Shown: positions 1 to 64,000 of the stretch, piece after piece | How positions within the stretch are numbered: position 1 is the first letter of the stretch | How the letters are laid out: each line of letters opens with the position of its first letter | Origin: Lachnospiraceae bacterium GAM79 | GTDB taxonomy: Bacteria; Bacillota_I; Bacilli_A; RFN20; CAG-826 | Assembly: GCA_963619035.1 (NCBI GenBank) | Contig: CAVEUC010000007.1 | Span: 3,127 to 67,126, forward strand | Direction of reading: 5' to 3' | Length of the DNA stretch: 64,000 bases | The notes under the pieces: generated by a model | What the model was told of the DNA's origin: nothing | The model's input: only the letters and a program-made list of their open reading frames with translations | Database searches by the model: none | Translations under genes and position numbers: made by a program

Positions 1-1665
1 ATCTTTTAATGATAAAGATAAGCTAACATAATTTACATGATTTACATCACTTGTATCTTTACTTTCGTTAATTGGTAAATCTACGATTGAAACACCATTA
101 AATTTACCATTTGATAAATCTAATTCTAAATAGAAACTCTTATCTAATAATTTTGAATATAAGCCTTTTGCGCTAATTTCAAGTTTCATCTTGCAAGATT
201 CATCGTCTGGAGCACCTTCAACAGTTAAATTCTTAATAATTTTCTTATATGCGTTCCAGTTACCGTTCATAATGTCGTAGATTGCTTCACCTTTTAAAAC
301 ATTATTGACTGTATCTAAAGCTTCGTTTGTTTGTTCTTGGTTATCATTAGCAAGAGTACCAACAATATTTTTACTTAAATCATCGATGGTGGAGTTTTCA
401 ATAAATCCTGTAGCTAATTGATTATGAACGTTAAAGTATGTTTTATTGTCTTCATATCTAACATTGACTTTAGTATATAAATCTTTCTCTCCGCCTAAAG
501 TGATATCATAAATTGCACCGTCGTTAATACTATTTGCATTCTTTAAATTACCTTTAAATGCACCAGTAATCTCTCTACTTGCAGTTTTAACACCGTTTTC
601 TTCTTCTTTAAAAGATAATGAAAAATTAGTAGTAAATGCTTTTTCATCAACTAAAGAAGCAATAGTAGTTAAAATGTTAGTAGTACAATCTAAATTGTTA
701 TAATCACCATTAATGTCTGTATTATCAACATATTCTGAATCTAAACTCATCTCTGTATTACTTTCAAAAGAAAGAGTAATACCGCTAATAGTTAATGGGT
801 TTAAAGCGATGTAAGTCAATAAACCATTTTCATTACATTTTAAAACTACATTGATATCTTGATCGATACCAACTGAAGATAATAAACTTTGTTTAACTAA
901 TAAGTTGTAAGTATAAATTTTATGACCATCGACAATTTCTGGTGTTTGATTTAAATCCGTATCACTAGAAAAGCTCATTAATGCACCACAAATTGTTGGA
1001 ATAAGTGGAAGTACATCGATTGATTTTACTTTGTCAACGATATCAGTTACAGATGATAAATCATTATTTGTAAGTTTTCCGATTGTAGGAAGAAAATCTA
1101 ATACATCTGTTAAGAATTTTCCACTAAGTGAATATCTTGTGTAATTAGCTTCTTCGCCGTTAATTGTATCAGCCCAGTTTAAATCTAAATATAATTTACC
1201 GTTTCCGTTAGCGTTAATAATCATGCTTTCATCAAGAATAGGATTTACGCTTGTATCAGTTAAAACTTCGTTATATTTAATGTTCACATTACCATTAAGT
1301 TTAGCGACTACATCGTTAGAAGTGTCATTGTCTTTTCTTGTATCAATGAAAGCTTTATAATCTGCAGCCCCGTTAAAACTTAATAAAATTTGGTTATTTG
1401 CTTTGCTTCCAATTCCATCAACTTTAAATAATAAATCTTTAAAATTGATATTTGAAGATGCGAGGTTTTCAGCTAATTTAGCTTTTGCGTTTTCGCAATC
1501 TATTTGTTCTTGTGTTTTTTTATCATCATCTTCACCATCCGTAGTATCAGGTGTGATAGTTGATGTTTTAGAACCATTTATGAAGTAAAGTGTTGATAAA
1601 CTACCTCCAACGATCATTGAAGTGACCAAAGAAGCAGCTAGAACTCTTAAAAATTTATAGTTCAT
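1..1665 (-). CDS. Secreted or membrane-anchored hypothetical protein; 3' end lies beyond the window edge (first 555 codons present)
   Basis: Absent from the ORF track because there is no stop in the window. The ATG is the complement of 1663-1665 and is preceded by AAAGGAGA. The N-terminus MNYKFLRVLAASLVTSMIVGG is a signal or TM segment. I checked triplets 1-480 by hand and found no reverse-strand stops. The + strand ORF 1403..1588 is antisense noise. Confidence 0.6.
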   Translation of the reverse strand, partial: MNYKFLRVLAASLVTSMIVGGSLSTLYFINGSKTSTITPDTTDGEDDDKKTQEQIDCENAKAKLAENLASSNINFKDLLFKVDGIGSKANNQILLSFNGAADYKAFIDTRKDNDTSNDVVAKLNGNVNIKYNEVLTDTSVNPILDESMIINANGNGKLYLDLNWADTINGEEANYTRYSLSGKFLTDVLDFLPTIGKLTNNDLSSVTDIVDKVKSIDVLPLIPTICGALMSFSSDTDLNQTPEIVDGHKIYTYNLLVKQSLLSSVGIDQDINVVLKCNENGLLTYIALNPLTISGITLSFESNTEMSLDSEYVDNTDINGDYNNLDCTTNILTTIASLVDEKAFTTNFSLSFKEEENGVKTASREITGAFKGNLKNANSINDGAIYDITLGGEKDLYTKVNVRYEDNKTYFNVHNQLATGFIENSTIDDLSKNIVGTLANDNQEQTNEALDTVNNVLKGEAIYDIMNGNWNAYKKIIKNLTVEGAPDDESCKMKLEISAKGLYSKLLDKSFYLELDLSNGKFNGVSIVDLPINESKDTSDVNHVNYVSLSLSLKD

Positions 1666-1885
1666 ATAAAAATCTCCTTTTTGTTGTGTTATTAATATAA
1701 TATTAATAATTTCATTTGTCAAGTTTTCTAGTTTCAAGAACAAGATTAATAAAATTTATCTAGTAATTAAAACTAGATGTAATCGTATTGTAAATTTAAA
1801 ATCAAAATAATATCGATTAAATCGGTATTTTTGAAAAAATATAGAAAAATATAGCTTTATTATCTATAATATTAATGTTTTTATT

Positions 1886-1969
1886 GCACCAATGATGGAA
1901 TGGTAGACATGCTAGACTTAGAATCTAGTGAGGAAACTCGTGCAAGTTCGACTCTTGTTTGGTGCACCA
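1886..1969 (+). tRNA. tRNA-Leu (anticodon TAG)
   Basis: 84 nt including the encoded CCA. Acceptor GCACCAA/TTGGTGC; anticodon stem CTAGA/TCTAG with loop CTTAGAA; 13-nt long variable arm; T-loop TTCGACT. Confidence 0.9.
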
Positions 1970-1983
1970 TTAATTTTTGATTA

Positions 1984-2031
1984 ATCCTTTGAGCTATATT
2001 ATTAATAGGATATAAGCTAAAGGATTTTTTT
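1984..2031 (+). terminator. Rho-independent terminator after tRNA-Leu
   Basis: Long imperfect hairpin ATCCTTTGAGCTATAT ... ATATAAGCTAAAGGAT followed by a T7 run. Confidence 0.7.
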
Positions 2032-2072
2032 ATTATAATTAAATTCATAAATTCATGTTTTTAAAAATTGTG

Positions 2073-2101
2073 TTGTAATTTTAGTAGATTAATTTTATAA
2101 T
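2073..2101 (+). promoter_or_regulatory. Candidate sigma-70-type promoter of the sulfoquinovose operon
   Basis: TTGTAA (2073-2078), 17-nt spacer, TATAAT (2096-2101). It lies 52 nt upstream of the ATG at 2154. Confidence 0.5.
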
Positions 2102-2121
2102 TTTTTAAGTAACTTAATTAA
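2101..2121. promoter_or_regulatory. Candidate operator (near-palindrome) overlapping the transcription start region
   Basis: TTTTTTAAGT-A-ACTTAATTAA matches 8 of 10 positions per arm. The core TTAAGTNACTTAA recurs at 10927-10939 in the transporter promoter region. Confidence 0.45.
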
Positions 2122-2153
2122 TTGCTAAAACATTTAGCGAAAGGACCTAAAAA

Positions 2154-4133
2154 ATGAATAAGGAAGAATTAAAACAATATTTCCTAAATCAACTTACTAA
2201 TGGAGATGCTTATCTCATAATTGGTAAGGGAAAAGCAAAATATAAGATGAAAAGAGGTTCTTTTACAACGAAAGATAATATAGTTGATAGAAGAAAACTT
2301 ACTTTTTCATTTAAAGACGAAAATAGATATATATTTACGGATGGTAAAGTTCAAGCTGAAATTATTGTTGATGAAGTTCCATATGTTAAATTTCATTTCC
2401 ATGTGGATAACGGATATAATCGTTTTACTTTAAGATTTAAAACATTTAAAGATGAACATATTTATGGATGTGGTGAACAATATACTGCTTTAGATTTAAA
2501 AGGAAAAGATGTACCTATCTGGGTAAGTGAACATCAACAAGTAATGAAAATTGCTAAAAAGCAATTAAGAGAAAGATTGCATGGTCCAAATCCTGATTAT
2601 GAAGCTCCTTATAAAGATCATCAAACATATTGTTCAACTCCTTCGTTTATGTCTAGTAAAGGATATGCAATTTATTGTCATGAAGATACGTATGGTTTCT
2701 TATCATTTAAAAAAGATGAATTGTTAATTAAATTTAGACAAATACCTCAATCTATATCGTTATTATGTGCGGATTCAATTTTAGAATTAGCACAAGAAGT
2801 TTCTAAATTAGTTGGTGTTCAACCTAAAGTTCCTTCTTGGGTTAATGATGGAGTTATTTTAGCAATTCAAGGTGGAAGTGAAGTTTTATTAAAGAAATAC
2901 GAAGAAGCTAAAAAAAGAGGTTTAAAAATATCCGCAATTTGGTGTCAAGATTGGTGTGGTAATGTAGTTACTAGTTTCGGATATCAAGTTTATTGGAACT
3001 GGGAAGCTGATGAAAAACTATATCCTAATTTAAAAGAGATAATTAAAAAGTTAAATAGTGAAGGTGTTAGATTCTTAGGTTATATAAATACATTTTTAAA
3101 AGAAGGATCTCCACAATATGAAGAAGCTAAGAAAAAAGAATTTTTAATTAGACATAAAAATGGAACAGTGTATCATATTAAATCTACTACGTTTAATGCT
3201 GGTATTGTTGATTTAACAAATCCAACTGCTAGAAATTGGTATAAAGAAATTATAAAGAAAAATATGATTGAATATGGTTTATCTGGATGGATGGCTGATT
3301 TTGGTGAATACCTTCCTACAGATTCTGTTTGTTATGGAGGAGAAAGTGAAAAACTTCATAATAGATGGCCAACTATGTGGGCGAAATGTAACTATGATGC
3401 AGTTCATGAATTGAATAAAGAAGATGAGTGCTTCTATTTTTCTAGAGCTGCATATGGTCATACTTTCCAATTTACTAATTCTGTTTGGAATGGTGATCAG
3501 CATGTTGATTATTCTGATGAATATGGGTTAGGATCGGTAATTCCTGCATGTATTTCATTAGCATGTTCAGGAGCTGGTGTGCTTCATTCAGATATTGGGG
3601 GATATACAACAATTTGTGTTTTAACAAGAATGGTCCGTGATGCTGAATTATTTAATCGTCGGTCAGAAATGAATATTTTTACTCCTATCTATAGAACTCA
3701 TGAAGGAAACCAACCTAAAAACAATGTTCAATATGATAACGAAAATACATATGATGAATTTATACAAAATACAAATTATTTTGTTAAATTAAAACCATAT
3801 AGAGAAAAACTATACCAAGAATATTACACAAATAATATTCCTATGATTAGACCTTTATTCTTCCATTATGATGAAGAAGAGGCATATAAAAATAAAAGAG
3901 AATATCTTTTTGGAAAAGATGTTGTTGTTTCTCCGGTTTTAAGACCAGGAGAAACTAAACATAAATACTATCTCCCTAAAGGTGAATGGGTACAATTCTT
4001 TACAAACAAAGAAGTGGAATCTGGCTTTGGAGAAGTTGATTCCCCAATTGGATTACCTATTGCTTTTTATAGAAAAGATAGTGAATTTACAGATTTATTT
4101 AAAAATTTAAAACAAGAAAATGGAGGAAAATAA
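2154..4133 (+). CDS. GH31 alpha-glycosidase, sulfoquinovosidase (YihQ/SftG)-like
   Basis: 659 aa. GH31 nucleophile motif GWMADFGE and acid/base motif WNGDQ. The segments AIWCQDWCG...VYWNW and HSDIGGY resemble YihQ-type enzymes. It is the first gene of a sulfoquinovose-type operon. Confidence 0.75.
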   Translation: MNKEELKQYFLNQLTNGDAYLIIGKGKAKYKMKRGSFTTKDNIVDRRKLTFSFKDENRYIFTDGKVQAEIIVDEVPYVKFHFHVDNGYNRFTLRFKTFKDEHIYGCGEQYTALDLKGKDVPIWVSEHQQVMKIAKKQLRERLHGPNPDYEAPYKDHQTYCSTPSFMSSKGYAIYCHEDTYGFLSFKKDELLIKFRQIPQSISLLCADSILELAQEVSKLVGVQPKVPSWVNDGVILAIQGGSEVLLKKYEEAKKRGLKISAIWCQDWCGNVVTSFGYQVYWNWEADEKLYPNLKEIIKKLNSEGVRFLGYINTFLKEGSPQYEEAKKKEFLIRHKNGTVYHIKSTTFNAGIVDLTNPTARNWYKEIIKKNMIEYGLSGWMADFGEYLPTDSVCYGGESEKLHNRWPTMWAKCNYDAVHELNKEDECFYFSRAAYGHTFQFTNSVWNGDQHVDYSDEYGLGSVIPACISLACSGAGVLHSDIGGYTTICVLTRMVRDAELFNRRSEMNIFTPIYRTHEGNQPKNNVQYDNENTYDEFIQNTNYFVKLKPYREKLYQEYYTNNIPMIRPLFFHYDEEEAYKNKREYLFGKDVVVSPVLRPGETKHKYYLPKGEWVQFFTNKEVESGFGEVDSPIGLPIAFYRKDSEFTDLFKNLKQENGGK

Positions 4134-4135
4134 AT

Positions 4136-4822
4136 ATGAAATACTTTCTTGATTCAGCAAAAATAAACGAAATTGATTATGCTTACAAAAATTATGGTAT
4201 TGATGGAGTTACTACAAATCCTAAACATATCATGAATAGCGGTAAACCTTTTATGCAAGCAATTACTGATATTGCTACATGGTTAAAAGAAAATGATTTA
4301 ATTGGAATGGATAAATTTCCTGTATCAGTAGAAATTAATCCTCATCTTGATAAAGCAGAAGATATGATTCGTGAAGCAAAAGTCATCGCAGCAATATGTG
4401 AAAATTTTGTTATTAAAATTCCATGTACTACAGAAGGTGTTAAAGCTGCTTATCAATTAGAAAAACAAGATCCTAGAATTAGAACAAATGTTACTTTAGT
4501 GTTTTCTCCTTCTCAAGCAATCCAAGCTGGAAGAATTAAAGCAAAATATGTATCTCCATTTATTGGATGGAAAGAAAATAGTGGTGAAGATACACATCAA
4601 TATATGGCTCAACTTGCTAAGATTTATAAAGATAAAGGTTATGAAACCGAAATTATTGCAGCAGCTATTAGAAATGGTAAACAAATTGCTGAAGCTGCTG
4701 AAATGGGTTGTGATATTGTTACTTGTGGATTAGCAGTATACGAAGAAAGTTTTAATCATCCATTTACAACTTATGGATTAGGTGTATTTACAGACGCTTG
4801 GGACCACACAAAGGGAAATTAA
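4136..4822 (+). CDS. Class-3 transaldolase/fructose-6-phosphate aldolase family; 6-deoxy-6-sulfofructose transaldolase (SftT)-like
   Basis: 228 aa. Motifs GVTTNP, the Schiff-base lysine context VIKIPCT, and YVSPFIGW. It starts 2 nt after the GH31 stop. Confidence 0.75.
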   Translation: MKYFLDSAKINEIDYAYKNYGIDGVTTNPKHIMNSGKPFMQAITDIATWLKENDLIGMDKFPVSVEINPHLDKAEDMIREAKVIAAICENFVIKIPCTTEGVKAAYQLEKQDPRIRTNVTLVFSPSQAIQAGRIKAKYVSPFIGWKENSGEDTHQYMAQLAKIYKDKGYETEIIAAAIRNGKQIAEAAEMGCDIVTCGLAVYEESFNHPFTTYGLGVFTDAWDHTKGN

Positions 4823-4823
4823 A

Positions 4824-5660
4824 ATGAAGATTGCTTTTATAGGATTAGGTATCATGGGTTTGCCTATGGCAACCAATGTATCAAAAAAATATGATTTAAT
4901 TGGATATGATGTGTTTAAAAAAGAAACATCATTTCCATTTGCTTCATCTTACAAAGAATGTGTAGAATTTGCAGATGTAATCATATCTATGGTTCCAAAA
5001 AATGAACATATGTTATCTTTATATTCTTCAATCAAACCTTATTTAAGAAAAGGTCAAATTTGGATTGATATGTCTACTATTTCTCCTTCAACAAATCAGC
5101 AAGTTGCAAAAGATTTAGAAGGTAGTGGAGTAGAAATTTTAGATTGTCCTGTAGTTAAATCTCAACCTGCAGCTATTAAAGGTGAACTTGGAATTTATGT
5201 AGGTGGTAATGAAGAAATATATAATAAAGTTAAACCAATTTTATCATGTATGGGAAAAAATATAATTTATATGGGAAACCATGGTGCAGGTCTTCAAATG
5301 AAAATTTTACATAATGGTTTAGTCGGTGAAATTCAAAATGGTGTTAATGAAATTTTAGGATTAGCAACAAAATTAGGATTGAATTTAGAACAAGTAGTAG
5401 AAGCTTTTGGGTATGGAGGAGCATCTTGCTTCTATCTAGATACAAAGGCTAAAAATATAATTTCCAATACTTATCCAACAGCTTTTTCAGTTGAAAATAT
5501 GAATAAAGATGTTCATTTTGCTAAAGAGATTGCTAATGAATTAAATAGCGATTGTCCAGGATTAGAAAATGTTGTTAAAATCTATGAAAAAGCTATGGAA
5601 AGAGGATTAGCTAAAGAAGATTTTTCAGCATCATATAAGATTGTAAATGAGGTAAAGTAA
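4824..5660 (+). CDS. NAD(P)-dependent beta-hydroxyacid dehydrogenase family; sulfolactaldehyde reductase (YihU)-like
   Basis: I moved the start to ATG 4824 (AAGGGA RBS). This puts the Rossmann motif MKIAFIGLGIMG at the N-terminus. The ORF-track start at 4782 overlaps the upstream gene. Confidence 0.7.
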   Translation: MKIAFIGLGIMGLPMATNVSKKYDLIGYDVFKKETSFPFASSYKECVEFADVIISMVPKNEHMLSLYSSIKPYLRKGQIWIDMSTISPSTNQQVAKDLEGSGVEILDCPVVKSQPAAIKGELGIYVGGNEEIYNKVKPILSCMGKNIIYMGNHGAGLQMKILHNGLVGEIQNGVNEILGLATKLGLNLEQVVEAFGYGGASCFYLDTKAKNIISNTYPTAFSVENMNKDVHFAKEIANELNSDCPGLENVVKIYEKAMERGLAKEDFSASYKIVNEVK

Positions 5661-5661
5661 T

Positions 5662-6993
5662 ATGAGAAAACCTATTATCGGTATTGTTTGTTTAGTTAGA
5701 AAAACTTTTGATTTTGAAACTGCTTTTAAACTTTATAAAGAAAGAAGTGCAAAAGTAATGGAAGATAATTCTATAGATTGGGTTTATTACCCAACTATGG
5801 TTATTGAACCAGATGAAGCAAAAAAAGCAGGAGAATTTTTTGTTGAAAAGCATGTAGATGCAGTTGTTGTAGTTTCTGCGACTTTCCATCTAGGTGGTTT
5901 AGCTTTAATTTTACACAATATCGTTAAAAAACCATTCTTATTACAAGGTTATAACGAATTACCATACAATGGTGGTAAAATTCGTTTAAATGCTGTTTGT
6001 GGTGTTAATTTAAATGCTTCTAATTTATATAAAGGTGGAGTTGATGATTTTATAGTTTATGTAGGAGATGATATCGATCACGATTGGGTTAAAGCTATAA
6101 AAATGAAAACTGCTTTAGAAAATTCTAATGTTGGATTGATCGGTTTTCATGCTCAAGGATTTTATAATGTTGGAGTAGATGAACTCCATTTATATAAAGA
6201 ATTAGGTATATTAATATCTCATTTTGAATTAAGTGATTTCTTTGGTGGAGAAGCTAAAGAAGAAGAGATTGATAAAGAAGAAAAAGAATTAAGAGAAACA
6301 TTTGATTGTAAAAAATTAAATGATAATCAAGTAAGACAAGTTTCTAGATTAATTGTAGTTGCTGAAAAATTCATGAAAGAAAAAGGGCTTGATGTTGTTG
6401 CGATTCGTTGTTGGCCAGAATTTGCTAAAAATTATGGTGTATCACCTTGTGCGATGATGTCTGTATTACAATCTAGAGGAATTTTATTAGCTTGCGAAGG
6501 CGATATTGAAGCTGCATTAAGCATGGTAGCTGTTAGAGCTGCAGGTGAAGAAACTCCATTTATGGCTGATTTATCACAAGTAAATTACGAAGAAAATTAC
6601 GCTTTATTATGGCATGATGGTGTTGCTCCTTGTAACTTATGGGATCGTAGATGTAATCGTTCATTAGAAACCTATTTTGCTGGAGGAAAAGGTGTCACAG
6701 CTGATTTTGTTTTAAAACCAGGTAAGATGTCTATTTTAAGAATTGATACTGCTAGAGGAAAAACAAGAATCTATTACGAAGAAGGTGAAGCTTTTGAAAT
6801 GAATAAGGATTTATCTGGAACGTATGCTAAAGTTGTTTTTAATAGACCTATTAATGAAGTTATTGATACAGTTACATATACTGGAGTTGCACATCACGTT
6901 ATTATGGGATATGTTCAATATAAAAAAGCAATGCAATATCTTGCTCGATTAATGAATTGGGAGATATTAGATGAAAATACTAAATGTTACTGA
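5662..6993 (+). CDS. L-fucose/L-arabinose isomerase-fold sugar isomerase; sulfoquinovose isomerase (SftI)-like
   Basis: 443 aa. It carries RCWPEF...SPC...LLACEGD, typical of the FucI/AraA-like family. It sits where the isomerase lies in SFT-type clusters. Confidence 0.65.
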   Translation: MRKPIIGIVCLVRKTFDFETAFKLYKERSAKVMEDNSIDWVYYPTMVIEPDEAKKAGEFFVEKHVDAVVVVSATFHLGGLALILHNIVKKPFLLQGYNELPYNGGKIRLNAVCGVNLNASNLYKGGVDDFIVYVGDDIDHDWVKAIKMKTALENSNVGLIGFHAQGFYNVGVDELHLYKELGILISHFELSDFFGGEAKEEEIDKEEKELRETFDCKKLNDNQVRQVSRLIVVAEKFMKEKGLDVVAIRCWPEFAKNYGVSPCAMMSVLQSRGILLACEGDIEAALSMVAVRAAGEETPFMADLSQVNYEENYALLWHDGVAPCNLWDRRCNRSLETYFAGGKGVTADFVLKPGKMSILRIDTARGKTRIYYEEGEAFEMNKDLSGTYAKVVFNRPINEVIDTVTYTGVAHHVIMGYVQYKKAMQYLARLMNWEILDENTKCY

Positions 6994-7585
6994 TAAAGAA
7001 TTTAAAGATTATGGATATGTATTAGATATAGATACTAAAGATATTGTAGATTATTTAAATAACAAATCTAAAATGCCTTTAGAAAACAACATTTATGTTA
7101 GAAATGATTCTAATATGCATACTTTAAATAATATTTCAAATATTAAAGAATATGTTTATGGATTAGGTGATATTGAAGTAGGTTATTGTAATGGATTTAA
7201 TTCACTATTAAATTGTATGGAATATCATACATGTCCTGAAGTTGATATTGCAGCTACTGATTTAGTTTTATTATTAGCAAAACAAGATGATATTCATGGT
7301 GAAATATTAAATTCTAAGGATGTTAAAGCATTCTTGGTTAAAAAAGGTCAAGCGGTAGTATTAAACCCTTATACATTACACTTTTCACCTTGTAAATTAT
7401 CCGAAGATGGATTTAGATGTGCTATCATTTTAACTGATAAAACTAATAGTGATTTAGAAGGCATAATAAACGATAAAAAACTTTGGAAAGTAAATAAATG
7501 GTTATTAGCTCATAAGGATTCTAAACAAGCTTCTTTAGGGGCTTATATTGGAATTGAAGGAGAAAACATTAAGGTAGATTATTAA
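6971..7585 (+). CDS. Small cupin-like protein of unknown function, DUF4867/SftX-like
   Basis: 204 aa. GGGAG RBS 7 nt upstream. It overlaps the isomerase gene by 23 nt. The family assignment is from memory of SFT cluster composition, not from a search. Confidence 0.5.
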   Translation: MKILNVTDKEFKDYGYVLDIDTKDIVDYLNNKSKMPLENNIYVRNDSNMHTLNNISNIKEYVYGLGDIEVGYCNGFNSLLNCMEYHTCPEVDIAATDLVLLLAKQDDIHGEILNSKDVKAFLVKKGQAVVLNPYTLHFSPCKLSEDGFRCAIILTDKTNSDLEGIINDKKLWKVNKWLLAHKDSKQASLGAYIGIEGENIKVDY

Positions 7586-7587
7586 TT

Positions 7588-8304
7588 ATGCTATATGATG
7601 CTTTATTTATTTTAATAATATTTTTAAGCAACATTATACAAACTATTACCGGATTTGCTGGAACAGCATTAGCGATGCCTTTATCTTTAAGATTAGAAGG
7701 AGCTGAAACTGCAAAACCGGTTTTAAATTTAGTTGCTCTTTTAGTGTGTGTTTATGTTGTCGTAGTCCATTTTAAAGATATTGATTGGAAAAATTTCTTA
7801 ATAATTTTAGGTGTTGTTGGACTAGGGTTTGCAACTGGTTATTTAGTTGATTTAATACCAATCGATGGAAAGATATTATTATATATTTATGGTGGAATAG
7901 TAATAGTAGTAAGCATTCTATTTTTCTTTATTGATTTTGAGAAGATTAAATTGCCGAAATGGGTGATGATAATATTTTTATTTTTAGGTGGAATAATGCA
8001 TAAATTATATGTTTCTGGTGGTCCTTTTGTAGTAATTTATGGGTTAAGAGAATTAAAAGATAAAAATAAGTTTAGAGCAACGTTATCTTTATTATGGATT
8101 ATTTTAAATTCTGTATTATTTACTACTCACATTGTACAGGGATTATTTACGACTCATGTTTGGATTTTATTTGGAATTGGAGCAGGAGCAACGATATTAT
8201 CTTTAGTTATAGGATCTTTAATTGCTCCTAAATTATCAAAAAAACTATTTTTGAAAATTACTTGTGTGCTTTTATTTATTTCAGGTGTTACACTATTTAT
8301 ATGA
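7588..8304 (+). CDS. TauE/SafE-family anion (sulfonate) exporter
   Basis: 238 aa. Polytopic and hydrophobic throughout, with the N-terminal motif ITGFAGTALAMPL. It matches the size and topology of TauE/SafE permeases. Confidence 0.6.
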   Translation: MLYDALFILIIFLSNIIQTITGFAGTALAMPLSLRLEGAETAKPVLNLVALLVCVYVVVVHFKDIDWKNFLIILGVVGLGFATGYLVDLIPIDGKILLYIYGGIVIVVSILFFFIDFEKIKLPKWVMIIFLFLGGIMHKLYVSGGPFVVIYGLRELKDKNKFRATLSLLWIILNSVLFTTHIVQGLFTTHVWILFGIGAGATILSLVIGSLIAPKLSKKLFLKITCVLLFISGVTLFI

Positions 8305-9266
8305 TAAGTTTAACTTCAACTCAGAAAAAAATTATTAGAATTCTTTTTGTAGAAAAAGAAAGTTCACGCTCAATATTAGCAAAAAAGTTAAATTTAACTA
8401 ATGCAGCGTTAACTTTAACTATGAAGCCTTTATTAGAAGAAGGTATTATTTTAGAATCTAAAAAAGATATTCAAAGAGTAGGAAGAAAAGAATTAATAAT
8501 TACTTTAAATTCTAAATATGGATATTTTTTAGGAATAGATATTAGAAAACATCATTTTTATTTTTCTTTGATGAATATATCAGGAGAATTAATTAAATTT
8601 GAAAGTGATAAAAATATAACTTTAAAAGATTTTTATAATGGTTATTTAGATGATATCATCGCAATAGGAATAACTATTAGAGGGAAAGCTGATTTAAGTA
8701 TAATTAAAGAAAAATATCCAGTATTTCACAGTGAAATTGAAAAATTAAATAAACCTTATTATTTATTTAATAATGTTAATTGTTTAGCTGATATTTATTC
8801 TTTGAATTATTATGATGATAAAAATTTCTTGTTAGTTAAATATGGTCCTGGTGTTGGTAGTTCGATTTATGTACATGGTAATCCATTAGGAAGTTCTTCT
8901 GAATTAGGACATATGTACTATCAAAGTAACACAGTTGAAGAATGTATTTCCTATTCATCAATTTTAGGAAAAGAATTGGAAGAAGACGAAGCAAATATAG
9001 AAATATTAAAAGATAATGAAAAACTTAAATATATTTTACATATATTGTCTTTTGCATTAATTAATGCTGATGCTTTATTATCTTTACAAAAAATTATTTT
9101 ATCTGGTGCTTTATTATCTAACGAAACAATAATTAAAGAATTAGAAAAAGAATTGATAAGTTTAAATAGCGACTTCGATATTAATAAACTTTGCTCTTAT
9201 CCAAATTATAACGATACAAATAATAAAAAAGGATCTATAGGAGCCTTTATAAAGTTATTTTCTTAA
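8301..9266 (+). CDS. ROK-family transcriptional regulator (N-terminal winged HTH plus sugar-kinase-like domain)
   Basis: I moved the start to ATG 8301 (ATGA overlap with the upstream stop). The ORF-track TTG start at 8262 is an extension. N-terminal HTH SRSILAKKLNLTNAALTLTMKPLLEEGII; ROK-like core GIDIRKHHFY. The Cys-rich ROK zinc motif is absent. Confidence 0.65.
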   Translation: MISLTSTQKKIIRILFVEKESSRSILAKKLNLTNAALTLTMKPLLEEGIILESKKDIQRVGRKELIITLNSKYGYFLGIDIRKHHFYFSLMNISGELIKFESDKNITLKDFYNGYLDDIIAIGITIRGKADLSIIKEKYPVFHSEIEKLNKPYYLFNNVNCLADIYSLNYYDDKNFLLVKYGPGVGSSIYVHGNPLGSSSELGHMYYQSNTVEECISYSSILGKELEEDEANIEILKDNEKLKYILHILSFALINADALLSLQKIILSGALLSNETIIKELEKELISLNSDFDINKLCSYPNYNDTNNKKGSIGAFIKLFS

Positions 9267-9276
9267 AAACCATATG

Positions 9277-9308
9277 AAAAGCCTACTCAAATTAGAGTAG
9301 GCTTTTTT
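9277..9308. terminator. Bidirectional rho-independent terminator between convergent genes
   Basis: Stem-loop GCCTACTC-AAATTA-GAGTAGGC flanked by A4 upstream and T6 downstream. Confidence 0.85.
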
Positions 9309-9320
9309 GAATTTAGTTAA

Positions 9321-10844
9321 TTATTTAGATTCTGTATCCCCGATAATGATTTCATTATTAGCTGCTTGTTGAGCTAATAAAACTTCTTTTTCTGATTGTA
9401 ATTCTTCAGTTTTATGTTTATTTAATCCATACATAAATAACATTACTAAACCTAATATTAAGAATAAACCAGCAGGAATAGCAGTAGCCATATAATACAT
9501 TAAATTAAGTGTTTCTGCAGATTGAACTGCGCCGTTATAAGATTTGTAGTTAGAACCAAGCAAAGCAGCATTAACAGCAATAGCAGCGACTACTTGACCC
9601 ATCTTTCTAAAAAACATGAAGATAGAATATGATGAACCGTCGTTTCTTAAACCCGTTTTAACTTCAACATCATCGATTGCATCGGTTGCTAATGCCCACA
9701 TTTCTAAGTTGATTATTGATAAACCAATTCCGCTAATTAAACAGAAAATTAAGAATAAGAATGGATATTGAACGATTATATCTTTCATAAAGATTAATAC
9801 GAAGTTAGGTATTGCAGCAACAATTCCTCCAATTGCACAAAGTTCTTTTTTACCAAATTTTCTAACTAATTTTCCAGCGAAGAACATCAACACAACCATA
9901 GGACCGTAAGTGCATGCTTGCGAAGCTAAATTAAGCCAGTTTGCTGCAAATAAATCATTAAATAGATATGTGTAGAAAGATTGAGTGAACATTTGACCAG
10001 CTAACAATAATAAACCAGTTAAACAAACAGCTACAAAGCTTCTATTTTTCATTAAGATTTTAATAATTTTTCTTGTTTCACCTTTTTCGTGTTCTCTAGG
10101 AACTGCGATAACTCTTTCTTTATTAGTTTTATAAGCTACAAATAAAAGAACACATGCAATAACTGCTAAAATTGAAACACCGATGATAATATAAGGATAT
10201 TGAATTTGAGTAAGTTGTTTTCCATTTTCTCCAATAACTGGATTTCCGGCTTCATCAAAGATTTTTTTACCATAAATTGAAGTGATGACTAAAACAGGAA
10301 TTGAACCTAATGCAGAACCAGCAGATCTAAATACTGATAATTTATTTCTTTCTTTTGCGTCTGTTGTAACAACACTAGCTAAAGAACCGTATGGAATTTG
10401 ATGCATTGTATAAATCATACCAAATGCAATATAAGTAACTGTTGCGTATATACAAATTCCAACAGTTCCAATCTTTTCAGCAAATCCAGACCAAGGTAAG
10501 AACATCAATATTGTTGAAACAGCTAATGGTATTGCAACCCATTTCATCCAAACTCTGTATCTTCCTTCTTTCTTTGGCCTTTTTAAATCTACGATTCTTC
10601 CCATGATAGGATCGTTTATTGCGTCCCATACACGAGCGACAATAAACATAATCATAATAAATAAAGGACTAATTCCTAAAATATCGGTGTAATATTTTTG
10701 AAGGAGAGTCATAACGCTAGAAAAGCATAAGCATCCAGCAAAATCACCTAAAGCGTAACCGATATAGTCCTTACTTTTTAAACCTGAAGTTTGAGATATG
10801 TAAGATCTTGCGCCTTCAGCAGTGTTTTTATTTTCATTTTCCAT
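9321..10844 (-). CDS. MFS glycoside-pentoside-hexuronide (GPH):cation symporter, YihO-like candidate sulfoquinovose/SQ-glyceride importer
   Basis: 507 aa, about 12 TM. GPH signature ARVWDAINDPIMGRIVD in the first cytoplasmic loop. Confidence 0.75.
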   Translation of the reverse strand: MENENKNTAEGARSYISQTSGLKSKDYIGYALGDFAGCLCFSSVMTLLQKYYTDILGISPLFIMIMFIVARVWDAINDPIMGRIVDLKRPKKEGRYRVWMKWVAIPLAVSTILMFLPWSGFAEKIGTVGICIYATVTYIAFGMIYTMHQIPYGSLASVVTTDAKERNKLSVFRSAGSALGSIPVLVITSIYGKKIFDEAGNPVIGENGKQLTQIQYPYIIIGVSILAVIACVLLFVAYKTNKERVIAVPREHEKGETRKIIKILMKNRSFVAVCLTGLLLLAGQMFTQSFYTYLFNDLFAANWLNLASQACTYGPMVVLMFFAGKLVRKFGKKELCAIGGIVAAIPNFVLIFMKDIIVQYPFLFLIFCLISGIGLSIINLEMWALATDAIDDVEVKTGLRNDGSSYSIFMFFRKMGQVVAAIAVNAALLGSNYKSYNGAVQSAETLNLMYYMATAIPAGLFLILGLVMLFMYGLNKHKTEELQSEKEVLLAQQAANNEIIIGDTESK

Positions 10845-10922
10845 AATGTGTTCTTACAATCTTTTAAATAGATTGCCCCTTTATGTAAAAATATAAACCA
10901 TTTTAAAGTATAATGCTAGTAT

Positions 10923-10943
10923 TTTTTTAAGTGACTTAAAAAA
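10923..10943. promoter_or_regulatory. Candidate operator (perfect palindrome) in the transporter promoter region
   Basis: TTTTTTAAGT-G-ACTTAAAAAA is a perfect 10-1-10 inverted repeat. It lies 79-99 nt upstream of the minus-strand start codon at 10844 and has the same core as 2105-2117. Confidence 0.45.
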
Positions 10944-10992
10944 TTAATTTAAATTTAAGTTTTGTATTATATTTTTAAAAAAATAAACAAAT

Positions 10993-11017
10993 AAAAAGCA
11001 CATATATTAATATGTGC
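10993..11017 (-). terminator. Rho-independent terminator of the ABC/lipoprotein operon
   Basis: On the minus strand: stem GCACATAT, loop TAAT, stem ATATGTGC, then T5. It lies 8 nt after the stop of the 416-aa gene. Confidence 0.75.
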
Positions 11018-11024
11018 ATAATAT

Positions 11025-12275
11025 TTATTTAATTAAATTATTTTTCTTCTTTTTCTTTAATATAAAAATTGTTAAAAATATTATTAAACCAATTAATAAG
11101 ATAGAACCGATAATAGATAAAGAAAGAATAAGTGGTAAGCTTAATTTAGTATTTGTATCTTCTATTAAAACAACATAATTTCCTAATTTATCATTTTTAA
11201 ATTTAATATATCTACCATACCCTTCACAATCTATATTTTCTAGATTATCTTCATTTATATAATAAACTTTAACTTTATTTCTATTATAGTTTGGATTTGT
11301 TTCTATAAAACACTCAATATTATCTAGTAAAGATATCGAATCACCATTAGAATCTATAATGTTTAAATTAGTTATTTCAAATGTTGAAGAAATGTTACTA
11401 ACTAAATTTAAAATTTTATTATATGTTGTTCCAGATTCAATTCTTTGACATTGGATAATATAATCATTAGGTAAAATATTATTAATATCATTAATTTTAA
11501 CCATGTTACTTTCTATAGCATTACTAGTTAAAATAATTGTTTGTTTAGAATATGAATCATTACCTAAATTTGTCTTATATTCGTTTGTAGATGCTTTAAA
11601 ATCTATTGTGTAATCTCCTAATTCATCTACAAATATTTTATTGTCTTCAATTGGAATATTTTTTCCACTAGGAGAGGTTACTAAAGTAGAGACTTCTAGA
11701 TTAGAATCGTTAAAACTAGCTGTAGCTGAAGGTAATTTATAATATGAATTAAGTGTTGTTTCGATATTTCCTACTTCATCAATATTTAATATAGGAACAA
11801 ATCTAGCAGGATATTCTTTATTAATATCAACTTTATTTTCACTTTTAGTTAAATTATCTAAATTAGCTTTAATAGTAAAAGATATATCCATTCCCATTTT
11901 AGCTACAGATCCAGATAACTTTAATTCATTAATTAAATCTTCATATGAAAGAGTTATTGTGTATGTTGTTTTTTGTCCATTAATTTCTTCTTCAATACCG
12001 CTTTTTAAATTGGATGAAGGTAAAGATATATTTAATGATGATAAAGCATCGTTATTTAATAAAGTAATTGATAAAAAATATAATTCATCTTCTTTTACGA
12101 TATTAATTTCATCATCAAAATATTTTGAAATCATTTGATTTCCAATTTGACTAGTTCCACCTATTTCATAATTTGTTGAATAAATATAATAATCTTCAAT
12201 AGTAGTAGAAGTAATATTTTCACTTAATGGATTTAAAGGGAATAATAATAATGTTGTGAGTAATAATAGTTTCAT
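11025..12275 (-). CDS. Surface protein with cleavable signal peptide and C-terminal membrane anchor, unknown function
   Basis: 416 aa. N-terminus MKLLLLTTLLLFPL. C-terminal TM LILSLSIIGSILLIGLIIFLTIFIL followed by KKKKKNN. It starts 3 nt after the upstream gene. No catalytic motif recognised. Confidence 0.7.
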   Translation of the reverse strand: MKLLLLTTLLLFPLNPLSENITSTTIEDYYIYSTNYEIGGTSQIGNQMISKYFDDEINIVKEDELYFLSITLLNNDALSSLNISLPSSNLKSGIEEEINGQKTTYTITLSYEDLINELKLSGSVAKMGMDISFTIKANLDNLTKSENKVDINKEYPARFVPILNIDEVGNIETTLNSYYKLPSATASFNDSNLEVSTLVTSPSGKNIPIEDNKIFVDELGDYTIDFKASTNEYKTNLGNDSYSKQTIILTSNAIESNMVKINDINNILPNDYIIQCQRIESGTTYNKILNLVSNISSTFEITNLNIIDSNGDSISLLDNIECFIETNPNYNRNKVKVYYINEDNLENIDCEGYGRYIKFKNDKLGNYVVLIEDTNTKLSLPLILSLSIIGSILLIGLIIFLTIFILKKKKKNNLIK

Positions 12276-12278
12276 ATA

Positions 12279-15200
12279 TTAATCTCCAAATACAGCAACA
12301 ACTTTAAAATAACTATCTTCTAAATAAGTTTTTGAAACTTTTAATTCATCTAAAGAATTTATTTTAATTAATTGTCCACCTTGATAAATTGCCCAATATT
12401 TAAAATTATCTTTTGATTCTTGTTTTTTAACTAAATTATATTGTGCGCTTGTTAGTTGATCTTTAATCAATTGGTCTTCTAAAACAGAATAGTTAGGTAA
12501 TTGAAGTTCTTTGAAAGAATTTGTTCCATCGTAATTATAACTATAAAATTTAAGTTTAATTGGTTCTTTAATTATCGCTTCAATTGTAACGGATTCATTA
12601 AATTCAAATGACATGTCATTAGTATACGAAGTTTCGTATGAGTATTTTTTTTCATCCCCAATAACATCATAAAATATAGCTTTGTCGCATCTCCAACCAA
12701 CAAAACTATATCCGTTAGGAACATTAAAAACAAAATCACCTAAAGAAAAAGTATATTTACCATTAGATTTAAAATAAGTTTTTGTTTTGATAGTTTGCGT
12801 TACACCATTAATTGTATATTTTGCAGTGACTGTTAAGCCTTTATCCCAAACTGCTACAAGTAAAGGAGTAGTGGTATTTAATTTAGCTCCAATATTGCTT
12901 ACTTTTTGTCCAGGTTTTAAATAATCATTTGTTTGTCCGCTCTTTTTATAATAAGCCCACTTATATAAGTTATCTTCAGAATTTTCAAAATACGTGTTAT
13001 TTAATGCTAAATTTTCTTCACTTTGTTTGATTGTGGTCGTATAAGTTTGATCTCCATTTTCTAAAGTAATTACATTTGGTAAATCGCTTCTAAAAGGATG
13101 ATTTTTATCTGTTTTATAGGTTAAGGTTATCTCTTCATCTAAAGAATGTACAACGATATCTTCTTGTATTGTTATTTTTTTAATTCCATCGTTAAATACT
13201 GATTCTTCATTTTCATTTTCATTAAATCCTAACGTATATGTAATTCTATATTTTCCACTTGTTAAAAAGGTGTAACTTGAGTTGGATTGAGCAATATCTT
13301 TATCGGAAATATTAGTGTAATATCCGTTTGAATATTTTGTAAAACTAGGATAACTTGTTGATAAATTTGTTCCATTATCATCCATAACAATCAGTTCATT
13401 AAAAGTGTAATCGGTATTTGTAAAAAATTCTTTATTATTAGTGATTGAAAAATCTTTATATTGTTTGCCATTAATTTTTAAATTATAAGTTAAGTAAGTA
13501 GTATATATATCTTTATCATGGGAATATTGAAAATAAATTAAAGCATAATTTGAACTACTTAATGCGTTTTCTAATTCTACAATAGTAGTTCCTTCTATAG
13601 TATTTTCTTTTGTGTAACATACAAATTTATCAAGACCTAAATCATATTGATTTTCACCGATTTTTATTTTATATTCTGCATTAATTTCTTCACTTGGAGA
13701 AGTCAATTCTTCAGCTTCTAAGTTATCAACTTTAATTTCTCTTCTAGTTCCATCACTATAATAATATTGATTTCCACTATAAATTTTTTCACCATTTTTT
13801 AATATTTCGTATGTTCCTTTATTTTGACCTTCGTACATAAATATTAAATTCTTAGAATAACCATATCTATCTACTAAACGATATGAAACAACCATTGTAT
13901 CGCTAATCATTTCAAACATTGAACAATTCCAAACTTCATAGTTATAACTTATTTTTTTATAAGTAAATGAATTAAAATCATAAATGCTTATTTTAGAAAA
14001 ATTCATAAAATTAATATTATTTATACTGTTATAGGAATCTAATGAGGTGTAATTATTTCCGTAACTTGTATACTTAATTTCAGGGATGTGAGCTTTATCA
14101 CCTTTATAATATGTTTTAGATGATTTATAAGCTTGAATAGTATCATCATATGTCCAAGTATAATTAAAATCTTCATCATTATATTCATACGAATCATCAA
14201 TATTAATTATAGGATTTTCTTTTTTTATTATACTGATTATCGCATTTATTGTTTTACCATTTATTTCTCCAGATAAATATAATGCGACATTTTGAGTATA
14301 TTTAAATGTATTGTTTTCTGTTATGTTTAAATCGATAGTGGAAGTATAATCAATCTCGTTATTTGATTTAAGTTTATATGCTTTATATTTTAACTTTTCA
14401 TCAAGTAAATCACTATTAATTTTAGTTCTATATAAAGAATAGATATCGATGTATTCGTTTTCATTTGCCTCATATCCTAATTCTATTCTTTTCGTAAATC
14501 TTTGAGCGAAATTAGAAAATGTAGTCCATGAAATATAATCGACATATAATGGTGTTTTTGATACTGTTGGATCGTAACCATAGCATTCGCTTATTACTTC
14601 AAATGTAAAAATATTACCTTTATTTTCTTGAATTGAAGTAGTGGTAATTGGCTTGATTGTAACTTTAGTTGAATATAGTTCTTCAATCTTCTTTCCGTCT
14701 GTAGAACTATAAAAAATATTAACTAAATCATTAGACATTCCATATGTTTTTTCAGCTTCATAAATTGTATTATCTTTTAAAGAATCAAAATCTGTATATA
14801 AATAAAAAGCTTGCGTTTCTTTATACGAATAGCTATTTCCTGATAACGGAATATAATCGATACTAGATAATTTAACCATAGAAGAATAATCGATTACTAA
14901 ACGTTTATATGTTGGACCCATATTAAACATTTCTGTCATCGCTCCTGTTGAAGCTCCTATCAATATTAAATCGACATTAGCTTTATTCCCTAAATCGAAA
15001 GTATAGTAATATTTTCCTGTATTTTTATCAAATTCGTATGTTAAATCTCCAAAATATTGAGCATTGAAGAAATTAGCCCAATCAATATTAGCGAAATTTT
15101 CGTTAACATCTTCGTCGCTTGCTACGATACTATTATCAAATGTAAAATAAGTAAAATCTCTAGCATATCCTGTTCTAACATGGTTGTAATCTTCTTTAGA

Positions 15201-16211
15201 AAGATCTCCAATAATATCAGAATTGTATGTATTCATAGGTTTAATTAATTTATAATTACCATTTTTAGCATATAAATAAGAGTAGACTGGATTAAAACTA
15301 TCAAGCATTGATGCATCTTTATTTAAGTTAGCATAATGTGTTTTAACCAAGTAATATCCATCGTCTAATCTATCGTTATTATCAACGTAAGAAGTAGTAT
15401 ATCCAATAAATTTTGTGATATTAAATTCTACTGTATATCCAACTTTTGTATATATTCTATCATCTTCATTTTTTAATTTAGCATTCCAATTATAGAATTC
15501 AACATTTAAGTAGATACTATCAGATACTTTTAAATCTTTAAAATTATAATAAATAGTTTCGATAGTGCCTGTTCTATCGATAATGCTTTCTGTATCTGAA
15601 ATTCTAGAATCGTTATCTGAAACAGCGACAGTAAGCGTTCCTAAATTTCCTTCATCATCGATTGTTGGACAATGATATTTCATATCGTATTGAATACGTA
15701 GAAATAATCCGTTTTCATTTTTTTCGATATATGTCTCGCTTGAATTAATTAAAGAAGGGAATTCTAAATAACCATATGTATCTGCTAATTTACCTTTGAT
15801 TATTGTATCTTCTAATATATGAGCTTCGTACTCTATTTCATAAATTCCATTATTAATAAATTCTTCCTCTTCGAATTTAGCGTATAAAGTGACATTGCTC
15901 ATCTTCATTAAAAGATAATCTTCATCATATTGCTTAATATATGTTTCATCAAAATACCATCCTAAAAAACGATATCCGACTTTAGTAGGAGTAGGTAATT
16001 TAGGAATATTATTTGCAGTATAAATAACATCATTTATTGGTTCATCAAGATTATATGAACTAAACGATATTTTAAATTCTTTATCACCATAATTATTAAT
16101 AATAAGGTCTTTAGGAGTAATATTTGATGATGTACATGAACTTAAAGAAAATATTCCAATAGTTATAGATAAAAATAATAAGCATTTTTTTAATTTAGGT
16201 AGGTTATTCAT
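12279..16211 (-). CDS. Giant surface lipoprotein with Listeria-Bacteroides (Flg_new)-type repeats
   Basis: 1310 aa. Lipoprotein signal with lipobox IFSLSS-C. Repeat signatures GYRFLGWYFDETY...LYAKF near the N-terminus, and GYSFVGWRCD and FKYWAIY...VVAVF near the C-terminus. GGAGGG RBS. Confidence 0.75.
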   Translation of the reverse strand: MNNLPKLKKCLLFLSITIGIFSLSSCTSSNITPKDLIINNYGDKEFKISFSSYNLDEPINDVIYTANNIPKLPTPTKVGYRFLGWYFDETYIKQYDEDYLLMKMSNVTLYAKFEEEEFINNGIYEIEYEAHILEDTIIKGKLADTYGYLEFPSLINSSETYIEKNENGLFLRIQYDMKYHCPTIDDEGNLGTLTVAVSDNDSRISDTESIIDRTGTIETIYYNFKDLKVSDSIYLNVEFYNWNAKLKNEDDRIYTKVGYTVEFNITKFIGYTTSYVDNNDRLDDGYYLVKTHYANLNKDASMLDSFNPVYSYLYAKNGNYKLIKPMNTYNSDIIGDLSKEDYNHVRTGYARDFTYFTFDNSIVASDEDVNENFANIDWANFFNAQYFGDLTYEFDKNTGKYYYTFDLGNKANVDLILIGASTGAMTEMFNMGPTYKRLVIDYSSMVKLSSIDYIPLSGNSYSYKETQAFYLYTDFDSLKDNTIYEAEKTYGMSNDLVNIFYSSTDGKKIEELYSTKVTIKPITTTSIQENKGNIFTFEVISECYGYDPTVSKTPLYVDYISWTTFSNFAQRFTKRIELGYEANENEYIDIYSLYRTKINSDLLDEKLKYKAYKLKSNNEIDYTSTIDLNITENNTFKYTQNVALYLSGEINGKTINAIISIIKKENPIINIDDSYEYNDEDFNYTWTYDDTIQAYKSSKTYYKGDKAHIPEIKYTSYGNNYTSLDSYNSINNINFMNFSKISIYDFNSFTYKKISYNYEVWNCSMFEMISDTMVVSYRLVDRYGYSKNLIFMYEGQNKGTYEILKNGEKIYSGNQYYYSDGTRREIKVDNLEAEELTSPSEEINAEYKIKIGENQYDLGLDKFVCYTKENTIEGTTIVELENALSSSNYALIYFQYSHDKDIYTTYLTYNLKINGKQYKDFSITNNKEFFTNTDYTFNELIVMDDNGTNLSTSYPSFTKYSNGYYTNISDKDIAQSNSSYTFLTSGKYRITYTLGFNENENEESVFNDGIKKITIQEDIVVHSLDEEITLTYKTDKNHPFRSDLPNVITLENGDQTYTTTIKQSEENLALNNTYFENSEDNLYKWAYYKKSGQTNDYLKPGQKVSNIGAKLNTTTPLLVAVWDKGLTVTAKYTINGVTQTIKTKTYFKSNGKYTFSLGDFVFNVPNGYSFVGWRCDKAIFYDVIGDEKKYSYETSYTNDMSFEFNESVTIEAIIKEPIKLKFYSYNYDGTNSFKELQLPNYSVLEDQLIKDQLTSAQYNLVKKQESKDNFKYWAIYQGGQLIKINSLDELKVSKTYLEDSYFKVVAVFGD

Positions 16212-16231
16212 AAACCCTCCTTTCTAATAAT

Positions 16232-19210
16232 TTATAAAGCAGCTGTTTTTAAAGTTTTAATTGAATCGTAATTATCAATCCAATTTTCTTCAAATAAATC
16301 TGGTAAGGCTTCAACAAGAGTTTGAATTGTTGTGACACTTGTTGTTAAGTTTAAACCAGTTGAAGAATATATAATTCCTAGTTTTTTTACTGATGAATTA
16401 GTTATAGCATTTGTATGAATCTTTAAAATAGATAATAGGGCAATATTATAAAAGTTCGATAATTCAATTTTATACATTGCCCCTGTCATTACTTCGTATC
16501 TAACAATATAATTTTCATCAGTGTGATTTTCACCGATATAAATTGATTCAATTTGTGATTGAGAAGCATTAGCGAATGCGTACATTTTGATGTCATATGT
16601 TGTTATATTTGTTTCAGTATTTAATGAAGAGGAAACTTTTTGATTTAACATTACAAATTTAGAAGAAGTATATAATTGATATTTAACAAAATAGAATTCA
16701 CCATCTTTTATATTTTTTACATCTCTATTTCCTTCTTCGCTAACAGGAATAAATTCCTCTAAAGTTTCAATTTTAAATGCGGAATTTCCAACTGTTTTTA
16801 ATGATTCGACGCTAAATGAAACTGAGGTTAAAGCAGTATCTTCAAATGCGCTTTCACCTATTGATTCAAGTTTTGCATCATTAAAATCAATAGTTGTTAA
16901 ACTAGCATTTTCTTTAAATGCATTATCACCTATTGTCTTTATATTTTTACCCATTTGAATAATTTTAATTAAACCATTTTCTAAGAATGCATCATTATTA
17001 ATTGAAGTTACTTTATTTCCTTCAATAGTATCTGGAATTATTATTGCACATGTTCCGTCGCTTAAATAAATAGCACTATCAGGATCAAATCCAGTTATTT
17101 TAACTTCTCCATTTTCAGTAGTATAAGTTACACCAGCTGATTCGAGGTTATATTCGAATTGAATATCTAAATAAAGATTGGTTTTTATTGAACTTGTAAT
17201 ATCGTAATCTTTAGACATATTTAAAGTTTTAGAAATTTTAATTGTTCCATTTGATACTAAGTTTTTGTAAGTTGTATTTTCTTGAGCATCTAATGTGGTT
17301 AAAATTTCATCATATGTAATAGCGTTTTGGTTTTCTCTATTAATTGAAATACTATATGTTTCACCTGTTAAATTGTTAATAAAATTAACTTTTACTAAAG
17401 GCGTATTTGTCTCTATTAAATTAACGGCTTTGACATCTTTATAAATTACGTCATCACTAGTAACAAAGTTTCCATAATAATATGCCCATTCTGATTCGTT
17501 TCCACCAAATGCTTTATAGACGCTTTCATCAACTTCACTATTAAAAACAAGGTATTCCATACTATCTAAATTAGACACAATTAAACGAGCATTATATGCT
17601 AATATGTCATCGCTTAAAGTTGAGTCGTATAAATAACATTCTATATTAGCGTAGGTAGATTCGTTCCATGCATAGCAATCTAAATAATCTGATAAATTTA
17701 AATTGTAATTAACAAATTTAAATGATTTAGGTAGTACTAATCTTTTTAAATCGGTTCTATTTACGAATGTTCCAACTTGAATTCCTTCAATTCCTTCAGG
17801 AACTGTGATTATACCATTTTCATCGATATTATCGTATGAAATTAATACTTTTCCTTTTTCTGTTGTTTGAGTAATCATATTTCCTTCATTTTTAAAAGAT
17901 GAATTGGAAGAGAATTTTAAATTCTGAGGGACAATAGATAAGCTTTTTACTGAATCTGGAACGTCGATATCAAAATCGTACTCACTTCCTGTATAGAATG
18001 TTTGTGCTTCGTTATTATAATTGACAACTCCACCTTTAAAGAATGATGCATAAATTGCATCAACTCCGTTAGGAATCTTAACACTATCTTTTGTAATGTT
18101 TAAATTATTAAAACAGTTTTGAATAATTTTTAATGTTGATGGAAGTTCAAAAGAAGTAACTCCTGATGTGCCGCTTGTTGATGAAAAACCACGAATGTAT
18201 TTAATACCTTCTTGAACAATTACTTTTTTAAGGTTCGTTGAATTAAATGTTTTATTATCAAATATATAAACAGCATTAACTTCTCTAAGTTCTTTTTCAC
18301 CTGACTTATTAACTATAGTTACTTTATGAGGGAATGAAATTACAGGTACATTATCTAGTTTTGTTTTATTGTAATCACTTCCATTGTATGTTCCGTAAGT
18401 TGATAAGCAGACAAGTTTGGTGTTTCCGCTAGTATTTTTTAATTCTGAATATTTTAAAAATGGTGATTTCCATAAAACTTTAATAGTGGTGTTTTTTGTG
18501 ATTGCTTTAGAGAAATCGATTTCATTTCCTTCTTCATCCACATAATATATATCTTCATTAGACATATATGATTTTACGATATTGTTTTCTTCAACAGTTT
18601 TAGTTACTCCTTCAACTTCAATAGTATCTAATGAAGGATTTTTAAGTGCTGTATTTGGTTTAACTTTTGTAGTGTATACATCTTCATAACCATTATTAAA
18701 AGTAATAGTAGCTACGCTTTGAGCATATAATGTTTTAGCTGGATCACCTTCATTATATTTAACTTTACATTCGCTATCTGTATACCATCCATCAAAAGTT
18801 AAATCTTTTCCTGGATTATATGTTCCATTAACTACATCGATTAAATCTCTAGTACCTTGGGATTCTCCATTGATATAAATATTAACTTCATCAGCTACAA
18901 AATAAGCATAGACTGTTGCGCCTTCATTTAAATCTTCGTTTTTAAATTCTTTTACCCAATTAGTATCGTAAAACCATCCTCTAAATGTGTAATATTTTTT
19001 AGTTGGATTTGTAGGAAGAGTAACTTTTCCATCGACAATAGTTGCTTCTTCTACATAATTTTTCCATTCTCCGTTTTCGTCTTGAATTTTAAAAGTTATG
19101 GTCTTTGTTACAGTTTGACCTTGATTACCAGTGTTACAAGAAGTTATTGTTCCTGATAACAATAAACTTGCAGATAATAATGTTAATCCTAAAATTTTTC
19201 TTTTTTTCAT
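16232..19210 (-). CDS. Surface lipoprotein with Flg_new-type repeats and BspA-type leucine-rich repeats
   Basis: 992 aa. Lipobox GTITS-C. Flg_new-type repeats YTFRGWFYDTNW...VYAYF and TFDGWYTDSECK...LYAQS. LRR units IGDNAFKENASLTTIDF, IGESAFEDTALTSVSF and VGNSAFK. Confidence 0.75.
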   Translation of the reverse strand: MKKRKILGLTLLSASLLLSGTITSCNTGNQGQTVTKTITFKIQDENGEWKNYVEEATIVDGKVTLPTNPTKKYYTFRGWFYDTNWVKEFKNEDLNEGATVYAYFVADEVNIYINGESQGTRDLIDVVNGTYNPGKDLTFDGWYTDSECKVKYNEGDPAKTLYAQSVATITFNNGYEDVYTTKVKPNTALKNPSLDTIEVEGVTKTVEENNIVKSYMSNEDIYYVDEEGNEIDFSKAITKNTTIKVLWKSPFLKYSELKNTSGNTKLVCLSTYGTYNGSDYNKTKLDNVPVISFPHKVTIVNKSGEKELREVNAVYIFDNKTFNSTNLKKVIVQEGIKYIRGFSSTSGTSGVTSFELPSTLKIIQNCFNNLNITKDSVKIPNGVDAIYASFFKGGVVNYNNEAQTFYTGSEYDFDIDVPDSVKSLSIVPQNLKFSSNSSFKNEGNMITQTTEKGKVLISYDNIDENGIITVPEGIEGIQVGTFVNRTDLKRLVLPKSFKFVNYNLNLSDYLDCYAWNESTYANIECYLYDSTLSDDILAYNARLIVSNLDSMEYLVFNSEVDESVYKAFGGNESEWAYYYGNFVTSDDVIYKDVKAVNLIETNTPLVKVNFINNLTGETYSISINRENQNAITYDEILTTLDAQENTTYKNLVSNGTIKISKTLNMSKDYDITSSIKTNLYLDIQFEYNLESAGVTYTTENGEVKITGFDPDSAIYLSDGTCAIIIPDTIEGNKVTSINNDAFLENGLIKIIQMGKNIKTIGDNAFKENASLTTIDFNDAKLESIGESAFEDTALTSVSFSVESLKTVGNSAFKIETLEEFIPVSEEGNRDVKNIKDGEFYFVKYQLYTSSKFVMLNQKVSSSLNTETNITTYDIKMYAFANASQSQIESIYIGENHTDENYIVRYEVMTGAMYKIELSNFYNIALLSILKIHTNAITNSSVKKLGIIYSSTGLNLTTSVTTIQTLVEALPDLFEENWIDNYDSIKTLKTAAL

Positions 19211-19237
19211 ATGTATTTTCTCCTTTAATTAATAATT

Positions 19238-21466
19238 TTAAATATCGTATCTAGCTATGATTTCACTTGGTGTTTTATTTATAACGAATAAATAAGGGAT
19301 AAGTGAAACTAATACCATAAGTATTCCTCCACTTATAAATAAACCTAAATTTATTAGTATAAACACACCGTAAGATATATTAGATACAAAATAATATATT
19401 GAACATAGGATTGTTCCTAATGTTAATATCAATAAAAAAACTGAAATATTTTTATATATTGTTCTAATTGTTTCTTTAAATAATAAGTTAGATTTATTGA
19501 CTCCAATTGCTCTATAAATTCCGTATTCTTTGCTATTTTTAGTGCTATCTGACATTTCTAAGAAATAGTAGATCATATAAAGAAGTAGCAATCCTCCTAG
19601 ACATATATAAATTATTTGCAGATGAGATTTTAGCGCTTCTTCATCTTGCTTATCATATATATTTTTAATATTTACAGTAGATACTCCTCTTTGCTTAAAT
19701 CTATTTTTTAGGTTTTCAAGTTGTTCTTCGTTAGATGTTGATATTTCAAAATAGTAAGCAGTAGATGTATCGTTTCCTAATATTTCAATATTTGGAGTTA
19801 AATATATAAATATATTGTTTAAAGCTTCTTGGGTTACGTATATTACCATATCAGTTGATATATCTTCCCTAGTTATTGAAAAACTTTTAATATACATTTC
19901 GCTATTTTCTATATAAATTGCAGTAGACATATCAACTAATTTTTTGTTTGCTTCTTCGACTAAATAATCTCCTTGAGATGTATCTTCCATCATTTTATAT
20001 AATGAATTTCTAGATAAATCGATTACTGCTTGATTGTTAGTAATTTCTTTTTTACCTTCATAAACTTTAATAGTTGCACTATATGTCATAGAAGAAAATT
20101 CATCTTTTAATAAAATATTTTGGTTATCTATTATTTTTAAATCATTATAAATTCCTAGGTAGTTTACATAGTCTTGTTTTTTAAAATATACTATTGAATC
20201 CTCACTATTTACTATTCCAGATATTTTATAATTATTATCAAATTTCATTAGTAATAGTGCTTCATCTTTAGACAAATCTTCGTTTCTTATATCGTGTTTT
20301 ATTTTCTTAGCTAACCCACTAGAAATTAATACTTCATTTGAATTAGGCATTGATCCAAATATATTTTCAAAAGTAGTGGTTTCTTCGATTGGTTTAGGTG
20401 TGTATTTTTCTTTTACCCCTTTTATAGAAGAAATATTATCGTATGAAAATGTTGCTTCTTTCATGTTAATTTCGTAAAAATCAATTGAATCGTAATATTC
20501 TTTATTAATCATAGGTAATTCAGAATAGGAATTTAATTGAGTATAAACTGCATTTTCATTAATTGTTTTATGGACGTTTTCTATGCTTAAAGTATTATTT
20601 ATAATAAATCCAAAGGCGCATATACATGCCGCCATTAATGAAATAAATATTGTTTTTAATATATTAGAATCTTTATTAATCGATTTTTTAAATATATTTT
20701 TAAAATCGAATAATTTACCAGTTTTTCCTTTTTCACTTTTATTAAAATCAAGTGCTTTTACATCGTGACTTTCTTCTAATTTATATCCTTTTATATTTTC
20801 TACAATTGTATTTTCAACTAATTTTCCATCTATTAATTCAATATGATTATCAGCGTATTTATTAATCAAACTAGTTTCGTGAGTAACCAAGACTACAAGT
20901 TTTGTTTTAGAAATTTCTTTTAAAATATCCATTACTTTAATAGTGTTTTGACTATCTAAGTTTCCAGTAGGTTCATCAGCTAATATAATATCTGATCCTT
21001 TAATTAAAGCTCTAGCAATTGCAACTCTTTGCTTTTGACCACCGGATAATGCATCAGAATTTTTCTTTTCATATTTTTTTAAATCAACTAAATCTAATAC
21101 GATATCTAAACGTCTTTTGATTTCGTTTTTGTCTGAAAAACCTGCTATTTTCATTTGATTTATTAAAATTTCACCAATCGAACAATTACTTTCAAGATAG
21201 TAGTTTTGAAAGATATATCCTATTTTTTTATTTCTTATTTTATCCCTATTTGAATTAGTTATTTTAATATTATCAATTATAACTTCACCAGAATCTTGTT
21301 TATCTAATCCTCCGATAATATTAAGAAGAGTTGTTTTACCGGAACCTGATTTACCAAATATTGCAAATAATCCTTTTTCAGGTAATTCAAATGAAATATC
21401 GTTCAAGATTTTTGTTTTTTTAAATGCATTACCATATGTTTTGTTTAAATGAGATATCTTTATCAT
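19238..21466 (-). CDS. Fused ABC ATPase plus FtsX/MacB-type permease (subunit 2)
   Basis: 742 aa. Walker A GKSGSGKTT, signature LSGGQKQR, Walker B ILADEPTGNLD. After the ATPase come one TM, a large extracytoplasmic domain of roughly 300 aa, and three C-terminal TMs. ATGA overlap with the upstream gene. Confidence 0.8.
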   Translation of the reverse strand: MIKISHLNKTYGNAFKKTKILNDISFELPEKGLFAIFGKSGSGKTTLLNIIGGLDKQDSGEVIIDNIKITNSNRDKIRNKKIGYIFQNYYLESNCSIGEILINQMKIAGFSDKNEIKRRLDIVLDLVDLKKYEKKNSDALSGGQKQRVAIARALIKGSDIILADEPTGNLDSQNTIKVMDILKEISKTKLVVLVTHETSLINKYADNHIELIDGKLVENTIVENIKGYKLEESHDVKALDFNKSEKGKTGKLFDFKNIFKKSINKDSNILKTIFISLMAACICAFGFIINNTLSIENVHKTINENAVYTQLNSYSELPMINKEYYDSIDFYEINMKEATFSYDNISSIKGVKEKYTPKPIEETTTFENIFGSMPNSNEVLISSGLAKKIKHDIRNEDLSKDEALLLMKFDNNYKISGIVNSEDSIVYFKKQDYVNYLGIYNDLKIIDNQNILLKDEFSSMTYSATIKVYEGKKEITNNQAVIDLSRNSLYKMMEDTSQGDYLVEEANKKLVDMSTAIYIENSEMYIKSFSITREDISTDMVIYVTQEALNNIFIYLTPNIEILGNDTSTAYYFEISTSNEEQLENLKNRFKQRGVSTVNIKNIYDKQDEEALKSHLQIIYICLGGLLLLYMIYYFLEMSDSTKNSKEYGIYRAIGVNKSNLLFKETIRTIYKNISVFLLILTLGTILCSIYYFVSNISYGVFILINLGLFISGGILMVLVSLIPYLFVINKTPSEIIARYDI

Positions 21467-23523
21467 TTTGAACCCCTCCTTAATGCTTGAGAGATCTTTG
21501 TTCTATTCATATTTTTATTGAATCCATAAGCTACTAGAATAACTATTAAAAGAATTAATAATTCAATAAATATGTAATTTCCTACACTAATTATTGGTAA
21601 AGCTAAAGATTTAATTAGAGTTGATAAAAAAGAAAGTAGTGGAAGAATTATTAATGTAGGAAGATAAGTTAATAATAATTGAACATATAATGAACCTTTT
21701 GAAATGGATGATGATATACCAAGTGTTTTATATATTGCAAAATCAGCTTGGTAGATTTTAATACTTCTCATAAAAATGACAAATAAAACTGCTGCTAATA
21801 TAATGCTAACTATGATTAAACATGCATAATACAAAATATTTAATGCAAATATATTTCCAACATTAGAAACGTAAACAATAGAAGTAGAAAGCATTCCTAT
21901 ATAGTTAGTTGGTAATATGTTTAATGATTGTTTTGCTAAATCGTCATTTTCAAAATATATAGCGGATTGCTTACTCTTTTTTGTAGATTCAAATAATTCT
22001 TTATAGTCGGTTTCACTTAATTCAACAGCAATGCCATCGATAGTTTTATCTTTTTTTGTATCATCAATAACTGTAAAGATTTTTGATGTTGAAATGTCCG
22101 TAGTTAAGTTTTTACCTTTTACATCGTAGTAACTAGAATTAACTAAATTAATTTCACCTTCGTTTAATTCGTTATTGGTTTTAAAAGTAAATATTTTTAC
22201 TTCATTATCTCCTATTTTAACGGTTGAATTAATTGCTTTAATTTTATTACCATTAGTTTGCATATTGTCATAAGACAAATATAATCTTAAATCTTGATTA
22301 TCGAACGTTGTTTGAACATCGATTTTATTAATTGAAGTTGTTGCACTTTCAATTAATTCAACAATTGTATTAGCGTCGTCTTTAAAAGCGTTTGGGATTA
22401 TTAATAAACCTTCTTTTTCATTAACTTTATAATGGATTGGATCGTAAATACATGATATTTCATATTCTTGATACATATTTCCTTTTTTAGGAACAGTAAT
22501 AGTAAATTCTGATAAATCACGGTCATAGATATAATAAGAAGCTTTTGTATCGTAACAAATTAAATCAAGTTGATCTTCTTCTACGTATCCATTTGTATTT
22601 GATATGATAACTTTTCCTTCGATTCCGACATCATCTAAAGTTTTAGTGATATCATTAATTAAAAATACATTTACAGTTTGAAATGCTGCAAATAAAGCAG
22701 TAGTTATGCAACATAGTGCTAAAGACATTAAAGTTGAAAATTTAGGTCTAGATTTATAATTCAATAAACCTAATCTAAATATATTTTTAATTTTTAATTT
22801 TTTATCAATATTTTTGGTTTGAATTGATATATTTTTCTCAGTTGGTTTTTCTTTTATCTTGTCTTCTTTTAAATTTCCATCAGCAATTACAATTCTTCTT
22901 GTCGAATATTCATTAAAATATTCTGGATTATGTGTAACTATAATAACTAACTTATCTTTAGAAACTTCTTTTAAGATTTTTGCAACTTCTCTAGAGGATT
23001 TTGAATCTAAGTTACCAGTAGGTTCATCAGCTAAAATAATAGGAGAGTCTTTAGCTAATGCTCTAGCTATAACACAACGTTGTTTTTCACCTCCTGATAA
23101 ATGAGATCCTTTATGGTTTATTTGTTTTGTTAATCCAACTTTATCTATTAATTCTTTAGCTAATTTTTTTCTTTCTTTTATGTCTTTTAATCTAAATAAT
23201 GCTAATTCAACGTTTTCATAAACTGTTAAATTTTCAATAATATTAAAATCTTGGAAAATCATCGCAATATTGTTTTCACGATATTTCTCCCAATCTAAAG
23301 ATGAGTAGTGCGATGTTTCTTCATTATTAAAATAAAGTTCGCCTTCTTCATAAGAATCATTAGCTGCTATAACATTAAGTAATGTTGATTTCCCTGAACC
23401 AGATTCACCTTCAATTGTAACAAATTCATTATAATCGAAATTAAGATTTATATTTCTAACCCCGATAGTTAATATGTCGTTAGAATTGTATATTTTTCCA
23501 ATGTTTTTTAATCTAAGTAACAT
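21463..23523 (-). CDS. Fused ABC ATPase plus FtsX/MacB-type permease (subunit 1)
   Basis: 686 aa. Walker A GESGSGKST, signature LSGGEKQR, Walker B ILADEPTGNLD. It has the same topology as the downstream paralogue: TM, large loop, three TMs. AGGAGG RBS. Confidence 0.8.
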   Translation of the reverse strand: MLLRLKNIGKIYNSNDILTIGVRNINLNFDYNEFVTIEGESGSGKSTLLNVIAANDSYEEGELYFNNEETSHYSSLDWEKYRENNIAMIFQDFNIIENLTVYENVELALFRLKDIKERKKLAKELIDKVGLTKQINHKGSHLSGGEKQRCVIARALAKDSPIILADEPTGNLDSKSSREVAKILKEVSKDKLVIIVTHNPEYFNEYSTRRIVIADGNLKEDKIKEKPTEKNISIQTKNIDKKLKIKNIFRLGLLNYKSRPKFSTLMSLALCCITTALFAAFQTVNVFLINDITKTLDDVGIEGKVIISNTNGYVEEDQLDLICYDTKASYYIYDRDLSEFTITVPKKGNMYQEYEISCIYDPIHYKVNEKEGLLIIPNAFKDDANTIVELIESATTSINKIDVQTTFDNQDLRLYLSYDNMQTNGNKIKAINSTVKIGDNEVKIFTFKTNNELNEGEINLVNSSYYDVKGKNLTTDISTSKIFTVIDDTKKDKTIDGIAVELSETDYKELFESTKKSKQSAIYFENDDLAKQSLNILPTNYIGMLSTSIVYVSNVGNIFALNILYYACLIIVSIILAAVLFVIFMRSIKIYQADFAIYKTLGISSSISKGSLYVQLLLTYLPTLIILPLLSFLSTLIKSLALPIISVGNYIFIELLILLIVILVAYGFNKNMNRTKISQALRRGSK

Positions 23524-23557
23524 ATTTACCTCCTAGTTAGTTATATTTAACTTTAAA

Positions 23558-23586
23558 AGTATATAACATAAAAGAACGCTATTCAA
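23558..23586 (-). promoter_or_regulatory. Promoter of the ABC/lipoprotein operon
   Basis: On the minus strand: TTGAAT (23586-23581), 17-nt spacer, TATACT (23563-23558). This is followed by AGGAGG and the ATG at 23523. Confidence 0.6.
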
Positions 23587-23643
23587 TAAATATGTTAGTT
23601 AAAACTAACTATTAATTATTTGTATGTTTAATTAATGATTAAA

Positions 23644-25914
23644 TTAAAGAATATGTTTAATAAAATGACCGTGTGTATCGGTGATGTTATCAAAACATTT
23701 AGTAGATAATTCACCATTAAGTTTTAAATTAACTTGTTTTATTATATTTAAAATTTCTTCATTAGATTCATCAGTAAAAATTAATCTTAAATAATTGATA
23801 TGATTCAAATCATCAATTAAATCGATATTGTTTAATGTTTTAGAATTTAAAACTTTAATAGTGCAATCATCATTAAAAATTAAAGGAAAGCTTTCATATC
23901 TATCCTTTAATGAATATTTATTAATTTTACATTGTCCACACATATTTAATCTTTTTAAAGGACAATATTTTGAGTGCATTAAAGTTATTTTTCCATAAAT
24001 TATAACTTCCAAATTTGGATAAAAATTATATTCAGAATAAAAATTATTAACTAACTTATTGATGTGATCTTTATTAATTTCTAATGATAATGTGATTCTT
24101 TTAACACCTAAAGAAGATAAAAGAGCAACATTTTTATAATTGGTAACATTAAAAGAGTAATCAGATACTATATTGATGTTTTTATTTTTATAACATTCTA
24201 ATCCACCATATCCTCCAACTAAAACAGAGTTTGTGTTTAAATCGTTATATTTTTCGTTGTTTCTTCTAACTATATTTTTATAATAAATATTTTTATAACC
24301 TAATTCAGTAAGTAAATCATATTGTTTTTGAGTGTTAACTTCAAAAACAAGCTCTGTATTTGTAGTGTTAATATTATTATTTATAGGAATTATTTCATCT
24401 ATTTCTTTATTATAAATAACATCTCTTTTTAATCTAATTTTATTTAATTCTTCAATTGCTTTACGTCTAACTTCATTTATTTCTTTTAATGGTATAAAAA
24501 GATTATTTTCACAATCGATATTATAATTTTCAATATAATAAGGAGTGTCGTTTAATTTATTAAGTTGTGTTTTAACATTATCAATTGTGGTAGAAGAAGA
24601 AATCGCTTTTTCAATCTTAATAGTTCCTGAAGAAAAAGCTTTATAGTTTTTATATTCTACTTTTAAAAATAAAACTCTATTTTCTTTTGCTACAAACTCA
24701 ACATTAATAGGTAATTTTTTATATTCTTTAATTAATAAATTTTGTTTTATTTCATTTAAATATTTAATATCTTTTGTTTTATATACTTTTGCACCTAACT
24801 TAACTTTTTCATCTAAATAAATAATAGCCATCTTATTATTTGTTTGAGAAATATTAAAATTAGCATCGAACATTTTTGTAATAGGTACGCTTATTTCTTT
24901 AAAAATATCTTCAGATTCAATACGAATTTGATCACCTTTATTTAATTCTTTAAATAATCTAATCCATACTTTATTTTTATTTATTTTAGCTATTTCACCA
25001 ATTAAATACCCGTAATTATTAGGTCTTTCTATATTTGTAATATTGTTAACTAATTCGTGATTAATATATCCTTTTGTATAAGTTCTATTAAAAACTTTAT
25101 CTAAGTTTGATACATTGACTTTTTCATTATCTACTAATTTTCTATATGTAGAAGTTACACTTGAAACATAACTTGGCTCTTTCATTCTGCCTTCAATTTT
25201 AAAAGAATCGATAAAGAGCATATTTTTTAAATAATCAGCAGTATTTAAATCTTTCATAGAAAGGAGATAACCTTTTTTAATTTCGGAATTGTTTGTTTCA
25301 TCAATCAATGTATAAATTTGTCTACAACATCCTGCGCACCTTCCTCTATTTCCGCTACGATCTCCAATCATTGAAGACATTAAACAATTTCCTGAATAAG
25401 AGACACATAAAGCACCATGAATAAAAGTTTCTATTTCGATATTTAATTTGTTTTTAACTTCTTTTAAAGTTTCTAAAGAAGTTTCCCTAGCAAAAACAAC
25501 TCTTTTTACATTTAAATCTTTTAAAAGTTTAGCACCATAATAGTCATCGATTCCCATTTGAGTTGAAGCATGAGCTTCTATAGATTTATATTTAGTAGCA
25601 ATATAATTTAATAAAGTTAAATCTTGAACAATAATAGCATCCACTCCGATTTCAGCTAATTTATCAACTGTTTTATAAGCTTCTTCTAATTCTTCATCAA
25701 AAAGAATTGTGTTCATTGTTACATAAATTTTAACATTTCTAAGATGAGCATAATCTACATATTCTTTTAAATTATCTAAAGAAAAATTCTTTGCATATGC
25801 TCTAGCACTAAATTTATCTAATCCTAAATAGATTGCATTAGCTCCGCTAGATATTGCTGCATAGAAAGATTCTTTATCTCCACTAGGAGAGAGTACTTCG
25901 TTTTTAATTTTCAT
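23644..25914 (-). CDS. U32-family protein, long form (RlhA/YdcP-like candidate Fe-S RNA hydroxylase; historically annotated as a collagenase-like peptidase)
   Basis: 756 aa. U32 signature ETFIHGALCVSYSGNCLMS. Cys pattern C-x6-C-x15-C-x3-C (CVSYSGNC ... CAGCC). It has a long C-terminal extension containing a second Cys cluster, CPLKRLNMCGQC. Confidence 0.75.
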   Translation of the reverse strand: MKIKNEVLSPSGDKESFYAAISSGANAIYLGLDKFSARAYAKNFSLDNLKEYVDYAHLRNVKIYVTMNTILFDEELEEAYKTVDKLAEIGVDAIIVQDLTLLNYIATKYKSIEAHASTQMGIDDYYGAKLLKDLNVKRVVFARETSLETLKEVKNKLNIEIETFIHGALCVSYSGNCLMSSMIGDRSGNRGRCAGCCRQIYTLIDETNNSEIKKGYLLSMKDLNTADYLKNMLFIDSFKIEGRMKEPSYVSSVTSTYRKLVDNEKVNVSNLDKVFNRTYTKGYINHELVNNITNIERPNNYGYLIGEIAKINKNKVWIRLFKELNKGDQIRIESEDIFKEISVPITKMFDANFNISQTNNKMAIIYLDEKVKLGAKVYKTKDIKYLNEIKQNLLIKEYKKLPINVEFVAKENRVLFLKVEYKNYKAFSSGTIKIEKAISSSTTIDNVKTQLNKLNDTPYYIENYNIDCENNLFIPLKEINEVRRKAIEELNKIRLKRDVIYNKEIDEIIPINNNINTTNTELVFEVNTQKQYDLLTELGYKNIYYKNIVRRNNEKYNDLNTNSVLVGGYGGLECYKNKNINIVSDYSFNVTNYKNVALLSSLGVKRITLSLEINKDHINKLVNNFYSEYNFYPNLEVIIYGKITLMHSKYCPLKRLNMCGQCKINKYSLKDRYESFPLIFNDDCTIKVLNSKTLNNIDLIDDLNHINYLRLIFTDESNEEILNIIKQVNLKLNGELSTKCFDNITDTHGHFIKHIL

Positions 25915-25921
25915 GTTTAAT

Positions 25922-25930
25922 ATTCTAACA
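25922..25930 (-). promoter_or_regulatory. Extended -10 element directly upstream of the 756-aa U32 gene (possible leaderless transcript)
   Basis: The minus strand reads TGTTAGAAT, then 7 nt (ATTAAAC), then ATG. There is no purine-rich RBS in between. Confidence 0.4.
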
Positions 25931-25990
25931 TTTTTTAAGTATAAAAATTAATAACTTTAAACTTAACTTATTTTAAAGTAAAATTTAATC

Positions 25991-27211
25991 ATGAAAAAAA
26001 TAGAATTACTTGCTCCTGTAGGAGATAAAGAAAGATTAGAAGCAGCAGTGCATTTTGGAGCAGATGCAGTTTATTTTGGTGGTAAAAAATTTGGATTAAG
26101 AGCTTTTGCTTCTAATTTTGAAGAATTGCAAATTAAAGATGCAGTTGAATATTGTCATGCTAGAGATGTTAAAGTGTATGTAACTGTAAATATTTTAGCT
26201 CATAACGAAGATTTTGAAGGGATGGTCGATTATTTAAAATCTTTGGATGAAATAGGAGTTGATGGCGTTATTGTTAGTGATTTAGGTATTGCTAGTTTAG
26301 TTAAAAAATACACCAATTTAGAATTGCATGTTTCTACTCAAGCAAATGTTACAAATATTTATTCGGCTAAAGTTTGGGTTGAATTAGGTGCTAAAAGACT
26401 TGTTTTAGCAAGAGAATTAAATATTGATGAAATTAAACAAATTAAAGAATATGTGGGAAATGATATAGATATTGAATGTTTTTGTCATGGAGCAATGTGT
26501 ATTTCTTATAGTGGAAGATGTTTGCTTTCAAATTATTTTTTAGGAAGAGATTCTAATAGAGGACAGTGTGCTCAACCATGTAGATGGAAATATTCTATTC
26601 AACCATTAAATGATCAAAATAATGATTTAGTTGATAAGTATCCTATAGAAGAAGATAGTAGAGGGACATATATTTTAAATAGTAAAGATATGTGTTTAAT
26701 AGAACATGTTAAAGAGTTATCTGAAGCTGGTATCAACAGTTTTAAAGTTGAAGGCAGAATGAAATCAACTTATTATGTTGCAACAGTAATTAACGCATAT
26801 AGAAGAGCAATTGATAATTATTTAAATAATAAAGAAAAAGATTTTGATTATATAGAAGAATTGAAAAAAACTTCTAATAGATCTTTTACAACTGGTTTTT
26901 ATTTTAATTCAGATCAAAAAACTAATAAGGAATCCGCTTTATTAGAACAAACTTATGATTTTGTAGCTTTAGTTTTAGAAGATAGTAAAGATGGAAAAGT
27001 TTTAGTTGAATTAAGAAATAAATTTTCTGTTGGAGATGAATTAGAAATACTATCTAATACTGATAGTTTCAACAAGACTATTAAAGTTGATGTTATTGAA
27101 GATGAAGCAGGAAATCATATAGATATTGCAAGAAAAGTGAAACAAAGATTATATTTAAATACAGATTTTGAATTAAAAAAATTTGATATTTTAAGAAAAA
27201 AGAAGTTCTAA
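25991..27211 (+). CDS. U32-family protein, TrhP/YegQ/YrrO-like candidate prephenate-dependent tRNA U34 hydroxylase
   Basis: 406 aa. U32 signature ECFCHGAMCISYSGRCLLS. Cys pattern C-x6-C-x15-C-x3-C (CISYSGRC ... CAQPC). Confidence 0.75.
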   Translation: MKKIELLAPVGDKERLEAAVHFGADAVYFGGKKFGLRAFASNFEELQIKDAVEYCHARDVKVYVTVNILAHNEDFEGMVDYLKSLDEIGVDGVIVSDLGIASLVKKYTNLELHVSTQANVTNIYSAKVWVELGAKRLVLARELNIDEIKQIKEYVGNDIDIECFCHGAMCISYSGRCLLSNYFLGRDSNRGQCAQPCRWKYSIQPLNDQNNDLVDKYPIEEDSRGTYILNSKDMCLIEHVKELSEAGINSFKVEGRMKSTYYVATVINAYRRAIDNYLNNKEKDFDYIEELKKTSNRSFTTGFYFNSDQKTNKESALLEQTYDFVALVLEDSKDGKVLVELRNKFSVGDELEILSNTDSFNKTIKVDVIEDEAGNHIDIARKVKQRLYLNTDFELKKFDILRKKKF

Positions 27212-27212
27212 G

Positions 27213-28664
27213 ATGAAATTAAAAGACAACAAGATTTATAGGTGGATTATAATCCCAATTTGTATTGCTATGTGCTTTTTTGGAAGGTTCATCCCTTCAA
27301 ATGGCGTGTTAACTAGCGATGCAATGGGTGTTATTTTTATATTTGTTGGATCTTTAATTTTATGGCTAACAATAGGAATTGATTGGCCAAGTTTAGTCTG
27401 CATATTTGCTTTAGGCACATTGAATACATATAAATTTAGTGATGTATTTCAACTTAGTTTTGGAAATTCTACATTTATTTTTCTTTTGTTCACATTTGTT
27501 TGTACTTACGCATTAAGTCAAACTTCCTTAATTAAAAAAATAGCAATTTCTTTTATTAATTCTAAATTAGCTAAAAAAAGTGGATTTTTATTTATATCTT
27601 TGTTTTTAACAAGTGTATTACTTCTAGGGTTATTTATTTCTCCTTCAGTTTTATTTGTCATTATATTGCCTATTTTAAATAAAATATTTGAAATCGCCCA
27701 TTTAAATAAAGGTGATAAAGTAGCTAAAATTATGATGATTGGTTTAGGATTTACTGTCTCAATTAGTAGTGGAATGACTCCAATTGGTCACGTATTTCCT
27801 ATATTAGCAATAAGTGCTGCTAAGATAGATGTTTCTAGTATTGCTTATATGGGTATAGCTATTCCAACGGGTATTGCTATATTTTTATTGATGCTTTTGA
27901 TGTTCAAAATTTATTTAAAAAAAGAAGCAGATTGCATTAAAGGAGTTGATGTATCGTCTTTAAAAAATGAGTGTGAGAAGATAAATAAAAGAGATATTAT
28001 TGTTTTAATTATTTTTATTATTGTTATTTTGTTATGGATTTTACCTTCTATATTTAAAGATGTATCGATAGATTTCTATAATTTCATCAATCAATATGGT
28101 ACTGCAATGCCACCTTTATTAGGAACTATTTTATTATGCATTATTAGAGTTGATGATAAACCTTTAATCAAAATTGATGAAGCTTTTAAAAAAGGAATTC
28201 CTTGGGGGAGTTTACTTATGTGCGCAGCAACTTTAGTATTAGGTAGTGCTTTAACAAATGATAGTATAGGTATTAAATCAGTATTATCTAATGCTTTAAG
28301 CGGATCATTAAGTAATTTACCTGTATTTGTTTTATTAATAATATTTGTAACGTGGGCTGCGATTCAAACGAATTTATCGTCTAACATGGTTACAGCAACT
28401 TTAGTTGCAACTGTTGCAGAATCAATTTTATTAACTATTTCAACATTAGCAGTAAACCAAAATTATACTATAATTTGTTTGATAGGATTGATGGCTAGTT
28501 TAGCTTTTGCTACACCTCCTTCAATGCCTCATATAGCAATAGTAGCAGGAAGCGAATATTGCGATACGAAAAGTGTATTGATATTTGGTTCTATATTAAT
28601 GGTTATTTCAATTATTTGTGCTATTATAATAGGCTATCCACTAGGTTTATTGATATTTAATTAG
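27213..28664 (+). CDS. Ion-transporter superfamily permease, DASS/SLC13-like di-/tricarboxylate or anion symporter
   Basis: 483 aa. Polytopic with two-fold internal organisation and a hairpin-like LSSNMVTAT segment in the second half. It starts 1 nt after the U32 stop. Confidence 0.55.
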   Translation: MKLKDNKIYRWIIIPICIAMCFFGRFIPSNGVLTSDAMGVIFIFVGSLILWLTIGIDWPSLVCIFALGTLNTYKFSDVFQLSFGNSTFIFLLFTFVCTYALSQTSLIKKIAISFINSKLAKKSGFLFISLFLTSVLLLGLFISPSVLFVIILPILNKIFEIAHLNKGDKVAKIMMIGLGFTVSISSGMTPIGHVFPILAISAAKIDVSSIAYMGIAIPTGIAIFLLMLLMFKIYLKKEADCIKGVDVSSLKNECEKINKRDIIVLIIFIIVILLWILPSIFKDVSIDFYNFINQYGTAMPPLLGTILLCIIRVDDKPLIKIDEAFKKGIPWGSLLMCAATLVLGSALTNDSIGIKSVLSNALSGSLSNLPVFVLLIIFVTWAAIQTNLSSNMVTATLVATVAESILLTISTLAVNQNYTIICLIGLMASLAFATPPSMPHIAIVAGSEYCDTKSVLIFGSILMVISIICAIIIGYPLGLLIFN

Positions 28665-28674
28665 AGGTATAAAT

Positions 28675-28947
28675 ATGACTGAATTAGAATTATTAAGAAA
28701 AGAAATTGATGAAATAGACTCTGAAATTATTAAATTATATGAAAAGAGAATGGATGTTGTTAAATCTGTTATTAAATATAAAGTAGAAAATAATATTCCA
28801 GTTTTAGATAAAAGTAGAGAAGGTAGTATGTTAGAAAAAAATCTTAAAATGATTGAGAATGAAGATTATAAAAAGTATTATCTAGATGTTTTAAACGGTT
28901 ATTTAAAAGCTAGTAAAGATATGCAAAATGATTTATTAATAAAATAA
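28675..28947 (+). CDS. Stand-alone AroQ-class chorismate mutase
   Basis: 90 aa, sequence ELELLRKEIDEIDSEIIKLYEKRMDVVKSVIKYK...DKSRE...KDMQ. By eye, it retains the residues aligning to the E. coli CM active-site positions Arg11, Arg28, Lys39, Arg51/Glu52 and Gln88. Confidence 0.75.
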   Translation: MTELELLRKEIDEIDSEIIKLYEKRMDVVKSVIKYKVENNIPVLDKSREGSMLEKNLKMIENEDYKKYYLDVLNGYLKASKDMQNDLLIK

Positions 28948-28951
28948 TTAT

Positions 28952-30691
28952 ATGGAAGAAGAAATTTTAAAAAATATAAATAGTTATGAAGATTTTAAAA
29001 AGTTAGATATTTCTAAACTTCCTTTTTTATGTAAAGAAATTAATAAAGTTATTATTAATAAATGTAGTGAAACTGGTGGACATCTCGCTAGTAATTTAGG
29101 TGTCAATGAGCTCATTGTCGCACTTGATTATGTATTTAATTTAGATGAAGATAAATTGATATTTGATGTATCTCATCAAACTTATACTCATAAAATAATC
29201 ACAGGAAGAAAAGAAAAGTTTTTAGATACAAAAACATATGGAAATAGTGCCTCTTTTTCTAATTATAAAGAATCAAAATATGATTTATTTACTTTAGGTC
29301 ACACATCAAGTTCAATAAGCTTAGGATATGGAATGGCTAAAGCTAGAGATTTAAAAAAAGAAAAATACAATATTATTTCTTTAATAGGCGATGGGTCTTT
29401 AAGTGGGGGAGAAGCTTTTGAAGGATTGAATAACGCTTCTACTTTAAAATCTAATTTTATTATTGTTATTAATGATAATGATATGTCTATTGCTGATGAT
29501 GTAGGATTTTTATATAAAAATTTATATGATTTAAAGTTAAATAAAGGAGAATCAAAACATAATATATTTAAAGATTTTGGATATGAATATAAATATATTG
29601 AAGAAGGAAATGATGTTATTAAATTAATTGAAGAATTTAATAAAATAAAAGATATAAATAAACCAATAGTTGTTCATGTACATACATTAAAAGGTAATGG
29701 ATATAATTACGCTATTGAAAATAAAGAACAATGGCATTATAGAGCTCCATTTAATATTATTGATGGAAAATTAAAAAAAGAGATGGGAAATACGTATGAA
29801 ATTATAAACCATGATTATTTTTGTAATCTTTTAGATAATAGAAAAGATGTTATTTTAGTTACTGCTGGAACTCCTAAAAATTTTGGTTTTTCTAAAAATG
29901 ATAGAGAGAAATATAAAGATAATTTTGTGGATGTTGGAATTGCTGAACAAAGTGCAATTTCATTATCTTTAGGTATAAGTAAAAATAGGATTAAACCAAT
30001 AGTAAATATTAGTAGTAATTTCTTGCAAAGAGGATTTGATCAAATCGCTCATGAAATTTCATTAAATAGTCCAGATATTACTTTTTTAGTTGGATATGGA
30101 GGCTATCAAAAAGCTAGTTGTACTCATCAAAATGTATTAGATATTTTAATGATTTCTAATATACCAAATATCAATTATTATGCCCCATGTTATAAAGAAG
30201 AATATTTATATTTATTAGATTATTCTTTAAAAAATGGTGGTACTAATTTTATAAGAGTTCCTAATGGTTTAGCTTTATCTAAAAATATTAAAATAAAAGA
30301 TGTTAATAAATATGATTATTTAATTAAAGAAGATAGTGTTGCCTTAATTGGAATAGGAAAAACTAAGGAAAAAGCATTTATATTACATGATTTATTAAAA
30401 GAAAAGAATATAAATTCAAGCGTAATTAACGTATTAAATATTTCAAATGTAGATATAGATTTCATTAATAATCTTACTAAAAAACATCAATTAATTATTG
30501 TAATTGAAGATGGAATGAAAGAAGGTGGATTTGGAGAAAAACTAGTAAGTTTTGCTAAAAATATCACCGTATTTAATTATGGTTTAAATAAAAAATATTA
30601 TGATTTTGTAGATGAAAATGACGCTTATAAAGATAGCGGAATGGATAATGAATCTATATTAAATGATATTTTAAAATTTTTTCAAAACTGA
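28952..30691 (+). CDS. DXS-like ThDP-dependent enzyme (1-deoxy-D-xylulose-5-phosphate synthase family, atypical)
   Basis: 579 aa. Motifs GGHLASNLG, ThDP/Mg motif GDGSLSGGEAFEGLNN...NDND, VGIAEQSA and CTHQN. See the findings for substitutions at the expected GAP-binding arginines. Confidence 0.7.
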   Translation: MEEEILKNINSYEDFKKLDISKLPFLCKEINKVIINKCSETGGHLASNLGVNELIVALDYVFNLDEDKLIFDVSHQTYTHKIITGRKEKFLDTKTYGNSASFSNYKESKYDLFTLGHTSSSISLGYGMAKARDLKKEKYNIISLIGDGSLSGGEAFEGLNNASTLKSNFIIVINDNDMSIADDVGFLYKNLYDLKLNKGESKHNIFKDFGYEYKYIEEGNDVIKLIEEFNKIKDINKPIVVHVHTLKGNGYNYAIENKEQWHYRAPFNIIDGKLKKEMGNTYEIINHDYFCNLLDNRKDVILVTAGTPKNFGFSKNDREKYKDNFVDVGIAEQSAISLSLGISKNRIKPIVNISSNFLQRGFDQIAHEISLNSPDITFLVGYGGYQKASCTHQNVLDILMISNIPNINYYAPCYKEEYLYLLDYSLKNGGTNFIRVPNGLALSKNIKIKDVNKYDYLIKEDSVALIGIGKTKEKAFILHDLLKEKNINSSVINVLNISNVDIDFINNLTKKHQLIIVIEDGMKEGGFGEKLVSFAKNITVFNYGLNKKYYDFVDENDAYKDSGMDNESILNDILKFFQN

Positions 30692-32233
30692 TTTAAAATC
30701 TTTATCAAAAGAATAAACTACATCTTCATCTTTTTTATGATCGTCATACCAAATTTGAGCGTAAATCTTATCTTTTTTTGCTAATCTATCAAAATCCCAA
30801 ACGATTTCACTATATGATTTATTGTACCAATGTCCTCCTTTTAAGATTGTAAAAGGAGTGGATTTAAATTTAATACCATCTTGATTTTCCCATTCTAAAA
30901 GAGAATAAACATCACCTTTATTAAATTCTTTTGTTAATAACTTTCCACCATGAGCATTAGCAACATTAATCAAATCATCGATATCGATATCTTTTAAATT
31001 TTTATTATCATCATAAAAATAATTTAGTTTATATTTTTCAGGATTATTTTGCATTTCTTTTAAAGAAATTTTTTCACCTTCAAAACCTTTATCTTCATTC
31101 AGTAAATTAAAATTATTCCAATCAGTACCTAATGAATCATAAAATTCTTTTGAATAGAATGTTGCCTTAATTCTTGCTTCATCATTTATTTTTACCCATT
31201 TAGTAGGAGCATTATTATCTTTTAATAAAGGTTTAATAACTAATCCACCGATCATTTTTTTAGGTAAATGAGCTGCGATTTTAAAATAAAAATGACTATC
31301 ACCTATAGCTTTAAAATAATCTTCGTAATTATCATTTATATAATGAAACATATTATCTAATTCTAATGAATCACTAAACCAACAACCATGGAAATTTCTA
31401 ATAGCATTATAGTTAGGTTTAAAGAAATCTTTAGTAGATCCTCCGATTAATTTAAATCCAATATCTAATGTTTTATAACCAGTAATTTGATTCTTTGATC
31501 CGCCACCTAAATTAAAAATATGCTTCCAAAAATTATCTTCATTTAATTTTCCATCTATATCATCTTTAATTATATTTGCAATTAATAAACCACTATCTTC
31601 AGCACTAGCCCATTCTAAAAAAGTATTAAAAGGGGTGTGAAACATAAGTCCATCAGAAACATTTTGCATCATTAATTCTTTATAAATCATCGCTGTTTGT
31701 CTAATTACAGTCCATGTTTTTATTGAAGAATCTAAAACTTCTTTTTCTCCTCTAGCTTTTGTTAAAGCATAAATATCTAGAGGTGAAAAAAGTAAAGGAT
31801 CACCTACTTTGACAAATGGATGTTTATAAGTTCTATTTCCATATAAAGCAACAGTAGAAATATGTATTAATTTTGGTTGATTCCCTTTAATATCTTCAAT
31901 GCATTTAACAAGATTTTTAACACCTAAATAATTACAATCGTATGCTTTTTGAGGATATTTATCTGAAGCAGGAGGTATAACAGCTGCCATATTGATAACG
32001 TAATCAACATCTTTAATTAGTTCTTTTATTGCTTTTTCATCTTGCAATAATCCATGAATAAAGATAATTCTATCCATGTCATTTTTTACAATTCTTTTAA
32101 TTGTTTTAAATTTTTTGTTATTGTGAGGGATTAAAAGTTTAATTTTATCGATTTCTTTAATCTCTAAAATTTTCTTTAAAACTTGTTTTCCCATATTACC
32201 GGTTGAACCAGTTATTGCTATATTTCGTTTCAT
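30671..32233 (-). CDS. Extended SDR (NAD-dependent epimerase/dehydratase family) with an uncharacterised C-terminal domain
   Basis: 520 aa. Rossmann motif ITGSTGNMG, catalytic YALTK (YxxxK), and an extra C-terminal region of about 120 aa. Its 3' end overlaps the convergent DXS-like gene by 21 nt. Confidence 0.65.
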   Translation of the reverse strand: MKRNIAITGSTGNMGKQVLKKILEIKEIDKIKLLIPHNNKKFKTIKRIVKNDMDRIIFIHGLLQDEKAIKELIKDVDYVINMAAVIPPASDKYPQKAYDCNYLGVKNLVKCIEDIKGNQPKLIHISTVALYGNRTYKHPFVKVGDPLLFSPLDIYALTKARGEKEVLDSSIKTWTVIRQTAMIYKELMMQNVSDGLMFHTPFNTFLEWASAEDSGLLIANIIKDDIDGKLNEDNFWKHIFNLGGGSKNQITGYKTLDIGFKLIGGSTKDFFKPNYNAIRNFHGCWFSDSLELDNMFHYINDNYEDYFKAIGDSHFYFKIAAHLPKKMIGGLVIKPLLKDNNAPTKWVKINDEARIKATFYSKEFYDSLGTDWNNFNLLNEDKGFEGEKISLKEMQNNPEKYKLNYFYDDNKNLKDIDIDDLINVANAHGGKLLTKEFNKGDVYSLLEWENQDGIKFKSTPFTILKGGHWYNKSYSEIVWDFDRLAKKDKIYAQIWYDDHKKDEDVVYSFDKDFKSVLKKF

Positions 32234-32334
32234 ATGTATAGATTTTAAACCTTAAATGTAAAAAAATGAAATATTATTTTTTCTTAAACTTATTAAATAT
32301 GTTAATATTTATTTATGAGGGAGGATTTTTTATT

Positions 32335-33516
32335 ATGAAAAAATCTACAATTGTAATGTTTGTTATTACAGCTATATTATTTGTGCTAGGAATAGGCGCA
32401 TCTTATTATGGAATTTATTCTACTTTTACGAAAGATACTATCTCTACAGTATTAGACATGATTAAAGCAATTCCAGTCGTTAGAAATGTTGATATTGGAT
32501 TAGCAGGATTTACATTTGTTTTATTTTTAGCTCACTTAATTGTAAGTTTAGTTGATAAAAAGAAAGTTAATTTAAGTATAAGCTTTGTAAGTTTAGTTTT
32601 AGGATCTTGCGCATCAATTTCAACAGCAATAGGATGTTATAGAGCTATTAATATAATTAATAAAAGTGAAGCATTTGAAAATAGTATTTCTAATTATTTA
32701 ATATTAGGTGGAACTTTAATTTCAATTCTTGCTTATTTATTCATGTTAATCACTGTGATTATTTCTTTAAAAGGTAAAAAAGTTGAAGAAAAAGTAGTAG
32801 CAGTTGAAACTAGTGAAGTTGAAGAAAATAAAGCAGAAGAACATCAAGTAGAAGAACCTGATGAAGTAAAAGAAGAACCTGTTTCTGTAGCAGAATCTAA
32901 AGAAGAAGCACCTGTTGAAACTAAAGAAGATGTAAAAGAAGAATCTGTTGAAGAACAAAAAGAAGAAGTTGTTACTCCAATAGAAACCAAAGAAGAAAAA
33001 CCAGTTGAAGAAACTCCAGTAACAGAAGAACAAAAAAATGTTACAGAAAATGACGTTGTTGATTCTAAAAAAGAAGAAAATGTTGTAAAATTAGAAGATA
33101 AAGAAGAAAAAGCAGAAGAAAAACCTGCTAAAAAAGCAAATAATAAAAAAGGAGCAAAGAAAACCATGGCAACAGAAAAGAAAGAAACAAAGAAAGTAGC
33201 AGAAAAAGAAACTAAAACTGCTGAAAAGAAACCAGCAGCTAAAAAAGCTGCAACTACTACAAAAGTAGCAGAAAAACCAGCAGCTAAAAAAGAAGCTGCA
33301 GATAAGAAAGCACCTTCAAAGGCATATCATCTTTCAAAAAGAGAAGAAGATGGTAAATGGGCTATTAAATTAGCAAAAGGTGAAAAGGTTATTAAACTTT
33401 TCAATACTAAAGCAGAAGCTTTAGAATATGCTAATAAATTATCTGATAATCAAGATGCAACTTTAAGAGTTCACGCTTCAAAAGGAAAATCAAAAGGTAA
33501 AATCCAAAAACAATAG
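32335..33516 (+). CDS. Membrane protein with an acidic E/K/V-rich linker, a basic AKK-rich tail and a C-terminal DUF2188-like domain
   Basis: I moved the start to ATG 32335 (GAGGGAGG RBS). The ORF-track start at 32266 lacks an RBS. About four N-terminal TMs. The C-terminus YHLSKREEDGKWAIKLAKGEKVIKLFNTKAEALEYANKL...LRVH fits the DUF2188 pattern. Confidence 0.7.
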   Translation: MKKSTIVMFVITAILFVLGIGASYYGIYSTFTKDTISTVLDMIKAIPVVRNVDIGLAGFTFVLFLAHLIVSLVDKKKVNLSISFVSLVLGSCASISTAIGCYRAINIINKSEAFENSISNYLILGGTLISILAYLFMLITVIISLKGKKVEEKVVAVETSEVEENKAEEHQVEEPDEVKEEPVSVAESKEEAPVETKEDVKEESVEEQKEEVVTPIETKEEKPVEETPVTEEQKNVTENDVVDSKKEENVVKLEDKEEKAEEKPAKKANNKKGAKKTMATEKKETKKVAEKETKTAEKKPAAKKAATTTKVAEKPAAKKEAADKKAPSKAYHLSKREEDGKWAIKLAKGEKVIKLFNTKAEALEYANKLSDNQDATLRVHASKGKSKGKIQKQ

Positions 33517-33605
33517 TTAAAAATGCATAGCAAGAATAAAATTTCATTTTTTGAAAAATTATTCTTGCTATAAATTATTGTTTATGGTAAATTTATAAAG
33601 CACAC

Positions 33606-33681
33606 GGACCAGTGGTGTAGCGGTTAACATGTCGCTCTGTCACAGCGAAGATCGCGAGTTCGATTCTCGTCTGGTCCGCCA
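33606..33681 (+). tRNA. tRNA-Asp (anticodon GTC)
   Basis: 76 nt including CCA. Acceptor GGACCAG/CTGGTCC, anticodon loop CTGTCAC, T-loop TTCGATT. Confidence 0.9.
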
Positions 33682-33726
33682 GCAATTTGAAAGTAATGGG
33701 CTTAACAGCCCTTTATTAATATATGT

Positions 33727-33803
33727 GGCCCGGTAGCTCAGTTGGTAGTAGCGGAGGACTGAAAATCCTTATGTCGTGGGTCCGAGTCCCACTTGGGCCA
33801 CCA
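33727..33803 (+). tRNA. tRNA-Phe (anticodon GAA), atypical T-loop
   Basis: 77 nt including CCA. Acceptor GGCCCGG/TTGGGCC with two G-U pairs. Anticodon loop CTGAAAA. T-arm GTGGG-TCCGAGT-CCCAC, so position 55 is C. One C-U mismatch in the D-stem. Confidence 0.8.
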
Positions 33804-33815
33804 GTTAAGAAAATT

Positions 33816-33843
33816 AGTCTGATTAGTTATCGGACTTTTTTTA
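33816..33843 (+). terminator. Rho-independent terminator after the tRNA-Asp/Phe pair
   Basis: Stem-loop AGTCTGA-TTAGTTA-TCGGACT (7 bp including one G-U) followed by T7. Confidence 0.75.
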
Positions 33844-33940
33844 TTGTTATTTTATTCTATACTATAACATTTATATCTTAATATTATTTTAATTTTATAT
33901 ATAGTTTGTGATTATGTATAATTTTTAAGAGGTAAATTTT

Positions 33941-35236
33941 ATGAAAAAAAGAAGAATTTTTCCTATATTATTAACTGCATTAGCATTATTCTCTTGTAGT
34001 CCAGATAATGGTGGAAATAACAATAACAATAATGATAATAATCAAAATAATAATAATAATAATAATGGTGATAACAACAATAATGACCAAACAAGTTATG
34101 ATGAAAATGCAACTCATGATGGAACAGTATCTTCACCATTAAGTTGTAAAGAAGCTTCAACATTAGCATCAGCTTTATCTTCTAGTGATTCAATTACAAA
34201 ATATGTTTATGGAGTTGTTACTTCATTTCATAAAGATGGTATTAGTCCATCTTTCGGAAACGCAACTTTCTATATGAAATCTGCAGATACTGAATTATTA
34301 GTTTGGAGATGCAAATATTATAATAGTGAAAAATTTACTACAGGAAGTGAATTTAAAGTTGGAGATAAAATTGTATTAAATGCAACTTTAATAAATTATC
34401 AAGGAAATACGCCTGAAGCTGATGTAAATTCTTATATTTATTCAATTAATGGTGTTACTAAGGGTAGTGATTCTGGTAATAATAATGATAGTGGTGATAA
34501 CAACAATAACAATAATAACAACAATGGTACAGATAGTAGTGAAAAATTCCCTGTTACAGATGATATAAATAAGTATTATGAATTAGTTACAGATGATTTA
34601 ACTGGTGGAATGAATGGAACTTTAAGAACTACTTTAACTAAAATTTCTAAACCTAAAGCTTCTTATGAATATAGCAGTGGCTTAGCTGGATTATTACCTG
34701 ATAGTAATGAAGATCCTAATAATAGTTCTAATATGATTTATTTTTATACTCATAAAAGTGTAAAGAAGAACGCAGCATCAACTTGGAATAGAGAACATAC
34801 TTGGCCTCAATCTTTATCAGGTGGTTTATATGGTAAGTCTGGTGGAGGTTGTGATGCTTTACACATTATGCCAACTTATAACAAAACTAATACCACAAGA
34901 GGCAATTTAAAATTTGGATATTGTAGTAATGGAACTGTTCAAACATATGAAGGCGTTCAATACGCTAAAACATCTGGTGGCTATTTTGAACCAATGGACA
35001 GTGTAAAAGGGGATTGTGCAAGAATTGTATTCTATATGTGGACAACATATTTCGCTTCAAGAAATCATTCGATTACTAACGTAGCTCAAAGTATTCAAAC
35101 GATGATAGAACGGAACAAATTAGATCCAGTTGACGATTTAGAAAGAATGAGAAATAAAGTTGTATTTGCTAGCAAACAAAATAATAGAAATCCATTTGTC
35201 GATCATCCTGAATGGGTTGAAAAAATCTTCGGATAA
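33941..35236 (+). CDS. Surface lipoprotein nuclease, endonuclease I (EndA/NucM) family with poly-Asn linkers
   Basis: 431 aa. Lipobox ALFS-C. Endonuclease-I motifs NREHTWPQS, DALHIMPTYNKTNTTRGN and NRNPFVDHPEW. Two Asn/Asp/Gly-rich low-complexity linkers. Confidence 0.8.
   Translation: MKKRRIFPILLTALALFSCSPDNGGNNNNNNDNNQNNNNNNNGDNNNNDQTSYDENATHDGTVSSPLSCKEASTLASALSSSDSITKYVYGVVTSFHKDGISPSFGNATFYMKSADTELLVWRCKYYNSEKFTTGSEFKVGDKIVLNATLINYQGNTPEADVNSYIYSINGVTKGSDSGNNNDSGDNNNNNNNNNGTDSSEKFPVTDDINKYYELVTDDLTGGMNGTLRTTLTKISKPKASYEYSSGLAGLLPDSNEDPNNSSNMIYFYTHKSVKKNAASTWNREHTWPQSLSGGLYGKSGGGCDALHIMPTYNKTNTTRGNLKFGYCSNGTVQTYEGVQYAKTSGGYFEPMDSVKGDCARIVFYMWTTYFASRNHSITNVAQSIQTMIERNKLDPVDDLERMRNKVVFASKQNNRNPFVDHPEWVEKIFG
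34046..34066 (+). repeat. Perfect (AAT)7 trinucleotide microsatellite inside the nuclease gene
   Basis: Seven consecutive AAT codons encoding Asn7. A second imperfect AAC/AAT tract lies at about 34497-34527. Confidence 0.9.
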
Positions 35237-35257
35237 TTATTAAATTAAATTTAAAAA

Positions 35258-35288
35258 AGTAACCTTTTTGAAGGTTACTTTTATTTTA
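35258..35288 (+). terminator. Rho-independent terminator after the nuclease gene
   Basis: Stem-loop AGTAACCTT-TTTG-AAGGTTACT followed by a T-rich tail. Confidence 0.75.
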
Positions 35289-35367
35289 TTGGTGGTTTTT
35301 ATATATAAAAATATTTATTTATAAATGAATTAGTAGTAAAATAAAAAAGATTTTTAAGGAGTATTTT

Positions 35368-36072
35368 ATGGGAAGACATTTCGAAGTTAGAGCTGCAGCA
35401 ATGGCTGCAACAGCAAAGCAAAAAAGCGCTATTTATATGCGTGCTAGTAAAGAAATTTACATGGCAGCAAAAAAAGGTGTCCCTGATCCTAACTCAAACT
35501 TAGCACTTAGATCTGCTATTGAAAAATATAGAAAATCTTGTCCAAGAGATGTTATTGATAGAGCTATTAAGAAAGCTCAAGGTGGCGATGCTACAAACTA
35601 TATTGAAGGTACATATGAAGCATATGGTCCAGCAGGAAGCTATTTAATTGTCGATACATTAACAGATAATTCTAATAGAGCATTAGTTAGTGTTAGAACT
35701 ATTATCACTAGAAAAGGCGGACATTTAGGAAGCGTTGGATATAATTTTGAAAATGCTGGTTTATTTGATTTTAATTACACAGGAACTGAAGAATCATTAG
35801 AAGAAGCTTTAGTTTTAGGTGATGTTGATGTTAAAGAAATTTCATTAGAAGATGGAATTGCTGAAGTTGTTGTAAATCCAAGTGATTTTGAAAAAGCAAA
35901 AGAAATTTTAAAAGAATTAGGTGTCAGTGAATTTGAAGTTAGCCAAGTTACTAAGATCGCTAATGAAACTATCACATTAGAAGGTGATGAATTAACTAAA
36001 TTTAAAGAACTTCTCGCTCAACTTGATGATTGCGAAGACGTTCAAGCAGTATATCATAACGTTGATTTATAA
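35368..36072 (+). CDS. YebC/PmpR (TACO1) family protein
   Basis: 234 aa. IYMRASKEIYMAAKKGVPDPNSNLALRSAIEKYRK...YEAYGPAGSYLIVDTLTDNSNR matches the family pattern (closest to the YeeI-type paralogue). Confidence 0.8.
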   Translation: MGRHFEVRAAAMAATAKQKSAIYMRASKEIYMAAKKGVPDPNSNLALRSAIEKYRKSCPRDVIDRAIKKAQGGDATNYIEGTYEAYGPAGSYLIVDTLTDNSNRALVSVRTIITRKGGHLGSVGYNFENAGLFDFNYTGTEESLEEALVLGDVDVKEISLEDGIAEVVVNPSDFEKAKEILKELGVSEFEVSQVTKIANETITLEGDELTKFKELLAQLDDCEDVQAVYHNVDL

Positions 36073-36103
36073 AATAAATATAAGAATAAAGTGAGGTTTA
36101 TAT

Positions 36104-36988
36104 ATGGCAAAGAATTTAGATGTTAAATGGGCAGTTATCCCTTGTGCTGGACATGGAACAAGATTTCTACCAATCACAAAAGGAACACCTAAAGAGATGT
36201 GTCCAATAGTTGATAAACCAACTTTAGATTATATTGTTGATGAAGTTATCGCTGGTGGAGTTGAAAATATCGTTTTCATCATCAGTGAAGGAAAAGACGA
36301 TATTAAAAGATATTATAAAAAAGATGATGCTTATGAAAAAGAATTGATCAGTAAAGGTAAAGAAAAATATGCTGAATTAATTCATAAAGTTTCTCATAAA
36401 GCTAATTTTTATTTTGTCCCTCAAACTGAATTATTAGGTTTAGGACATGCAGTTTTACAAGCAAAAGACGTTATTAAAGATAACAATTTTATTGTATGTT
36501 GTGGAGATGATATTTGCACATATACTGATGTTGCTCCAGATAAACAACTTATTGACGCATTTAAAGAATGCGGTGGTTATACTTTAGTCGGTGGACAAAA
36601 AGTAGCTCATGATCAAATTAATAAATATGGTTGTATGGATATTAAAAGAGCATTGTCTGATAGATTATATGAATTAAAGAATATCGTAGAAAAACCAAAA
36701 ATCGAAGAAGCTACAAGCGATTTAGCTTCTTTAGGCAAATGGGTTTTTACAAGCAAAATTTTTGAATATTTAGAAAAGACTCCAAAAGGAAAAGGTGGAG
36801 AAATTCAACTTACTGATGCTATCGCTTTATTAATGAAAGATGAACCAGTTTACTATTATGATTTTATTGGAAAAAGATATGATTGTGGTGATAAATTAGG
36901 TTATTTAAAAGCTATTGTTGATGTAGCTTTATCTCGTGATGATTTAAAAGATGATTTTAAAGAATTCTTAAAGGAAAAAGGTTTATAA
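36104..36988 (+). CDS. galU: UTP--glucose-1-phosphate uridylyltransferase
   Basis: 294 aa. N-terminal motif AVIPCAGHGTRFLPITKGTPKEM, and the later VEKP motif. Confidence 0.85.
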   Translation: MAKNLDVKWAVIPCAGHGTRFLPITKGTPKEMCPIVDKPTLDYIVDEVIAGGVENIVFIISEGKDDIKRYYKKDDAYEKELISKGKEKYAELIHKVSHKANFYFVPQTELLGLGHAVLQAKDVIKDNNFIVCCGDDICTYTDVAPDKQLIDAFKECGGYTLVGGQKVAHDQINKYGCMDIKRALSDRLYELKNIVEKPKIEEATSDLASLGKWVFTSKIFEYLEKTPKGKGGEIQLTDAIALLMKDEPVYYYDFIGKRYDCGDKLGYLKAIVDVALSRDDLKDDFKEFLKEKGL

Positions 36989-36989
36989 A

Positions 36990-37862
36990 ATGAGTAAAAG
37001 TAAAGTTTATTTTATTAAAGAAATTACACCTTCAAATATCGTAAAAATTTATGAAGCTTTAGGCATTGAACTTAAAGGAAAAGTAGCTATTAAATTTCAT
37101 AGTGGAGAAGATGGAAATCAAAACTATTTGAAACCTGAATTTTTTAAACCTATTATAGAAAAACTTAACGGTACTTTAGTTGAGTGTAATACAGCTTATG
37201 ATGGTGCTAGAGATACTTTAGAAAAACATAAAGAATTGATGAAAAAACACGAATGGAGCACTAATTTTAATGTCGATATTCTAGATAGCGAAGGTGATGA
37301 TTTAGTATTAGATATTCCTAATGGTGTAGCTATTAAAAAAGATTATGTTGGAAAACATTTATCAAACTATGATTCAATGCTTGTTTTATCGCATTTTAAA
37401 GGTCATCCAATGGGTGGATTTGGTGGAGCATTAAAACAACTTTCAATTGGTTGCGCTTCTAGTTACGGGAAAAAATATATTCATGGAGCTGGAGTTACTG
37501 AAGGTAATTTTTGGGCTACAGAACAAACTAAATTTATTCAATCTATGGCTGATGCAGCAAGTTCAGTAAATAATTTGTTTAAAGGTAGAGTCGCTTATAT
37601 TAATGTTATGAAAAACATGAGCGTCGATTGTGATTGTTGTGCAGTTGCTGAAGATCCATGTTTAAAAGATATTGGAATTTTAGCTTCTTTAGATCCAGTT
37701 AGTATCGATAAAGCATGTTTAGATTTAGTAATTAACTCCAACGATCCTGGGAAAGAACATTTCTTAGAGAGAGTTTATTCTAGAAAAGGTGATTTAATTT
37801 TAAAAGATAGTGAACTTTTAAATGCAGGTTCTTTAGATTACGAATTAATTGAGGTTAAATAA
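36990..37862 (+). CDS. DUF362-like protein with a C-terminal Cys cluster
   Basis: 290 aa. It contains the Cys cluster CDCCAVAEDPC. The family assignment is from memory and is moderate. Confidence 0.45.
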   Translation: MSKSKVYFIKEITPSNIVKIYEALGIELKGKVAIKFHSGEDGNQNYLKPEFFKPIIEKLNGTLVECNTAYDGARDTLEKHKELMKKHEWSTNFNVDILDSEGDDLVLDIPNGVAIKKDYVGKHLSNYDSMLVLSHFKGHPMGGFGGALKQLSIGCASSYGKKYIHGAGVTEGNFWATEQTKFIQSMADAASSVNNLFKGRVAYINVMKNMSVDCDCCAVAEDPCLKDIGILASLDPVSIDKACLDLVINSNDPGKEHFLERVYSRKGDLILKDSELLNAGSLDYELIEVK

Positions 37863-37864
37863 TT

Positions 37865-38113
37865 ATGATTTATACTTTTTATCAAAATAGATTCCCATTA
37901 TGGGCTAAAATTTTATTAACAATTTTTTGTTCAGGTAGCATTGTTTCTAGAGTATTTTTATTTGTTGATGACTGTGTTAGTCATAAATTAGATAAAAATT
38001 ATTTAGCTTTAGTTGGTGCGATTTTAGCTTGCATTGGTCCTCTTTATATCGTGTTTTGTATTATTGATATCATTTGTCTTTGTACAAGTGGTGAAATTAA
38101 GTTTTTAAGATAA
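37865..38113 (+). CDS. Small hydrophobic membrane protein (2 TM), unknown function
   Basis: 82 aa. Two predicted TM helices. It starts 2 nt after the upstream stop. Confidence 0.5.
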   Translation: MIYTFYQNRFPLWAKILLTIFCSGSIVSRVFLFVDDCVSHKLDKNYLALVGAILACIGPLYIVFCIIDIICLCTSGEIKFLR

Positions 38114-38154
38114 TTTAGATAGTCGATTTAGACTATTAATTGATAACAAAATAA

Positions 38155-38183
38155 TTGACATATATATTCTAAAAGAATATACT
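38155..38183 (+). promoter_or_regulatory. Promoter of rplM-rpsI
   Basis: TTGACA (38155-38160), 17-nt spacer, TATACT (38178-38183). It leaves a leader of about 65 nt before the ATG at 38254. Confidence 0.7.
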
Positions 38184-38253
38184 TTTAAAGACACGATTTC
38201 TAAAAGTGATTTTTGTCCCGGTAAGATGAAATTTAAGAAAGGAAATTGATTGT

Positions 38254-38712
38254 ATGAATAGAGAAACTACAAATTTAAAGAAAGAAGAAATTGTTCGTAA
38301 GTGGTATGTTGTTGATGCAACAAATAAACCTCTTGGAAGATTAGCAAGCGAAATTGCTACTTACTTAATGGGTAAAGAAAAACCATCTTGGACTCCAAAC
38401 CAAGATTGTGGTGATTTCATTATCGTTATCAACTGCGAAAAAGTATCAGTAAGCGGAAATAATATTATGACTAACAAAAAATATTATAACGTTAGCGGAT
38501 ATAACGGTGGTATGAGAGTAAGAACATTAAAAGAAATGCTTGAAAATTATCCAGAAGAACTTATGGAAAGAGCAGTTTGGGGTATGTTACCAAAAGGAAG
38601 ACTTGGAAGAGCTATGTCTAAAAAGTTATTTGTTTATAAAGGTGAAAAACATAATCACGAAGCTCAAAAACCAGAAGTATTAACTTTTAAAAAGTTAGGA
38701 GGTGATAAATAA
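38254..38712 (+). CDS. rplM: 50S ribosomal protein L13
   Basis: 152 aa. [26 protein letters not shown] is typical of L13. Confidence 0.95.
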
Positions 38713-39104
38713 TGGCTACAAGTAAAGTATATTACGGAACAGGAAGAAGAAAAACTAGCGTTGCTAAAGTCAGACTTTATCCTGGTACAGGTAAAATCGA
38801 AGTTAATGGCCTTGATGTAAATACATATTTCCCAATGGCTACATTAGTATTAGATTTAAAACAACCTCTTCAAGTTTTAGGAGCAGAAGAAAAATACGAT
38901 GCTAAAATTGAAGTTTTAGGTGGTGGTTATAGCGGACAAGCAGGAGCAGTTAGACTTGGTATTGCTCGTGCACTTCTTGAAGCTCACGAAGATAGAGCTA
39001 CATTAAAAGCTAACGGCTTATTAACACGTAATTCAAGATCTAAAGAAAGAAAGAAATACGGTCTTAAGAAAGCTAGAAAAGCAAGTCAATTCTCAAAACG
39101 TTAA
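38712..39104 (+). CDS. rpsI: 30S ribosomal protein S9
   Basis: 130 aa. [16 protein letters not shown] and a C-terminus ending KR. ATAATG overlap with rplM. Confidence 0.95.
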
Positions 39105-39114
39105 TGAAATTTAT

Positions 39115-39138
39115 GAAAGGCACAAAATTGTGCCTTTC
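39115..39138 (+). terminator. Stem-loop after rpsI (terminator-like, weak U-tail)
   Basis: GAAAGGCACA-AAAT-TGTGCCTTTC, a 10-bp stem. The downstream sequence is AAAATT rather than a clean T-run. Confidence 0.5.
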
Positions 39139-39163
39139 AAAATTAATGTTTTTAAAAAAACTC

Positions 39164-39192
39164 TTGATTTTATAGGCGATTTTATTTATATT
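39164..39192 (+). promoter_or_regulatory. Promoter of the tRNA-Ile/Val/Thr cluster
   Basis: TTGATT (39164-39169), 17-nt spacer, TATATT (39187-39192). It lies about 20 nt upstream of tRNA-Ile. Confidence 0.55.
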
Positions 39193-39211
39193 ATTAAAGC
39201 ACATCAAATTT

Positions 39212-39288
<77 letters not shown>

Positions 39289-39321
39289 AATAAGATAAAG
39301 ATGTGTAAGTGTTCCTACATA

Positions 39322-39396
39322 GGGCGCTTAGCTCAGTGGGAGAGCGCTTCCTTCACACGGAAGAGGTCATAAGTCCGATCCTTATAGCGCCCACCA
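39322..39396 (+). tRNA. tRNA-Val (anticodon CAC), atypical T-loop
   Basis: 75 nt including CCA. Acceptor GGGCGCT/AGCGCCC, anticodon loop TTCACAC. T-arm ATAAG-TCCGATC-CTTAT, so position 55 is C. Confidence 0.8.
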
Positions 39397-39404
39397 TAAG
39401 AAAT

Positions 39405-39480
39405 GCCTTCTTAGCTCAATTGGCAGAGCAACTGATTTGTAATCAGTAGGTTGTTGGTTCGATTCCGATAGAAGGCACCA
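39405..39480 (+). tRNA. tRNA-Thr (anticodon TGT)
   Basis: 76 nt including CCA. Acceptor GCCTTCT/AGAAGGC, anticodon loop TTTGTAA, T-loop TTCGATT. Confidence 0.9.
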
Positions 39481-39493
39481 ATTAATTAAAACT

Positions 39494-39519
39494 AGATCAA
39501 TGCATATTGATCTTTTTTT
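39494..39519 (+). terminator. Rho-independent terminator after the tRNA cluster
   Basis: Stem-loop AGATCAA-TGCATA-TTGATCT followed by T7. Confidence 0.8.
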
Positions 39520-39581
39520 ATTGCTAATTTTATGTTTCTTTATACTTAATTATGTATAATATAAATATAAGGAAATAAAAT

Positions 39582-40601
39582 ATGCAAAATAAATTAAATA
39601 AAGGTCCGTTACTCGATTATAACGGTAATTTGACTGAAGCAGGTTATTCTACAAGTTTAGTTAAAAATTATTCACGAGAAGCCATTAAAACTTCTAAATT
39701 AAAGATTAAAGAATGGGATTATTACTATTTTGGTAATAATGAATTTGGGTTCGCATTTACTATTGCTGATAATGGTTATATGTCTTTAGGAAGTGTATCT
39801 TTTTTAAATTTTAAAACTAAATTTAATATTACTAAATCTAAGATGGGTTTTATGAGTTTAGGTAAAGTTAATCTTCCTAGTAGCAGTGAAGATGGTGATG
39901 TAAGTTATGGAAATAATAAATTTAAATTAGAATTTTATAATGATAATGGGAAAAGACATATTAAAGTATTTGTTAAAAAAATATATAAAAATAAAGATTT
40001 AGAATGTGATATAAATATTAAGGTTACAAATAATGAATCTATGGTTATAGCTACACCTTTTTTAAAGGCTAAACATTTTTATTACAATCAAAAATGTAAT
40101 TTATTAAAAGCTAATGGATATATTAAATTTGGAAATGAAAATTATGAAATTAAGAATATGTATGGTGTTTTAGATTGGGGAAGAGGGGTTTGGACTTATA
40201 AAAATACTTGGTACTGGTCTAGTTTAAATGGAATTAGTGGTGGTAAAGAAATAGGTTTTAATCTAGGTTATGGATTTGGAGATACTTCTCAAGCTAGTGA
40301 AAATATGTTTTTTGTTAATAAAAGAGCTTATAAATTAGATGATGTATATTTTGATATCCCTAAGAATAATAATGGAAAAGAAGAATATTTAAAAGAACGG
40401 AAGATATATAGTAAATCTAAAGATATTGATTTAACTTTTACTCCTATTTTAGATAGATTTAGTGATTCTAATATTCTTATTATTAGGTCTTTACAGCATC
40501 AAGTTTTTGGAACTTTTAATGGAACGATAACAGTGGATAATAAAACATATTATATTGATAATCTAGTTGGTTTTGCAGAAAAAGTATTTAATAAATGGTA
40601 A
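39582..40601 (+). CDS. Hypothetical protein, DUF2804-like
   Basis: 339 aa, soluble. It carries WDYYYF and WYW motifs. The family assignment is from memory only. Confidence 0.45.
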   Translation: MQNKLNKGPLLDYNGNLTEAGYSTSLVKNYSREAIKTSKLKIKEWDYYYFGNNEFGFAFTIADNGYMSLGSVSFLNFKTKFNITKSKMGFMSLGKVNLPSSSEDGDVSYGNNKFKLEFYNDNGKRHIKVFVKKIYKNKDLECDINIKVTNNESMVIATPFLKAKHFYYNQKCNLLKANGYIKFGNENYEIKNMYGVLDWGRGVWTYKNTWYWSSLNGISGGKEIGFNLGYGFGDTSQASENMFFVNKRAYKLDDVYFDIPKNNNGKEEYLKERKIYSKSKDIDLTFTPILDRFSDSNILIIRSLQHQVFGTFNGTITVDNKTYYIDNLVGFAEKVFNKW

Positions 40602-40602
40602 T

Positions 40603-40633
40603 AAAAAAAGACACAAATTAAATTGTGTCTTTT
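40603..40633. terminator. Bidirectional terminator between convergent genes
   Basis: AAAGACACAA-ATTAAA-TTGTGTCTTT with an A-run upstream and a T-run downstream. Confidence 0.75.
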
Positions 40634-40645
40634 ATTTAATTTAGA

Positions 40646-41506
40646 TTATTTTCCTGTATCTGAGAAAACGTCTTTTCTTTTCCAAAGTTTTACTAAGAAT
40701 TCGCTTCTTTCGTAAACATCATCACCAATTAATTTATATAAGATATTTGAGATGATATATTCTGATTTATTATCTTCAGTTAAGTTGATTTCGACGATCA
40801 TAGGAGTTTGGAAATTTGAAGAGAATGTTTGTGAAGCTTCGTCTAATTTAACTAAGTTTTCTAAGTTAGATTTAATTGTTGAGCTCTCTGTACCAAATCT
40901 ATAATAGTTTGATTTTGTTCCTGCTGTATTAGCATCGTAGATGAATTGATAATAATTACTGTTACCATATAAATATTCAAATGGTTTTCTTGTTTCGTAT
41001 TGTTCGTTATTTTCAACTACTTGATCACAAATAATTGATTGATATGAGAATCCCATATAAGTAGCAGATGTTTCGTTATTAATTAAAGCATCCCAGTTAT
41101 CAACTAAATATTCTGCAGCTTCTTGAGTATCTTCACAAGTTGAGCAATCTGATTGAACAAAGAAGAGAATGAATCTATCTTCGTTTGAATATTTTTTCAT
41201 GACGTTTCTTGCTTCGTCGTGATTATTTTCTGACCAATATTCTTGAGCTTTAACATAATCTTCAAAGAATGTATCAGCTGCGCTATTTTTATCAGCAGTT
41301 CCATCGAGTGATAATTGTTTTAAAGCATACCATTCAATATCTGTTTCTGCTGTAGCTTCTTGAATAGCTTTTGAAATCGAAGGGATGGAGAAGATGATAC
41401 CGAAGATGACACCGACAATTAATAATGGTTGTACCCAAGCTGTATCCTTAACCCATCTACCGACAGCTACAAATGGTGAAGCAAATTTTTTCCAAAATTC
41501 TTTCAT
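40646..41506 (-). CDS. N-terminally anchored extracytoplasmic protein with a CxxC motif (thioredoxin-fold-like?)
   Basis: I moved the start to the ATG at the complement of 41504-41506 (GAGG RBS), giving MKEFWKKF. TM helix LLIVGVIFGIIFSIPSI. It contains FILFFVQSDCSTCEDT. The ORF-track start at 41563 is an extension. Confidence 0.55.
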   Translation of the reverse strand: MKEFWKKFASPFVAVGRWVKDTAWVQPLLIVGVIFGIIFSIPSISKAIQEATAETDIEWYALKQLSLDGTADKNSAADTFFEDYVKAQEYWSENNHDEARNVMKKYSNEDRFILFFVQSDCSTCEDTQEAAEYLVDNWDALINNETSATYMGFSYQSIICDQVVENNEQYETRKPFEYLYGNSNYYQFIYDANTAGTKSNYYRFGTESSTIKSNLENLVKLDEASQTFSSNFQTPMIVEINLTEDNKSEYIISNILYKLIGDDVYERSEFLVKLWKRKDVFSDTGK

Positions 41507-41649
41507 AAATAAAACCTCATAACAAGTAATAAAAAATATATCATTAAAAAGACATTTTAACAAGTCATTTTTATGCGCTTATATATTTATTAAATATATA
41601 GCATTAAAATTATATCATTAAATCATTTTTATAAAAATAAAAATAAATG

Positions 41650-42210
41650 CTATTTTTTAAATATTTTCTTAAGATTATTGTTAACTTCTACAAATATTTC
41701 TTTTGTTGTAAAATAATTATCGTTTTTATATTGAGCTACAATTAAATCAGTAGCACCTAAAAATAGTGATAGCATTTGAATAAGTGTATCTTTTCCATAT
41801 TTATTTTTAGAATATTTATTAAAAAGAGCTATGATTTCGTTAATAAATTTAGTTTTAAAAAAATCCACATAGTTTGAAGAATTAAAACTTCTAATTGTAG
41901 GTAAAAATAATGATTCTTTATTAGTTAAATTTAATTCAATTGTATTTAAATAGTTTGTGTAATCCAAAGGACTATCTATAAACATCTGTTCTATTTCTTT
42001 TATTACCATATCATTGAGTTCAAAAATTAAATCATTTATAAGGTTATCAATGTTTTCGTAATATCTATAAAATGTAGTTTTAGTTATATTGGCTTTTTCA
42101 ACAATTTCATTTAAAGAAACTTCTTTATAATTGTTTTTATCTTTTAATAGATCGCAAAAAGCTTTTTGAATATTGTATTTTGTACATTCTCTTTTATTTA
42201 TATTTATCAT
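41650..42210 (-). CDS. TetR/AcrR-family transcriptional regulator
   Basis: 186 aa. N-terminal HTH VSLNEIVEKANITKTTFYRYYENIDNL. Confidence 0.75.
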   Translation of the reverse strand: MININKRECTKYNIQKAFCDLLKDKNNYKEVSLNEIVEKANITKTTFYRYYENIDNLINDLIFELNDMVIKEIEQMFIDSPLDYTNYLNTIELNLTNKESLFLPTIRSFNSSNYVDFFKTKFINEIIALFNKYSKNKYGKDTLIQMLSLFLGATDLIVAQYKNDNYFTTKEIFVEVNNNLKKIFKK

Positions 42211-42482
42211 ATTTTTATTATATTAAAATCTTATTTAAAAGACAAACTGATATAAGATAAGACACTAAATAGTATAATCAGTATAAAAATACTTTTTTCT
42301 TAAAATTTAGTTATAAAACTTACTTTTATAGATTCAGTAAAAATATTTTATTTCACATTTTTTTATATATTTTTGAATATTTTTTCAATTTTTTATTAAT
42401 TTTTTAATTATTTCTCTTTAATTAAAATCATTAAAATTATATAATAATTTTGTTAAATTTCTTAAGGAGGAAATTAAAAATT

Positions 42483-43499
42483 ATGGCTATAAAAGTCGCA
42501 ATTAATGGATTCGGAAGAATCGGTCGTCTTGCATTTAGACAAATGTTTAGAGCGAAAGGATATGAAGTCGTTGCTATTAACGATTTAACAGATCCAAAAA
42601 TGTTAGCTCACCTTTTAAAGTATGATTCAGCTCAAGGCAGATATGCTCTTGCTGATAAAGTTGAAGCTAAAGAAGATTCAATCGTCGTCGACGGTGAAGA
42701 AATCAAAATTTATAAAGAAAAGGATGCAAATAACTGCCCTTGGGGAAAACTTGGTGTTGATGTAGTTCTTGAATGTACAGGTTTCTACACAAGCAAAGAA
42801 AAAGCTATGGCTCACATCAATGCAGGTGCTAAGAAAGTTGTTATCAGCGCTCCAGCTGGAAAAGATTTACCTACAATCGTTTATGGTGTTAATGAAAAAA
42901 CATTAAGCGCTAGCGATACAATCATTTCTGCAGCTAGCTGTACAACAAACTGTTTAGCTCCAATGGCTTACAATTTAAATAACCTTGCTCCAATCGTCAG
43001 TGGTATCATGACAACAGTTCACGCTTATACTGGTGATCAAATGGTTCTTGATGGACCTCATAGAAAAGGCGATTTAAGAAGAGCTAGAGCAGCTGCTGAA
43101 AACATCGTTCCTAACTCAACTGGTGCTGCTAAAGCTATCGGACTTGTAATTCCTGAATTAAACGGAAAATTAATCGGAAGTGCACAAAGAGTTCCTGTTA
43201 AGACAGGTTCAACAACTATTTTAGTTGCTGTCGTTAAAGGAAAAGATTTAACTCCAGAAGTTGTCAATGCTTATATGAAAGAACATACAACTCCATCATT
43301 CGGATATACTGAAGAACCATTAGTTTCATCAGATATTATCGGAATTACTCAAGGTTCATTATTTGATGCTACACAAACTATGGTTTCAAAAATTGATGAA
43401 GATACATATCACGTCCAAGTCGTTTCTTGGTATGATAATGAAAATTCATATACAAGCCAAATGGTTCGTACAATCAAATACTTTGCTGAATTAAAGTAG
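42483..43499 (+). CDS. gap: Type I glyceraldehyde-3-phosphate dehydrogenase
   Basis: I moved the start to ATG 42483 (AAGGAGG RBS), giving [15 protein letters not shown]. Catalytic motif SCTTNC. The ORF-track TTG start at 42450 is an extension. Confidence 0.95.
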
Positions 43500-43509
43500 T
43501 TTAAATTAT

Positions 43510-43537
43510 GAAAAAGGCCTTTTTCTAGGCCTTTTTC
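43510..43537 (+). terminator. Stem-loop between gap and pgk (terminator or attenuator)
   Basis: GAAAAAGGCCT-TTTTCT-AGGCCTTTTTC, an 11-bp stem with T-rich 3' flank. Confidence 0.6.
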
Positions 43538-43559
43538 TATCTAAATAAAGGAGAATAAT

Positions 43560-44792
43560 ATGAATACAATTGAAAATTTAACTAACATTGAAGGTAAAAA
43601 AATATTAGTTAGAGTTGATTTTAACGTTCCTTTAAAAGGTGAACAAATTAGAGATGATAATAGAATTATCCAAGCTTTACCTACAATTAAATACCTTCTT
43701 GAAAAAGGTGCTAGCTTAGTTTTAATGTCACACCTTGGAAAAATTAAATGGGGAAAAGTTGACGATGCTGAAATCGAAGCTGAAAAGAAAAAGAACAACA
43801 TGGAATATGTTTATCCTCGTTTAAAAGAATTATTAGCAGGATACACAGTAAAATTTGTAAATGCTACACATGGTGAAGAATTAAAAACTGCTATTGCTGG
43901 TTTAAAAGAAAAAGAAGTTTTACTTGTTCAAAATACACGTTATGAAAAAGGTGAATCTAAGAATAATCCTGAATTAAGTAAAGAGTGGGCAAGTTATGTT
44001 GATGGCTTTGTAATGGATGCTTTCGGAAGTGCTCATAGAGCTCACGCTTCAACTTATGGTGTACCAGAAGCTTTAAAAGCTGAAGGAAAACCAGTTGCTT
44101 TAGGTTTCTTAATGGAAAAAGAAGTTAAGAATCTTGGAGCTTGTGTAAGTGGTGATGTCCATCCATATATCGCTATTTTAGGTGGTTTCAAAGTTTCAGA
44201 TAAAATTAAAGTTATCGAATCTTTATTAAAGAAATGCGATAAAATTTTAATTGGTGGAGCTATGACTTATACATTTAAGAAAGCTTTAGGTATGAGCGTT
44301 GGTAATTCTCCAGTAGAAGACGATCAACTTGATTATGCTAGAAAATGTTATGCTAGTGGAAAGATCGTCCTTCCTGTAGATTGCAAATGTGCTAATGATT
44401 TCGATAATCCTACAGAAGTTAAAGTTGTTGATACTAACATCGAAGAAGGTGCAAAAAATGTTGAAATTCCTGATGGATTTGAAGGTCTTGATGTCGGTCC
44501 AAAATCAGTTGAAGTTTATAAAAAATATATCGCTTCAGCAAAATTAATTTTCTGGAATGGTCCTGTCGGTGTTTTTGAAAAACCTGAATATCAAGCAGGT
44601 ACAAAAGCTGTTTGTAAAGCTATTACAGAAAATAAAGATTGCTTTAGTGTTATTGGTGGTGGAGATAGTGCTGCTGCTGCTAAAGAATTTGGCTATGCAG
44701 ATAAATTTTCACACGTTTCTACAGGTGGAGGAGCATCATTAGAAATGATCGAAAATGATGGGCATCTTCCTGGAATCGATGTTATAGGATAG
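43560..44792 (+). CDS. pgk: Phosphoglycerate kinase
   Basis: 410 aa. Motifs RVDFNVPL, LMSHLGK and VIGGGDSAAA. Confidence 0.95.
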   Translation: MNTIENLTNIEGKKILVRVDFNVPLKGEQIRDDNRIIQALPTIKYLLEKGASLVLMSHLGKIKWGKVDDAEIEAEKKKNNMEYVYPRLKELLAGYTVKFVNATHGEELKTAIAGLKEKEVLLVQNTRYEKGESKNNPELSKEWASYVDGFVMDAFGSAHRAHASTYGVPEALKAEGKPVALGFLMEKEVKNLGACVSGDVHPYIAILGGFKVSDKIKVIESLLKKCDKILIGGAMTYTFKKALGMSVGNSPVEDDQLDYARKCYASGKIVLPVDCKCANDFDNPTEVKVVDTNIEEGAKNVEIPDGFEGLDVGPKSVEVYKKYIASAKLIFWNGPVGVFEKPEYQAGTKAVCKAITENKDCFSVIGGGDSAAAAKEFGYADKFSHVSTGGGASLEMIENDGHLPGIDVIG

Positions 44793-44796
44793 TTTT

Positions 44797-45555
44797 ATGA
44801 GAAGAAAATTATTATTAGGTAACTGGAAAATGAACAAGACAGTTACTGAAGCTTGTGAATTTGCTAAAAGTGCAAAAGAATTAGGAAAACTTGCTAAAAG
44901 TAACAAGATCGATATGGGTGTTTGTGTACCTAGTGTCGATTTAGCTCCTGTTAAAAAAATCTTAAAAAATTCTTTAATTGTCGGTGCTGAAAATTGCCAT
45001 TACCTTGATAAAGGTGCTTATACTGGTGAAATTTCAATTCCTATGTTAAAAGATTTAGACATTTCTTGGTGTATTATCGGACATTCTGAAAGAAGAGGTT
45101 ACGATAATGAAACTAGTGAAAAATGTAATTTAAAAATCTTAGCTTTATTAAAGAATGATATGGTCCCAGTCTATTGCTGTGGTGAATCTTTAGAAACTTA
45201 TGAAGCTAATAAAACTAAAGAATTTGTTAAAGAACAAATCGTAACTGGTTTTAAAGGCGTAAGCGAAGAAGATGCTGCTAAAGTTGTTATTGCTTACGAA
45301 CCTATTTGGGCAATCGGAACAGGAAAGAGTGCATCAAAAGAAATCGCTGAAGATATTTGTAAATATATTAGAAATGTTATTAAAGAGTTATATAATGTTA
45401 AAGTTAGTAACAGAATTAGAATTCTTTATGGTGGAAGTGTTAAACCAAATAACATTAAAGAATATTTGCTTCAAAAAGATGTCGATGGTGCTTTAGTTGG
45501 TGGAGCTTCATTAGATCCAGTATCATATAAAGAATTATTAACAAATCTTTTATAA
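44797..45555 (+). CDS. tpiA: Triosephosphate isomerase
   Basis: 252 aa. Motifs GNWKMN, IIGHSERR, AYEPIWAIGTG and YGGSV. Confidence 0.95.
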   Translation: MRRKLLLGNWKMNKTVTEACEFAKSAKELGKLAKSNKIDMGVCVPSVDLAPVKKILKNSLIVGAENCHYLDKGAYTGEISIPMLKDLDISWCIIGHSERRGYDNETSEKCNLKILALLKNDMVPVYCCGESLETYEANKTKEFVKEQIVTGFKGVSEEDAAKVVIAYEPIWAIGTGKSASKEIAEDICKYIRNVIKELYNVKVSNRIRILYGGSVKPNNIKEYLLQKDVDGALVGGASLDPVSYKELLTNLL

Positions 45556-45562
45556 AATAATT

Positions 45563-45613
45563 AATGAACTATTTAGAGGTATAAGTTTAATATCTCTATC
45601 TAGTTCATTTTTT
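45563..45613 (+). terminator. Rho-independent terminator after tpiA
   Basis: 16-nt arms AATGAACTATTTAGAG / CTCTATCTAGTTCATT with a 2-nt internal mismatch, followed by a T-run. Confidence 0.7.
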
Positions 45614-45669
45614 ATATTTAAATACAGTTTTTAATTTGATATATTATTAATGAAAGGAAAGGAAAAAAT

Positions 45670-46200
45670 ATGAAAAAATTTTTAGGAACCATAATTAATG
45701 GATGTAGCGCTTTATTAGGTGCAGTCGTTTATTTATTCCTCTTAGGACCAGTTTTCGGTAAAGCTTATACAAAAGCTAGTATCGCAACATTATCAACTGA
45801 TTGGACATTAGTTGAAGATTTCGAATCTTTAAGCTTTTATAAAGGTTTAGGCGAAAAAGGTTACGGAAATAATTTTAAGGGATTAGGTATTGCAATCTTA
45901 GTTATTTTAGGTGTAGCAGTTGTTTGCACATTATTCTTAATTGCATTAGACTTATTAAAAGCTAAAAAAATTAAATTCCTTAATTTTGTACCTGCATTAT
46001 TATTTGTTGCTGCTGGTGTTTTAGTATTTTTCTTAGGAAATGCTGCAAGTGGAACTGCTACTGCTGGTAGTGGAACTATTTCAGTTGGTGCTAGTGTTAA
46101 ATACTCAATCGGTGCTTGTACAGTATTCGCTGGAATTTTTGCAATCGTTGCTGGTTTAGTAGTTGCTGTTGCTCCATTATTTAGTAAAAAAGGAAAATAA
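45670..46200 (+). CDS. Hypothetical membrane protein (about 4 TM)
   Basis: 176 aa, hydrophobic, Gly/Ala-rich. AAAGGAAAGGA RBS. Confidence 0.55.
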   Translation: MKKFLGTIINGCSALLGAVVYLFLLGPVFGKAYTKASIATLSTDWTLVEDFESLSFYKGLGEKGYGNNFKGLGIAILVILGVAVVCTLFLIALDLLKAKKIKFLNFVPALLFVAAGVLVFFLGNAASGTATAGSGTISVGASVKYSIGACTVFAGIFAIVAGLVVAVAPLFSKKGK

Positions 46201-46226
46201 TTAATCTTATTACTAAAATTAAAATT

Positions 46227-46248
46227 AGAGGCTTCGGCCTCTTTTTTT
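46227..46248 (+). terminator. Rho-independent terminator
   Basis: AGAGGC-TTCG-GCCTCT followed by T6. Confidence 0.85.
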
Positions 46249-46280
46249 AATACTAATATAATTTGTATAAAGTATATTTT

Positions 46281-47078
46281 ATGTCTAAAATATTAAACAT
46301 GAGTATAAAGATTGTATTTTTTGATTTTGATTGGACGATATTTGATCATAGAAGTCATTCTATTAATGAATCGACTTTAAAAGGTATAAAAGAATTAAAG
46401 AAAAATGGTATTAAGATAATTATTAATACAGGTAGAAGTTATTACTCTTTAATGGAAAAAGAGATATTATGTACATTGAATTTTGATGGATTTGTCGTTA
46501 GTAACGGTGGAGCAGCAATTGCTGATAATAAAGAATTATATGCTCATTATTTACCTAAAGAATTACAAAATGAAATTATTAATTTCTTAGAAGAAAATAA
46601 GATAAGTTATGGAATTACATCATTAAAAAAGACATTTGGTAAAACATTTGAATTAGGAAACGTAAATAAATTTTATAATACATTTGATGAACCTAGAACA
46701 TTAGATATTAAAGAATATAATGGTGAACAACTATTAAGAATTACTTATTTTTCTGATTCAACATTTGATGAAAAAGTAAAAGCGAAATTTCCTAGTATTA
46801 CATTAAATAGATTTTTTGATGTTACTAGTGAAATATCAATTAAACCTTTTATTAAAAAAGAAGGTGTTGATGCAATTTTAAATTATTATGGGTTTTCAAA
46901 AGATGAAGCTATGGCTTTTGGAGATGACACTAACGATATTGATATGTTTAATGCTGTAAAATACGGAATTTGCGTAGGAAATGGGAAAGAGGAACTTAAA
47001 AAAGTTGCTTATTATGTTTGTGAAGATATAAATGATGATGGTATATATAAAACTTTAAGAAAATTTGAGCTTATTTAG
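46281..47078 (+). CDS. Cof-type HAD-IIB family hydrolase (sugar-phosphate phosphatase-like)
   Basis: HAD motif I FFDFDWT and motif IV GDDTNDIDMF. The start is uncertain: ATG 46281 or ATG 46299. The ORF-track TTG at 46263 is less likely. Confidence 0.75.
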   Translation: MSKILNMSIKIVFFDFDWTIFDHRSHSINESTLKGIKELKKNGIKIIINTGRSYYSLMEKEILCTLNFDGFVVSNGGAAIADNKELYAHYLPKELQNEIINFLEENKISYGITSLKKTFGKTFELGNVNKFYNTFDEPRTLDIKEYNGEQLLRITYFSDSTFDEKVKAKFPSITLNRFFDVTSEISIKPFIKKEGVDAILNYYGFSKDEAMAFGDDTNDIDMFNAVKYGICVGNGKEELKKVAYYVCEDINDDGIYKTLRKFELI

Positions 47079-47138
47079 TTGTTTTGTTGTAAATATATAT
47101 AATTTTTTGATAAAATTTAAAAAGTAAAGGAGATAGTT

Positions 47139-48056
47139 ATGCCATTTTATGTTTTAAAAGGTGATTTAGTAACGATGAATGTTGATGCTATAGTCAATGC
47201 TAGCAATGTCAATTTAAAAATGGTTGAAGGTGTTGGTAGAGCGATTTTTCATAAAGCTGGAGATAAAGAATTAGCTGCTGCATGTAAACAAATTGGTACT
47301 TGTAATGTTGGAGATGCTGTTAAGACTCCTAGTTTTAATTTGACAAATTGCAAAATCATTATTCACGCTGTCGCTCCAATTTACATGAATGGAAAACATG
47401 GTGAAGAAAAATTACTAATTTCAGCATATAAAAAATGTTTTCAAATTTTAGATGAAGAAAATTTACATTCAATCGCTTTTCCTTTATTAAGTGGTGAATT
47501 CAATTATCCTTTAAAAGATGCATACCAAGTTGCATTTAAAGTTATAATGGAATATTTAAAAACACATCCTGAAAATAATATTTATCTTGTAATGTATAAG
47601 AATTTCCCAACTACTGTCGATGATGATTTACAAGAAAAACTAACAAAATTTATTACTAGTACATATTCAAGTAAATTAGAACATAAAGATTTAACTGTAG
47701 CTAAGGATAATTTAGAATTTGTTGAAACAGTTAGAAAATATCAAGATGAAACAAAAACTAGTGATGAAAAATTAATTTCAGATGGTAATTTATCAAGAAA
47801 ATTATTCCAAGAATTAGTTACAAACCCTACCTTTATTCCTTCTAAAACAGTATGTTTAGCATTTGCTATCGCAATGAAATTAGATAAAAATAATACTATT
47901 AAATTATTACAAAGCTGTGGTTATAACTTAGTAGAATCTAACTTATTAGACTCGATTGTTAATTTCTATATCGATCAAAAAAATTACGATATTTATAAAA
48001 TAAATAATTCTTTGTTTAGTTATAGTTTAGGGCCACTTGGTGCTTACGGATATTAA
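47139..48056 (+). CDS. Macro-domain (ADP-ribose binding/hydrolase) protein with a C-terminal helical HTH-like domain
   Basis: 305 aa. Macro motifs GDLVTMNVDAIVNASN and SIAFPLLSGEFNYP. The C-terminal region of about 110 aa is unrelated to the macro fold. AAGGAGA RBS. Confidence 0.7.
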   Translation: MPFYVLKGDLVTMNVDAIVNASNVNLKMVEGVGRAIFHKAGDKELAAACKQIGTCNVGDAVKTPSFNLTNCKIIIHAVAPIYMNGKHGEEKLLISAYKKCFQILDEENLHSIAFPLLSGEFNYPLKDAYQVAFKVIMEYLKTHPENNIYLVMYKNFPTTVDDDLQEKLTKFITSTYSSKLEHKDLTVAKDNLEFVETVRKYQDETKTSDEKLISDGNLSRKLFQELVTNPTFIPSKTVCLAFAIAMKLDKNNTIKLLQSCGYNLVESNLLDSIVNFYIDQKNYDIYKINNSLFSYSLGPLGAYGY

Positions 48057-48123
48057 TCAATTTTAAAAAGAGTTGATAAATCATATATTTTTTAATTAAA
48101 GAATCATAAGAGAAGTTTTTATT

Positions 48124-49443
48124 ATGAAAAAAATGAGTAAAGAATTTTTAAAAAAATATTTTAATTCTGTAATTCCTGCAATAATTTCGAGTGTAGTTTT
48201 AGGTACTTTTTCTATAGTTGATGGATTATTTATTGGAAATAAAATTGGAGATATTGGCTTATCTAGTATCAATTTTGCTTGGCCAATTACTGCGTTTATT
48301 CAAGCTATTGGATTTGGAATCGGAATGGGTGGAAGTATTGCTATATCTATTGCAAACGGACAAAACGATAAAGAAAAAGAAAAAAGAATTTTATTTAATA
48401 CATATATTCTTTTACTCATTTTTTCTATATTAATTTTTGCTTTTATATTTCCTTTTAAAAGAGATATATTAATTCTTTTTAAAGCTTCTGGAGAAGAATT
48501 AGATTTAGCTGATCAATATATTTCTATAATTTTATATGGAACTATTTTCCAAGTTTTTGGTCAAGGTTTAGTATGTTTATTGAGAAATTATAAATACAAT
48601 TTATATACGATGATTTCAATGTCATGTGGCTTTATAGCCAATTTAATATTAGATTACTGTTTAATTTATGTTATCAACATGTCTTTAGCTGGAGCAGCAA
48701 TAGGAACTCTTGTATCTCAATTTATAACATCAATGATGTGTTGGATTGTTTTAATGTTTAAAAAGAATAGACCTATTATTAAATTTTCATTTAAATTAAT
48801 TGGTAATATTTTGAAAAATGCTATATCTCCATTTGGATTATTTTTTGCTCCAAATTTATTGCTTATGTTTGTTAATTTTGAAGCTAAAATTTATGGAGGT
48901 AGCGAAGCTGTTGCAGCTTATACAGCAGTTAGTTATATAACATTTATTATCATGAGAATTGTACAAGGTATAGGAGATGGTTCGCAACCTTTATATTCTT
49001 TTTATTATGGAGAAAACAATAAAAAAGATGAATTAAATACTTTATTTTTATCAAAAACTATATGTTTTGTCGTTGGAATTATCGCAACTTTAATTGTTGA
49101 ATTAGCTTATATTCCGTTAGGAAATATATTCGGATTATCTAATGAGACCAAAGAAATTTTTTATAGATGTTTAATCATCATGGGAAGTAGTAGCGTCGGA
49201 GTATCAATTATTAAAAGTTCAACTTCATATTTATACGCAAAAGAAAAGAATTTATATGCTTTTATATTAGTTTATGGAGAAATAATTATAGCAACAGTAA
49301 TAACATTTACATTCCCATTATTTATGTCTACGGATGGAATATGGTTATCTACTCCAATTTCACAAGGAATAATTAGTATTTTTGGAATATTATTTACAGT
49401 TTTAGAAGCAAGAAATAATAATAAAATTGAAATAAAAAATTAA
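48124..49443 (+). CDS. MATE-family efflux transporter
   Basis: 439 aa, 12 TM. The size and hydrophobicity pattern are typical of MATE/NorM-like proteins. Confidence 0.65.
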   Translation: MKKMSKEFLKKYFNSVIPAIISSVVLGTFSIVDGLFIGNKIGDIGLSSINFAWPITAFIQAIGFGIGMGGSIAISIANGQNDKEKEKRILFNTYILLLIFSILIFAFIFPFKRDILILFKASGEELDLADQYISIILYGTIFQVFGQGLVCLLRNYKYNLYTMISMSCGFIANLILDYCLIYVINMSLAGAAIGTLVSQFITSMMCWIVLMFKKNRPIIKFSFKLIGNILKNAISPFGLFFAPNLLLMFVNFEAKIYGGSEAVAAYTAVSYITFIIMRIVQGIGDGSQPLYSFYYGENNKKDELNTLFLSKTICFVVGIIATLIVELAYIPLGNIFGLSNETKEIFYRCLIIMGSSSVGVSIIKSSTSYLYAKEKNLYAFILVYGEIIIATVITFTFPLFMSTDGIWLSTPISQGIISIFGILFTVLEARNNNKIEIKN

Positions 49444-50012
49444 AAAGTTTTTCCTATGTATTCAATAATAATATTGTTATCATTATCACATTTAATTAAA
49501 GTTAATGAAGAGTTTGGTACTCTAAAAGTTGATGGAATTGAAGTATCTAAAGTTCTTAATAAACATGAAATTGTATTAGAGTGAGTTATTAATAATATAT
49601 TTTTATTATCATATTTTTGATTTATTTCGTCTAAAAATTCTTTAACTCTAATATAGACTTCTTCGGTTGTTTCTAATCCGTTAACTTCATTTTCTTTATT
49701 ATTTACAAAAAATGGTCTAGCAATAGAAAAATCTTTTCCTTCTAAAACACCAAAACATCTTTCGATTAGTCTAGAATCAATTTTAATATCTAAATTTAAT
49801 TTTAAGGTATCTTTTATTATATTTGCTGTTTCTAACGCTCTAGAAAGTGGTGAAGAATATATTAAATCAAAATTTAAATCTTTTAAATTTTTAGCAGTAA
49901 TTAATGTTGTTTCTTTACCTTTTTCAGTAAGAGGATAATCCGATCTTCCTTGTACTAAATTAATAGAATTAGCGATTGTTTCACCATGTCTAATAAAATA
50001 AAAATAATTCAT
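49440..50012 (-). CDS. Histidine phosphatase (phosphoglycerate mutase-like) family protein
   Basis: I moved the start to the ATG at the complement of 50010-50012, giving MNYFYFIRHGETIANS (RHG catalytic motif). The ORF-track extension to 50120 runs into nadE. It begins 1 nt after the nadE stop. Confidence 0.75.
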   Translation of the reverse strand: MNYFYFIRHGETIANSINLVQGRSDYPLTEKGKETTLITAKNLKDLNFDLIYSSPLSRALETANIIKDTLKLNLDIKIDSRLIERCFGVLEGKDFSIARPFFVNNKENEVNGLETTEEVYIRVKEFLDEINQKYDNKNILLITHSNTISCLLRTLDTSIPSTFRVPNSSLTLIKCDNDNNIIIEYIGKTF

Positions 50013-50013
50013 G

Positions 50014-51966
50014 TTAAATTGATTCGACTTCTTTAATAAATAATGTAGCTTGAGCGTCGCTAGGCATTCTATAATCTCCTCTAGGAGATAAAGAGATAGT
50101 TCCAACTTTAGCTCCATCAACCATTACGCTACGTTTAAAAGCTTGAGAAAAGAATCTACTATAAAATCTTTTTAAATAGTTTTTAATTTCTTCTTTAGTT
50201 AAATCTGGATAAGCTAACGATAATAAAACATATATTTTTTTAGGAGAGTATCCATATCTTAAGTAATAGTATAATATAAAATCGTTTATATTGTAATTCC
50301 CTATTAAATCCTCAGTCTTTTGATTAATTTTATCGTTATTTGATGGTGTTAATTCTGGAGAAATTGGGGTGTTTATTATAGATAATAAAGTATCTTTTAA
50401 AGTGCTATTTTGTGTGTGTAAAGCGTAGTATTCAACAATATATTTAATTAAAGTTTTTGGAATTGAAGAATTTACATTATACATTGACATATGGTCACCG
50501 TTATAAGTACACCACCCTAATGCAAGTTCGCTTAAATCCCCAGTTCCTAAAACAATACCATTCTCCTTGTTTGCGTAATCCATAAGAATTAATGTTCTAA
50601 TTCGAGCTTGAGCATTTTCGTAAGTTGTATCTTTACTGTTTAAATATTTATCTTCGTGATCAATATCATTTAAGTGGGAAATCAATGTGTTTTCAATAGA
50701 AATTATCATTGGTTTTAAAGACAAAGATTCAATTAATTTTATTGAATTATTTAATGTTAAAGAAGAGGTATTTCCCTTTTTTGGCATAGTGATAGCGAAA
50801 ATATTAATTGAATTATCTCTCTTTTTAGCTTCATATGCTACTAAAAGAGCAAGAGTAGAATCTAACCCTCCACTTACTCCGATAACAATATTTTTAATAT
50901 TAGAATTATGTAACCTAGTTAATAATCCTCTTACTTGAATATTCATTATTTCTTTAAATCTAGTATTTTTATCTTCTTCATCAGTTGGTAAAAATGGATT
51001 TTGAGATATTGAATAATTTGATTCTTTTAAGTAATTTAAAATTAAATTGCAATCAAAATCATATGTATTTCCTATAGATTTTATTGTTGTATCGATATAA
51101 CAATAGTTGTCATGTTCATTAGTAAAAGTTGATTGGTGTACTCTATTATAAATTGTTTTATCTAAATCAATAATAGCTTTATTTATTGTGTTTGTTTCAA
51201 AGATTGATTCAGATAAAAGCTTACCGTTATTAGCGATAATAGAATGCCCACTAAATACTAAATCAGTACTGGATTCATCATATCCTGAACTTGAATAAAT
51301 GTATGTAGAATATATGTTAGAAGAATGAGATAAAATAAGATTCTTTCTATAATTGCTCTTTAATATATTTTCAGGAGATGCGCTTAAATTACATATAATA
51401 TTTGCCCCATTTAAAGCATGTCTAATTGAAGGTTTATTAGGCACAAAAAGGTCTTCACATATTTCGCATGCGATTTGAGCATCGTTATTATCATCTTTAA
51501 ATATTAAGTTTGTTCCAAATGGTATTTTTTCGTTATTTATACAAATTGATGATACTTCGATATCTTTACCACTTGAAAACCATCTATTTTCATAAAATTC
51601 TTGATAATTAGGAATGTAACTTTTTGGTACAGCTCCTAAAATTTTTCCGTTTTCAATAAAAATTCCACAATTGTATAGTTTATTATTAAACATAATAGGA
51701 GCACCAACAGCAATTAAAGTATCTTTAAAAGAAATAGAACTTTCTTTTTTAAGTTTATTTAAATTTTCGTTAACTTTATCTAATATAGAATTTTGAAAAA
51801 ATAAATCTCCAAGTGTATATCCTGTTAATGAAAGTTCAGGAAAAACGATAATAGAACAATCAGTATTGTTTTTAGTAATTTTAATTATCTCATCAGTGTT
51901 AAAATCAACATCTGCTATTTTTAAATTAGGAACACAAGAAGCAACTTTTATAAATCTATTTTTCAT
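50014..51966 (-). CDS. nadE: Glutamine-dependent NAD+ synthetase (CN-hydrolase domain plus NAD synthetase domain)
   Basis: 650 aa. N-terminal nitrilase-like domain. PP-loop VIGVSGGLDSTLAL in the C-terminal half. Confidence 0.85.
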   Translation of the reverse strand: MKNRFIKVASCVPNLKIADVDFNTDEIIKITKNNTDCSIIVFPELSLTGYTLGDLFFQNSILDKVNENLNKLKKESSISFKDTLIAVGAPIMFNNKLYNCGIFIENGKILGAVPKSYIPNYQEFYENRWFSSGKDIEVSSICINNEKIPFGTNLIFKDDNNDAQIACEICEDLFVPNKPSIRHALNGANIICNLSASPENILKSNYRKNLILSHSSNIYSTYIYSSSGYDESSTDLVFSGHSIIANNGKLLSESIFETNTINKAIIDLDKTIYNRVHQSTFTNEHDNYCYIDTTIKSIGNTYDFDCNLILNYLKESNYSISQNPFLPTDEEDKNTRFKEIMNIQVRGLLTRLHNSNIKNIVIGVSGGLDSTLALLVAYEAKKRDNSINIFAITMPKKGNTSSLTLNNSIKLIESLSLKPMIISIENTLISHLNDIDHEDKYLNSKDTTYENAQARIRTLILMDYANKENGIVLGTGDLSELALGWCTYNGDHMSMYNVNSSIPKTLIKYIVEYYALHTQNSTLKDTLLSIINTPISPELTPSNNDKINQKTEDLIGNYNINDFILYYYLRYGYSPKKIYVLLSLAYPDLTKEEIKNYLKRFYSRFFSQAFKRSVMVDGAKVGTISLSPRGDYRMPSDAQATLFIKEVESI

Positions 51967-52588
51967 ATAAATCTCCTTTGATATATTTTTTTAAATTATG
52001 TAATTCAGGTGGTAAATTAGCATTTATTTCATCAATATTTAAGTCATAATTTTTAAGTAATGTTCTTATATTATTTGAAGAAATAAATTTAAAATCAGTT
52101 GGTGAATCGATAATAGTCACATATTTTTTAATCTTTATGAGCAGTGGAATAGTATTAAACAATTCTTCAACATTATCATTATTTCTTTTTAATACCACAA
52201 TTCCAAATTCTTTAGCAATTTCTTCAACATACATCCAATCAGTAGTTAATTTGTTTAGCCAATCACTTCCAATTAATAATTTTAAATTATAACCCTCATT
52301 TTTGAGTTTTTTTAAAGTAAAATAAGTCCTTGATTGTTCTTTTTCTTTAATTTCAATATCACTAACAATCATAAAAGAATTATTCTTAGCAACATCATTT
52401 AACATTTTTAATCTAGTTTCTTCATCAAAACTAAAGTCTTTACGTTCAGTATTTAAAATATACTTACTTTTTGTTGGACAAAAAATGACTTTATCAAAGT
52501 TTATTTGTTCCATCGCGTATTTAGCTAATTGAACATGGGCGATAGTAGGAGGATTAAATGCTCCACCAAAAAATAGAGCGTTAATCAA
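51956..52588 (-). CDS. nadD: Nicotinate-nucleotide adenylyltransferase
   Basis: 210 aa. N-terminal motif FGGAFNPPTIAHV. It overlaps both neighbouring genes by 8-11 nt. Confidence 0.8.
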   Translation of the reverse strand: MINALFFGGAFNPPTIAHVQLAKYAMEQINFDKVIFCPTKSKYILNTERKDFSFDEETRLKMLNDVAKNNSFMIVSDIEIKEKEQSRTYFTLKKLKNEGYNLKLLIGSDWLNKLTTDWMYVEEIAKEFGIVVLKRNNDNVEELFNTIPLLIKIKKYVTIIDSPTDFKFISSNNIRTLLKNYDLNIDEINANLPPELHNLKKYIKGDLYEK

Positions 52589-54098
52589 CTAATTTTCCTC
52601 CGTGCAATTCTTCATAAAGCGTTTCTCTTAAGTTATAAACTTTTTCGGTTAAATCGACATAATGAACATGAGGCATCTCAAGTCTTAGTTCAGATTCCCA
52701 TGTATGTTTTTCAAGTTGTTCTTTTACATACTCTTTTCTTTCAGAAATAGTAGGCATTTCATATACTAATTTACCGTTTTCAATGTATGGAATGAGAAGT
52801 TTTTCGATTTTTTTAGGAGTTATAATTCTAAATTTATGAAAGTCATCAGGGTTAAAGTTGTAAATTTTAATTGGTTTATTTTCTTCTATAATCTCTTCAT
52901 CTAAAGCAATGATGTCACATTGTGCTTTATCATCTTCATCATAAACTCTATAAACTGTTAATTTTCCAGGAATGATAGCTTTAGTTTTAGAATCGGAACA
53001 TTTCATTTTAGGAGTGTAAGTTCCGTCTTCATTTTTTACTGCAACAAGTTTATAAACACCACTAAAAACCGGATCAGAAGCACTAGTAATTAAGTTTTCT
53101 CCAACACCATAAAAATCAAATTTAGCATCTTCATATATTTCCATATTTTCAATCTTCTTTTCATCTAAAGAATTTGATGCAACGAGTTTAATATATGTTT
53201 TTCCAGCTTTATCTAATGCTTTCCTTAATCTTTTATAATATCTAGATAAATCCCCTGAATCGATTCTTGCGGATTTAACTCTTTTATTTAAATCGTTAGG
53301 ATATTTTTTTATTAAATAATCATCGATTTTTATTAAATTTGGTAAACCTGATTCAAAGACGTTATAAGTATCTAATAATAATGAAACATTATCAGGATAA
53401 GTATTTGCGTAAGCTAAAAAAGCATCGTATTCTGTTGGGAAAAATTCAATATAAGAATGAGCTACAGTTCCTGTAGCTTTTACTTCACTTCCATAGTTCA
53501 TTTCAGCTAAACAATTAGCAGTAGCGATACAACCACCTAAAATGGAAGCATATGCTCCAAATATAGAAGCAGATTCTCCTTGAGCCCTTCTAGCTCCAAA
53601 TTCTAAAATATTTCTATTTTTATGAGTTGATAATCCGCTAATTCTAGTAGCCTTTGTTGCAATTAATGAAGCAAAGTTTATTGTTTGTAATAAATAAGTT
53701 TCAATTAAAATTGCTCCAACCATATCACATTCTATTCTTATAATTGGTATTTGAGGATAACCTACACACCCTTCTTTTAAGGCGTACATAGATCCATTCC
53801 ATTTGTATGTTGATAAGTAATTAAGAAATTCTTCACTCATCCCTTTATATCTTAAATATTGGATATCTTCATCATTAAAGTGATAGTTTAATAAAAATTT
53901 AGTTAATTTTTCTTGTCCTGCAATAATTGAATATCCTAAATTATCAGGATTTTTTCTAAAAAACATATCAAAAACAAGAACCTTATCTTTCATACCATTT
54001 AAAAATAGAGAGTTAGCCATTGAGAATTCATAAAAATCTACAATCATGGCTGGATTGTAGTATTCATCATTTGGTAAGTAAGGTTTGCATTCGATCAT
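52581..54098 (-). CDS. pncB: Nicotinate phosphoribosyltransferase (long type)
   Basis: 505 aa. Motifs DFYEFSMANS, EFGARRAQG and GTVAHSYI. Confidence 0.8.
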   Translation of the reverse strand: MIECKPYLPNDEYYNPAMIVDFYEFSMANSLFLNGMKDKVLVFDMFFRKNPDNLGYSIIAGQEKLTKFLLNYHFNDEDIQYLRYKGMSEEFLNYLSTYKWNGSMYALKEGCVGYPQIPIIRIECDMVGAILIETYLLQTINFASLIATKATRISGLSTHKNRNILEFGARRAQGESASIFGAYASILGGCIATANCLAEMNYGSEVKATGTVAHSYIEFFPTEYDAFLAYANTYPDNVSLLLDTYNVFESGLPNLIKIDDYLIKKYPNDLNKRVKSARIDSGDLSRYYKRLRKALDKAGKTYIKLVASNSLDEKKIENMEIYEDAKFDFYGVGENLITSASDPVFSGVYKLVAVKNEDGTYTPKMKCSDSKTKAIIPGKLTVYRVYDEDDKAQCDIIALDEEIIEENKPIKIYNFNPDDFHKFRIITPKKIEKLLIPYIENGKLVYEMPTISERKEYVKEQLEKHTWESELRLEMPHVHYVDLTEKVYNLRETLYEELHGGKLVD

Positions 54099-54230
54099 AA
54101 ATTTTTTCTCCGGACAAATATTATAACAAATATTTAGAAAATAATAACGATATAAATAAATTTATATCGTTGAATAAATCATTTAATTAGACATATTAAT
54201 TAGTTATAATAAATAAAAAAGGTTTTAAAC

Positions 54231-56684
54231 ATGGAAAATATCGACAAATTATTAAAAGAATTAACAATTGATGAAAAAATTAGCTTAGTTGAAGGATATC
54301 AATCTTGGAATACAACAGCAATTCCTAGATTAAATATTCCATCGATTTATTTAACAGATGGTCCATTAGGGTTAAGGAAAAAGAAGGATGATGGTGATGG
54401 TGCTTTAGGACTAGGAAATTCATATGAATCTACTGCTTTTATTGCACCTTGTAATGTCGCAAATTCTTTTAATAAAAATATAGCTTATAAAATTGGAGAA
54501 GCGATAGGTAAAGAATGTAATTATTATGATGTTGATCTTCTTTTAGCTCCTGGAATGAATATAAAAAGAAATCCTAGATGTGGAAGGAATTTTGAATATT
54601 ATAGTGAAGATCCATATTTAAGCGGAATAATGGCATCTAATTTTGTTAATGGTTTAAAATCAAAAAAAGTTGGAGCTTGTTTAAAACATTACGCATTAAA
54701 TAATAGTGAAAATTATCGATATACTTCAAATTCGATTTGTGATATTAGAGCTTTAAGAGAAACTTATTTAAAAGGTTTTGAAATCGCTATTAAAAATAGT
54801 GATCCTGATGCTATTATGTGCGGATATAACGTCGTAAATGATAAGCAATGTAGTGAAAATAATTTTTTAAATAATGAAATGCTTAGAGATACATTTAATT
54901 TTAAAGGATTAGTAATGACCGATTGGGGCGCAACTAAAAACCGTGTTGAAGGTATTAAGTGTGGAATCGACTTAGATATGCCTGGACAAATTAAATATAA
55001 TTCTAAGCTTTTAAAAGAAGCTATAGAAAATAAAACTTTAAATGTTGAAGATTTAGATAAAGCTGTTAGGAATGTATTAAATTTAGTAAATAAACATCAA
55101 AATAAAAATATCATAAAAGAAAATATAGATGATTTACTTAAAAAACACTATGATTTAGCGGTTGAATGTGCTGAAGAGAGTGTAGTTTTATTAAAGAATG
55201 AAAACAATATTCTTCCATTAAATAAAGATAGTAAAGTGTTAGTTATTGGAGATTTATTTTCTAAAATGAGATATCAAGGTGCTGGTAGTAGTTTAATTAA
55301 ACCTAGATATGTTGTTAGCCCTAAAAAAGCTTTTGATGATAATAATGTATCTTATATTTTTAAAAGAGGGTATAAAGAAATAGAAGATAAAATTGATAAA
55401 AAATTGGAAAATGCAGCAATAAAAGAAGCTTGTAAACATGACGTTATTTTATTTTTTGGAGGTTTAACTGATTTAAAAGAGAGCGAAGGCTTTGATAGAA
55501 AAAATCTAAATATATCGAAAAATCAAATTTCTTTAATTAAAAAATTAGTTAATTTAAATAAAAAAATTATATTAGTATTATTTGGTGGATCTTCAATTAT
55601 TATTCCTGAAGTTAATAAAATAGATGCTATTTTAGATATGTATGTTCCAGGAGAAGGTGGAGGGGAAGCTTGCTATAATTTGTTATTCGGAAAATCTAAT
55701 CCTTCTGGAAAATTATGCGAAACATGGGTTAAAGAAGAAAAAGACATACCATTTAATAGTCTTTTTGGAAAAACACATGAAGAAATATATAAAGAAAGTA
55801 TCTTTGTTGGTTATAAATATTTTGAATTCAATAAAGAGAAAGTTTTATATCCTTTTGGATACGGATTATCTTATTCTAATTTTATATATAAAGATTTATC
55901 TTTGATTGAACATGAAAACAATATAGAAGTTTCTTTTAAAATATTTAATAATAGCGAAATTTATGGTAAAGAATCTGCTCAAATTTACATAAAAAATAAT
56001 GAAAATTCTAAGGATTTTAAAGTTAAAAAATATCTAGTAGATTTTATAAAAGTTGATCTATTACCACACGAAGAAAAAGAAATTAAATTATTTATTAATA
56101 AAGAAGATTTTAAATATTTTAATGCTAAATTAAATCGTTTTATTTTAGAAAAAGGGATGTACTCAATTGTAGTTGGAAAGAACTCATTTGATGAGTCATT
56201 AAGTAAAAATATCGATTTAAAAGGAGAAGTAGTTGAAGCTTCATATCCTGAAGAAATCGAAAAAACATATAGAAATATGCATTGTTTTAATATTGATGAT
56301 GAAAAATATGAATTATTATTAGGAAGAAAAATAAAATATAAAAAGAAGTCTAGAAAGATAGATGTAGAAACCCCTTTATGTGATTATGATGTAAAACTTT
56401 CGAGCAGAATTACTTATAGAATTGTGAATAAAATAACATTAAATAGCGTTTTACCAAAAAATGTAAGAACTGTTAAAAATATCAATAAAATAAAGGATGA
56501 AAATTTAAGAAATACTTTAATTAAAAATAGATTTTTCTTAATAGAAACCGCAAAACATAATTCAATGAGAAGCTTAGTCCAAAGCAGTGGAGGAATGTTT
56601 GATATTAATGCAAGTTATGGAATTGTTGAATTAGCTAATGGACATTTTATAAGAGCAAGAAAATATTTAAAAAATAAAAAATAA
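54231..56684 (+). CDS. GH3 family beta-glucosidase/beta-hexosidase
   Basis: 817 aa. Motifs TDGPLGLR, KHYALNN, and the nucleophile context GLVMTDWGA. C-terminal fibronectin-like domain. Confidence 0.8.
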   Translation: MENIDKLLKELTIDEKISLVEGYQSWNTTAIPRLNIPSIYLTDGPLGLRKKKDDGDGALGLGNSYESTAFIAPCNVANSFNKNIAYKIGEAIGKECNYYDVDLLLAPGMNIKRNPRCGRNFEYYSEDPYLSGIMASNFVNGLKSKKVGACLKHYALNNSENYRYTSNSICDIRALRETYLKGFEIAIKNSDPDAIMCGYNVVNDKQCSENNFLNNEMLRDTFNFKGLVMTDWGATKNRVEGIKCGIDLDMPGQIKYNSKLLKEAIENKTLNVEDLDKAVRNVLNLVNKHQNKNIIKENIDDLLKKHYDLAVECAEESVVLLKNENNILPLNKDSKVLVIGDLFSKMRYQGAGSSLIKPRYVVSPKKAFDDNNVSYIFKRGYKEIEDKIDKKLENAAIKEACKHDVILFFGGLTDLKESEGFDRKNLNISKNQISLIKKLVNLNKKIILVLFGGSSIIIPEVNKIDAILDMYVPGEGGGEACYNLLFGKSNPSGKLCETWVKEEKDIPFNSLFGKTHEEIYKESIFVGYKYFEFNKEKVLYPFGYGLSYSNFIYKDLSLIEHENNIEVSFKIFNNSEIYGKESAQIYIKNNENSKDFKVKKYLVDFIKVDLLPHEEKEIKLFINKEDFKYFNAKLNRFILEKGMYSIVVGKNSFDESLSKNIDLKGEVVEASYPEEIEKTYRNMHCFNIDDEKYELLLGRKIKYKKKSRKIDVETPLCDYDVKLSSRITYRIVNKITLNSVLPKNVRTVKNINKIKDENLRNTLIKNRFFLIETAKHNSMRSLVQSSGGMFDINASYGIVELANGHFIRARKYLKNKK

Positions 56685-57365
56685 TTATAAAATCAATAAT
56701 AAAAATAAACCTAAACTTATTAATATTTGAGCTACAAAATAAGTTGAAATTATATAGAAATTTTGGTGTTTAAATTTAGCTTTATATTGTCTAATTCCAA
56801 TTAAGAAATCACTAGCAATAAAGAATAAATAACCGACAATACATAAAATAAATAATAGTGATTTTGTATAGATTAAAGCAACTATAACCATAAATAAATT
56901 AACAAATAAAATCGAATAGTAGATACCAGTAAAAATAGATACTGATTTAATCTTTTTATATAACAATAATCCAAATAATAGTCCTGATAAAATAATTATA
57001 GATGGAACTACTATATAAATAAAAATAGGGATATTGTATGAGTTTGAATTATAAATAAATAATAAATAGAAAATGAACATGAAAATATGTCCAATAAAAA
57101 ACGAAGAAGCACCTGCTAAAAATGCTTTTTTATTACCTTTAATTAAAATTAAAGCATCTCCAATTAAACCAAATGTGAATCCAAAAAATAATAAATAATT
57201 TTGAGGAACAATTATTAAAGTGAGAATTGATAATAAAAGCATTGGAATGCATTTACATATTAAATGAATTTTTCTATTTTCTTTAAAACATCCATAACAA
57301 TCAATAGATGCTACTAAAGCATATAGAATATAAAATACGATTAAAGTTATTTCTTGCCATGTCAT
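56685..57365 (-). CDS. YhhN-family (lysoplasmalogenase-like) membrane protein
   Basis: 226 aa, about 8 TM. It contains the GLIGDALIL and FFIASDFLI segments typical of YhhN. Confidence 0.6.
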   Translation of the reverse strand: MTWQEITLIVFYILYALVASIDCYGCFKENRKIHLICKCIPMLLLSILTLIIVPQNYLLFFGFTFGLIGDALILIKGNKKAFLAGASSFFIGHIFMFIFYLLFIYNSNSYNIPIFIYIVVPSIIILSGLLFGLLLYKKIKSVSIFTGIYYSILFVNLFMVIVALIYTKSLLFILCIVGYLFFIASDFLIGIRQYKAKFKHQNFYIISTYFVAQILISLGLFLLLIL

Positions 57366-57447
57366 ATACTCATATTATATTAAATATTAGATATGTTTTT
57401 AAATAGTTATTTATATAACTTTATATTAATGCACTAATATTTTTTTC

Positions 57448-57476
57448 TTGATAATCAATAATAAAACTAGTATATT
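57448..57476 (+). promoter_or_regulatory. Promoter of rpsO
   Basis: TTGATA (57448-57453), 17-nt spacer, TATATT (57471-57476). Confidence 0.6.
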
Positions 57477-57494
57477 TATCAAGTACTCAATCTT

Positions 57495-57520
57495 AGTATT
57501 ACGAAACTCCAACGAATACT
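57495..57520 (+). promoter_or_regulatory. Hairpin in the rpsO 5' UTR (possible S15 autoregulatory leader)
   Basis: AGTATT, a 14-nt loop, then AATACT, within a leader of about 75 nt. S15 autoregulation through leader structures is well known. This specific structure is unverified. Confidence 0.3.
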
Positions 57521-57555
57521 TTGATTTGTGCGAATATTATTGAAAGGAGAAAACA

Positions 57556-57825
57556 ATGGCTTTAGACAAAAAACAAAAAAGTGATATCGTCGCTAGTTTT
57601 GGTAAATCAAAAGTAGATACTGGAAGTGTTGAAGTTCAAATTGCTTTAGCTACAGAAAGAATCAAATCTTTAACAGAACATTTAAAGAAAAATGATAAAG
57701 ACAGTATCGCTAGACGTGGTTTATTAATCCAAGTTGGTAAAAGAAAATCTCTTCTTGCTTATTTAGAAAAAACAGATAGAGAAGCTTATGCTAAATTAAT
57801 CGCTAAATTAGGATTAAGAAAATAA
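57556..57825 (+). CDS. rpsO: 30S ribosomal protein S15
   Basis: 89 aa. Motifs GSVEVQIALATERIKSLTEHLKKNDKD and RRGLL. Confidence 0.95.
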   Translation: MALDKKQKSDIVASFGKSKVDTGSVEVQIALATERIKSLTEHLKKNDKDSIARRGLLIQVGKRKSLLAYLEKTDREAYAKLIAKLGLRK

Positions 57826-57845
57826 TTATTATTAGTGAAAAGAAT

Positions 57846-57878
57846 TAAAAAAAACTCTATAATAAATAGAGTTTTTTT
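57846..57878 (+). terminator. Rho-independent terminator after rpsO
   Basis: ACTCTAT-AATAA-ATAGAGT followed by T7. It lies inside the GTG-initiated N-terminal extension of the next ORF in the track, which argues against that extension. Confidence 0.8.
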
Positions 57879-57891
57879 AATGGGTTTTAGT

Positions 57892-59637
57892 ATGGAAAAA
57901 GCGTTTGATTCGACAAAAAAATTTAAGAAATACATGATTCTAGGTCCTGTATTTAAAGTTATTGAAGTAATCTTTGAATTGATTACTCCTTTTTTGATGA
58001 AATATATTGTCGATACTGGATTAGCTAATGCAATTCAATATGGAAATTATAATCATATTATTATTCCTGGATGTTTAATGATCTTATTTGCTTTAGCGGG
58101 ATATGGAACTACATTTGTATGTCAATATTTAGCTAGCATCGCTTCTCAAGGAAGTGGTACAGATTTAAGAAATAGAGTTTATAGAAAGATAATGAGTTTA
58201 TCTACTATCGATTTGGAAAAATTAGATAAAGGAAATTTAATGAATATATTAACTAATGATGTTAATAGAATTCAAACTGTTATTGCTCTTTTGATTAGAC
58301 TTGTAGTTAGAGCTCCAGTATTGGTTGTTGGTTCTTTAGTTTGTGCAGCTTTAATCGATTGGAAAATATCTTTAATTTATCTTGCTATTATACCTTTAGT
58401 TGTTGCTATTTATTTTATAATTTTAAAAATTTCTAGTAAGCAATATTTAAAAGTTCAAAAAGAGAATGATAAAATTGTAACTAAAGCAAATGATGATATT
58501 AATGGTATTAGAGTTATAAAAGCTTTTAATAACGAAAATAAAGAAATAGATGAATATAAAGTATTAACTGATAATTATTATAAAGAAAGTAAAGTTGCAA
58601 TATTTGTTAATGAATTAATTAATCCTTTAACTATGCTTATTGTTAATGTTGCGATTATTGGTGTTTTGTTATTGTCTTCTTATATTATTACTGGTTCTGT
58701 CGATCCATCACAATCTTCTTTATTAAAAGGTGATGTTGTCGCTTTAATTTCTTATTTAAATCAAATCTTATTAGCTTTAATTGTCGTTTGTAATTTGATT
58801 GTTGCTTTTACAAAAGGTTTTGCTTCTAATACGAGAATTAACAATCTTTTAAATTATGAACCTACTGTTAAAAATACTGGTACGATTAAAGATATTAAAA
58901 TTGAAAATGGTGATAATTTAATTGAATTAAAAAATGTAAGCGTATCTTATAGTGGTGAAAATTATGTTGTTTCTGATATTAATTTTAAAATCGATAAAGG
59001 TCAAACTGTTGGTGTAATCGGAGGAACTGGTGCCGGTAAAACTACTATTATTAAATTAATTGAAAGATTTTTAGATGCTAGTAAAGGTGAGATTATTTAT
59101 AAAGGACACGATATTAAAGATTACGATTTAGTATCATTAAGAAATGAAGTGAGTTTAGTTGATCAAAAAGCTTCTTTGATGAATGGAACTATTAAATCTA
59201 ATATTTTAATGGGGAAAAGCGACGCTAGTGATGAAGAGGTCATCGAAGCTTTAAAAAAATCAAAAGCTTATGATTTTGTGTCTTCATATGAAGATGGAAT
59301 TAATCATCCAGTTAGAGAAAATGGTAGAAACTTTTCTGGAGGTCAAAGACAAAGATTATCTATTGCTAGATCTTTAATTAAAGAATCTGAATTATTGATT
59401 TTAGATGATTCTACATCTGCATTAGATTATTTAACTGATAAAGAAGTAAGAGCAAATATAAAAGAGATGAATAAAACTACATTAATTATCTCTCAAAGAG
59501 TATCTTCTCTTTCTGGATGTGATGTAATTTACGTTATGGATCACGGAAAAATTGTAGATAGTGGAACTAATGATTATTTAATGAATAATTGTGAAATTTA
59601 TAAAGAAATTTATGAATCCCAAGTGAGGAATAAATAA
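57892..59637 (+). CDS. ABC exporter, fused TMD-NBD half transporter, degenerate-site subunit
   Basis: I moved the start to ATG 57892 (MEKAFDS), downstream of the rpsO terminator. Walker A GGTGAGKTT, signature FSGGQRQR. Walker B reads LLILDDS, with Asp in place of the catalytic Glu. Confidence 0.8.
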   Translation: MEKAFDSTKKFKKYMILGPVFKVIEVIFELITPFLMKYIVDTGLANAIQYGNYNHIIIPGCLMILFALAGYGTTFVCQYLASIASQGSGTDLRNRVYRKIMSLSTIDLEKLDKGNLMNILTNDVNRIQTVIALLIRLVVRAPVLVVGSLVCAALIDWKISLIYLAIIPLVVAIYFIILKISSKQYLKVQKENDKIVTKANDDINGIRVIKAFNNENKEIDEYKVLTDNYYKESKVAIFVNELINPLTMLIVNVAIIGVLLLSSYIITGSVDPSQSSLLKGDVVALISYLNQILLALIVVCNLIVAFTKGFASNTRINNLLNYEPTVKNTGTIKDIKIENGDNLIELKNVSVSYSGENYVVSDINFKIDKGQTVGVIGGTGAGKTTIIKLIERFLDASKGEIIYKGHDIKDYDLVSLRNEVSLVDQKASLMNGTIKSNILMGKSDASDEEVIEALKKSKAYDFVSSYEDGINHPVRENGRNFSGGQRQRLSIARSLIKESELLILDDSTSALDYLTDKEVRANIKEMNKTTLIISQRVSSLSGCDVIYVMDHGKIVDSGTNDYLMNNCEIYKEIYESQVRNK

Positions 59638-59638
59638 T

Positions 59639-61399
59639 ATGAGTGATATTAAAAGACTTTTAAAATATATTGGTAAATATAAATTATTATTAATTTGTTC
59701 ATTATTTTTTGCTTTAATTTTTGTATGCTGTGATGTTTTAATTCCTTATTTTACTGGCCAAATTATAGATATTTTAGCTAAATTTATTGAAGGCAAAACA
59801 AGCGATACTTCTACAATTAAAATTTATTTATCAGTGATTGGTTTACTTGTTGCTTTGTTAGTTTTATTTAATTATTTATTTAATATTTTAACTGGAATAA
59901 TTATAGAAAATATTACAAGAGATATTAAAAACGATATCTTTAAGAAATTTAACACGGTAAGTATTAATTATATTGATACACACACTCATGGTGATTTAAT
60001 TTCAAGATTAGTTAATGATGTTGACTATGTTTTATTAGGAATTAACGGGTGTTTTAAACAATTTTATCAAGGAATTGTTACAATCATGTTTACAATTGGA
60101 TTTATGTTTTGGTTAAACTGGATTCTTGCTTTAATTGTTTTATGTTTAACTCCATTTGGCTTTTTAGTTTCTTATAAAGTTGCTAAATCGGTTTCTAAAG
60201 ATTTTAAAAAGCAAGCTAAAATTCAAGGTGAAGTTGGAGCAAAAATCTTAGAAGATTTAAATAATATTAATGTAATTAAATCTTTCAATTTTGAAAATCA
60301 ATCATTAGATGATTTCTATAAAATTAACGATAATTTATTTGAAGTTGGAAGAAAAGCTCAATTTTCTTCTAGTTTAATTAATCCTAGTACAAGAATTATC
60401 AATAATACAATTTATGCAATACTTTGCATTATTGGTACTATTTTATGTGTTGTTAGCAGTAAAGGTGGAAGCGACTATATATTAGGAGCTACTTGTACAA
60501 TCGGTATTATTACATCGTTTTTACAATATGCTAATAAATTTGCAAAGCCATTAGATGAAATGTCTTCATGCATTGGAGAAATTCAACAAGGTTATACTTC
60601 TTTTAAACGTATTAATGAAGTTTTAAATAATGTTGATGACATCGATAATGGTAATAAAGAATTGAATGAATTAGTCGAAGAAATCAAGTTTAATGATGTT
60701 TTCTTTAGCTACGTTAAAGAAAGACCATTGATTGAAAACTTCACTTTAAATGTTAAAAAAGGAACTAAAGTTGCAATAGTTGGACCTACAGGATGCGGAA
60801 AGACTACTATGATTAATTTAATTATGAGATATTATGATACTAATAGTGGTAGCATTGATTTTAATAATGTTCCAAGTACTGAATTTAAAAAGAAAGAAAT
60901 AAGGAAACATATTGGATTAGTTTTACAAGAAACTTGGATTTTTAAAGGTACTGTTTTTGATAATATAAGATATTCTAGACAAGATGCAACTGATGAAGAA
61001 GTAATGGAAGCTGCTAAGCAAGCAAATGCTTATAGTTTTATATCTAGATTACCTAATGGATTTAATACTATGATCAGCGATGATTCTGGATTAAGTAGCG
61101 GTGAAAAACAATTAATTACTATCGCAAGAGTTATATTAGCTAAACCTGAAATCGTTATTTTAGATGAAGCTACAAGTAATATTGATACTCGTACAGAAAA
61201 GAAGATTGTTAAAGCTTTCGCAAGTTTAACTGAAGGAAGAACTAGCTTTATTATCGCTCATAGACTTTCTACGATTATCAATAGTGATATTATCATCGTT
61301 ATGAAAGATGGACATATAATCGAGACAGGAAATCATAGTGAATTAATGAATAAAAACGGTTTTTATTCAAAATTATTTAACGCACAATTTGAAAATTAG
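59639..61399 (+). CDS. ABC exporter, fused TMD-NBD half transporter, consensus-site subunit
   Basis: 586 aa. Walker A GPTGCGKTT, Walker B VILDEATS, non-canonical signature LSSGEKQ. It starts 1 nt after the partner gene. Confidence 0.8.
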   Translation: MSDIKRLLKYIGKYKLLLICSLFFALIFVCCDVLIPYFTGQIIDILAKFIEGKTSDTSTIKIYLSVIGLLVALLVLFNYLFNILTGIIIENITRDIKNDIFKKFNTVSINYIDTHTHGDLISRLVNDVDYVLLGINGCFKQFYQGIVTIMFTIGFMFWLNWILALIVLCLTPFGFLVSYKVAKSVSKDFKKQAKIQGEVGAKILEDLNNINVIKSFNFENQSLDDFYKINDNLFEVGRKAQFSSSLINPSTRIINNTIYAILCIIGTILCVVSSKGGSDYILGATCTIGIITSFLQYANKFAKPLDEMSSCIGEIQQGYTSFKRINEVLNNVDDIDNGNKELNELVEEIKFNDVFFSYVKERPLIENFTLNVKKGTKVAIVGPTGCGKTTMINLIMRYYDTNSGSIDFNNVPSTEFKKKEIRKHIGLVLQETWIFKGTVFDNIRYSRQDATDEEVMEAAKQANAYSFISRLPNGFNTMISDDSGLSSGEKQLITIARVILAKPEIVILDEATSNIDTRTEKKIVKAFASLTEGRTSFIIAHRLSTIINSDIIIVMKDGHIIETGNHSELMNKNGFYSKLFNAQFEN

Positions 61400-61401
61400 T
61401 T

Positions 61402-63288
61402 ATGGCACTTATCTCTTTTTCTAATGTAACAAAATATTATATAAATGATTTAATATTGGATCATGTTACTTTTAGTGTGAATAAAGGTGATAAAGTTGCA
61501 TTGATTGGAAATAACGGTGCTGGTAAAACAACAATCTTTAAAATGATATTAAAAAAGGAAGAACCAACACTGGTTCCTAAAGAAGATAAACCTGGTGACA
61601 TATCTATTTTAAATGGTATTTCTGTAGGTTATTTAGATCAAAACGCAATTAAAAATGTTGAATCTACAGTTTATGAAGAATTATTAGATGCTTTTAAGAA
61701 AACATTTGAAATACAAAAGCAACTTGAAGTTATTACGGAGAAAATTAAGGATAATCCAAGTGATGAAAATCTATTAATTAAATACGATGGAATATTGAAA
61801 GATTTTCAAAAAGAGAGGGGATATACATACGAAATCGAAATAAATGAAATGATTTCTAAGTTCGGTTTTGATTTATCTATCAAAGATAGAATTGTAAAAA
61901 GTTTGAGTGGTGGAGAAAGAATGAAGATAGCTTTTATCAAAATTCTTTTATTCAATTATGATGTTTTACTTTTAGATGAACCTACAAATCATTTAGATAT
62001 TTCTACTATCGAATGGCTTGAACAATTTTTAAAATCATATAACGGAACAATATTTTTTATCTCTCATGATAGGTATTTTTTAGAATCTTTAGCTACTAGG
62101 GTTTTTGAATTAGAAAATCATAAAATTGAAGTATATAACATGGATTATAATCATTATTTAATTGATAAAGAAACTAGATATAATTCACTACTAAAATTAG
62201 CTAAAAGAGAAGAAAAAGAAATAGAAAAAATAAAGAAATTTATTGAATTTTATAAGCCAAAACCTAGATTTACTTCCAGAGCGAAAGATAGAGAACATAA
62301 GTTAGAAAAATTAGAAAAAAATAGAGTTGAATTACCAACGAGGGAAGATAAAAAAATTAAATTGAAAATAGATGGTGGTAATTTAAAAAATAAACAGTTG
62401 TTAGAAGTAAAAGATTTAGTAATCGGATATGATTTTCCTCTTACTCCTCCATTTTCTTTTTCTTGCTATGGTCAAGATAAAATCGCAGTTTGTGGAGATA
62501 ACGGAATCGGAAAAACAACATTAATCAAAACTTTATTAGGTGAAATTAAACCAATTAGCGGAAACATTAAAGAAGTAAGAAAAATTAATTACGGATATAT
62601 TAAACAAAATGATTACATTTTTAATGAAAATGAATCAGCTTTGTCTTATTTAAAAAATAAATATCCAGCTAAATTAGATAAGGAATTACGCACTATTTTG
62701 GGTAGATTTCAGTTTAAAGGTGAAGATGTATATAAAAATACTTCATCGATGTCTAATGGTGAAAAAATGAGATTAATTCTATGTTCATTTTCTTTATCTG
62801 GTTATGAATTGTTGCTTCTTGATGAGCCTACAAACCACCTTGATATGATTACAAAAGAATGCTTGATTAACGCATTAAAAAATTATGATGGTGCAATTAT
62901 TTTTATATCTCACGATCGTTATTTCATTAATGAATTAGCTACGAATGTTTTATATTTATCAAGAAAAAATATTTTGTTTATAGAAGGTGATTACAATCGT
63001 CTTTATCATTGCTTAGAAAAGATGAATGAAGAATTAAAAGTTGCTTCTATTAAAGAATTAGAAACCCCTACAGTTGTTAAAAAAGAAAAGTTATCTAATA
63101 ACAAAATATTAGAATACGAAAAAGAGATGAGTGATATCGAATTAAGAATAAGCGATATTGATAAATCTTTAGAAGAAGATGATTTCGTAGATTATAAATT
63201 AATTGAAGAGTTACAAGAAGAGAAAGATGAATTAGAATATCGATATTTAGAAATTGTTGATATTTTAGAAAAGAATAAAAAGTTATAA
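61402..63288 (+). CDS. ABC-F family ATPase (tandem NBDs, no TMD; translation-factor type)
   Basis: 628 aa. Two ABC cassettes (GNNGAGKTT and GDNGIGKTT; LSGGERMK and MSNGEKMR), an inter-domain linker and an acidic coiled-coil C-terminus. Confidence 0.85.
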   Translation: MALISFSNVTKYYINDLILDHVTFSVNKGDKVALIGNNGAGKTTIFKMILKKEEPTLVPKEDKPGDISILNGISVGYLDQNAIKNVESTVYEELLDAFKKTFEIQKQLEVITEKIKDNPSDENLLIKYDGILKDFQKERGYTYEIEINEMISKFGFDLSIKDRIVKSLSGGERMKIAFIKILLFNYDVLLLDEPTNHLDISTIEWLEQFLKSYNGTIFFISHDRYFLESLATRVFELENHKIEVYNMDYNHYLIDKETRYNSLLKLAKREEKEIEKIKKFIEFYKPKPRFTSRAKDREHKLEKLEKNRVELPTREDKKIKLKIDGGNLKNKQLLEVKDLVIGYDFPLTPPFSFSCYGQDKIAVCGDNGIGKTTLIKTLLGEIKPISGNIKEVRKINYGYIKQNDYIFNENESALSYLKNKYPAKLDKELRTILGRFQFKGEDVYKNTSSMSNGEKMRLILCSFSLSGYELLLLDEPTNHLDMITKECLINALKNYDGAIIFISHDRYFINELATNVLYLSRKNILFIEGDYNRLYHCLEKMNEELKVASIKELETPTVVKKEKLSNNKILEYEKEMSDIELRISDIDKSLEEDDFVDYKLIEELQEEKDELEYRYLEIVDILEKNKKL

Positions 63289-63297
63289 AATATTATT

Positions 63298-63750
63298 ATG
63301 AGAATTGTTTTACAAAATGTTTTAAGTGCAAATGTTTCAATCGATGGAAAAATATATTCATCGATTAATAGAGGCTACATGCTTCTTGTTTCTTTTACTG
63401 AGGGAGATACAGAAGAAATAGTAAATAAAGTAGCTCAAAAAGTATTAAATTTAAGAATTTTTCAAGACGAAAACGGAAAGACTAACTTAAATTTAAAATC
63501 TGTTAACGGTGAGATTTTATCAGTTTCACAATTTACTTTATATGCTGATTGTAAGCATGGTAATAGACCATCTTTTGTCAATTGTTTAGCATATGATAAA
63601 GCTAATAATTTATATGAATATTTTAATTCTTTATTAATAAAAGAAGGATATGTTGTTAAAACTGGAGTGTTTGGTGCTGATATGAAAGTTAATTTGATAA
63701 ATGATGGACCATTTACACTAGTTATTGATTCTAAGGAGTTGGGTTTATGA
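63298..63750 (+). CDS. dtd: D-aminoacyl-tRNA deacylase
   Basis: 150 aa. Motifs [14 protein letters not shown] and NDGPFTL. Confidence 0.9.
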
Positions 63751-64000
63751 AAGTTATGTTAGGTTTAAGTGGCGGTGTCGATAGTGCTGTTGCTGCTTAT
63801 TTATTAAAATCTCAAGGATATGATGTTGTTTGCTGTTTTATGAGAAACTGGGATAGTATGCTTAATAACGATGTTTTAGGTAATCCAACTGTCAATAATA
63901 ACATTTGTCCTCAAGAACAAGATTATTTAGATGCAAAAAAAGTTGCTGAAGATTTAAATTTACCTTTTTTAAGAATAGATTTTATTAAAGAATATTGGGA
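63747..64000 (+). CDS. mnmA: tRNA 2-thiouridine(34) synthase MnmA, 5' fragment (continues beyond the window)
   Basis: ATGA overlap with the dtd stop. PP-loop [21 protein letters not shown]. No stop before the window end. Confidence 0.85.

What the first reader, a model, noticed from the sequence alone, without database searches (positions are those of the whole stretch)
2073..10943. Complete sulfoquinovose catabolic locus of the sulfo-transaldolase (SFT) type, predicted to excrete DHPS
**Gene content.** Eight co-localised genes cover every step of the SFT sulfoglycolysis route described around 2020 for Bacillus and gut Firmicutes:
- a GPH-family importer (9321-10844, convergent);
- a YihQ-like GH31 glycosidase (2154-4133);
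- a fucose-isomerase-fold isomerase (5662-6993);
- an FSA/TalC-type transaldolase (4136-4822);
- a beta-hydroxyacid-dehydrogenase-type reductase (4824-5660);
- a DUF4867-like protein (6971-7585);
- a TauE/SafE exporter (7588-8304);
- a ROK regulator (8301-9266).

**Organisation.** The seven plus-strand genes are 1-2 nt apart or overlap, which indicates one operon.

**Predicted product.** A YihU-type reductase is present rather than an aldehyde dehydrogenase. This predicts 2,3-dihydroxypropanesulfonate, not sulfolactate, as the excreted product. DHPS is a cross-feeding substrate for sulfite-respiring gut bacteria.

**Why it is interesting.** The pathway is known. The host context, a small AT-rich Mollicutes-like genome, and the ROK-type regulator are the notable parts.
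Basis: partly seen in the sequence, partly recalled or inferred. Interest (0 to 1): 0.6.

Follow-up and report, generated by a model that had tools for sequence, protein, structure and literature searches.

The report
Sulfoquinovose transaldolase operon, arginine-less glycosidase
This is a real, complete gene cluster that should let a small wall-less gut bacterium ferment the plant sulfo-sugar sulfoquinovose by the known transaldolase route and excrete DHPS, and its one unusual feature is a glycosidase from a large untested sister group that lacks the arginine used to recognise sulfoquinovosidases.

Summary
In detail: all eight genes lie at the stated coordinates, and seven form one tightly packed operon.

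**What supports the transaldolase (SFT) reading**
- The transaldolase is about 70% identical to the solved Bacillus megaterium sulfofructose transaldolase. It is the only transaldolase-family gene found in the 80%-complete assembly.
- The DUF4867 protein keeps its metal ligands.
- The TauE exporter, GPH importer and ROK regulator pass profile searches.
- Gene order is conserved in more than 30 related genomes.
- Glycolysis genes and a canonical pyruvate formate-lyase are present. No SlaB-type aldehyde dehydrogenase or DHPS lyase was found, so DHPS excretion is the likely outcome.

**Three parts are non-canonical**
- The GH31 enzyme has Gln278 where sulfoquinovosidases have the sulfonate-binding Arg301. 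It belongs to a sister clade that sits in SFT and transketolase sulfoglycolysis clusters of many lineages, including cultured Butyrivibrio.
- The isomerase is a divergent SftI relative.
- The reductase lacks YihU's sulfonate residues, but matches the reductases of canonical SFT clusters.

**Regulation.** A palindrome, TTAAGTNACTTAA, occurs only twice in the genome. Both copies are at the locus's promoters, and the site is conserved in 25 relatives.

**Earlier notes.** The scan had already noted this operon type and the arginine-less glycosidase on other DNA.

**Verdict.** A known pathway with variant parts, of moderate interest.

The parts
2073..2101 (+). Operon promoter candidate: TTGTAA, 17 nt, TATAAT
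   Evidence: Consensus scan, 10 of 12 matches. The TATAAT lies directly upstream of the palindrome in 25 related loci whose flanks have diverged.
2105..2117 (.). Operator O1: palindrome core TTAAGTAACTTAA, starting 3 nt after the -10 box
   Evidence: It is one of only two exact copies of TTAAGTNACTTAA in the 1.26-Mb assembly. It is conserved at the same place upstream of the GH31 gene in 25 relatives. It is absent from L001 and L003, which lack the ROK gene.
2154..4133 (+). YihQ-like GH31 glycosidase of the Gln-type sister clade; putative sulfoquinovosidase. Residues: Q239, Q265, Q278 (= E. coli R301), W281, D382 (nucleophile), D448 (acid/base), H450, Y484.
   Evidence: NF007746 scores 679 bits against a cut-off of 553. 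It scores 502 bits to E. coli YihQ 5AED and 485 bits to E. rectale SftG 6PNR.
4136..4822 (+). Sulfofructose transaldolase (SftT/SqvA orthologue). K94 is the Schiff-base lysine. It carries the GWKEN motif.
   Evidence: It scores 297 bits to BmSF-TAL 8BC3, against 157 bits to Thermotoga transaldolase 1VPX. K94 aligns with Lys89, the Schiff-base residue (PMC12890257). It reads SPFIGWKEN where ordinary transaldolase has SPFVGRMDD. It is the only TAL_FSA gene found in the assembly.
4824..5660 (+). Beta-hydroxyacid-dehydrogenase-family reductase; putative sulfolactaldehyde reductase (SftR type, not a YihU orthologue)
   Evidence: It has the NAD_binding_2 and NAD_binding_11 domains. It is 46-47% identical to the reductases in SFT clusters that carry Arg-type sulfoquinovosidases (G190, G393). 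It is 28% identical to YihU: K171 is kept as K160, N174 becomes H163, and S178 becomes V167.
5662..6993 (+). Divergent SftI-like aldose-ketose isomerase; putative sulfoquinovose isomerase
   Evidence: NF048012 gives E = 4.6e-55 over residues 9-434, but 187 bits against a cut-off of 700. The AlphaFold model (pLDDT 83.7, pTM 0.88) matches L-arabinose isomerase at TM 0.80 and L-fucose isomerase at TM 0.70. RCWP, E279, D281, D303, H318 and H412 are invariant across both isomerase types. The same type sits in G190's SFT cluster beside an Arg-type sulfoquinovosidase.
6971..7585 (+). DUF4867 cupin protein (SftX); accessory, function unknown
   Evidence: PF16161, E = 5.6e-65. It scores 151 bits to the B. 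megaterium DUF4867 structure 9GYY. The metal ligands Glu97, His99, Glu103 and His150 named in PMC11968277 align with E84, H86, E90 and H137.
7588..8304 (+). TauE/SafE-family exporter; putative DHPS exporter
   Evidence: PF01925, 66 bits against a cut-off of 32.6. It is about 34% identical to the TauE genes in the G190 and G393 SFT clusters.
8301..9266 (+). ROK-family regulator with an N-terminal winged helix-turn-helix; putative repressor of both transcription units
   Evidence: PF00480, 31 bits against a cut-off of 22.9, plus HTH_24. The start codon overlaps the TauE stop (ATGA). The gene co-occurs with the palindrome across relatives.
9277..9306 (.). Bidirectional hairpin terminator between the convergent ROK and GPH genes
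   Evidence: A 12-bp stem followed by a T-run on the + strand and four T on the - strand.
9321..10844 (-). GPH-family cation symporter; putative importer of sulfoquinovose or its glycoside
   Evidence: TIGR00792, 265 bits against a cut-off of 231. It is 24% identical over its full length to E. coli YihO, E = 4e-41. GPH genes sit beside Gln-type GH31 genes in other genomes.
10927..10939 (.). Operator O2: TTAAGTGACTTAA, the core of a perfect 21-bp palindrome at 10923-10943, 83-95 nt upstream of the GPH start codon
   Evidence: It is the second of the two copies in the genome. A second copy also lies on the GPH side of the locus in 9 of the related loci (L005, L012, L017, L024-L026, L033, L034).

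Best explanation
The locus is a sulfoglycolysis operon of the sulfofructose-transaldolase (sulfo-SFT / sulfo-TAL) type, in a wall-less, small-genome, AT-rich member of the Bacilli.

**Proposed mechanism**
1. A ROK-family repressor (8301-9266) binds the palindrome TTAAGTNACTTAA at two sites. One lies just after the -10 box of the seven-gene operon. The other lies in the promoter of the convergent GPH symporter gene. A sulfosugar presumably releases the repressor.
2. The symporter imports sulfoquinovose (SQ) or an SQ glycoside such as sulfoquinovosyl glycerol.
3. The GH31 enzyme releases SQ.
4. The SftI-like isomerase converts SQ to sulfofructose.
5. The transaldolase forms a Schiff base through Lys94. 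It transfers the C1-C3 dihydroxyacetone unit to glyceraldehyde-3-phosphate, giving fructose-6-phosphate and sulfolactaldehyde.
6. The reductase uses NADH to make 2,3-dihydroxypropanesulfonate (DHPS), and the TauE protein exports it.
7. Fructose-6-phosphate enters glycolysis, and pyruvate goes to pyruvate formate-lyase. The fermentation is redox-balanced, as in E. rectale.

**What is shown by computation:** gene presence, homology, key residues, conserved synteny, the conserved operator and the host's gene content.

**What is inferred:** every substrate, the inducer, the repressor role and the excreted product.

**The least certain step** is the glycosidase. It has Gln in place of the sulfonate-binding Arg. 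I take it to be a sulfoquinovosidase with a remodelled sulfonate pocket. Invariant H127, K136 and H450 replace neutral or acidic residues found in the Arg-type clade.
For: **Transaldolase**
- It scores 297 bits (about 70% identity) to BmSF-TAL, against 157 bits to an ordinary transaldolase.
- It has GWKEN where ordinary enzymes have the phosphate-binding GRMDD, and K94 aligns with Lys89.
- It is the only TAL_FSA gene found in the assembly.
- Transaldolases linked to Gln-type and Arg-type GH31 genes form one tight family, unresolved by GH31 type.

**Other parts**
- DUF4867 keeps its metal ligands.
- The TauE, GPH and ROK profiles pass.
- The reductase is 46-47% identical to the reductases of SFT clusters that carry Arg-type sulfoquinovosidases.
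- The isomerase type also occurs in such a cluster (G190).
- Its model has the L-arabinose/L-fucose isomerase fold, and the acidic and His residues invariant across both isomerase types are kept.

**GH31**
- It passes the YihQ model (679 bits against a cut-off of 553).
- It keeps Q239, Q265, W281, D382, D448 and Y484.
- Its clade is sister to the validated sulfoquinovosidases.
- The clade sits in sulfoglycolysis clusters of two pathway types in several lineages: 16 of 21 Gln-type metagenome loci of at least 11 kb carry SFT, TK or isomerase/DUF4867 markers, usually with no second GH31.
- It also sits in the sulfo-TK clusters of G047, G177, G222 and G012.
- It sits in the cluster of cultured Butyrivibrio sp. 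FCS014.

**Synteny and operator**
- The operon order is conserved in more than 30 genomes.
- The operator occurs only twice in the genome, both times in the locus, and is conserved in 25 relatives.

**Host gene content**
- PFK, FBA and TIM are present, and so is a canonical PflB.
- The only Aldedh hit is an 875-aa AdhE-like ORF.
Against: - Arg301, a defining sulfonate ligand of the Q/E-RWY motif (PMC8006165, PMC12780224), is Gln278. The conserved Arg294 equivalent is also lost.
- No member of the Gln clade has been assayed, to my knowledge.
- In four sampled genomes a Gln-type and an Arg-type GH31 lie in or within about 15 kb of one sulfo-TK cluster; a fifth genome (G259) carries both about 350 kb apart. 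This suggests the two are not fully redundant.
- The reductase lacks YihU's Asn174 and Ser178.
- The isomerase scores far below the SftI equivalog cut-off.
- The assembly is only 80% complete, so the absence of an SLA dehydrogenase or of further sulfonate-processing genes is not proven.
- No expression or metabolite data could be obtained.
Confidence: 0.8

Rival explanations
1. The pathway is SFT sulfoglycolysis, but the Gln-type GH31 is not a sulfoquinovosidase. It would hydrolyse a different alpha-glycoside: a differently substituted SQ conjugate, or a non-sulfonated alpha-glucoside released from the same plant lipids. The operon would then depend on free SQ taken up by the GPH symporter.
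For: - Arg301 is replaced by Gln, and the Arg294 equivalent is lost.
- The Gln clade is a separate sister clade with seven clade-specific positions.
- Four sampled genomes keep a Gln-type and an Arg-type enzyme in or beside one sulfo-TK cluster, each next to its own transporter (GPH or ABC). In G177 a GH2 glycosidase follows the Gln-type gene.
Against: - In this lineage and in most Gln-type SFT loci sampled, it is the only GH31 in the cluster. In this window it is the first gene of the operon, under the same operator as the importer.
- W281 and Y484 of the sulfonate triad, and both Gln residues of the QQ pair, are kept.
- The clade gained invariant H127, K136 and H450 where the Arg clade has Q/P, D/N and S/N. 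This is compatible with charge compensation.
- Sulfonate pockets without a side-chain Arg contact are known, for example YihU (PMC8006165).
Confidence: 0.17
2. The locus runs the SFT pathway, but the excreted product is not DHPS. Sulfolactaldehyde would be oxidised to sulfolactate by an unlinked or unassembled dehydrogenase, or DHPS would be processed further. The co-encoded dehydrogenase would then have another substrate.
For: - The reductase is not a YihU orthologue and lacks YihU's sulfonate-binding Asn174 and Ser178.
- The assembly is 80% complete.
- Enterococcus gilvus encodes a reductase yet excreted sulfolactate (PMC7491151).
Against: - No SlaB-type aldehyde dehydrogenase was found. The only Aldedh hit is an 875-aa AdhE-like ORF.
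- The only PFL-family enzyme of normal length has the Cys-Cys and RVSGY motifs of pyruvate formate-lyase, not those of a sulfonate lyase.
- The reductase is conserved in operon position, between the transaldolase and the isomerase, in all relatives. It is 46-47% identical to the reductases of canonical SFT clusters.
- Strict anaerobes with this layout, E. rectale and C. symbiosum, excrete DHPS (PMC7491151).
Confidence: 0.1
3. The locus catabolises a non-sulfonated 6-deoxy or other alpha-glucoside through an analogous isomerase, transaldolase and reductase sequence. The TauE protein would be a generic anion exporter.
For: Three enzymes depart from their characterised sulfo-specific counterparts: GH31 has Arg to Gln, the reductase lacks the YihU pocket, and the isomerase is far from SftI.
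Against: - The transaldolase is about 70% identical to the enzyme solved with sulfofructose. It shares the replacement of the phosphate-binding Arg (GWKEN).
- Transaldolases next to Gln-type and Arg-type GH31 genes are one family.
- Per PMC11968277, the DUF4867 cluster that holds SftX lies in sulfoglycolytic neighbourhoods (SFT 86, sulfo-EMP 23 and sulfo-TK 15 of 127 members).
- Gln-type GH31 genes also sit in sulfo-TK clusters.
- A TauE exporter is conserved in the operon.
Confidence: 0.03

Closest known systems
Sulfo-SFT cluster of Eubacterium rectale / Agathobacter rectalis (SftA, SftG, SftI, SftT, SftR, SftX, SftE; PMC7491151, PMC11968277)
   Same: It has the same set of functions: importer, GH31 glycosidase, isomerase, SF transaldolase, SLA reductase, DUF4867 and TauE-type exporter. 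It has the same predicted fermentation, SQ to pyruvate plus DHPS. The host is an anaerobic gut bacterium.
   Different: E. rectale SftG (6PNR) has the Arg of the RWY triad (FGKRLQW), whereas the window has FGYQVYW. The window's isomerase is a divergent subfamily. The host is a wall-less bacterium of about 1.3-1.6 Mb. The regulator here is a short ROK protein.
Bacillus aryabhattai SOS1 / B. megaterium sulfo-TAL cluster (SftT/SqvA structure 8BC3; DUF4867 structure 9GYY)
   Same: The transaldolase is about 70% identical and has the same GWKEN motif and Schiff-base lysine. DUF4867 scores 151 bits, with all four metal ligands kept.
   Different: The Bacillus clusters use an SLA dehydrogenase and excrete sulfolactate. 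B. aryabhattai has a GntR regulator (PMC7491151). Their isomerase is the SftI type on which NF048012 is built, against which the window's isomerase scores only 187 bits.
Butyrivibrio sp. FCS014 cluster (GCA_000526935.1, JAHA01000006.1; uncharacterised, cultured rumen isolate)
   Same: It encodes GH31 of the Gln type (FGYQVMW, GDQH), a GPH/MFS_2 transporter, TAL, a reductase, TauE, a fucose-isomerase-like protein and a ROK regulator in one co-directional block.
   Different: The GH31 group it belongs to is about 40% identical to the window's protein. No DUF4867 gene was called in the locus. The gene order differs. The ROK protein is full length (382 aa). The host is a member of the Clostridia.
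E. coli yih sulfo-EMP cluster (YihQ, YihS, YihV, YihT, YihU, YihO/P, CsqR)
   Same: The GH31 enzyme is YihQ-like (502 bits). The importer is GPH-family like YihO (24% identity, E = 4e-41). The end product is DHPS, made by a beta-hydroxyacid dehydrogenase family reductase.
   Different: E. coli cleaves sulfofructose with a kinase and an aldolase instead of a transaldolase. Its isomerase fold differs (YihS). Its regulator is a DeoR protein. In YihQ, R301 is Q278 here. In YihU, N174 and S178 are H163 and V167 here.
Sulfoacetate-forming sulfo-TK variant of Acholeplasma sp. (Chu et al. 2023, as cited in PMC11659671 and PMC12890257) and Mariniplasma sp. MZ-QX with two yihQ copies (PMC13219744)
   Same: This is sulfoglycolysis in Acholeplasma-type relatives (small genomes; wall-lessness is background knowledge, not tested here).
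   Different: They use a transketolase route ending in sulfoacetate, not a transaldolase route ending in DHPS. The window's genome has only the Gln-type GH31.

Membership tests
Sulfo-SFT (sulfo-TAL) sulfoglycolysis gene cluster | A sulfofructose transaldolase (SftT/SqvA) orthologue distinct from ordinary TalC/FSA | tested here: met
   It scores 297 bits to BmSF-TAL, against 157 bits to Thermotoga transaldolase. K94 aligns with Lys89. GWKEN replaces GRMDD. It scores below the cut-off of every ordinary Tal/FSA NCBIfam model.
Sulfo-SFT (sulfo-TAL) sulfoglycolysis gene cluster | A co-encoded SQ isomerase of the SftI/SqvD family | tested here: inconclusive
   NF048012 is the only family hit and covers the full length (E = 4.6e-55), but at 187 bits against an equivalog cut-off of 700. 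SftI-type proteins in other clusters score 428-593 bits. The fold and invariant core residues are shared. The same divergent type sits in G190's SFT cluster beside an Arg-type sulfoquinovosidase.
Sulfo-SFT (sulfo-TAL) sulfoglycolysis gene cluster | A co-encoded SLA reductase (DHPS branch) or SLA dehydrogenase (sulfolactate branch) | tested here: met
   A beta-hydroxyacid dehydrogenase family reductase lies between the TAL and isomerase genes. It is 46-47% identical to the reductases of the G190 and G393 SFT clusters. There is no aldehyde dehydrogenase in the locus, and only an AdhE-like one in the assembly. Substrate not tested.
Sulfo-SFT (sulfo-TAL) sulfoglycolysis gene cluster | Accessory genes: DUF4867 (SftX), a TauE-type exporter and a sugar importer | tested here: met
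   PF16161 E = 5.6e-65; PF01925 E = 4e-18; TIGR00792 265 bits against a cut-off of 231.
Sulfo-SFT (sulfo-TAL) sulfoglycolysis gene cluster | SQ turnover to DHPS or sulfolactate, and induction by SQ | not testable with these tools
   This needs culture or enzyme work.
GH31 sulfoquinovosidase (YihQ/SftG) | GH31 catalytic nucleophile and acid/base Asp (E. coli D405, D472) | tested here: met
   D382 (WMADFGE) and D448 (NGDQH) align with D405 and D472.
GH31 sulfoquinovosidase (YihQ/SftG) | Sulfonate-binding Arg of the Q/E-RWY motif (E. coli R301, A. tumefaciens R283) | tested here: not met
   The residue is Gln278 (FGYQVYWNW). All four structurally characterised sulfoquinovosidases have Arg there. 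Gln is invariant in the 15-member Gln-clade alignment and in all related loci.
GH31 sulfoquinovosidase (YihQ/SftG) | Trp and Tyr of the triad (W304, Y508) and the Q262/Q288 pair | tested here: met
   W281, Y484, Q239 and Q265.
GH31 sulfoquinovosidase (YihQ/SftG) | Placement inside the clade of biochemically validated sulfoquinovosidases | tested here: not met
   In a FastTree of 133 YihQ-like proteins, the window falls in a 16-row Gln clade (SH-like support 98). That clade is sister to the 21-row clade holding E. coli YihQ and the Arg-type enzymes (support 97; joint node 92). NF007746 scores are 655-710 bits for the Gln type and 894-1247 bits for the Arg type.
YihU-type sulfolactaldehyde reductase | Equivalog-level similarity to YihU, plus the sulfonate pocket Asn174-Ser178 with catalytic Lys171 | tested here: not met
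   NF012005 scores 130 bits against a cut-off of 348, and identity is 28%. K171 is kept (K160), but N174 becomes H163 and S178 becomes V167. The same holds in all SFT-linked reductases aligned.
ROK-family transcriptional repressor (NagC/Mlc/XylR type) | An N-terminal winged helix-turn-helix plus a ROK sugar-binding domain, with a palindromic operator at the regulated promoters | tested here: met
   PF00480 scores 31 bits against a cut-off of 22.9, and HTH_24 is at residues 5-50. At 321 aa the protein is shorter than typical ROK repressors. The operator candidate occurs twice in the genome, at both promoters, and is conserved in 25 relatives. Binding was not tested.

The most novel reading that the evidence does not exclude
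The Gln-type YihQ-like GH31 enzymes are genuine sulfoquinovosidases that hold the sulfonate without the canonical arginine. They would use Gln278 plus clade-specific H127, K136 and H450. They form a large sister family that is the sole glycosidase of many gut and rumen sulfoglycolysis clusters. Where an Arg-type copy coexists, the Gln type would serve a different SQ glycoside or transporter route. If so, the RWY rule used to call sulfoquinovosidases misses, or mislabels, much of the SQ-releasing capacity of anaerobic gut communities.
Probability: 0.6. Interest if true: 0.6.

Novelty: new variant of a known kind. Interest (0 to 1): 0.45.

Why it matters
[quoted passage not shown] In guts, its fermentation to DHPS feeds sulfite-respiring bacteria that make H2S.

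- **New carriers.** The locus shows the transaldolase route in wall-less, roughly 1.3-Mb Bacilli. It is an accessory trait there: present in 8 of 59 genomes of the genus and 13 of 300 of the family.
- **A challenge to the identification rule.** It is a clean example of a widespread cluster type whose glycosidase breaks the motif now used to identify sulfoquinovosidases. If the Gln-type enzyme is active on SQ glycosides, surveys and structural rules for SQ release need revising.
- **Or a new player.** If the enzyme is not active on SQ glycosides, these clusters hold an unrecognised second glycosidase specificity tied to sulfolipid breakdown.
- **A testable regulator.** The conserved operator and ROK gene give a ready regulator-operator pair for a sulfosugar-responsive switch.

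Tried and rejected
- **Papers not held.** I tried to read Speciale 2016, Abayakoon 2018 and Snow 2023 for mutational and structural detail on R301 and on the transaldolase's sulfonate pocket. None is held. Statements about R301 therefore rest on PMC8006165 and PMC12780224 only.
- **Host naming failed.**
  - No 16S gene is in the assembly.
  - The cluster look-up gave no names.
  - Record titles of near-identical related MAGs are mutually inconsistent.
  - Only 'Bacilli bacterium' labels on homologues are usable.
- **A second sulfoglycolysis cluster, rejected.** I considered the PFK-like and class II aldolase-like genes on contig C24 as a sulfo-EMP2 cluster. Their neighbours are an amidohydrolase, a DeoR regulator, an aldose epimerase, a TIM-like protein and a LarA-like protein. 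There is no isomerase, DUF4867 or GH31 gene.
- **A DHPS sulfolyase, rejected.** I considered the PFL-family enzyme on C26. It has the Cys-Cys and RVSGY motifs of pyruvate formate-lyase.
- **Strict residue coupling, rejected.** I asked whether H450 (E. coli N474) always accompanies Gln at position 301. It does not: Gln also occurs with Leu or Met in other branches.
- **No pocket geometry.** Structure prediction returns no coordinates. I could not test whether H127, K136 or H450 lie near the sulfonate site.

Full report
**1. Observation**

The seven plus-strand genes are separated by 2, 1 and 1 nt, a 23-nt overlap, 2 nt and a 4-nt ATGA overlap.

A promoter-like TTGTAA-17-TATAAT lies at 2073-2101. 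A hairpin at 9277-9306, with T-runs on both strands, separates the last operon gene from the convergent transporter gene.

Profile searches support each assignment:
- GH31 domains, and the YihQ model NF007746 at 679 bits (cut-off 553).
- TAL_FSA.
- The NAD_binding_2/11 pair.
- SftI model NF048012 at E = 4.6e-55.
- DUF4867 at E = 5.6e-65.
- TauE at E = 4e-18.
- ROK plus a winged helix.
- GPH TIGR00792 at 265 bits (cut-off 231).

The order GH31-TAL-reductase-isomerase-DUF4867-TauE-ROK recurs in about 30 species-level genomes, with 72-96% identical proteins. It recurs with variations in more distant ones.

**2. The transaldolase anchors the pathway**

- It scores 297 bits (about 70% identity) against the solved Bacillus megaterium sulfofructose transaldolase. 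The Thermotoga transaldolase scores 157 bits and FSA scores less than 70 bits.
- Lys94 aligns with the Schiff-base Lys89.
- Ordinary transaldolase has the phosphate-binding SPFVGRMDD. Both the solved sulfo-enzyme and this protein have SPF(V/I)GWKEN.
- It is the only TAL_FSA gene in the assembly, so it is not a housekeeping enzyme.
- A tree of transaldolases from clusters with either kind of GH31 shows one tight family, far from the ordinary enzyme and unresolved by GH31 type.

**3. The glycosidase is the odd part**

It is clearly YihQ-like: 502 bits to E. coli YihQ and 485 bits to E. rectale SftG, against 127 bits or less to other GH31 structures. It keeps these residues:
- the nucleophile, D382;
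- the acid/base, D448;
- the Gln pair, Q239 and Q265;
- Trp281 and Tyr484 of the sulfonate triad.

But Arg301 of the Q/E-RWY motif (PMC8006165, PMC12780224) is Gln278. All four structurally characterised sulfoquinovosidases have Arg there. A second conserved Arg, E. coli R294, is also gone.

This is not a quirk of one genome. Every related locus has Gln. Among the 150 best 50%-identity representatives, 85 have Gln and 58 have Arg.

In a tree, the window's protein lies in a well-supported Gln clade. That clade is sister to the clade that holds E. coli YihQ and the Arg-type enzymes of SFT and TK clusters. Seven positions separate the two clades, written window residue / E. coli residue:

| Window residue | E. 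coli residue |
|---|---|
| V120 | F146 |
| V124 | T150 |
| H127 | Q153 |
| K136 | N158 (D/N in the Arg clade) |
| Q278 | R301 |
| T345 | G368 |
| H450 | N474 |

The Gln clade therefore lost one cation and gained three potentially cationic residues. I could not test whether these lie near the sulfonate site.

**4. What the Gln-type enzyme is associated with**

- In four of them (G047, G177, G222, G012) the two copies lie 4-14 kb apart.
- The Arg-type copy sits with DUF4867, ABC transporter genes, an SftI-type isomerase, split transketolase, an RpiB-like isomerase, a CoA-acylating aldehyde dehydrogenase and an ADP-forming CoA ligase.
- That is the sulfoacetate-forming sulfo-TK layout reported for Acholeplasma (PMC11659671).
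- The Gln-type copy lies at the end of, or next to, that cluster, usually behind a GPH transporter gene.

*Metagenome scan.* The scan was seeded with the Gln-clade alignment, so it is biased towards that clade.
- 16 of 21 Gln-type loci of at least 11 kb carry sulfoglycolysis markers: 12 with the SF transaldolase and 4 with transketolase and the RpiB-like isomerase (SqwI).
- Only one of the 80 loci holds a second, Arg-type GH31.

*Cultured strains.* Rumen isolates Butyrivibrio sp. VCB2006, FCS014 and JL13D10 carry Gln-type enzymes. In FCS014 the gene heads a block of GPH, TAL, reductase, TauE, isomerase and ROK.

The Gln clade is therefore tied to sulfoglycolysis in at least two pathway types and several lineages. 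In most SFT clusters sampled it is the only candidate for SQ release.

I conclude that it most likely works as a sulfoquinovosidase. It fails the motif and clade tests for membership of the validated family. The coexistence of both types in some clusters leaves room for a distinct substrate.

**5. Isomerase**

NF048012 (SftI) is its only curated family hit and spans the whole protein, but at 187 bits against a cut-off of 700. Two types exist, by NF048012 score:

| Protein | Type | Score (bits) |
|---|---|---|
| G393 (SFT cluster) | SftI type | 593 |
| G047 (TK cluster) | SftI type | 428 |
| Window | window type | 187 |
| G190 (SFT cluster) | window type | 206 |

G190 combines the window type with an Arg-type sulfoquinovosidase in an SFT cluster. 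This links the type to sulfoglycolysis independently of the Gln-type GH31.

Both types share RCWP, E279, D281, D303, H318 and H412. An AlphaFold model (pLDDT 83.7, pTM 0.88) superposes on L-arabinose isomerase at TM 0.80 and on D-arabinose and L-fucose isomerases at TM 0.70-0.73. No relative with a solved structure was found by sequence.

**6. Reductase and product**

The reductase is a beta-hydroxyacid dehydrogenase.
- It is 28% identical to YihU. It keeps catalytic Lys171 (K160) but not YihU's sulfonate-binding Asn174 and Ser178, which are H163 and V167 here.
- It is 46-47% identical to the reductases of the SFT clusters of G190 and G393. It shares their motifs PVVKSQPAA, MK(I/L)xHN and TAFSVxNMxKD. 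It belongs to an SFT-linked subfamily rather than to the YihU orthologue group.
- The only Aldedh hit in the assembly is an 875-aa AdhE-like ORF.
- The large glycyl-radical enzyme is a canonical pyruvate formate-lyase.
- PFK, class II FBA and TIM are present, and a gap-pgk-tpi block lies in the window itself.

This fits the balanced fermentation SQ + ADP + Pi -> pyruvate + DHPS + ATP described for E. rectale and C. symbiosum (PMC7491151). DHPS excretion remains an inference, and the assembly is only 80% complete.

**7. DUF4867, exporter, importer**

- DUF4867 scores 151 bits to the B. megaterium structure. It keeps all four metal ligands, E84, H86, E90 and H137. Its biochemical role is still unknown (PMC11968277).
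- TauE is about 34% identical to the TauE genes of other SFT clusters.
- The GPH protein is 24% identical to E. coli YihO over its full length.

**8. Regulation**

I followed a lead from the scan's own notes.
- The palindrome TTAAGTNACTTAA occurs exactly twice in the 1.26-Mb assembly. One copy is at 2105-2117, starting 3 nt after the -10 box. The other is at 10927-10939, in a perfect 21-bp palindrome 83-95 nt upstream of the GPH start.
- From base composition about one copy is expected by chance in the whole genome. The signal therefore lies in the placement and conservation, not in the count.
- In 25 relatives the TATAAT plus palindrome block is conserved while the flanks diverge. Only single-base variants occur in the core.
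- Several relatives have a second copy on the transporter side.
- Loci that lack the ROK gene (L001, L003) lack the palindrome.

This is good comparative evidence for a ROK-controlled regulon of two transcription units. Binding and the inducer are untested. ROK genes also occur in SFT or TK clusters of G190, G393, G222 and Butyrivibrio, so the regulator family is not unusual for this pathway.

**9. Host and distribution**

- The assembly is 1.26 Mb in 69 contigs, 80% complete, with about 27% GC across the window.
- TGA is a stop codon.
- No PBP transpeptidase or FtsW/RodA gene was found in it. No transpeptidase was found in any of 40 genomes of the genus that are at least 90% complete. A wall-less, Mollicutes-like lifestyle is well supported.
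- Homologues are labelled 'Bacilli bacterium'. A finer name could not be obtained.
- The SF transaldolase was found in 8 of 59 other genomes of the genus, 13 of 300 of the family and 4 of 400 of the phylum sample. The locus is an accessory trait.
- Sulfoglycolysis in a Mollicutes-type relative has been reported for Acholeplasma by the transketolase route (PMC12890257). Sulfoglycolysis in such hosts is therefore not new, but I found no report of the transaldolase route in them.

**10. Comparison and verdict**

The locus works like the published sulfo-SFT clusters of E. rectale and Bacillus, and I file it there. It is a variant in three respects:
- The glycosidase is of an untested Arg-less sister clade.
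- The isomerase is a divergent SftI relative.
- The reductase is SFT-linked but not YihU-like.

The scan had already noted this operon type and the Arg-less glycosidase on other DNA (e1-1432287, e1-4338843, e1-4644629). My analysis reached the same reading independently.

My analysis adds:
- the clade-specific residues;
- the two-copy sulfo-TK context;
- the cultured Butyrivibrio carriers;
- the second isomerase type;
- the genome-wide uniqueness and phylogenetic footprint of the operator.

Interest is moderate. The pathway is known. The glycosidase question is sharp, broadly relevant to gut and rumen surveys, and directly testable.

Noticed in passing
G000 contig C24, about 7200-19500 (outside the window; locus L071): A YjjI-like glycyl-radical enzyme with its radical-SAM activase lies next to a block of Mbeg1-like protein, class II aldolase-like, PFK-like, amidohydrolase, aldose epimerase, DeoR regulator, TIM-like and LarA-N-domain proteins. 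It is a second set of glycolysis-like paralogues of unknown substrate. It is not a sulfoglycolysis cluster.
   Followed up: partly
Whole genus of G000 (genome search): No PF00905 transpeptidase was found in 0 of 40 genomes that are at least 90% complete (0.9-1.7 Mb). FtsW/RodA is also absent from G000. The genus appears to be wall-less while reading TGA as a stop codon.
   Followed up: partly
L062 5130-9465 (G177:C25), L060/L061 (G047:C8), L064 (G222:C8), L065/L066 (G012:C1): These sulfoacetate-type sulfo-TK clusters carry two YihQ-like GH31 genes. An Arg-type copy sits with ABC transporter genes. A Gln-type copy usually sits behind a GPH transporter gene. In G177 a GH2 glycosidase gene directly follows the Gln-type gene. 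This may correspond to the 'two yihQ copies' noted for Mariniplasma in PMC13219744.
   Followed up: partly
Tree of 133 YihQ-like GH31 proteins: The residue at E. coli position 301 switches between Arg and Gln at least 8 times (well-supported branches only), and 17 times by parsimony, across the wider family. The more distant 81 rows (about 33% identity, 700-770 aa) mix both states. Their functions are unknown.
   Followed up: no
L004-L034 (genome contigs records): Near-identical loci (isomerase 86-94% identical) come from MAG records titled Alistipes, Faecalibacterium, Prevotella, Slackia, Lachnospiraceae and so on. These titles cannot all be right for 27%-GC small-genome Bacilli. The organism names of that submission look unreliable.
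   Followed up: no
L092 8991-18620 (metagenome contig JAEEGL013053154.1): This is the only locus of the 80 metagenome loci in which a Gln-type (FGYQVMW) and an Arg-type (FGKRLQW) GH31 lie about 7.5 kb apart beside an SF transaldolase gene.
   Followed up: no
L001 12217-13766: In one distant relative an IS200/IS605 pair (Y1 transposase plus OrfB/TnpB-like) lies between the TauE end of the SFT cluster and the MFS transporter gene. That cluster has a TetR gene upstream instead of ROK, and has no DUF4867.
   Followed up: no
window 1-1743 (-) and 11025-12275 (-): The two genes flanking the locus (at least 581 aa, and 416 aa) have no Pfam or NCBIfam hit. The 416-aa protein has an N-terminal signal-like segment and a C-terminal membrane anchor. 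It belongs to the neighbouring operon treated in another finding.
   Followed up: no

Follow-up and report, generated by a model that had tools for sequence, protein, structure and literature searches.

The five closely packed minus-strand genes at 11025–23523 of the window (the whole 64-kb stretch of DNA analysed) form an operon that encodes two fused ABC proteins, two giant lipoproteins and an anchored protein with a NEAT-like domain. We tentatively read it, at a probability of about 0.45, as a system for haem capture at the cell surface that is under metal control and driven by a heterodimeric type VII ABC motor. The initial annotation had suggested extraction or display of the operon's own lipoproteins. 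The likely job moves to haem or iron capture because of the NEAT domain, a conserved operator, the neighbouring genes in related genomes and the conservation of the partner proteins.

Organization of the operon

The features are as follows (ORF coordinates in the window):

23594–23609, unstranded: operator palindrome 1, GTTAGTTAAAACTAAC, a perfect GTTAG-N6-CTAAC, just upstream of the −35-like hexamer
23558–23586, minus strand: promoter-like site TTGAAT-17-TATACT
23536–23551, unstranded: operator palindrome 2, mismatched at one position, lying after the −10-like hexamer and before the ribosome-binding site
23529–23534, minus strand: ribosome-binding site AGGAGG, 5 nt 5′ of the ABC1 ATG, from reading of the sequence
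21463–23523, minus strand: ABC1, 686 aa, fused ATPase/permease
19238–21466, minus strand: ABC2, 742 aa, second fused ATPase/permease
16232–19210, minus strand: LP992, lipoprotein of 992 aa
12279–16211, minus strand: LP1310, lipoprotein of 1310 aa
11025–12275, minus strand: ANC416, 416 aa, C-terminally anchored
11856–12185, minus strand: NEAT-like domain of ANC416, residues 31–140, from Pfam and profile matches
10998–11017, minus strand: terminator-like hairpin with an 8-bp stem, then TTTTTATTT, 8 nt past the ANC416 stop codon

The ABC2 start and the ABC1 stop overlap by 4 nt, and the remaining gaps, derived from the coordinates, are 27, 20 and 3 nt, as first described. The terminator was also located where it had been placed, with a T-run following the hairpin (11017–10998). 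The single promoter claimed initially does exist as a site, but it matches the consensus at only 9/12 positions and such matches are not enriched over shuffles (82 found, 109 expected). It gains support from its location in the sole intergenic gap upstream of ABC1. All five genes are enclosed by this single promoter with its operator and a single terminator.

Conservation of the cassette

The five-gene cassette is widespread among uncultured gut bacteria and is found in identical order in about 45 species-level genomes, which belong to RF39/Acholeplasmatales-like Bacilli and to Christensenellales and other Clostridia. Orthologues of the partners accompany ABC1 at nearly every locus (ABC2 in 51/52, LP992 in 46/47, LP1310 in 45/46), and the gene order is unchanged in 44 of 45 orthologous loci. 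Among orthologues, the ABC pair therefore almost never occurs without the lipoprotein genes, a result in favour of the initial annotation. Distant relatives of the pair, with ~25% identity in the permease half, do exist without surface proteins (L069).

The ABC1 and ABC2 proteins

Both ABC proteins follow the topology TM1, large outside domain, TM2–4. In ABC1, the ATPase (residues 1–225) is followed by an elbow helix, TM1, an outside domain of ~265 aa and TM2–4; the outside domain of ABC2 comprises ~320 aa. The unusually large extracytoplasmic domains reported initially are thus present, as are the ATPase motifs: Walker A, Q-loop, signature, Walker B with the catalytic Glu (E167 in ABC1, E165 in ABC2) and H-loop are intact in both chains. 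The ABC1 family (320 matches) has a length of 686–689 aa. Both ATPase domains fall in the LolD/FtsE/MacB group, with the lactococcin-972-type exporter, LolD, DarD, FtsE and MacB as best NCBIfam families.

The proposed MacB architecture is recovered by structure comparison. The top seven matches of the ABC1 AF2 model (pLDDT 83.7) are full-length MacB chains (E 1e-29, TM 0.53–0.55), aligned end to end over ~720 columns, and on this model ABC1 has a MacB-type fold. The HrtBA ATPase chain (7w7b) is listed among the structural matches. The description of the two proteins as paralogues holds for the ATPase domains (37% identity) but not for the permease and outside halves, between which no relationship was detectable (hhalign 6.5%). 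The FtsX-type label fares similarly: Pfam FtsX gives no match in the window's own ABC proteins, but is weakly matched by 16 of 26 ABC2 orthologues (E ≤ 1, best 3e-5) and also by one distant ABC1 relative. A sequence search of the permease halves against solved chains, including HrtB, gave no match.

ABC1 and ABC2 are most likely the halves of a type VII (MacB-like) ABC protein, forming a heterodimer in which both ATP sites are active. They share with the superfamily (MacAB-TolC, LolCDE, FtsEX, HrtBA and YbbAP-TesA) the ATPase subfamily and a permease of four TM helices, the first two of which are separated by a large outside domain, and the entire ABC1 chain superposes on MacB. The dedicated extracytoplasmic partners are comparable to those in FtsEX-EnvC, LolCDE-LolA and YbbAP-TesA (PMC7668044, PMC12646458). 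In contrast to these systems, both chains carry ATPase and permease as a fusion and have diverged from each other beyond recognition outside the ATPase, and the outside domains are larger. A NEAT protein and the two giant lipoproteins take the place of a membrane-fusion protein, LolA or a hydrolase as partners.

The giant lipoproteins LP992 and LP1310

The assignment of both proteins as lipoproteins is confirmed by their lipoboxes, ITSC in LP992, where Cys is the consensus residue among orthologues, and LSSC in LP1310, where Cys26 is invariant. In LP992, Flg_new domains at the N-terminus are combined with a BspA-type leucine-rich-repeat (LRR) region at the C-terminus. Pfam detects LRR_5 and Flg_new in 25/25 orthologues, and the protein matches solved BspA-type LRR proteins (for example 4gt6 at 8e-43). 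In LP1310, a single Flg_new domain (Pfam) precedes ~1200 aa of tandem β-sandwich domains that match no Pfam family. The repeats described initially are therefore present as Flg_new in both proteins and LRR_5 in LP992; no significant internal sequence repeats were found in LP1310, which is not a sequence-repeat protein. The best Foldseek matches of the LP1310 AF2 model (pLDDT 87.8) are the S-layer protein Sap and generic β-sandwich arrays, with TM scores of at most 0.11, and the structure comparisons offer no pointer to a ligand for either lipoprotein fold.

Both proteins align with their orthologues over the whole length, with ~90 full-length orthologues for LP1310. The earlier picture of variable, adhesin-like repeat lipoproteins gives way to one of conserved 1:1 orthologues.

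ANC416 contains a NEAT-like domain

The signal peptide and C-terminal anchor ascribed to ANC416 are both present, the latter as a TM segment with a KKKKK tail; no LPXTG motif is found. The NEAT-like domain, followed by two more β domains, had been overlooked. Pfam NEAT is matched by 22/22 orthologues (best 7.6e-11) and HemeBinding_Shp by 5/22, with the window's own protein scoring 19.8 bits against NEAT, under the 32.8-bit cutoff. The profile of the domain matches solved IsdX1 (1.4e-5), IsdX2 NEAT (IsdX2-N5; 2e-3) and, weakly, IsdC, while a PDB search with the full-length profile returned no NEAT chain. On these profile matches, the N-terminus of ANC416 is homologous to NEAT domains.

The canonical haem ligand motif YxxxY is absent from the domain, and its SxxxxY is not conserved among orthologues. 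M48, which aligns with the lip Met of the IsdX1 'SRMNRYF' segment, does not vary in alignment A8 and is kept in at least 90% of alignment A9. Y52, F53, M127 and F133 are almost invariant in A8, with M127 absent from two Christensenellaceae orthologues. This pattern fits the 'Clostridial group' of NEAT domains, which lack YxxxY and have a conserved Met before β8 and a conserved Phe on β8 (PMC4143258). NEAT proteins of C. perfringens bind haem (PMC5026354), while some NEAT domains bind none (PMC4143258). Shp has a recognised NEAT haem-binding domain (PMC6593403) with bis-Met ligation (PMC4143258), and a hydrophobic segment with a charged tail at its C-terminus is thought to anchor it (PMC5026354). 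The predicted C-terminal TM anchor makes ANC416 Shp-like, and the protein may bind haem.

A conserved operator and its neighbourhood

The initial annotation had also missed the operator and, in related genomes, the metalloregulator, CydDC-like and ECF neighbours. The same palindrome type occurs within 250 nt upstream of ABC1 in 35/47 related loci, and in orthologous loci a site lies 26 to 50 nt before the ABC1 start. GTxxG-N6-CxxAC palindromes number 119 in ~1 Mb of related loci; 98 could be placed relative to ABC1, and 64 of these lie within 250 nt upstream of it. The remaining palindromes are mostly upstream of a divergent DtxR/MntR-like gene heading a neighbouring operon that encodes a CydD/CydC-like pair and an ECF transporter. 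In Christensenellales, adjacent genes preceded by the operator encode MntR/DtxR-like regulators, a CydDC-like pair of exporters and an ECF transporter. The best-scoring family for the neighbouring regulators is the manganese regulator MntR rather than an iron sensor.

We infer that the cassette is probably repressed at the two GTTAG-N6-CTAAC palindromes by a metal-responsive regulator of the MntR/DtxR family. No regulator, ECF transporter or CydDC-like gene was found in the 64-kb window, so the iron/haem context comes from other lineages. ECF-type haem importers are known (PMC7299338).

Comparison with known haem systems

Known haem systems are among the closest parallels. In the Christensenellales loci, an ECF transporter and an exporter-type ABC pair are found nearby under a DtxR-family regulator, as in the S. 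pyogenes sia operon; MtsR belongs to the DtxR family. This neighbourhood resembles the MtsR-controlled shr-shp-siaA-H operon, whose Shr-type receptor also contains LRRs (PMC6593403). The Shp/Shr-SiaABC (HtsABC) relay further shares a NEAT surface protein without YxxxY, with conserved Met residues, a C-terminal TM anchor and a charged tail (PMC4143258, PMC5026354). Unlike that relay, the cassette has a type VII motor and no substrate-binding-protein-dependent type II importer, its NEAT and LRR modules are on separate proteins, its receptors are lipoproteins rather than wall-anchored, and its hosts are gut commensals, some probably wall-less, rather than pathogens.

Likeness to the Isd systems of S. 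aureus and B. anthracis (IsdX1/X2) lies in the ANC416 profile matches. The Cht locus of C. perfringens likewise has two exporter-type ABC fusion proteins (PMC5026354), and the Met/Phe signature without YxxxY is common to ANC416 and the clostridial NEAT group (PMC4143258). In contrast to Isd and Cht, the operon has no sortase, LPXTG/NPQTN signal, IsdE/F-type importer or haem oxygenase, a single NEAT domain, and a palindromic operator instead of a Fur box. LRR proteins act in haem uptake in IlsA (PMC2777315) and in Shr and HupY (PMC6593403). LRR and NEAT modules are joined in one haem-acquisition system in IlsA/Hal (NEAT and LRR) and HupY (LRR), as proposed here (PMC2777315, PMC6593403). The LRRs of the cassette differ in being BspA-type (LRR_5) and on a separate 992-aa lipoprotein, for which haem binding is not predictable.

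Alternative functions

A motor for handling or displaying surface proteins would extract, release or activate its own lipoproteins in a LolCDE-like manner, for adhesion or a coat, with a NEAT-like domain that is a structural Ig-like module and binds no haem. We consider this unlikely. In its favour, both lipoprotein genes always come after the ABC pair, LolCDE also joins two diverged FtsX-type permeases in a heterodimer and LolD is among the best ATPase matches, BspA-type LRRs are typical of adhesins, LP1310 is closest to S-layer Sap and other β-sandwich arrays, and YxxxY is missing from the NEAT domain. However, a LolA-like carrier is missing, as is an outer membrane to serve as target, the partners evolve slowly rather than variably as adhesins, and the Foldseek TM scores of LP1310 are very low. 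Nor would such a motor account for the conserved Met/Phe signature, the Shp-family matches, the operator in common with MntR/DtxR-like regulators, or the CydDC-like and ECF genes nearby. An ordinary efflux or peptide-resistance transporter of the MacB, BceAB or YknYZ type beside surface-protein genes is highly improbable: the top NCBIfam ATPase match is a bacteriocin export family and the distant relatives of the pair lack surface proteins, but the co-occurrence in fixed order spans two classes, one promoter/operator and one terminator bracket the five genes, and their products match no membrane-fusion-protein family in Pfam or NCBIfam. The permeases are 4-TM, not the 10-TM type of BceAB, and no two-component system or bacteriocin gene adjoins the operon in the window.

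Haem detoxification, in which ABC1/ABC2 would pull excess haem from the outer leaflet and pass it to the NEAT protein and lipoproteins as an extracellular sink, is distinctly unlikely. HrtBA, to our knowledge the only type VII ABC system that handles haem, acts on it at the outer leaflet, and its ATPase chain is among the ABC1 matches; the NEAT homology of ANC416 and the exporter nature of the CydDC-like neighbours would also fit. Pulling substrates out of the outer leaflet or the periplasm is characteristic of type VII proteins (PMC12646458, PMC5985334). Against this, the permease halves match neither HrtB nor any other solved chain in sequence, and in the window the operon adjoins neither a haem-sensing two-component system nor an HrtR-like gene. 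ABC1 and ABC2 are fused proteins of two distinct orthologous families. HrtB, in contrast, is homodimeric, its ATPase HrtA is a separate chain, its outside domain is smaller, and neither NEAT proteins nor lipoproteins are among its partners. Haem sensors switch on the known hrtBA genes, while MntR/DtxR-type operators usually repress uptake genes.

A model for haem capture

For the preferred haem-capture reading, we envisage that haem or a related metalloporphyrin would be captured from the gut lumen when metal is limiting, with LP992 and LP1310 as receptor or scaffold and ANC416 as a haem-binding relay. The ABC1/ABC2 pair would carry no substrate through the membrane; ATP hydrolysis would move its outside domains, which would act on the three partners at the membrane surface and power the stripping or hand-over of tightly bound haem. 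Physical contact of the pair with these partners and the direction of transfer are presumed in this model. Haem would enter by a separate route, in Christensenellales the adjacent ECF transporter. We know of no type VII ABC protein in haem uptake; HrtBA, the single haem-related member known to us, exports haem.

No description of a MacB-like motor combined with giant lipoproteins and a NEAT protein was found in the literature. We regard the combination as undescribed, and propose that the cassette, with its conserved gene order, is a five-part envelope machine of two distant Bacillota lineages.

A conserved five-gene operon

The cassette consists of five open reading frames on the minus strand at 11025-23523, with coordinates as in the initial annotation.

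21463-23523, minus strand, ABC1, fused ATPase/permease protein, 686 aa
19238-21466, minus strand, ABC2, fused ATPase/permease protein, 742 aa
16232-19210, minus strand, LP992, lipoprotein, 992 aa
12279-16211, minus strand, LP1310, lipoprotein, 1310 aa
11025-12275, minus strand, ANC416, C-terminally anchored protein, 416 aa

These coordinates reproduce the reported 4-nt overlap and the gaps of 27, 20 and 3 nt. The G+C content is ~25%, and the reading frames are intact under code 11. ABC1 is preceded by a 120-nt intergenic region with AGGAGG 5 nt 5' of its ATG, and the proposed terminator corresponds to an 8-bp hairpin and a T-run 3' of the last stop codon. The proposed promoter, TTGAAT-17-TATACT, is present, but the match is weak and such sites are not enriched over shuffled sequences. 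The operon is flanked by a U32 peptidase gene and a GPH-family symporter gene. Upstream lie divergent U32-family genes at 23644-25914 (minus strand) and 25991-27211 (plus strand), one of which encodes 756 aa with U32 and DUF3656 domains and TrhP/UbiU-like matches; no link between these two genes and the cassette was seen.

The permease half of ABC1 has 320 relatives in a large protein collection, nearly all of 686-689 aa and unnamed, and an exhaustive HMMER search yields only 78 representatives at 50% identity. Scanning a single genome for each species gave 64 loci (L-numbers below; coordinates after a number are positions within that locus), all from gut or rumen MAGs. They are labelled Clostridium sp. 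CAG:307, Anaeroplasmataceae, Acholeplasmatales, Christensenellales/Christensenellaceae, Catabacter or 'uncultured Clostridia'. The closest loci (L001-L007, L026) are titled Alistipes onderdonkii, Bacteroides uniformis, Paludibacteraceae, Prevotellaceae or Lachnospiraceae; their gene content fits RF39/Anaeroplasmataceae-type loci, and the bin labels look wrong.

The open reading frames of each locus were searched with the five window proteins, and partners were counted among loci with enough flank. ABC2 is present in 51/52, LP992 in 46/47 and LP1310 in 45/46, and the gene order is the same in 44/45. Partners are missing only from L043, in which ABC1 is fragmented. ANC416 is found wherever the 10-kb flank reaches it, and is complete in L015, L065 and L066. 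The two lipoproteins had been described as adhesin-like; instead of variable adhesins, they are fixed components whose orthologues align end to end (960-1060 aa for LP992, 1226-1370 aa for LP1310).

Two paralogous whole cassettes occur in one genome at L024/L027 (MGYG-HGUT-04445) and at L050/L053 (CAUUJG010000001.1), the latter ~30 kb apart. Broken copies were also observed: ABC1 is in three pieces with no partners at L043:152-2240, LP992 is split in two at L009:12956-15996, and several cassette genes are broken at L023:11324-20920, in a 1.78-Mb 'complete chromosome'. These may be pseudogenes or assembly frameshifts.

The HMMER search also brought up a distant clade of ABC1-like proteins (700-790 aa, ~25% identical in the permease half), which is followed by a second fused ABC/FtsX protein of 785-980 aa.

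L069:1232-6438, distant ABC pair
L068:64-4652, distant ABC pair
L070:834-4675, distant ABC pair

The initial annotation considered the ABC pair to be dedicated to its lipoproteins. This holds for the orthologues, which nearly always occur with their partners, but not for the distant pair in L069, where neither lipoprotein nor NEAT genes follow. The tandem ABC pair thus appears to be the older arrangement, and the five-gene cassette a specialised derivative.

ABC1 and ABC2 resemble MacB-type motors

The ATPase domains of ABC1 and ABC2 match Pfam ABC_tran at 1e-32 and contain all catalytic motifs, including those read initially. Their best NCBIfam families are L_ocin_972_ABC (lactococcin-972-type exporter), LolD, DarD, FtsE and MacB (1e-43 to 1e-57), all under the equivalog cutoffs, and the nearest solved ATPases include MJ0796, a pneumococcal MacB-like system, MacB and LolD. 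The two domains share 37% identity over 226 residues (E = 3e-36) by Smith-Waterman and phmmer. Given this relationship, the absence of any ATPase alignment in BLASTP of ABC1 against ABC2 is an artefact; negative pairwise BLASTP results on these proteins from an AT-rich genome are not to be trusted. The C-terminal halves, comprising the permease and outside domains, show no relationship in a profile-profile comparison with hhalign (6.5%), and their profiles have no relevant match among PDB sequences.

The AF2 model of ABC1 (40 sequences, pLDDT 83.7) contains an elbow helix, helices 260-287, 555-601, 605-636 and 647-672, and an alpha/beta outside domain at 290-553. It thus predicts four TM helices and long stalk helices, with TM1 separated from TM2 by a large extracytoplasmic domain, and hydropathy gives ABC2 the same layout. 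The top seven PDB matches of the model are full-length MacB chains (5lil, 5lj7, 5gko, 5lj6, 5nik), aligned over ~720 columns (TM 0.51-0.55, E as low as 1.4e-29). The Pfam FtsX family (PF02687) matches window ABC2 at E = 1.3 and window ABC1 not at all. Among orthologues it is detected in 16/26 for ABC2 at E<=1 (best 3e-5) and in 2/25 for ABC1 (best E 0.36). A distant ABC1 relative reaches 1e-4 (22.8 bits, under the 25.5-bit cutoff), and the partner genes of distant relatives match as well. The predicted fold supports a MacB architecture for ABC1; for ABC2, weak sequence matches and topology support the same assignment. Based on the ABC1 model and the FtsX matches of ABC2 orthologues and a distant ABC1 relative, we place both proteins in the type VII class. 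They probably form a heterodimer, since both are half-transporters encoded by overlapping genes, and members of the two orthologous families occur together in 51/52 loci.

Several familiar systems do not fit this pair. A MacAB-TolC-type tripartite pump would include a membrane-fusion protein, and none of the five products matches such a family in Pfam or NCBIfam; the immediate flanks are unrelated to efflux. With 4 rather than 10 TM helices per protein and a U32 peptidase and a GPH symporter as flanks, the pair is not a BceAB-type peptide-resistance transporter, and topology and context likewise rule out YknYZ and bacteriocin export. In the case of LolCDE lipoprotein release, the ATPase is fused in both chains, no LolA-like family occurs among the five products and the LolD equivalog cutoff is missed (171 vs 307.75 bits). 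The cassette lineages are Bacillota, which also counts against LolCDE, a system that needs an outer-membrane destination.

Two lipoproteins and a NEAT-family protein as partners

LP992 has a lipobox, and its Flg_new domains and BspA-type LRR block are found in 25/25 orthologues; it strongly matches solved BspA-type LRR proteins (4gt6, 8e-43). LP1310 has a lipobox with an invariant Cys26 and one Flg_new domain. In 26 orthologues, the remaining ~1200 aa match no Pfam family, and significant internal sequence repeats are absent from LP1310. The AF2 model of residues 111-1310, built from 45 sequences (pLDDT 87.8), consists almost entirely of beta structure. Foldseek matches it to generic tandem beta-sandwich arrays (Sap S-layer, alpha-2-macroglobulin, cadherins) at TM 0.11 or less, which does not allow a functional call. 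The two lipoproteins have in common the signal peptide, the lipobox and the first Flg_new domain, and nothing else. ANC416 shares no domains with either of them in hhalign comparisons.

Window ANC416 matches Pfam NEAT (PF05031) below threshold (E 1.1e-3, 19.8 bits). The family is matched by 22/22 aligned orthologues (best 7.6e-11), HemeBinding_Shp by 5/22, and many database orthologues carry a precomputed NEAT annotation. A full-length ANC416 profile finds only a weak phage-protein match in the PDB, and the link to NEAT structures needs a profile of the N-terminal domain. This profile (A9) matches the solved NEAT domains of IsdX1 (3sik, 3sz6) at 1.4e-5 and IsdX2-N5 (4h8p) at 2e-3, and IsdC weakly. 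The orthologues and the domain profile together assign ANC416 to the NEAT family.

M48 is aligned to the Met in the lip of IsdX1 ('SRMNRYF'). The ANC416 lip reads G-x-Q/S-M-I-x-K-Y-F, with Ser in some orthologues only, and the SxxxxY motif of the 3-10 helix is not conserved; the YxxxY haem-ligand motif of strand beta8 is absent from the domain. In an alignment of orthologues (A8), M48 is invariant, and Y52, F53, M127 and F133 are nearly so. NEAT domains of the 'Clostridial group' lack YxxxY; their beta7-beta8 loop carries a conserved Met, and strand beta8 a conserved Phe (PMC4143258). C. perfringens NEAT proteins bind haem (PMC5026354). ANC416 is similar in the missing YxxxY and the conserved Met and Phe. 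In S. pyogenes, Shp has two Met residues as ligands (PMC4143258) and is believed to be anchored by a hydrophobic segment and a charged tail at its C terminus (PMC5026354). ANC416 has the same kind of hydrophobic anchor and charged tail, and M48, M127 and F133 recall this bis-Met protein. Isd and Shp-Hts loci have a substrate-binding lipoprotein with a type II ABC importer, and usually a sortase and a haem oxygenase; none of these families occurs among the operon products and immediate flanks of the cassette.

A common putative operator and metalloregulator-like neighbours

Reading the upstream regions of 24 loci revealed a recurring palindrome, GTTAG-N6-CTAAC, a putative operator (below, the operator). 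Two copies are located in the window.

23594-23609, operator, perfect, on one side of the promoter-like site
23536-23551, operator with one mismatch, on the other side of the promoter-like site

Other near-matches in the window (29002, 47927) lie inside or beside unrelated genes and were taken as chance. Related loci (~1 Mb) contain 119 perfect GTxxG-N6-CxxAC palindromes. A position with respect to an ABC1 start could be assigned to 98 of them; 64 of these fall within the 250 nt 5' of ABC1, in 35/47 loci. The arms co-vary (GTTCG..CGAAC, GTAAG..CTTAC). We take GTTAG and CTAAC to be the pentamers of the classical IdeR/DtxR iron box core, at a spacing of 6 nt versus 1; that box is 19 bp long and differs from the operator in its arm spacing. 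In several RF39-type loci, the upstream operator copy encloses the -35 box (GTTAT-TGACAA-CTAAC).

The other palindromes mostly stand in front of a small gene ~7 kb upstream in Christensenellales-type loci (4.3 kb in L040, 0.45 kb in L009). It encodes a divergent winged-helix protein, as at L009:8258-8650 and L042:2011-2427, whose best family matches are MntR (5e-10) and the N-terminal domain of DtxR (up to 1.2e-7); a clearer MntR/DtxR-type gene, such as L029:1903-2286, adjoins it in at least 8 loci. The operon headed by this gene encodes exporters resembling CydD (397.6 bits) and CydC (311.8 bits), both scoring slightly below the cutoffs, as well as an ECF transporter whose S component is of the MptD/Trep_Strep type. 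At L029:1903-9113, two MntR/DtxR-like genes, the CydD/CydC-like pair and the ECF transporter lie 5' of the cassette on the same strand, a layout repeated in L013, L019, L024, L027, L034, L037, L042 and L057. Operators of the form GTTAG-N6-CTAAC precede this operon, as they do the cassette.

Orthologues of the regulator, the ECF S-component and the CydDC-like pair were not found within the 64-kb window; any such regulator of the cassette would have to be encoded elsewhere in this organism. An exporter-type ABC heterodimer (600 and 586 aa) at 57835-61399 (plus strand) is only a generic homologue of the CydDC-like pair. It is followed by an ABC-F protein (628 aa), the whole stretch spanning 57835-63288 (plus strand), and is preceded by a short unannotated ORF and no operator. 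An Rfam search of the window and seven loci detected no riboswitch, which rejects control by a B12 or metabolite riboswitch.

The cassette and its Christensenellales neighbours resemble the MtsR-controlled shr-shp-siaA-H operon (PMC6593403) and the Cht locus (PMC5026354), and the neighbouring ECF transporter recalls ECF haem importers (PMC7299338).

Possible role in haem handling

The cassette is a conserved five-gene module that combines a MacB-fold motor, a NEAT-family partner and a common operator. The ABC1/ABC2 heterodimer would act by mechanotransmission on three membrane-tethered partners. We infer that the system handles haem under metalloregulation, with ANC416 as its putative haem-binding protein. 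We favour acquisition over detoxification, because DtxR/MntR-type repressors, whose usual targets are uptake genes, and ECF importers are encoded beside the cassette in related loci. It is improbable, in our estimate, that the motor instead detoxifies haem in the manner of HrtBA: such control and these neighbours would point to uptake. To our knowledge, though, HrtBA is the only haem-related type VII system, and it is an exporter; in addition, the regulators are closer to MntR than to an iron sensor, which counts against acquisition. The machine for Lol-like release or display of surface proteins suggested by the initial annotation, also unlikely if slightly less so, explains neither the NEAT signature nor the regulatory context.

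A more specific form of haem acquisition, to which we assign a probability of roughly 0.2, is energised nutrient capture in single-membrane bacteria, in which a heterodimeric type VII motor takes the role that TonB has in Gram-negatives. Cytoplasmic ATP would drive conformational changes in the giant surface lipoproteins and the NEAT protein, so that haem or another metalloporphyrin from dietary or host haemoproteins is stripped and passed on to be taken up. Such a machine, if real, would set two precedents: a type VII ABC system that serves acquisition, and a NEAT pathway dependent on energy supplied outside the membrane.

We found no description of this gene set in the literature. None of the components is new in kind, but their conserved combination seems to be undescribed, as do the LP1310 family and the operator. 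The cassette defines five protein families and one regulatory motif, and the permease halves of ABC1 and ABC2 as well as LP1310 are without informative annotation. It is carried by RF39-like Bacilli and Christensenellales, gut lineages that are widespread and for the most part uncultured. Their genomes are small, and 12.5 kb of strictly conserved, entirely unannotated sequence is a large investment for them. The operator and the regulator families offer a handle for regulon prediction in metagenomes. If the haem reading is wrong, a MacB-like heterodimer is still near-obligately tied to three fixed surface partners, and the cassette would be a clean new system in which to study the action of type VII motors on extracytoplasmic clients. 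If it is right, haem capture through NEAT proteins would reach beyond Gram-positive pathogens into commensals, and type VII mechanotransmission would gain a new kind of task.

Follow-up and report, generated by a model that had tools for sequence, protein, structure and literature searches.

A conserved operon of TrhP-like U32, DASS-type permease and chorismate mutase genes in gut Bacilli, a candidate route of prephenate supply for RNA hydroxylation

The U32 family comprises 12 subfamilies, most of which are uncharacterised (PMC5727448). Among the described members, TrhP and RlhA genetically require prephenate (PMC6599085, PMC5727448), and in the UbiU/UbiV system prephenate is described as the oxygen donor and is proposed to end up as phenylpyruvate (PMC10990095). 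No U32 enzyme has yet been proven in vitro to use prephenate directly (PMC11574389). Both Escherichia coli and Bacillus subtilis draw prephenate from an endogenous shikimate pathway, and their U32 genes are linked neither to a chorismate mutase (CM) gene nor to a transporter gene. The locus described here differs in that a TrhP-like U32 gene shares an operon with both. It lies in a stretch of 64,000 nt from Lachnospiraceae bacterium GAM79 (GCA_963619035.1, contig CAVEUC010000007.1, positions 3,127-67,126, forward strand), which was analysed as a whole and is hereafter called the window.

Two U32 genes and their closest described relatives

Five ORFs were confirmed at 23644-30691 of the window. 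An RlhA-like U32 gene on the minus strand (U32L, 756 aa; 23644..25914) and a TrhP-like U32 gene on the plus strand (U32S, 406 aa; 25991..27211) are separated by an AT-rich spacer of 76 nt (25915..25990), a presumed shared promoter region, which gave weak promoter-like matches on both strands and no match to any Rfam family. U32S is followed on the same strand by genes for a DASS/CitMHS-type permease (483 aa; 27213..28664), an AroQ-type CM (90 aa; 28675..28947) and a DXS (579 aa; 28952..30691). From U32S onwards, successive genes are separated by 1, 10 and 4 nt, and no terminator-like site was found on the plus strand inside the gene string from U32S to DXS. Both U32 proteins carry the pattern C-x6-C-x15-C-x3-C at residues 170-197, and the pattern is invariant across all orthologs. 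As to the ORFs, their spacing and the cysteine pattern of the two U32 proteins, rechecking the sequence bore out what a sequence-only reading of the locus had claimed. The same reading saw no other gene for aromatic amino acids nearby, and this holds for the entire 64-kb window, as Pfam scans of all ORFs of at least 110 aa detected no aro, phe, tyr, trp or cmo gene and, besides dxs, no MEP-pathway gene.

U32S shares the Peptidase_U32 (313.5 bits) and Peptidase_U32_C (69 bits) domains of Pfam with E. coli TrhP (YegQ) and with TrhP1 of the B. subtilis TrhP1-TrhP2 (YrrO-YrrN) pair. Its four-cysteine Fe-S motif is identical to that of TrhP, and its dependence on prephenate is presumed to be alike (PMC6599085). 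The NCBIfam TrhP model was the top hit among all models (346.5 bits), yet the score falls below the equivalog cut-off of 534. The earlier assignment to U32 was upheld, with TrhP as the best E. coli paralog (34% identity, 244 bits, versus 184 for RlhA and 146 for UbiU). In B. subtilis the yrrMNO operon provides TrhP2-like and TrmR (yrrM-like) companions, whereas no gene for TrhP2 (YrrN-like), TrmR or CmoA/B was seen near the U32S-permease-CM trio. Judged by these similarities, U32S is a candidate prephenate-dependent tRNA U34 hydroxylase.

U32L matched Peptidase_U32 over two stretches (276.5 bits) and DUF3656 (81.8 bits), a combination that is unique to RlhA (PMC5727448) and agrees with the published RlhA1 subfamily, which includes E. 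coli RlhA (YdcP), the 23S rRNA ho5C2501 synthase. About half of the RlhA1 members carry a second C-terminal U32-like motif (PMC5727448), and so does U32L, whose residues 571-651 match the UbiV model. RlhA is also the best E. coli paralog, albeit at 32% identity over 514 aa (239 bits, versus 139 and 137 for the next two). U32L is consequently regarded as a candidate 23S rRNA C2501 hydroxylase. UbiU, UbiV and UbiT resemble the present system in relying on U32 Fe-S chemistry and in the proposal that prephenate donates the hydroxyl group and becomes phenylpyruvate (PMC10990095). They nevertheless act on a lipid substrate, as a heterodimer with a lipid-binding accessory protein, whereas no quinone pathway is evident at the trio locus, and both U32 proteins of the window scored much lower on the UbiU/V models.

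A conserved unit of U32, permease and chorismate mutase

The CM matched CM_2 of Pfam (67.3 bits) and exceeded the cut-off of TIGR01805 (81.8 bits; cut-off 71.2), which places it in the same fold family as the Gram-positive AroQ enzymes and the CM domain of E. coli PheA. All catalytic residues are present: those equivalent to R11, R28, K39, D48, R51 and E52 of the E. coli CM are invariant among 21 orthologs, as is an S-x3-Q pair. By sequence, the protein is a monofunctional AroQ enzyme, predicted to convert chorismate to prephenate. It differs from ordinary AroQ mutases in its setting: it is unlinked to aro, phe or tyr genes, its constant partner is a transporter, and its hosts are mostly without the pathway to chorismate.

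The permease belongs to the same superfamily as the DASS carriers (2.A.47), such as VcINDY, and the CitMHS carriers, with a similar overall topology as judged by sequence. Its matches to CitMHS (72.3 bits) and Na_sulph_symp (67.1 bits) both exceed the Pfam cut-offs, whereas its score on TIGR00785 (99.4 bits) is below the cut-off of 198.6, and the match to VcINDY is distant (E = 3e-12). In place of the two SNT hairpin motifs of VcINDY, which concern substrate and Na+, the permease has SPS and SNM, both conserved across its clade. Its substrate-binding hairpin motifs are unlike those of characterised DASS members, for none of which chorismate or prephenate is a known substrate. We found no bacterial importer of either compound described in the searchable literature. 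The permease is here proposed as a candidate importer of chorismate or prephenate, both its substrate and its direction of transport being putative.

We compared 104 related loci, among which 29 permease lineages (clusters at 95% identity) had 54-100% identity to the window permease and a locus GC of 0.21-0.47. The CM gene lies directly downstream of the permease gene in all 27 assessable lineages, at a distance of about 2-17 nt, and a TrhP-like U32 gene immediately precedes the permease gene in 22 of 26, with gaps of -20 to +9 nt and stop and start codons that often overlap. Alongside this upstream count, the order U32S-DASS-CM was recorded as recurring in every related locus with sufficient room. 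Since the order recurs although the genes on either side of the core otherwise bear no relation to one another from genome to genome, chance is very far from explaining it. What is conserved is an operon of three genes, for a TrhP-like U32 protein, a DASS-type permease and a monofunctional CM. The sequence-only reading had proposed a larger group, of which this trio stood the comparison; its other two members, U32L and DXS, are not part of the constant core. U32L is the divergent neighbour in 13 of the 20 assessable lineages, a frequent but optional neighbour rather than an obligate member, and at one locus (L041) it abuts the permease-CM pair directly, with no TrhP-like gene in between. We found no published account of the U32-permease-CM linkage in the searchable literature, as had been supposed.

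The deepest linkage is that between permease and CM rather than that between U32 and CM. The pair occurs without any adjacent U32 gene (L040, L045/L048 and L107), and three distant permease subclades, at 37-47% identity, also neighbour a Pfam-confirmed CM_2 gene, which is directly downstream (L064, L068 and L095), divergent (L102/L103) or 2.3 kb upstream (L057/L059/L104). This persistence without U32, together with the recurrence in distant subclades, connects the transporter with the substrate or product of the mutase.

Host metabolism and the source of prephenate

The hosts are uncultured gut Bacilli with reduced genomes (RFN20-like and Mollicutes-related), a group largely devoid of the shikimate pathway. 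In 21 genomes of the order RFN20, aroB, aroD and aroK all have a frequency of 0, EPSP synthase 0.05 and chorismate synthase 0.19, while U32 (COG0826) reaches 0.52 (PMC7301438, supplement 2); some aro genes are present in about a quarter of the RFN20 genomes (PMC7301438, supplement). One genome of that dataset, the MAG UQXJ01 (L011), carries the full arrangement. These order-level gene frequencies lend indirect support to the absent or incomplete shikimate pathway that the sequence-only reading predicted, and from them we infer that the pathway is probably absent from the window's own genome as well.

On balance, we favour the reading in which the trio imports chorismate (or prephenate), the CM converts it and the U32 hydroxylases use the resulting prephenate. 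The permease would take up chorismate, and possibly prephenate too, released by other gut microbes, and the mutase would turn chorismate into prephenate. The Fe-S U32 enzymes would then use prephenate as hydroxyl donor, with release of phenylpyruvate and CO2. The expected products would be ho5U34 in tRNA for the TrhP-like enzyme and, where it is present, ho5C2501 in 23S rRNA for the RlhA-like one. If this is the case, gut bacteria with small genomes obtain the prephenate for RNA hydroxylation from their neighbours' chorismate.

Alternatively, the CM may feed the U32 enzymes while the permease serves another end, either exporting or exchanging phenylpyruvate or importing a different dicarboxylate, e.g., fumarate as electron acceptor for the two-electron oxidation. 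DASS-family members, to which the match with VcINDY points, are typically carriers of C4 dicarboxylates, citrate or sulfate, and exchangers occur among them. For many permease relatives at 37-47% identity, no CM gene lies within 6 kb, and the oxidant of U32 hydroxylation is not known (PMC10990095), both of which would suit such a role. Nevertheless, in a shikimate-deficient host without chorismate uptake the CM would have no source of substrate and would be useless, and the permease-CM pairs that lack an adjacent U32 gene or belong to distant subclades link the transporter to the mutase, not to the redox needs of a hydroxylase. We therefore consider this alternative rather unlikely.

A second alternative is that permease and CM salvage aromatic amino acids, chorismate or prephenate being turned via phenylpyruvate or 4-hydroxyphenylpyruvate into Phe or Tyr by transamination, with U32 merely drawing on the same pool. 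CMs normally belong to the Phe/Tyr pathway, the pairs without adjacent U32 would fit, and 29% of RFN20 genomes are reported to have COG0077 (prephenate dehydratase; PMC7301438, supplement). The KO-based frequencies in the 21 RFN20 genomes are nevertheless 0 for pheA, 0 for pheA2 and 0.05 for tyrA2 (PMC7301438, supplement 2), and no gene for prephenate dehydratase, prephenate dehydrogenase or an aminotransferase was linked to the permease-CM pair in the 29 lineages. Furthermore, bacteria of this type reportedly subsist on peptides and amino acids that they import (PMC7301438), and the immediate upstream partner is, in most lineages, a tightly coupled U32 hydroxylase gene. This explanation appears improbable to us.

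It is even harder to maintain that U32S hydroxylates a small aromatic molecule instead of tRNA, with the permease importing that molecule and the CM using endogenous chorismate. UbiU/V do act on ubiquinone precursors (PMC10990095), and the sub-cut-off score of U32S on the TrhP model, in a family with so many uncharacterised subfamilies, leaves room for such a substrate. However, U32S has the TrhP-type C-terminal domain, TrhP is both its top model and its top paralog, endogenous chorismate is unlikely in RFN20, and the permease stays beside the CM even where U32 is not adjacent.

The DXS gene behind the operon

Prephenate and phenylpyruvate are 2-oxo acids, and the inclusion of the DXS in the module, as the sequence-only reading proposed, might mean a ThDP enzyme acting on their 2-oxo acid side chain. 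This idea is largely refuted: although L007 and L009 share this arrangement with the window, DXS is not downstream of the CM in 16 of the 19 assessable lineages, the full-length protein passes the equivalog and subfamily cut-offs of the NCBI DXS models (NF008968, 647.6 bits, cut-off 510; NF003933, 534.5 bits, cut-off 395), and dxs and dxr, as parts of the MEP pathway, are common in RFN20 (67% and 57% of genomes, respectively; PMC7301438, supplement). The three lineages with DXS behind the CM are the window and its close relatives, and the genes 3' of the CM otherwise vary by genome (22 unrelated clusters). DXS is a lineage-specific passenger, an ordinary MEP-pathway gene outside the conserved module, which would have been placed behind the operon only in the genus-level lineage of the window. 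There it is probably co-transcribed with the trio, as it starts 4 nt past the CM with no terminator in between.

The U32, permease and chorismate mutase genes

The five open reading frames proposed for this locus in a sequence-only reading of the window were all found, exactly where that reading had placed them. The gene for U32L, a 756-aa RlhA-like U32 protein with Peptidase_U32 and DUF3656 domains (23644-25914, minus strand), is separated by 76 nt from that for U32S, a 406-aa TrhP-like protein combining Peptidase_U32 with a U32 C-terminal domain (25991-27211, plus strand), and the two genes are divergent as claimed. U32S is followed on the plus strand by genes for a 483-aa DASS-type permease with CitMHS and Na_sulph_symp matches (27213-28664), a 90-aa AroQ chorismate mutase of the CM_2 family (CM; 28675-28947) and a 579-aa DXS (28952-30691). 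This string proved as tightly packed as described: its gaps measure 1, 10 and 4 nt, and nothing resembling a terminator was seen within it. An Rfam scan of the window gave tRNAs only; neither a riboswitch nor a leader was seen ahead of the operon. Among ORFs of 110 aa or more, all of which were scanned with Pfam across the 64 kb, there was no aro, phe, tyr, trp or cmo gene and no MEP gene besides DXS, which bears out the statement that no other aromatic-amino-acid gene is present there.

Both U32 proteins were compared with the four U32 paralogs of E. coli K-12. U32S carries PF01136 (313.5 bits) and PF16325 (69 bits), and its BLASTP scores were 244 bits against TrhP, 184 against RlhA, 146 against UbiU and 31 against UbiV, with 34% identity to TrhP over the full length. 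The C-x6-C-x15-C-x3-C pattern attributed to both proteins is present in both; in U32S it lies at residues 170-197 and is invariant in 21 orthologs. Against the NCBIfam models, U32S scored 346.5 bits for TrhP and 175.8 bits for UbiU. As the former falls short of the NCBI TrhP equivalog cut-off of 534, we call the protein TrhP-like rather than a TrhP equivalog, and its sequence makes it a candidate prephenate-dependent ho5U34 tRNA hydroxylase. The window encodes tRNA-Leu(UAG) (1886-1969), tRNA-Val(CAC) (39322-39396) and tRNA-Thr(UGU) (39405-39480). U34 tRNAs of four-codon boxes are the kind bearing xo5U modifications in other bacteria; the Leu and Thr tRNAs belong to this class and are therefore plausible substrates of the TrhP-like enzyme.

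U32L carries PF01136 (276.5 bits) together with PF12392 (DUF3656, 81.8 bits), a combination unique to the RlhA subfamily, about half of whose members have a second C-terminal U32 motif (PMC5727448). Such a second C-terminal U32-like stretch is present in U32L. Its scores were 239 bits against RlhA, 139 against TrhP and 137 against UbiU, with 32% identity to RlhA over 514 residues, and by this similarity it is a candidate ho5C2501 23S rRNA hydroxylase. The assignment of the two genes to the U32 family is thus upheld, U32S being nearest to TrhP and U32L to RlhA among the E. coli K-12 paralogs. Solved structures gave a match to the C-terminal domain of a U32 protein only, and none to the 756-aa protein.

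CM exceeded the cut-offs of both PF01817 (67.3 bits, cut-off 27) and the curated TIGR01805 (81.8 bits, cut-off 71.2). The residues aligned with R11, R28, K39, D48, R51 and E52 of the E. coli enzyme are all six invariant; the S-x3-Q pair (S84 and Q88 in E. coli) is also invariant, although the automatic alignment shifts it by one column. The permease scored above the cut-offs of Pfam Na_sulph_symp and CitMHS and below that of TIGR00785 (99.4 bits, cut-off 198.6), and matched VcINDY distantly (E = 3e-12). In VcINDY, two SNT hairpin motifs bind Na+ and carboxylate. These motifs read SPS and SNM in the permease, the replacements being conserved across its clade, and the specificity is therefore not inferable from characterised relatives. 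We found no characterised homolog with chorismate or prephenate specificity in the literature. COG0471 has a frequency of 0 in RFN20, the host order, in a published survey table, and the permease has therefore evidently been placed in another COG.

Conservation of the gene string among related loci

Hundreds of permease relatives were found in gut metagenomes at 59-99% identity. We compared 104 neighbourhoods, 6 obtained by exact-protein look-up, 18 from species-representative genomes and 80 from metagenome contigs, the last picked by permease alignment reaching down to 37% identity. The loci from genome collections include Candidatus Onthovivens, Clostridium sp. CAG:288 and uncultured Mollicutes and Bacilli. 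All were scored by tblastn and by profile HMMs built from orthologs. On the permease tree, an upper clade of 29 lineages (after clustering at 95% identity) comprises permeases 54-100% identical to that of the window, at loci with a G+C content of 0.21-0.47.

The U32-permease-CM synteny, which the sequence-only reading had put forward for testing in relatives, turned out to be strongly conserved in this clade. CM lies directly downstream of the permease in 27 of 27 assessable lineages, and the TrhP-like gene directly upstream in 22 of 26. Across loci, the permease follows the U32 gene at a distance of -20 to +9 nt and CM follows the permease at about 2 to 17 nt, while the flanks of this trio are unrelated between genomes. 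The RlhA-like gene is the divergent neighbour in 13 of 20 assessable lineages, so that of the U32 pair thought to be wired into the module, the TrhP-like gene belongs to the core but the RlhA-like gene is an optional neighbour. On the 3' side of CM we found 22 unrelated gene clusters differing in identity, distance and strand. Since the gene after CM varies between genomes, the conserved unit ends at CM. For these three genes, the analysis establishes their identity, the integrity of their motifs, their close packing and their conservation; the trio is very probably a functional unit.

A recurrent fourth gene after CM, for instance an FAD oxidoreductase acting as the missing oxidant, was considered and rejected on account of these unrelated clusters; the FAD protein following CM at locus L003 belongs to a family other than the PF12831 protein adjoining distant permeases. 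A terminator-like hairpin follows CM in one of three DXS-less loci examined (L010). In one genome (L005/L006, 3519-8462), the trio lies beside a ThsA-like (Thoeris) Macro-domain gene, DUF4417, DUF7674 and an integrase-core fragment, which suggests that a variable island of defence or mobile genes precedes the operon there. Two upper-clade permeases, L105 (1189-2994) and L107 (5947-7833), are ~600-630 aa long owing to a mid-protein insertion of ~140 residues of hydrophobic segments; at L107 CM is still directly downstream.

The deepest link is that between permease and CM. Four upper-clade lineages (L040/L051, L045/L048, L107 and L041) retain the pair with no adjacent TrhP-like gene, and at L041 it abuts an RlhA-like gene directly. 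Among lower-clade permeases (37-47% identity), many lack a CM gene within 6 kb. In three lower-clade subclades the permease does have a CM_2 neighbour, confirmed by Pfam, and the arrangement differs from one subclade to the next: directly downstream (L064, L068 and L095), divergent (L102 and L103) or 2.3 kb upstream (L057, L059 and L104). A gene present once or twice per genome thus occurs repeatedly, and in various ways, beside one transporter family, which ties the transporter to the substrate or product of the mutase.

Two kinds of neighbourhood were noted among the distant permeases, neither of which points to a known permease substrate. Type A permeases (L071-L091 and L099; ~43% identity, locus G+C ~0.39) directly follow the S12-S7-EF-G-EF-Tu genes and precede genes for a lipoprotein, a small membrane protein, a GH2-like protein, Hsp33 and a DusB-like protein, with no CM nearby. 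In most Type B loci, a cassette encodes a PF12831 FAD-dependent oxidoreductase, the permease and a DUF6198 membrane protein, with a divergent LysR regulator gene; it was seen at L053, L057, L059, L069, L070, L093, L097, L100, L104 and L106 (permeases 40-45% identical), and the CM_2 gene located 2.3 kb upstream belongs to three of these loci.

A possible chorismate salvage route for RNA hydroxylation

TrhP and RlhA need prephenate genetically (PMC6599085, PMC5727448), and for UbiU/V prephenate is the oxygen donor and phenylpyruvate the proposed by-product (PMC10990095). Prephenate-dependent hydroxylation by U32 enzymes is recently recognised and oxygen-independent, with direct enzymology still lacking (PMC10990095, PMC11574389). 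A U32 hydroxylase joined to a prephenate-making enzyme is strong guilt-by-association evidence for prephenate as the true cosubstrate, and it weighs most in hosts with no other evident use of prephenate. CM likely serves the U32 enzyme.

The published metabolism of the host order bears on where chorismate comes from. A survey of 840 Tenericutes-related genomes gives per-lineage gene frequencies, RFN20 being its gut lineage 2 with 21 genomes (PMC7301438); we recognised the RFN20 column of its supplement 2 from the header and the percentages quoted in its text. Frequencies in RFN20 are 0 for aroB, aroD, aroK and the pheA KOs, 0.05 for EPSP synthase (aroA) and for tyrA2, 0.19 for chorismate synthase (aroC), 0.29 for prephenate dehydratase by COG, and 0.52 for U32 (COG0826). 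The UQXJ01 MAG, which has the full arrangement (locus L011), belongs to this dataset. By these order-level frequencies, the genome of GAM79 itself may lack the shikimate pathway. In RF39, another gut lineage of the survey (99 genomes), U32 genes occur in 98% of genomes, shikimate genes in ~8-14% and chorismate mutase KOs in ~4% (PMC7301438), although the last figure may reflect poor KO assignment of very short proteins. U32 genes are thus found in 52% of RFN20 and 98% of RF39 genomes as against roughly 0-24% for aro genes (PMC7301438), and if U32 enzymes need prephenate, the RF39 genomes leave its source unexplained.

We propose that the permease would import chorismate, that CM would convert it to prephenate, and that the U32 enzymes would use this prephenate to hydroxylate RNA. 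Of the two candidates for import we prefer chorismate to prephenate, since a cell that took up prephenate would have no need of the mutase. On balance, we regard this whole chain as the probable role of the operon; it is read from genomes of uncultured organisms, from which we infer the substrate and transport direction of the permease as well as the RNA targets. The route suggests how shikimate-less anaerobes could feed U32 hydroxylases by scavenging chorismate.

The permease might instead carry something else, exporting phenylpyruvate or transporting a dicarboxylate electron acceptor. We consider this alternative unlikely, given the recurrent pairing of the permease with a chorismate mutase. 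It is quite improbable that the permease-CM pair serves Phe/Tyr salvage, a role that the lineages with no adjacent TrhP-like gene would permit, but which is weakened by prephenate-consuming enzymes being neither linked nor common. We find it very doubtful that a small molecule brought in by the permease is what the U32 enzyme hydroxylates, its closest E. coli paralog being TrhP.

Functional membership of DXS, which its 4-nt spacing from CM had suggested, is extremely improbable and largely refuted by lack of conservation, the gene being downstream of CM in only 3 of 19 assessable upper-clade lineages. Apart from the window, only its two closest relatives (L007 and L009) have it there, together with a convergent 520-aa SDR gene. 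The protein also scored cleanly over its full length with NF003933 (534.5 bits, NCBI cut-off 395) and NF008968 (647.6 bits, NCBI cut-off 510), and reached 414 bits with TIGR00204, below the cut-off of 465.95; we rejected it as part of the module on both grounds. Because the MEP pathway is largely complete in representative RFN20 genomes, with frequencies of 0.67 for dxs and 0.57 for dxr (PMC7301438), DXS is most simply a housekeeping enzyme. What stands of the sequence-only reading is accordingly the U32-permease-CM core, DXS being a passenger and the RlhA-like gene an optional neighbour.

All component families, as well as the chemistry of prephenate-dependent U32 hydroxylation, are known already. 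As that reading had supposed, no report linking U32 genes to a chorismate mutase or a transporter was found in the searchable literature. The same literature yielded no bacterial chorismate or prephenate importer. What appears to be new is a module devoted to prephenate supply, together with the specificity that it implies for the transporter. The permease is thereby nominated for a transport specificity for which we found no precedent. It is attractive to speculate, if tentatively, that its clade represents the first known bacterial chorismate (or prephenate) importer, and that chorismate could be passed between gut bacteria much like a vitamin, as a cofactor precursor that shikimate-less bacteria scavenge solely to make an organic oxygen donor for anaerobic RNA hydroxylation. 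If the proposal is true, the operon would provide independent comparative-genomic evidence for direct consumption of prephenate by U32 enzymes, and a compact three-gene system for reconstituting their chemistry. The trio is a small, portable gene set, testable in E. coli aro mutants.

Other genes of the window

The window has a G+C content of ~26%, and its ORFs were assigned by Pfam to glycolysis, NAD salvage, sugar utilisation, ABC transporters and surface proteins. The 520-aa SDR protein (30671-32233, minus strand) carries an NAD-dependent epimerase/dehydratase domain at its N-terminus, and no Pfam family matches its C-terminal ~330 residues; its coding end overlaps that of the convergent DXS gene by 21 nt. 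Beyond it lie genes for a 416-aa protein (32266-33516, plus strand), which combines membrane segments at the N-terminus with a long low-complexity region rich in Lys and Glu and a C-terminal DUF2188 domain, and for a 431-aa predicted lipoprotein (33941-35236, plus strand), an Endonuclease I with long poly-Asn linkers.

On the other side of the U32 genes, the region 12279-23523 (minus strand) encodes proteins of 1310 and 992 aa with Listeria-Bacteroides repeats and BspA-type leucine-rich repeats. Beside them are two genes in which ABC ATPase and permease are fused (products of 742 and 686 aa), and the region may be a surface-protein and export cluster. A further cluster (2154-10844) contains genes for a GH31 glycosidase, a TAL_FSA transaldolase, an NAD_binding_2 reductase, DUF4867, a TauE exporter, a ROK protein and a 443-aa protein with a weak Fucose_iso_C match, together with a divergent MFS_2 sugar transporter; it resembles a sulfoquinovose degradation locus of the sulfo-transaldolase (sulfo-TAL) type.
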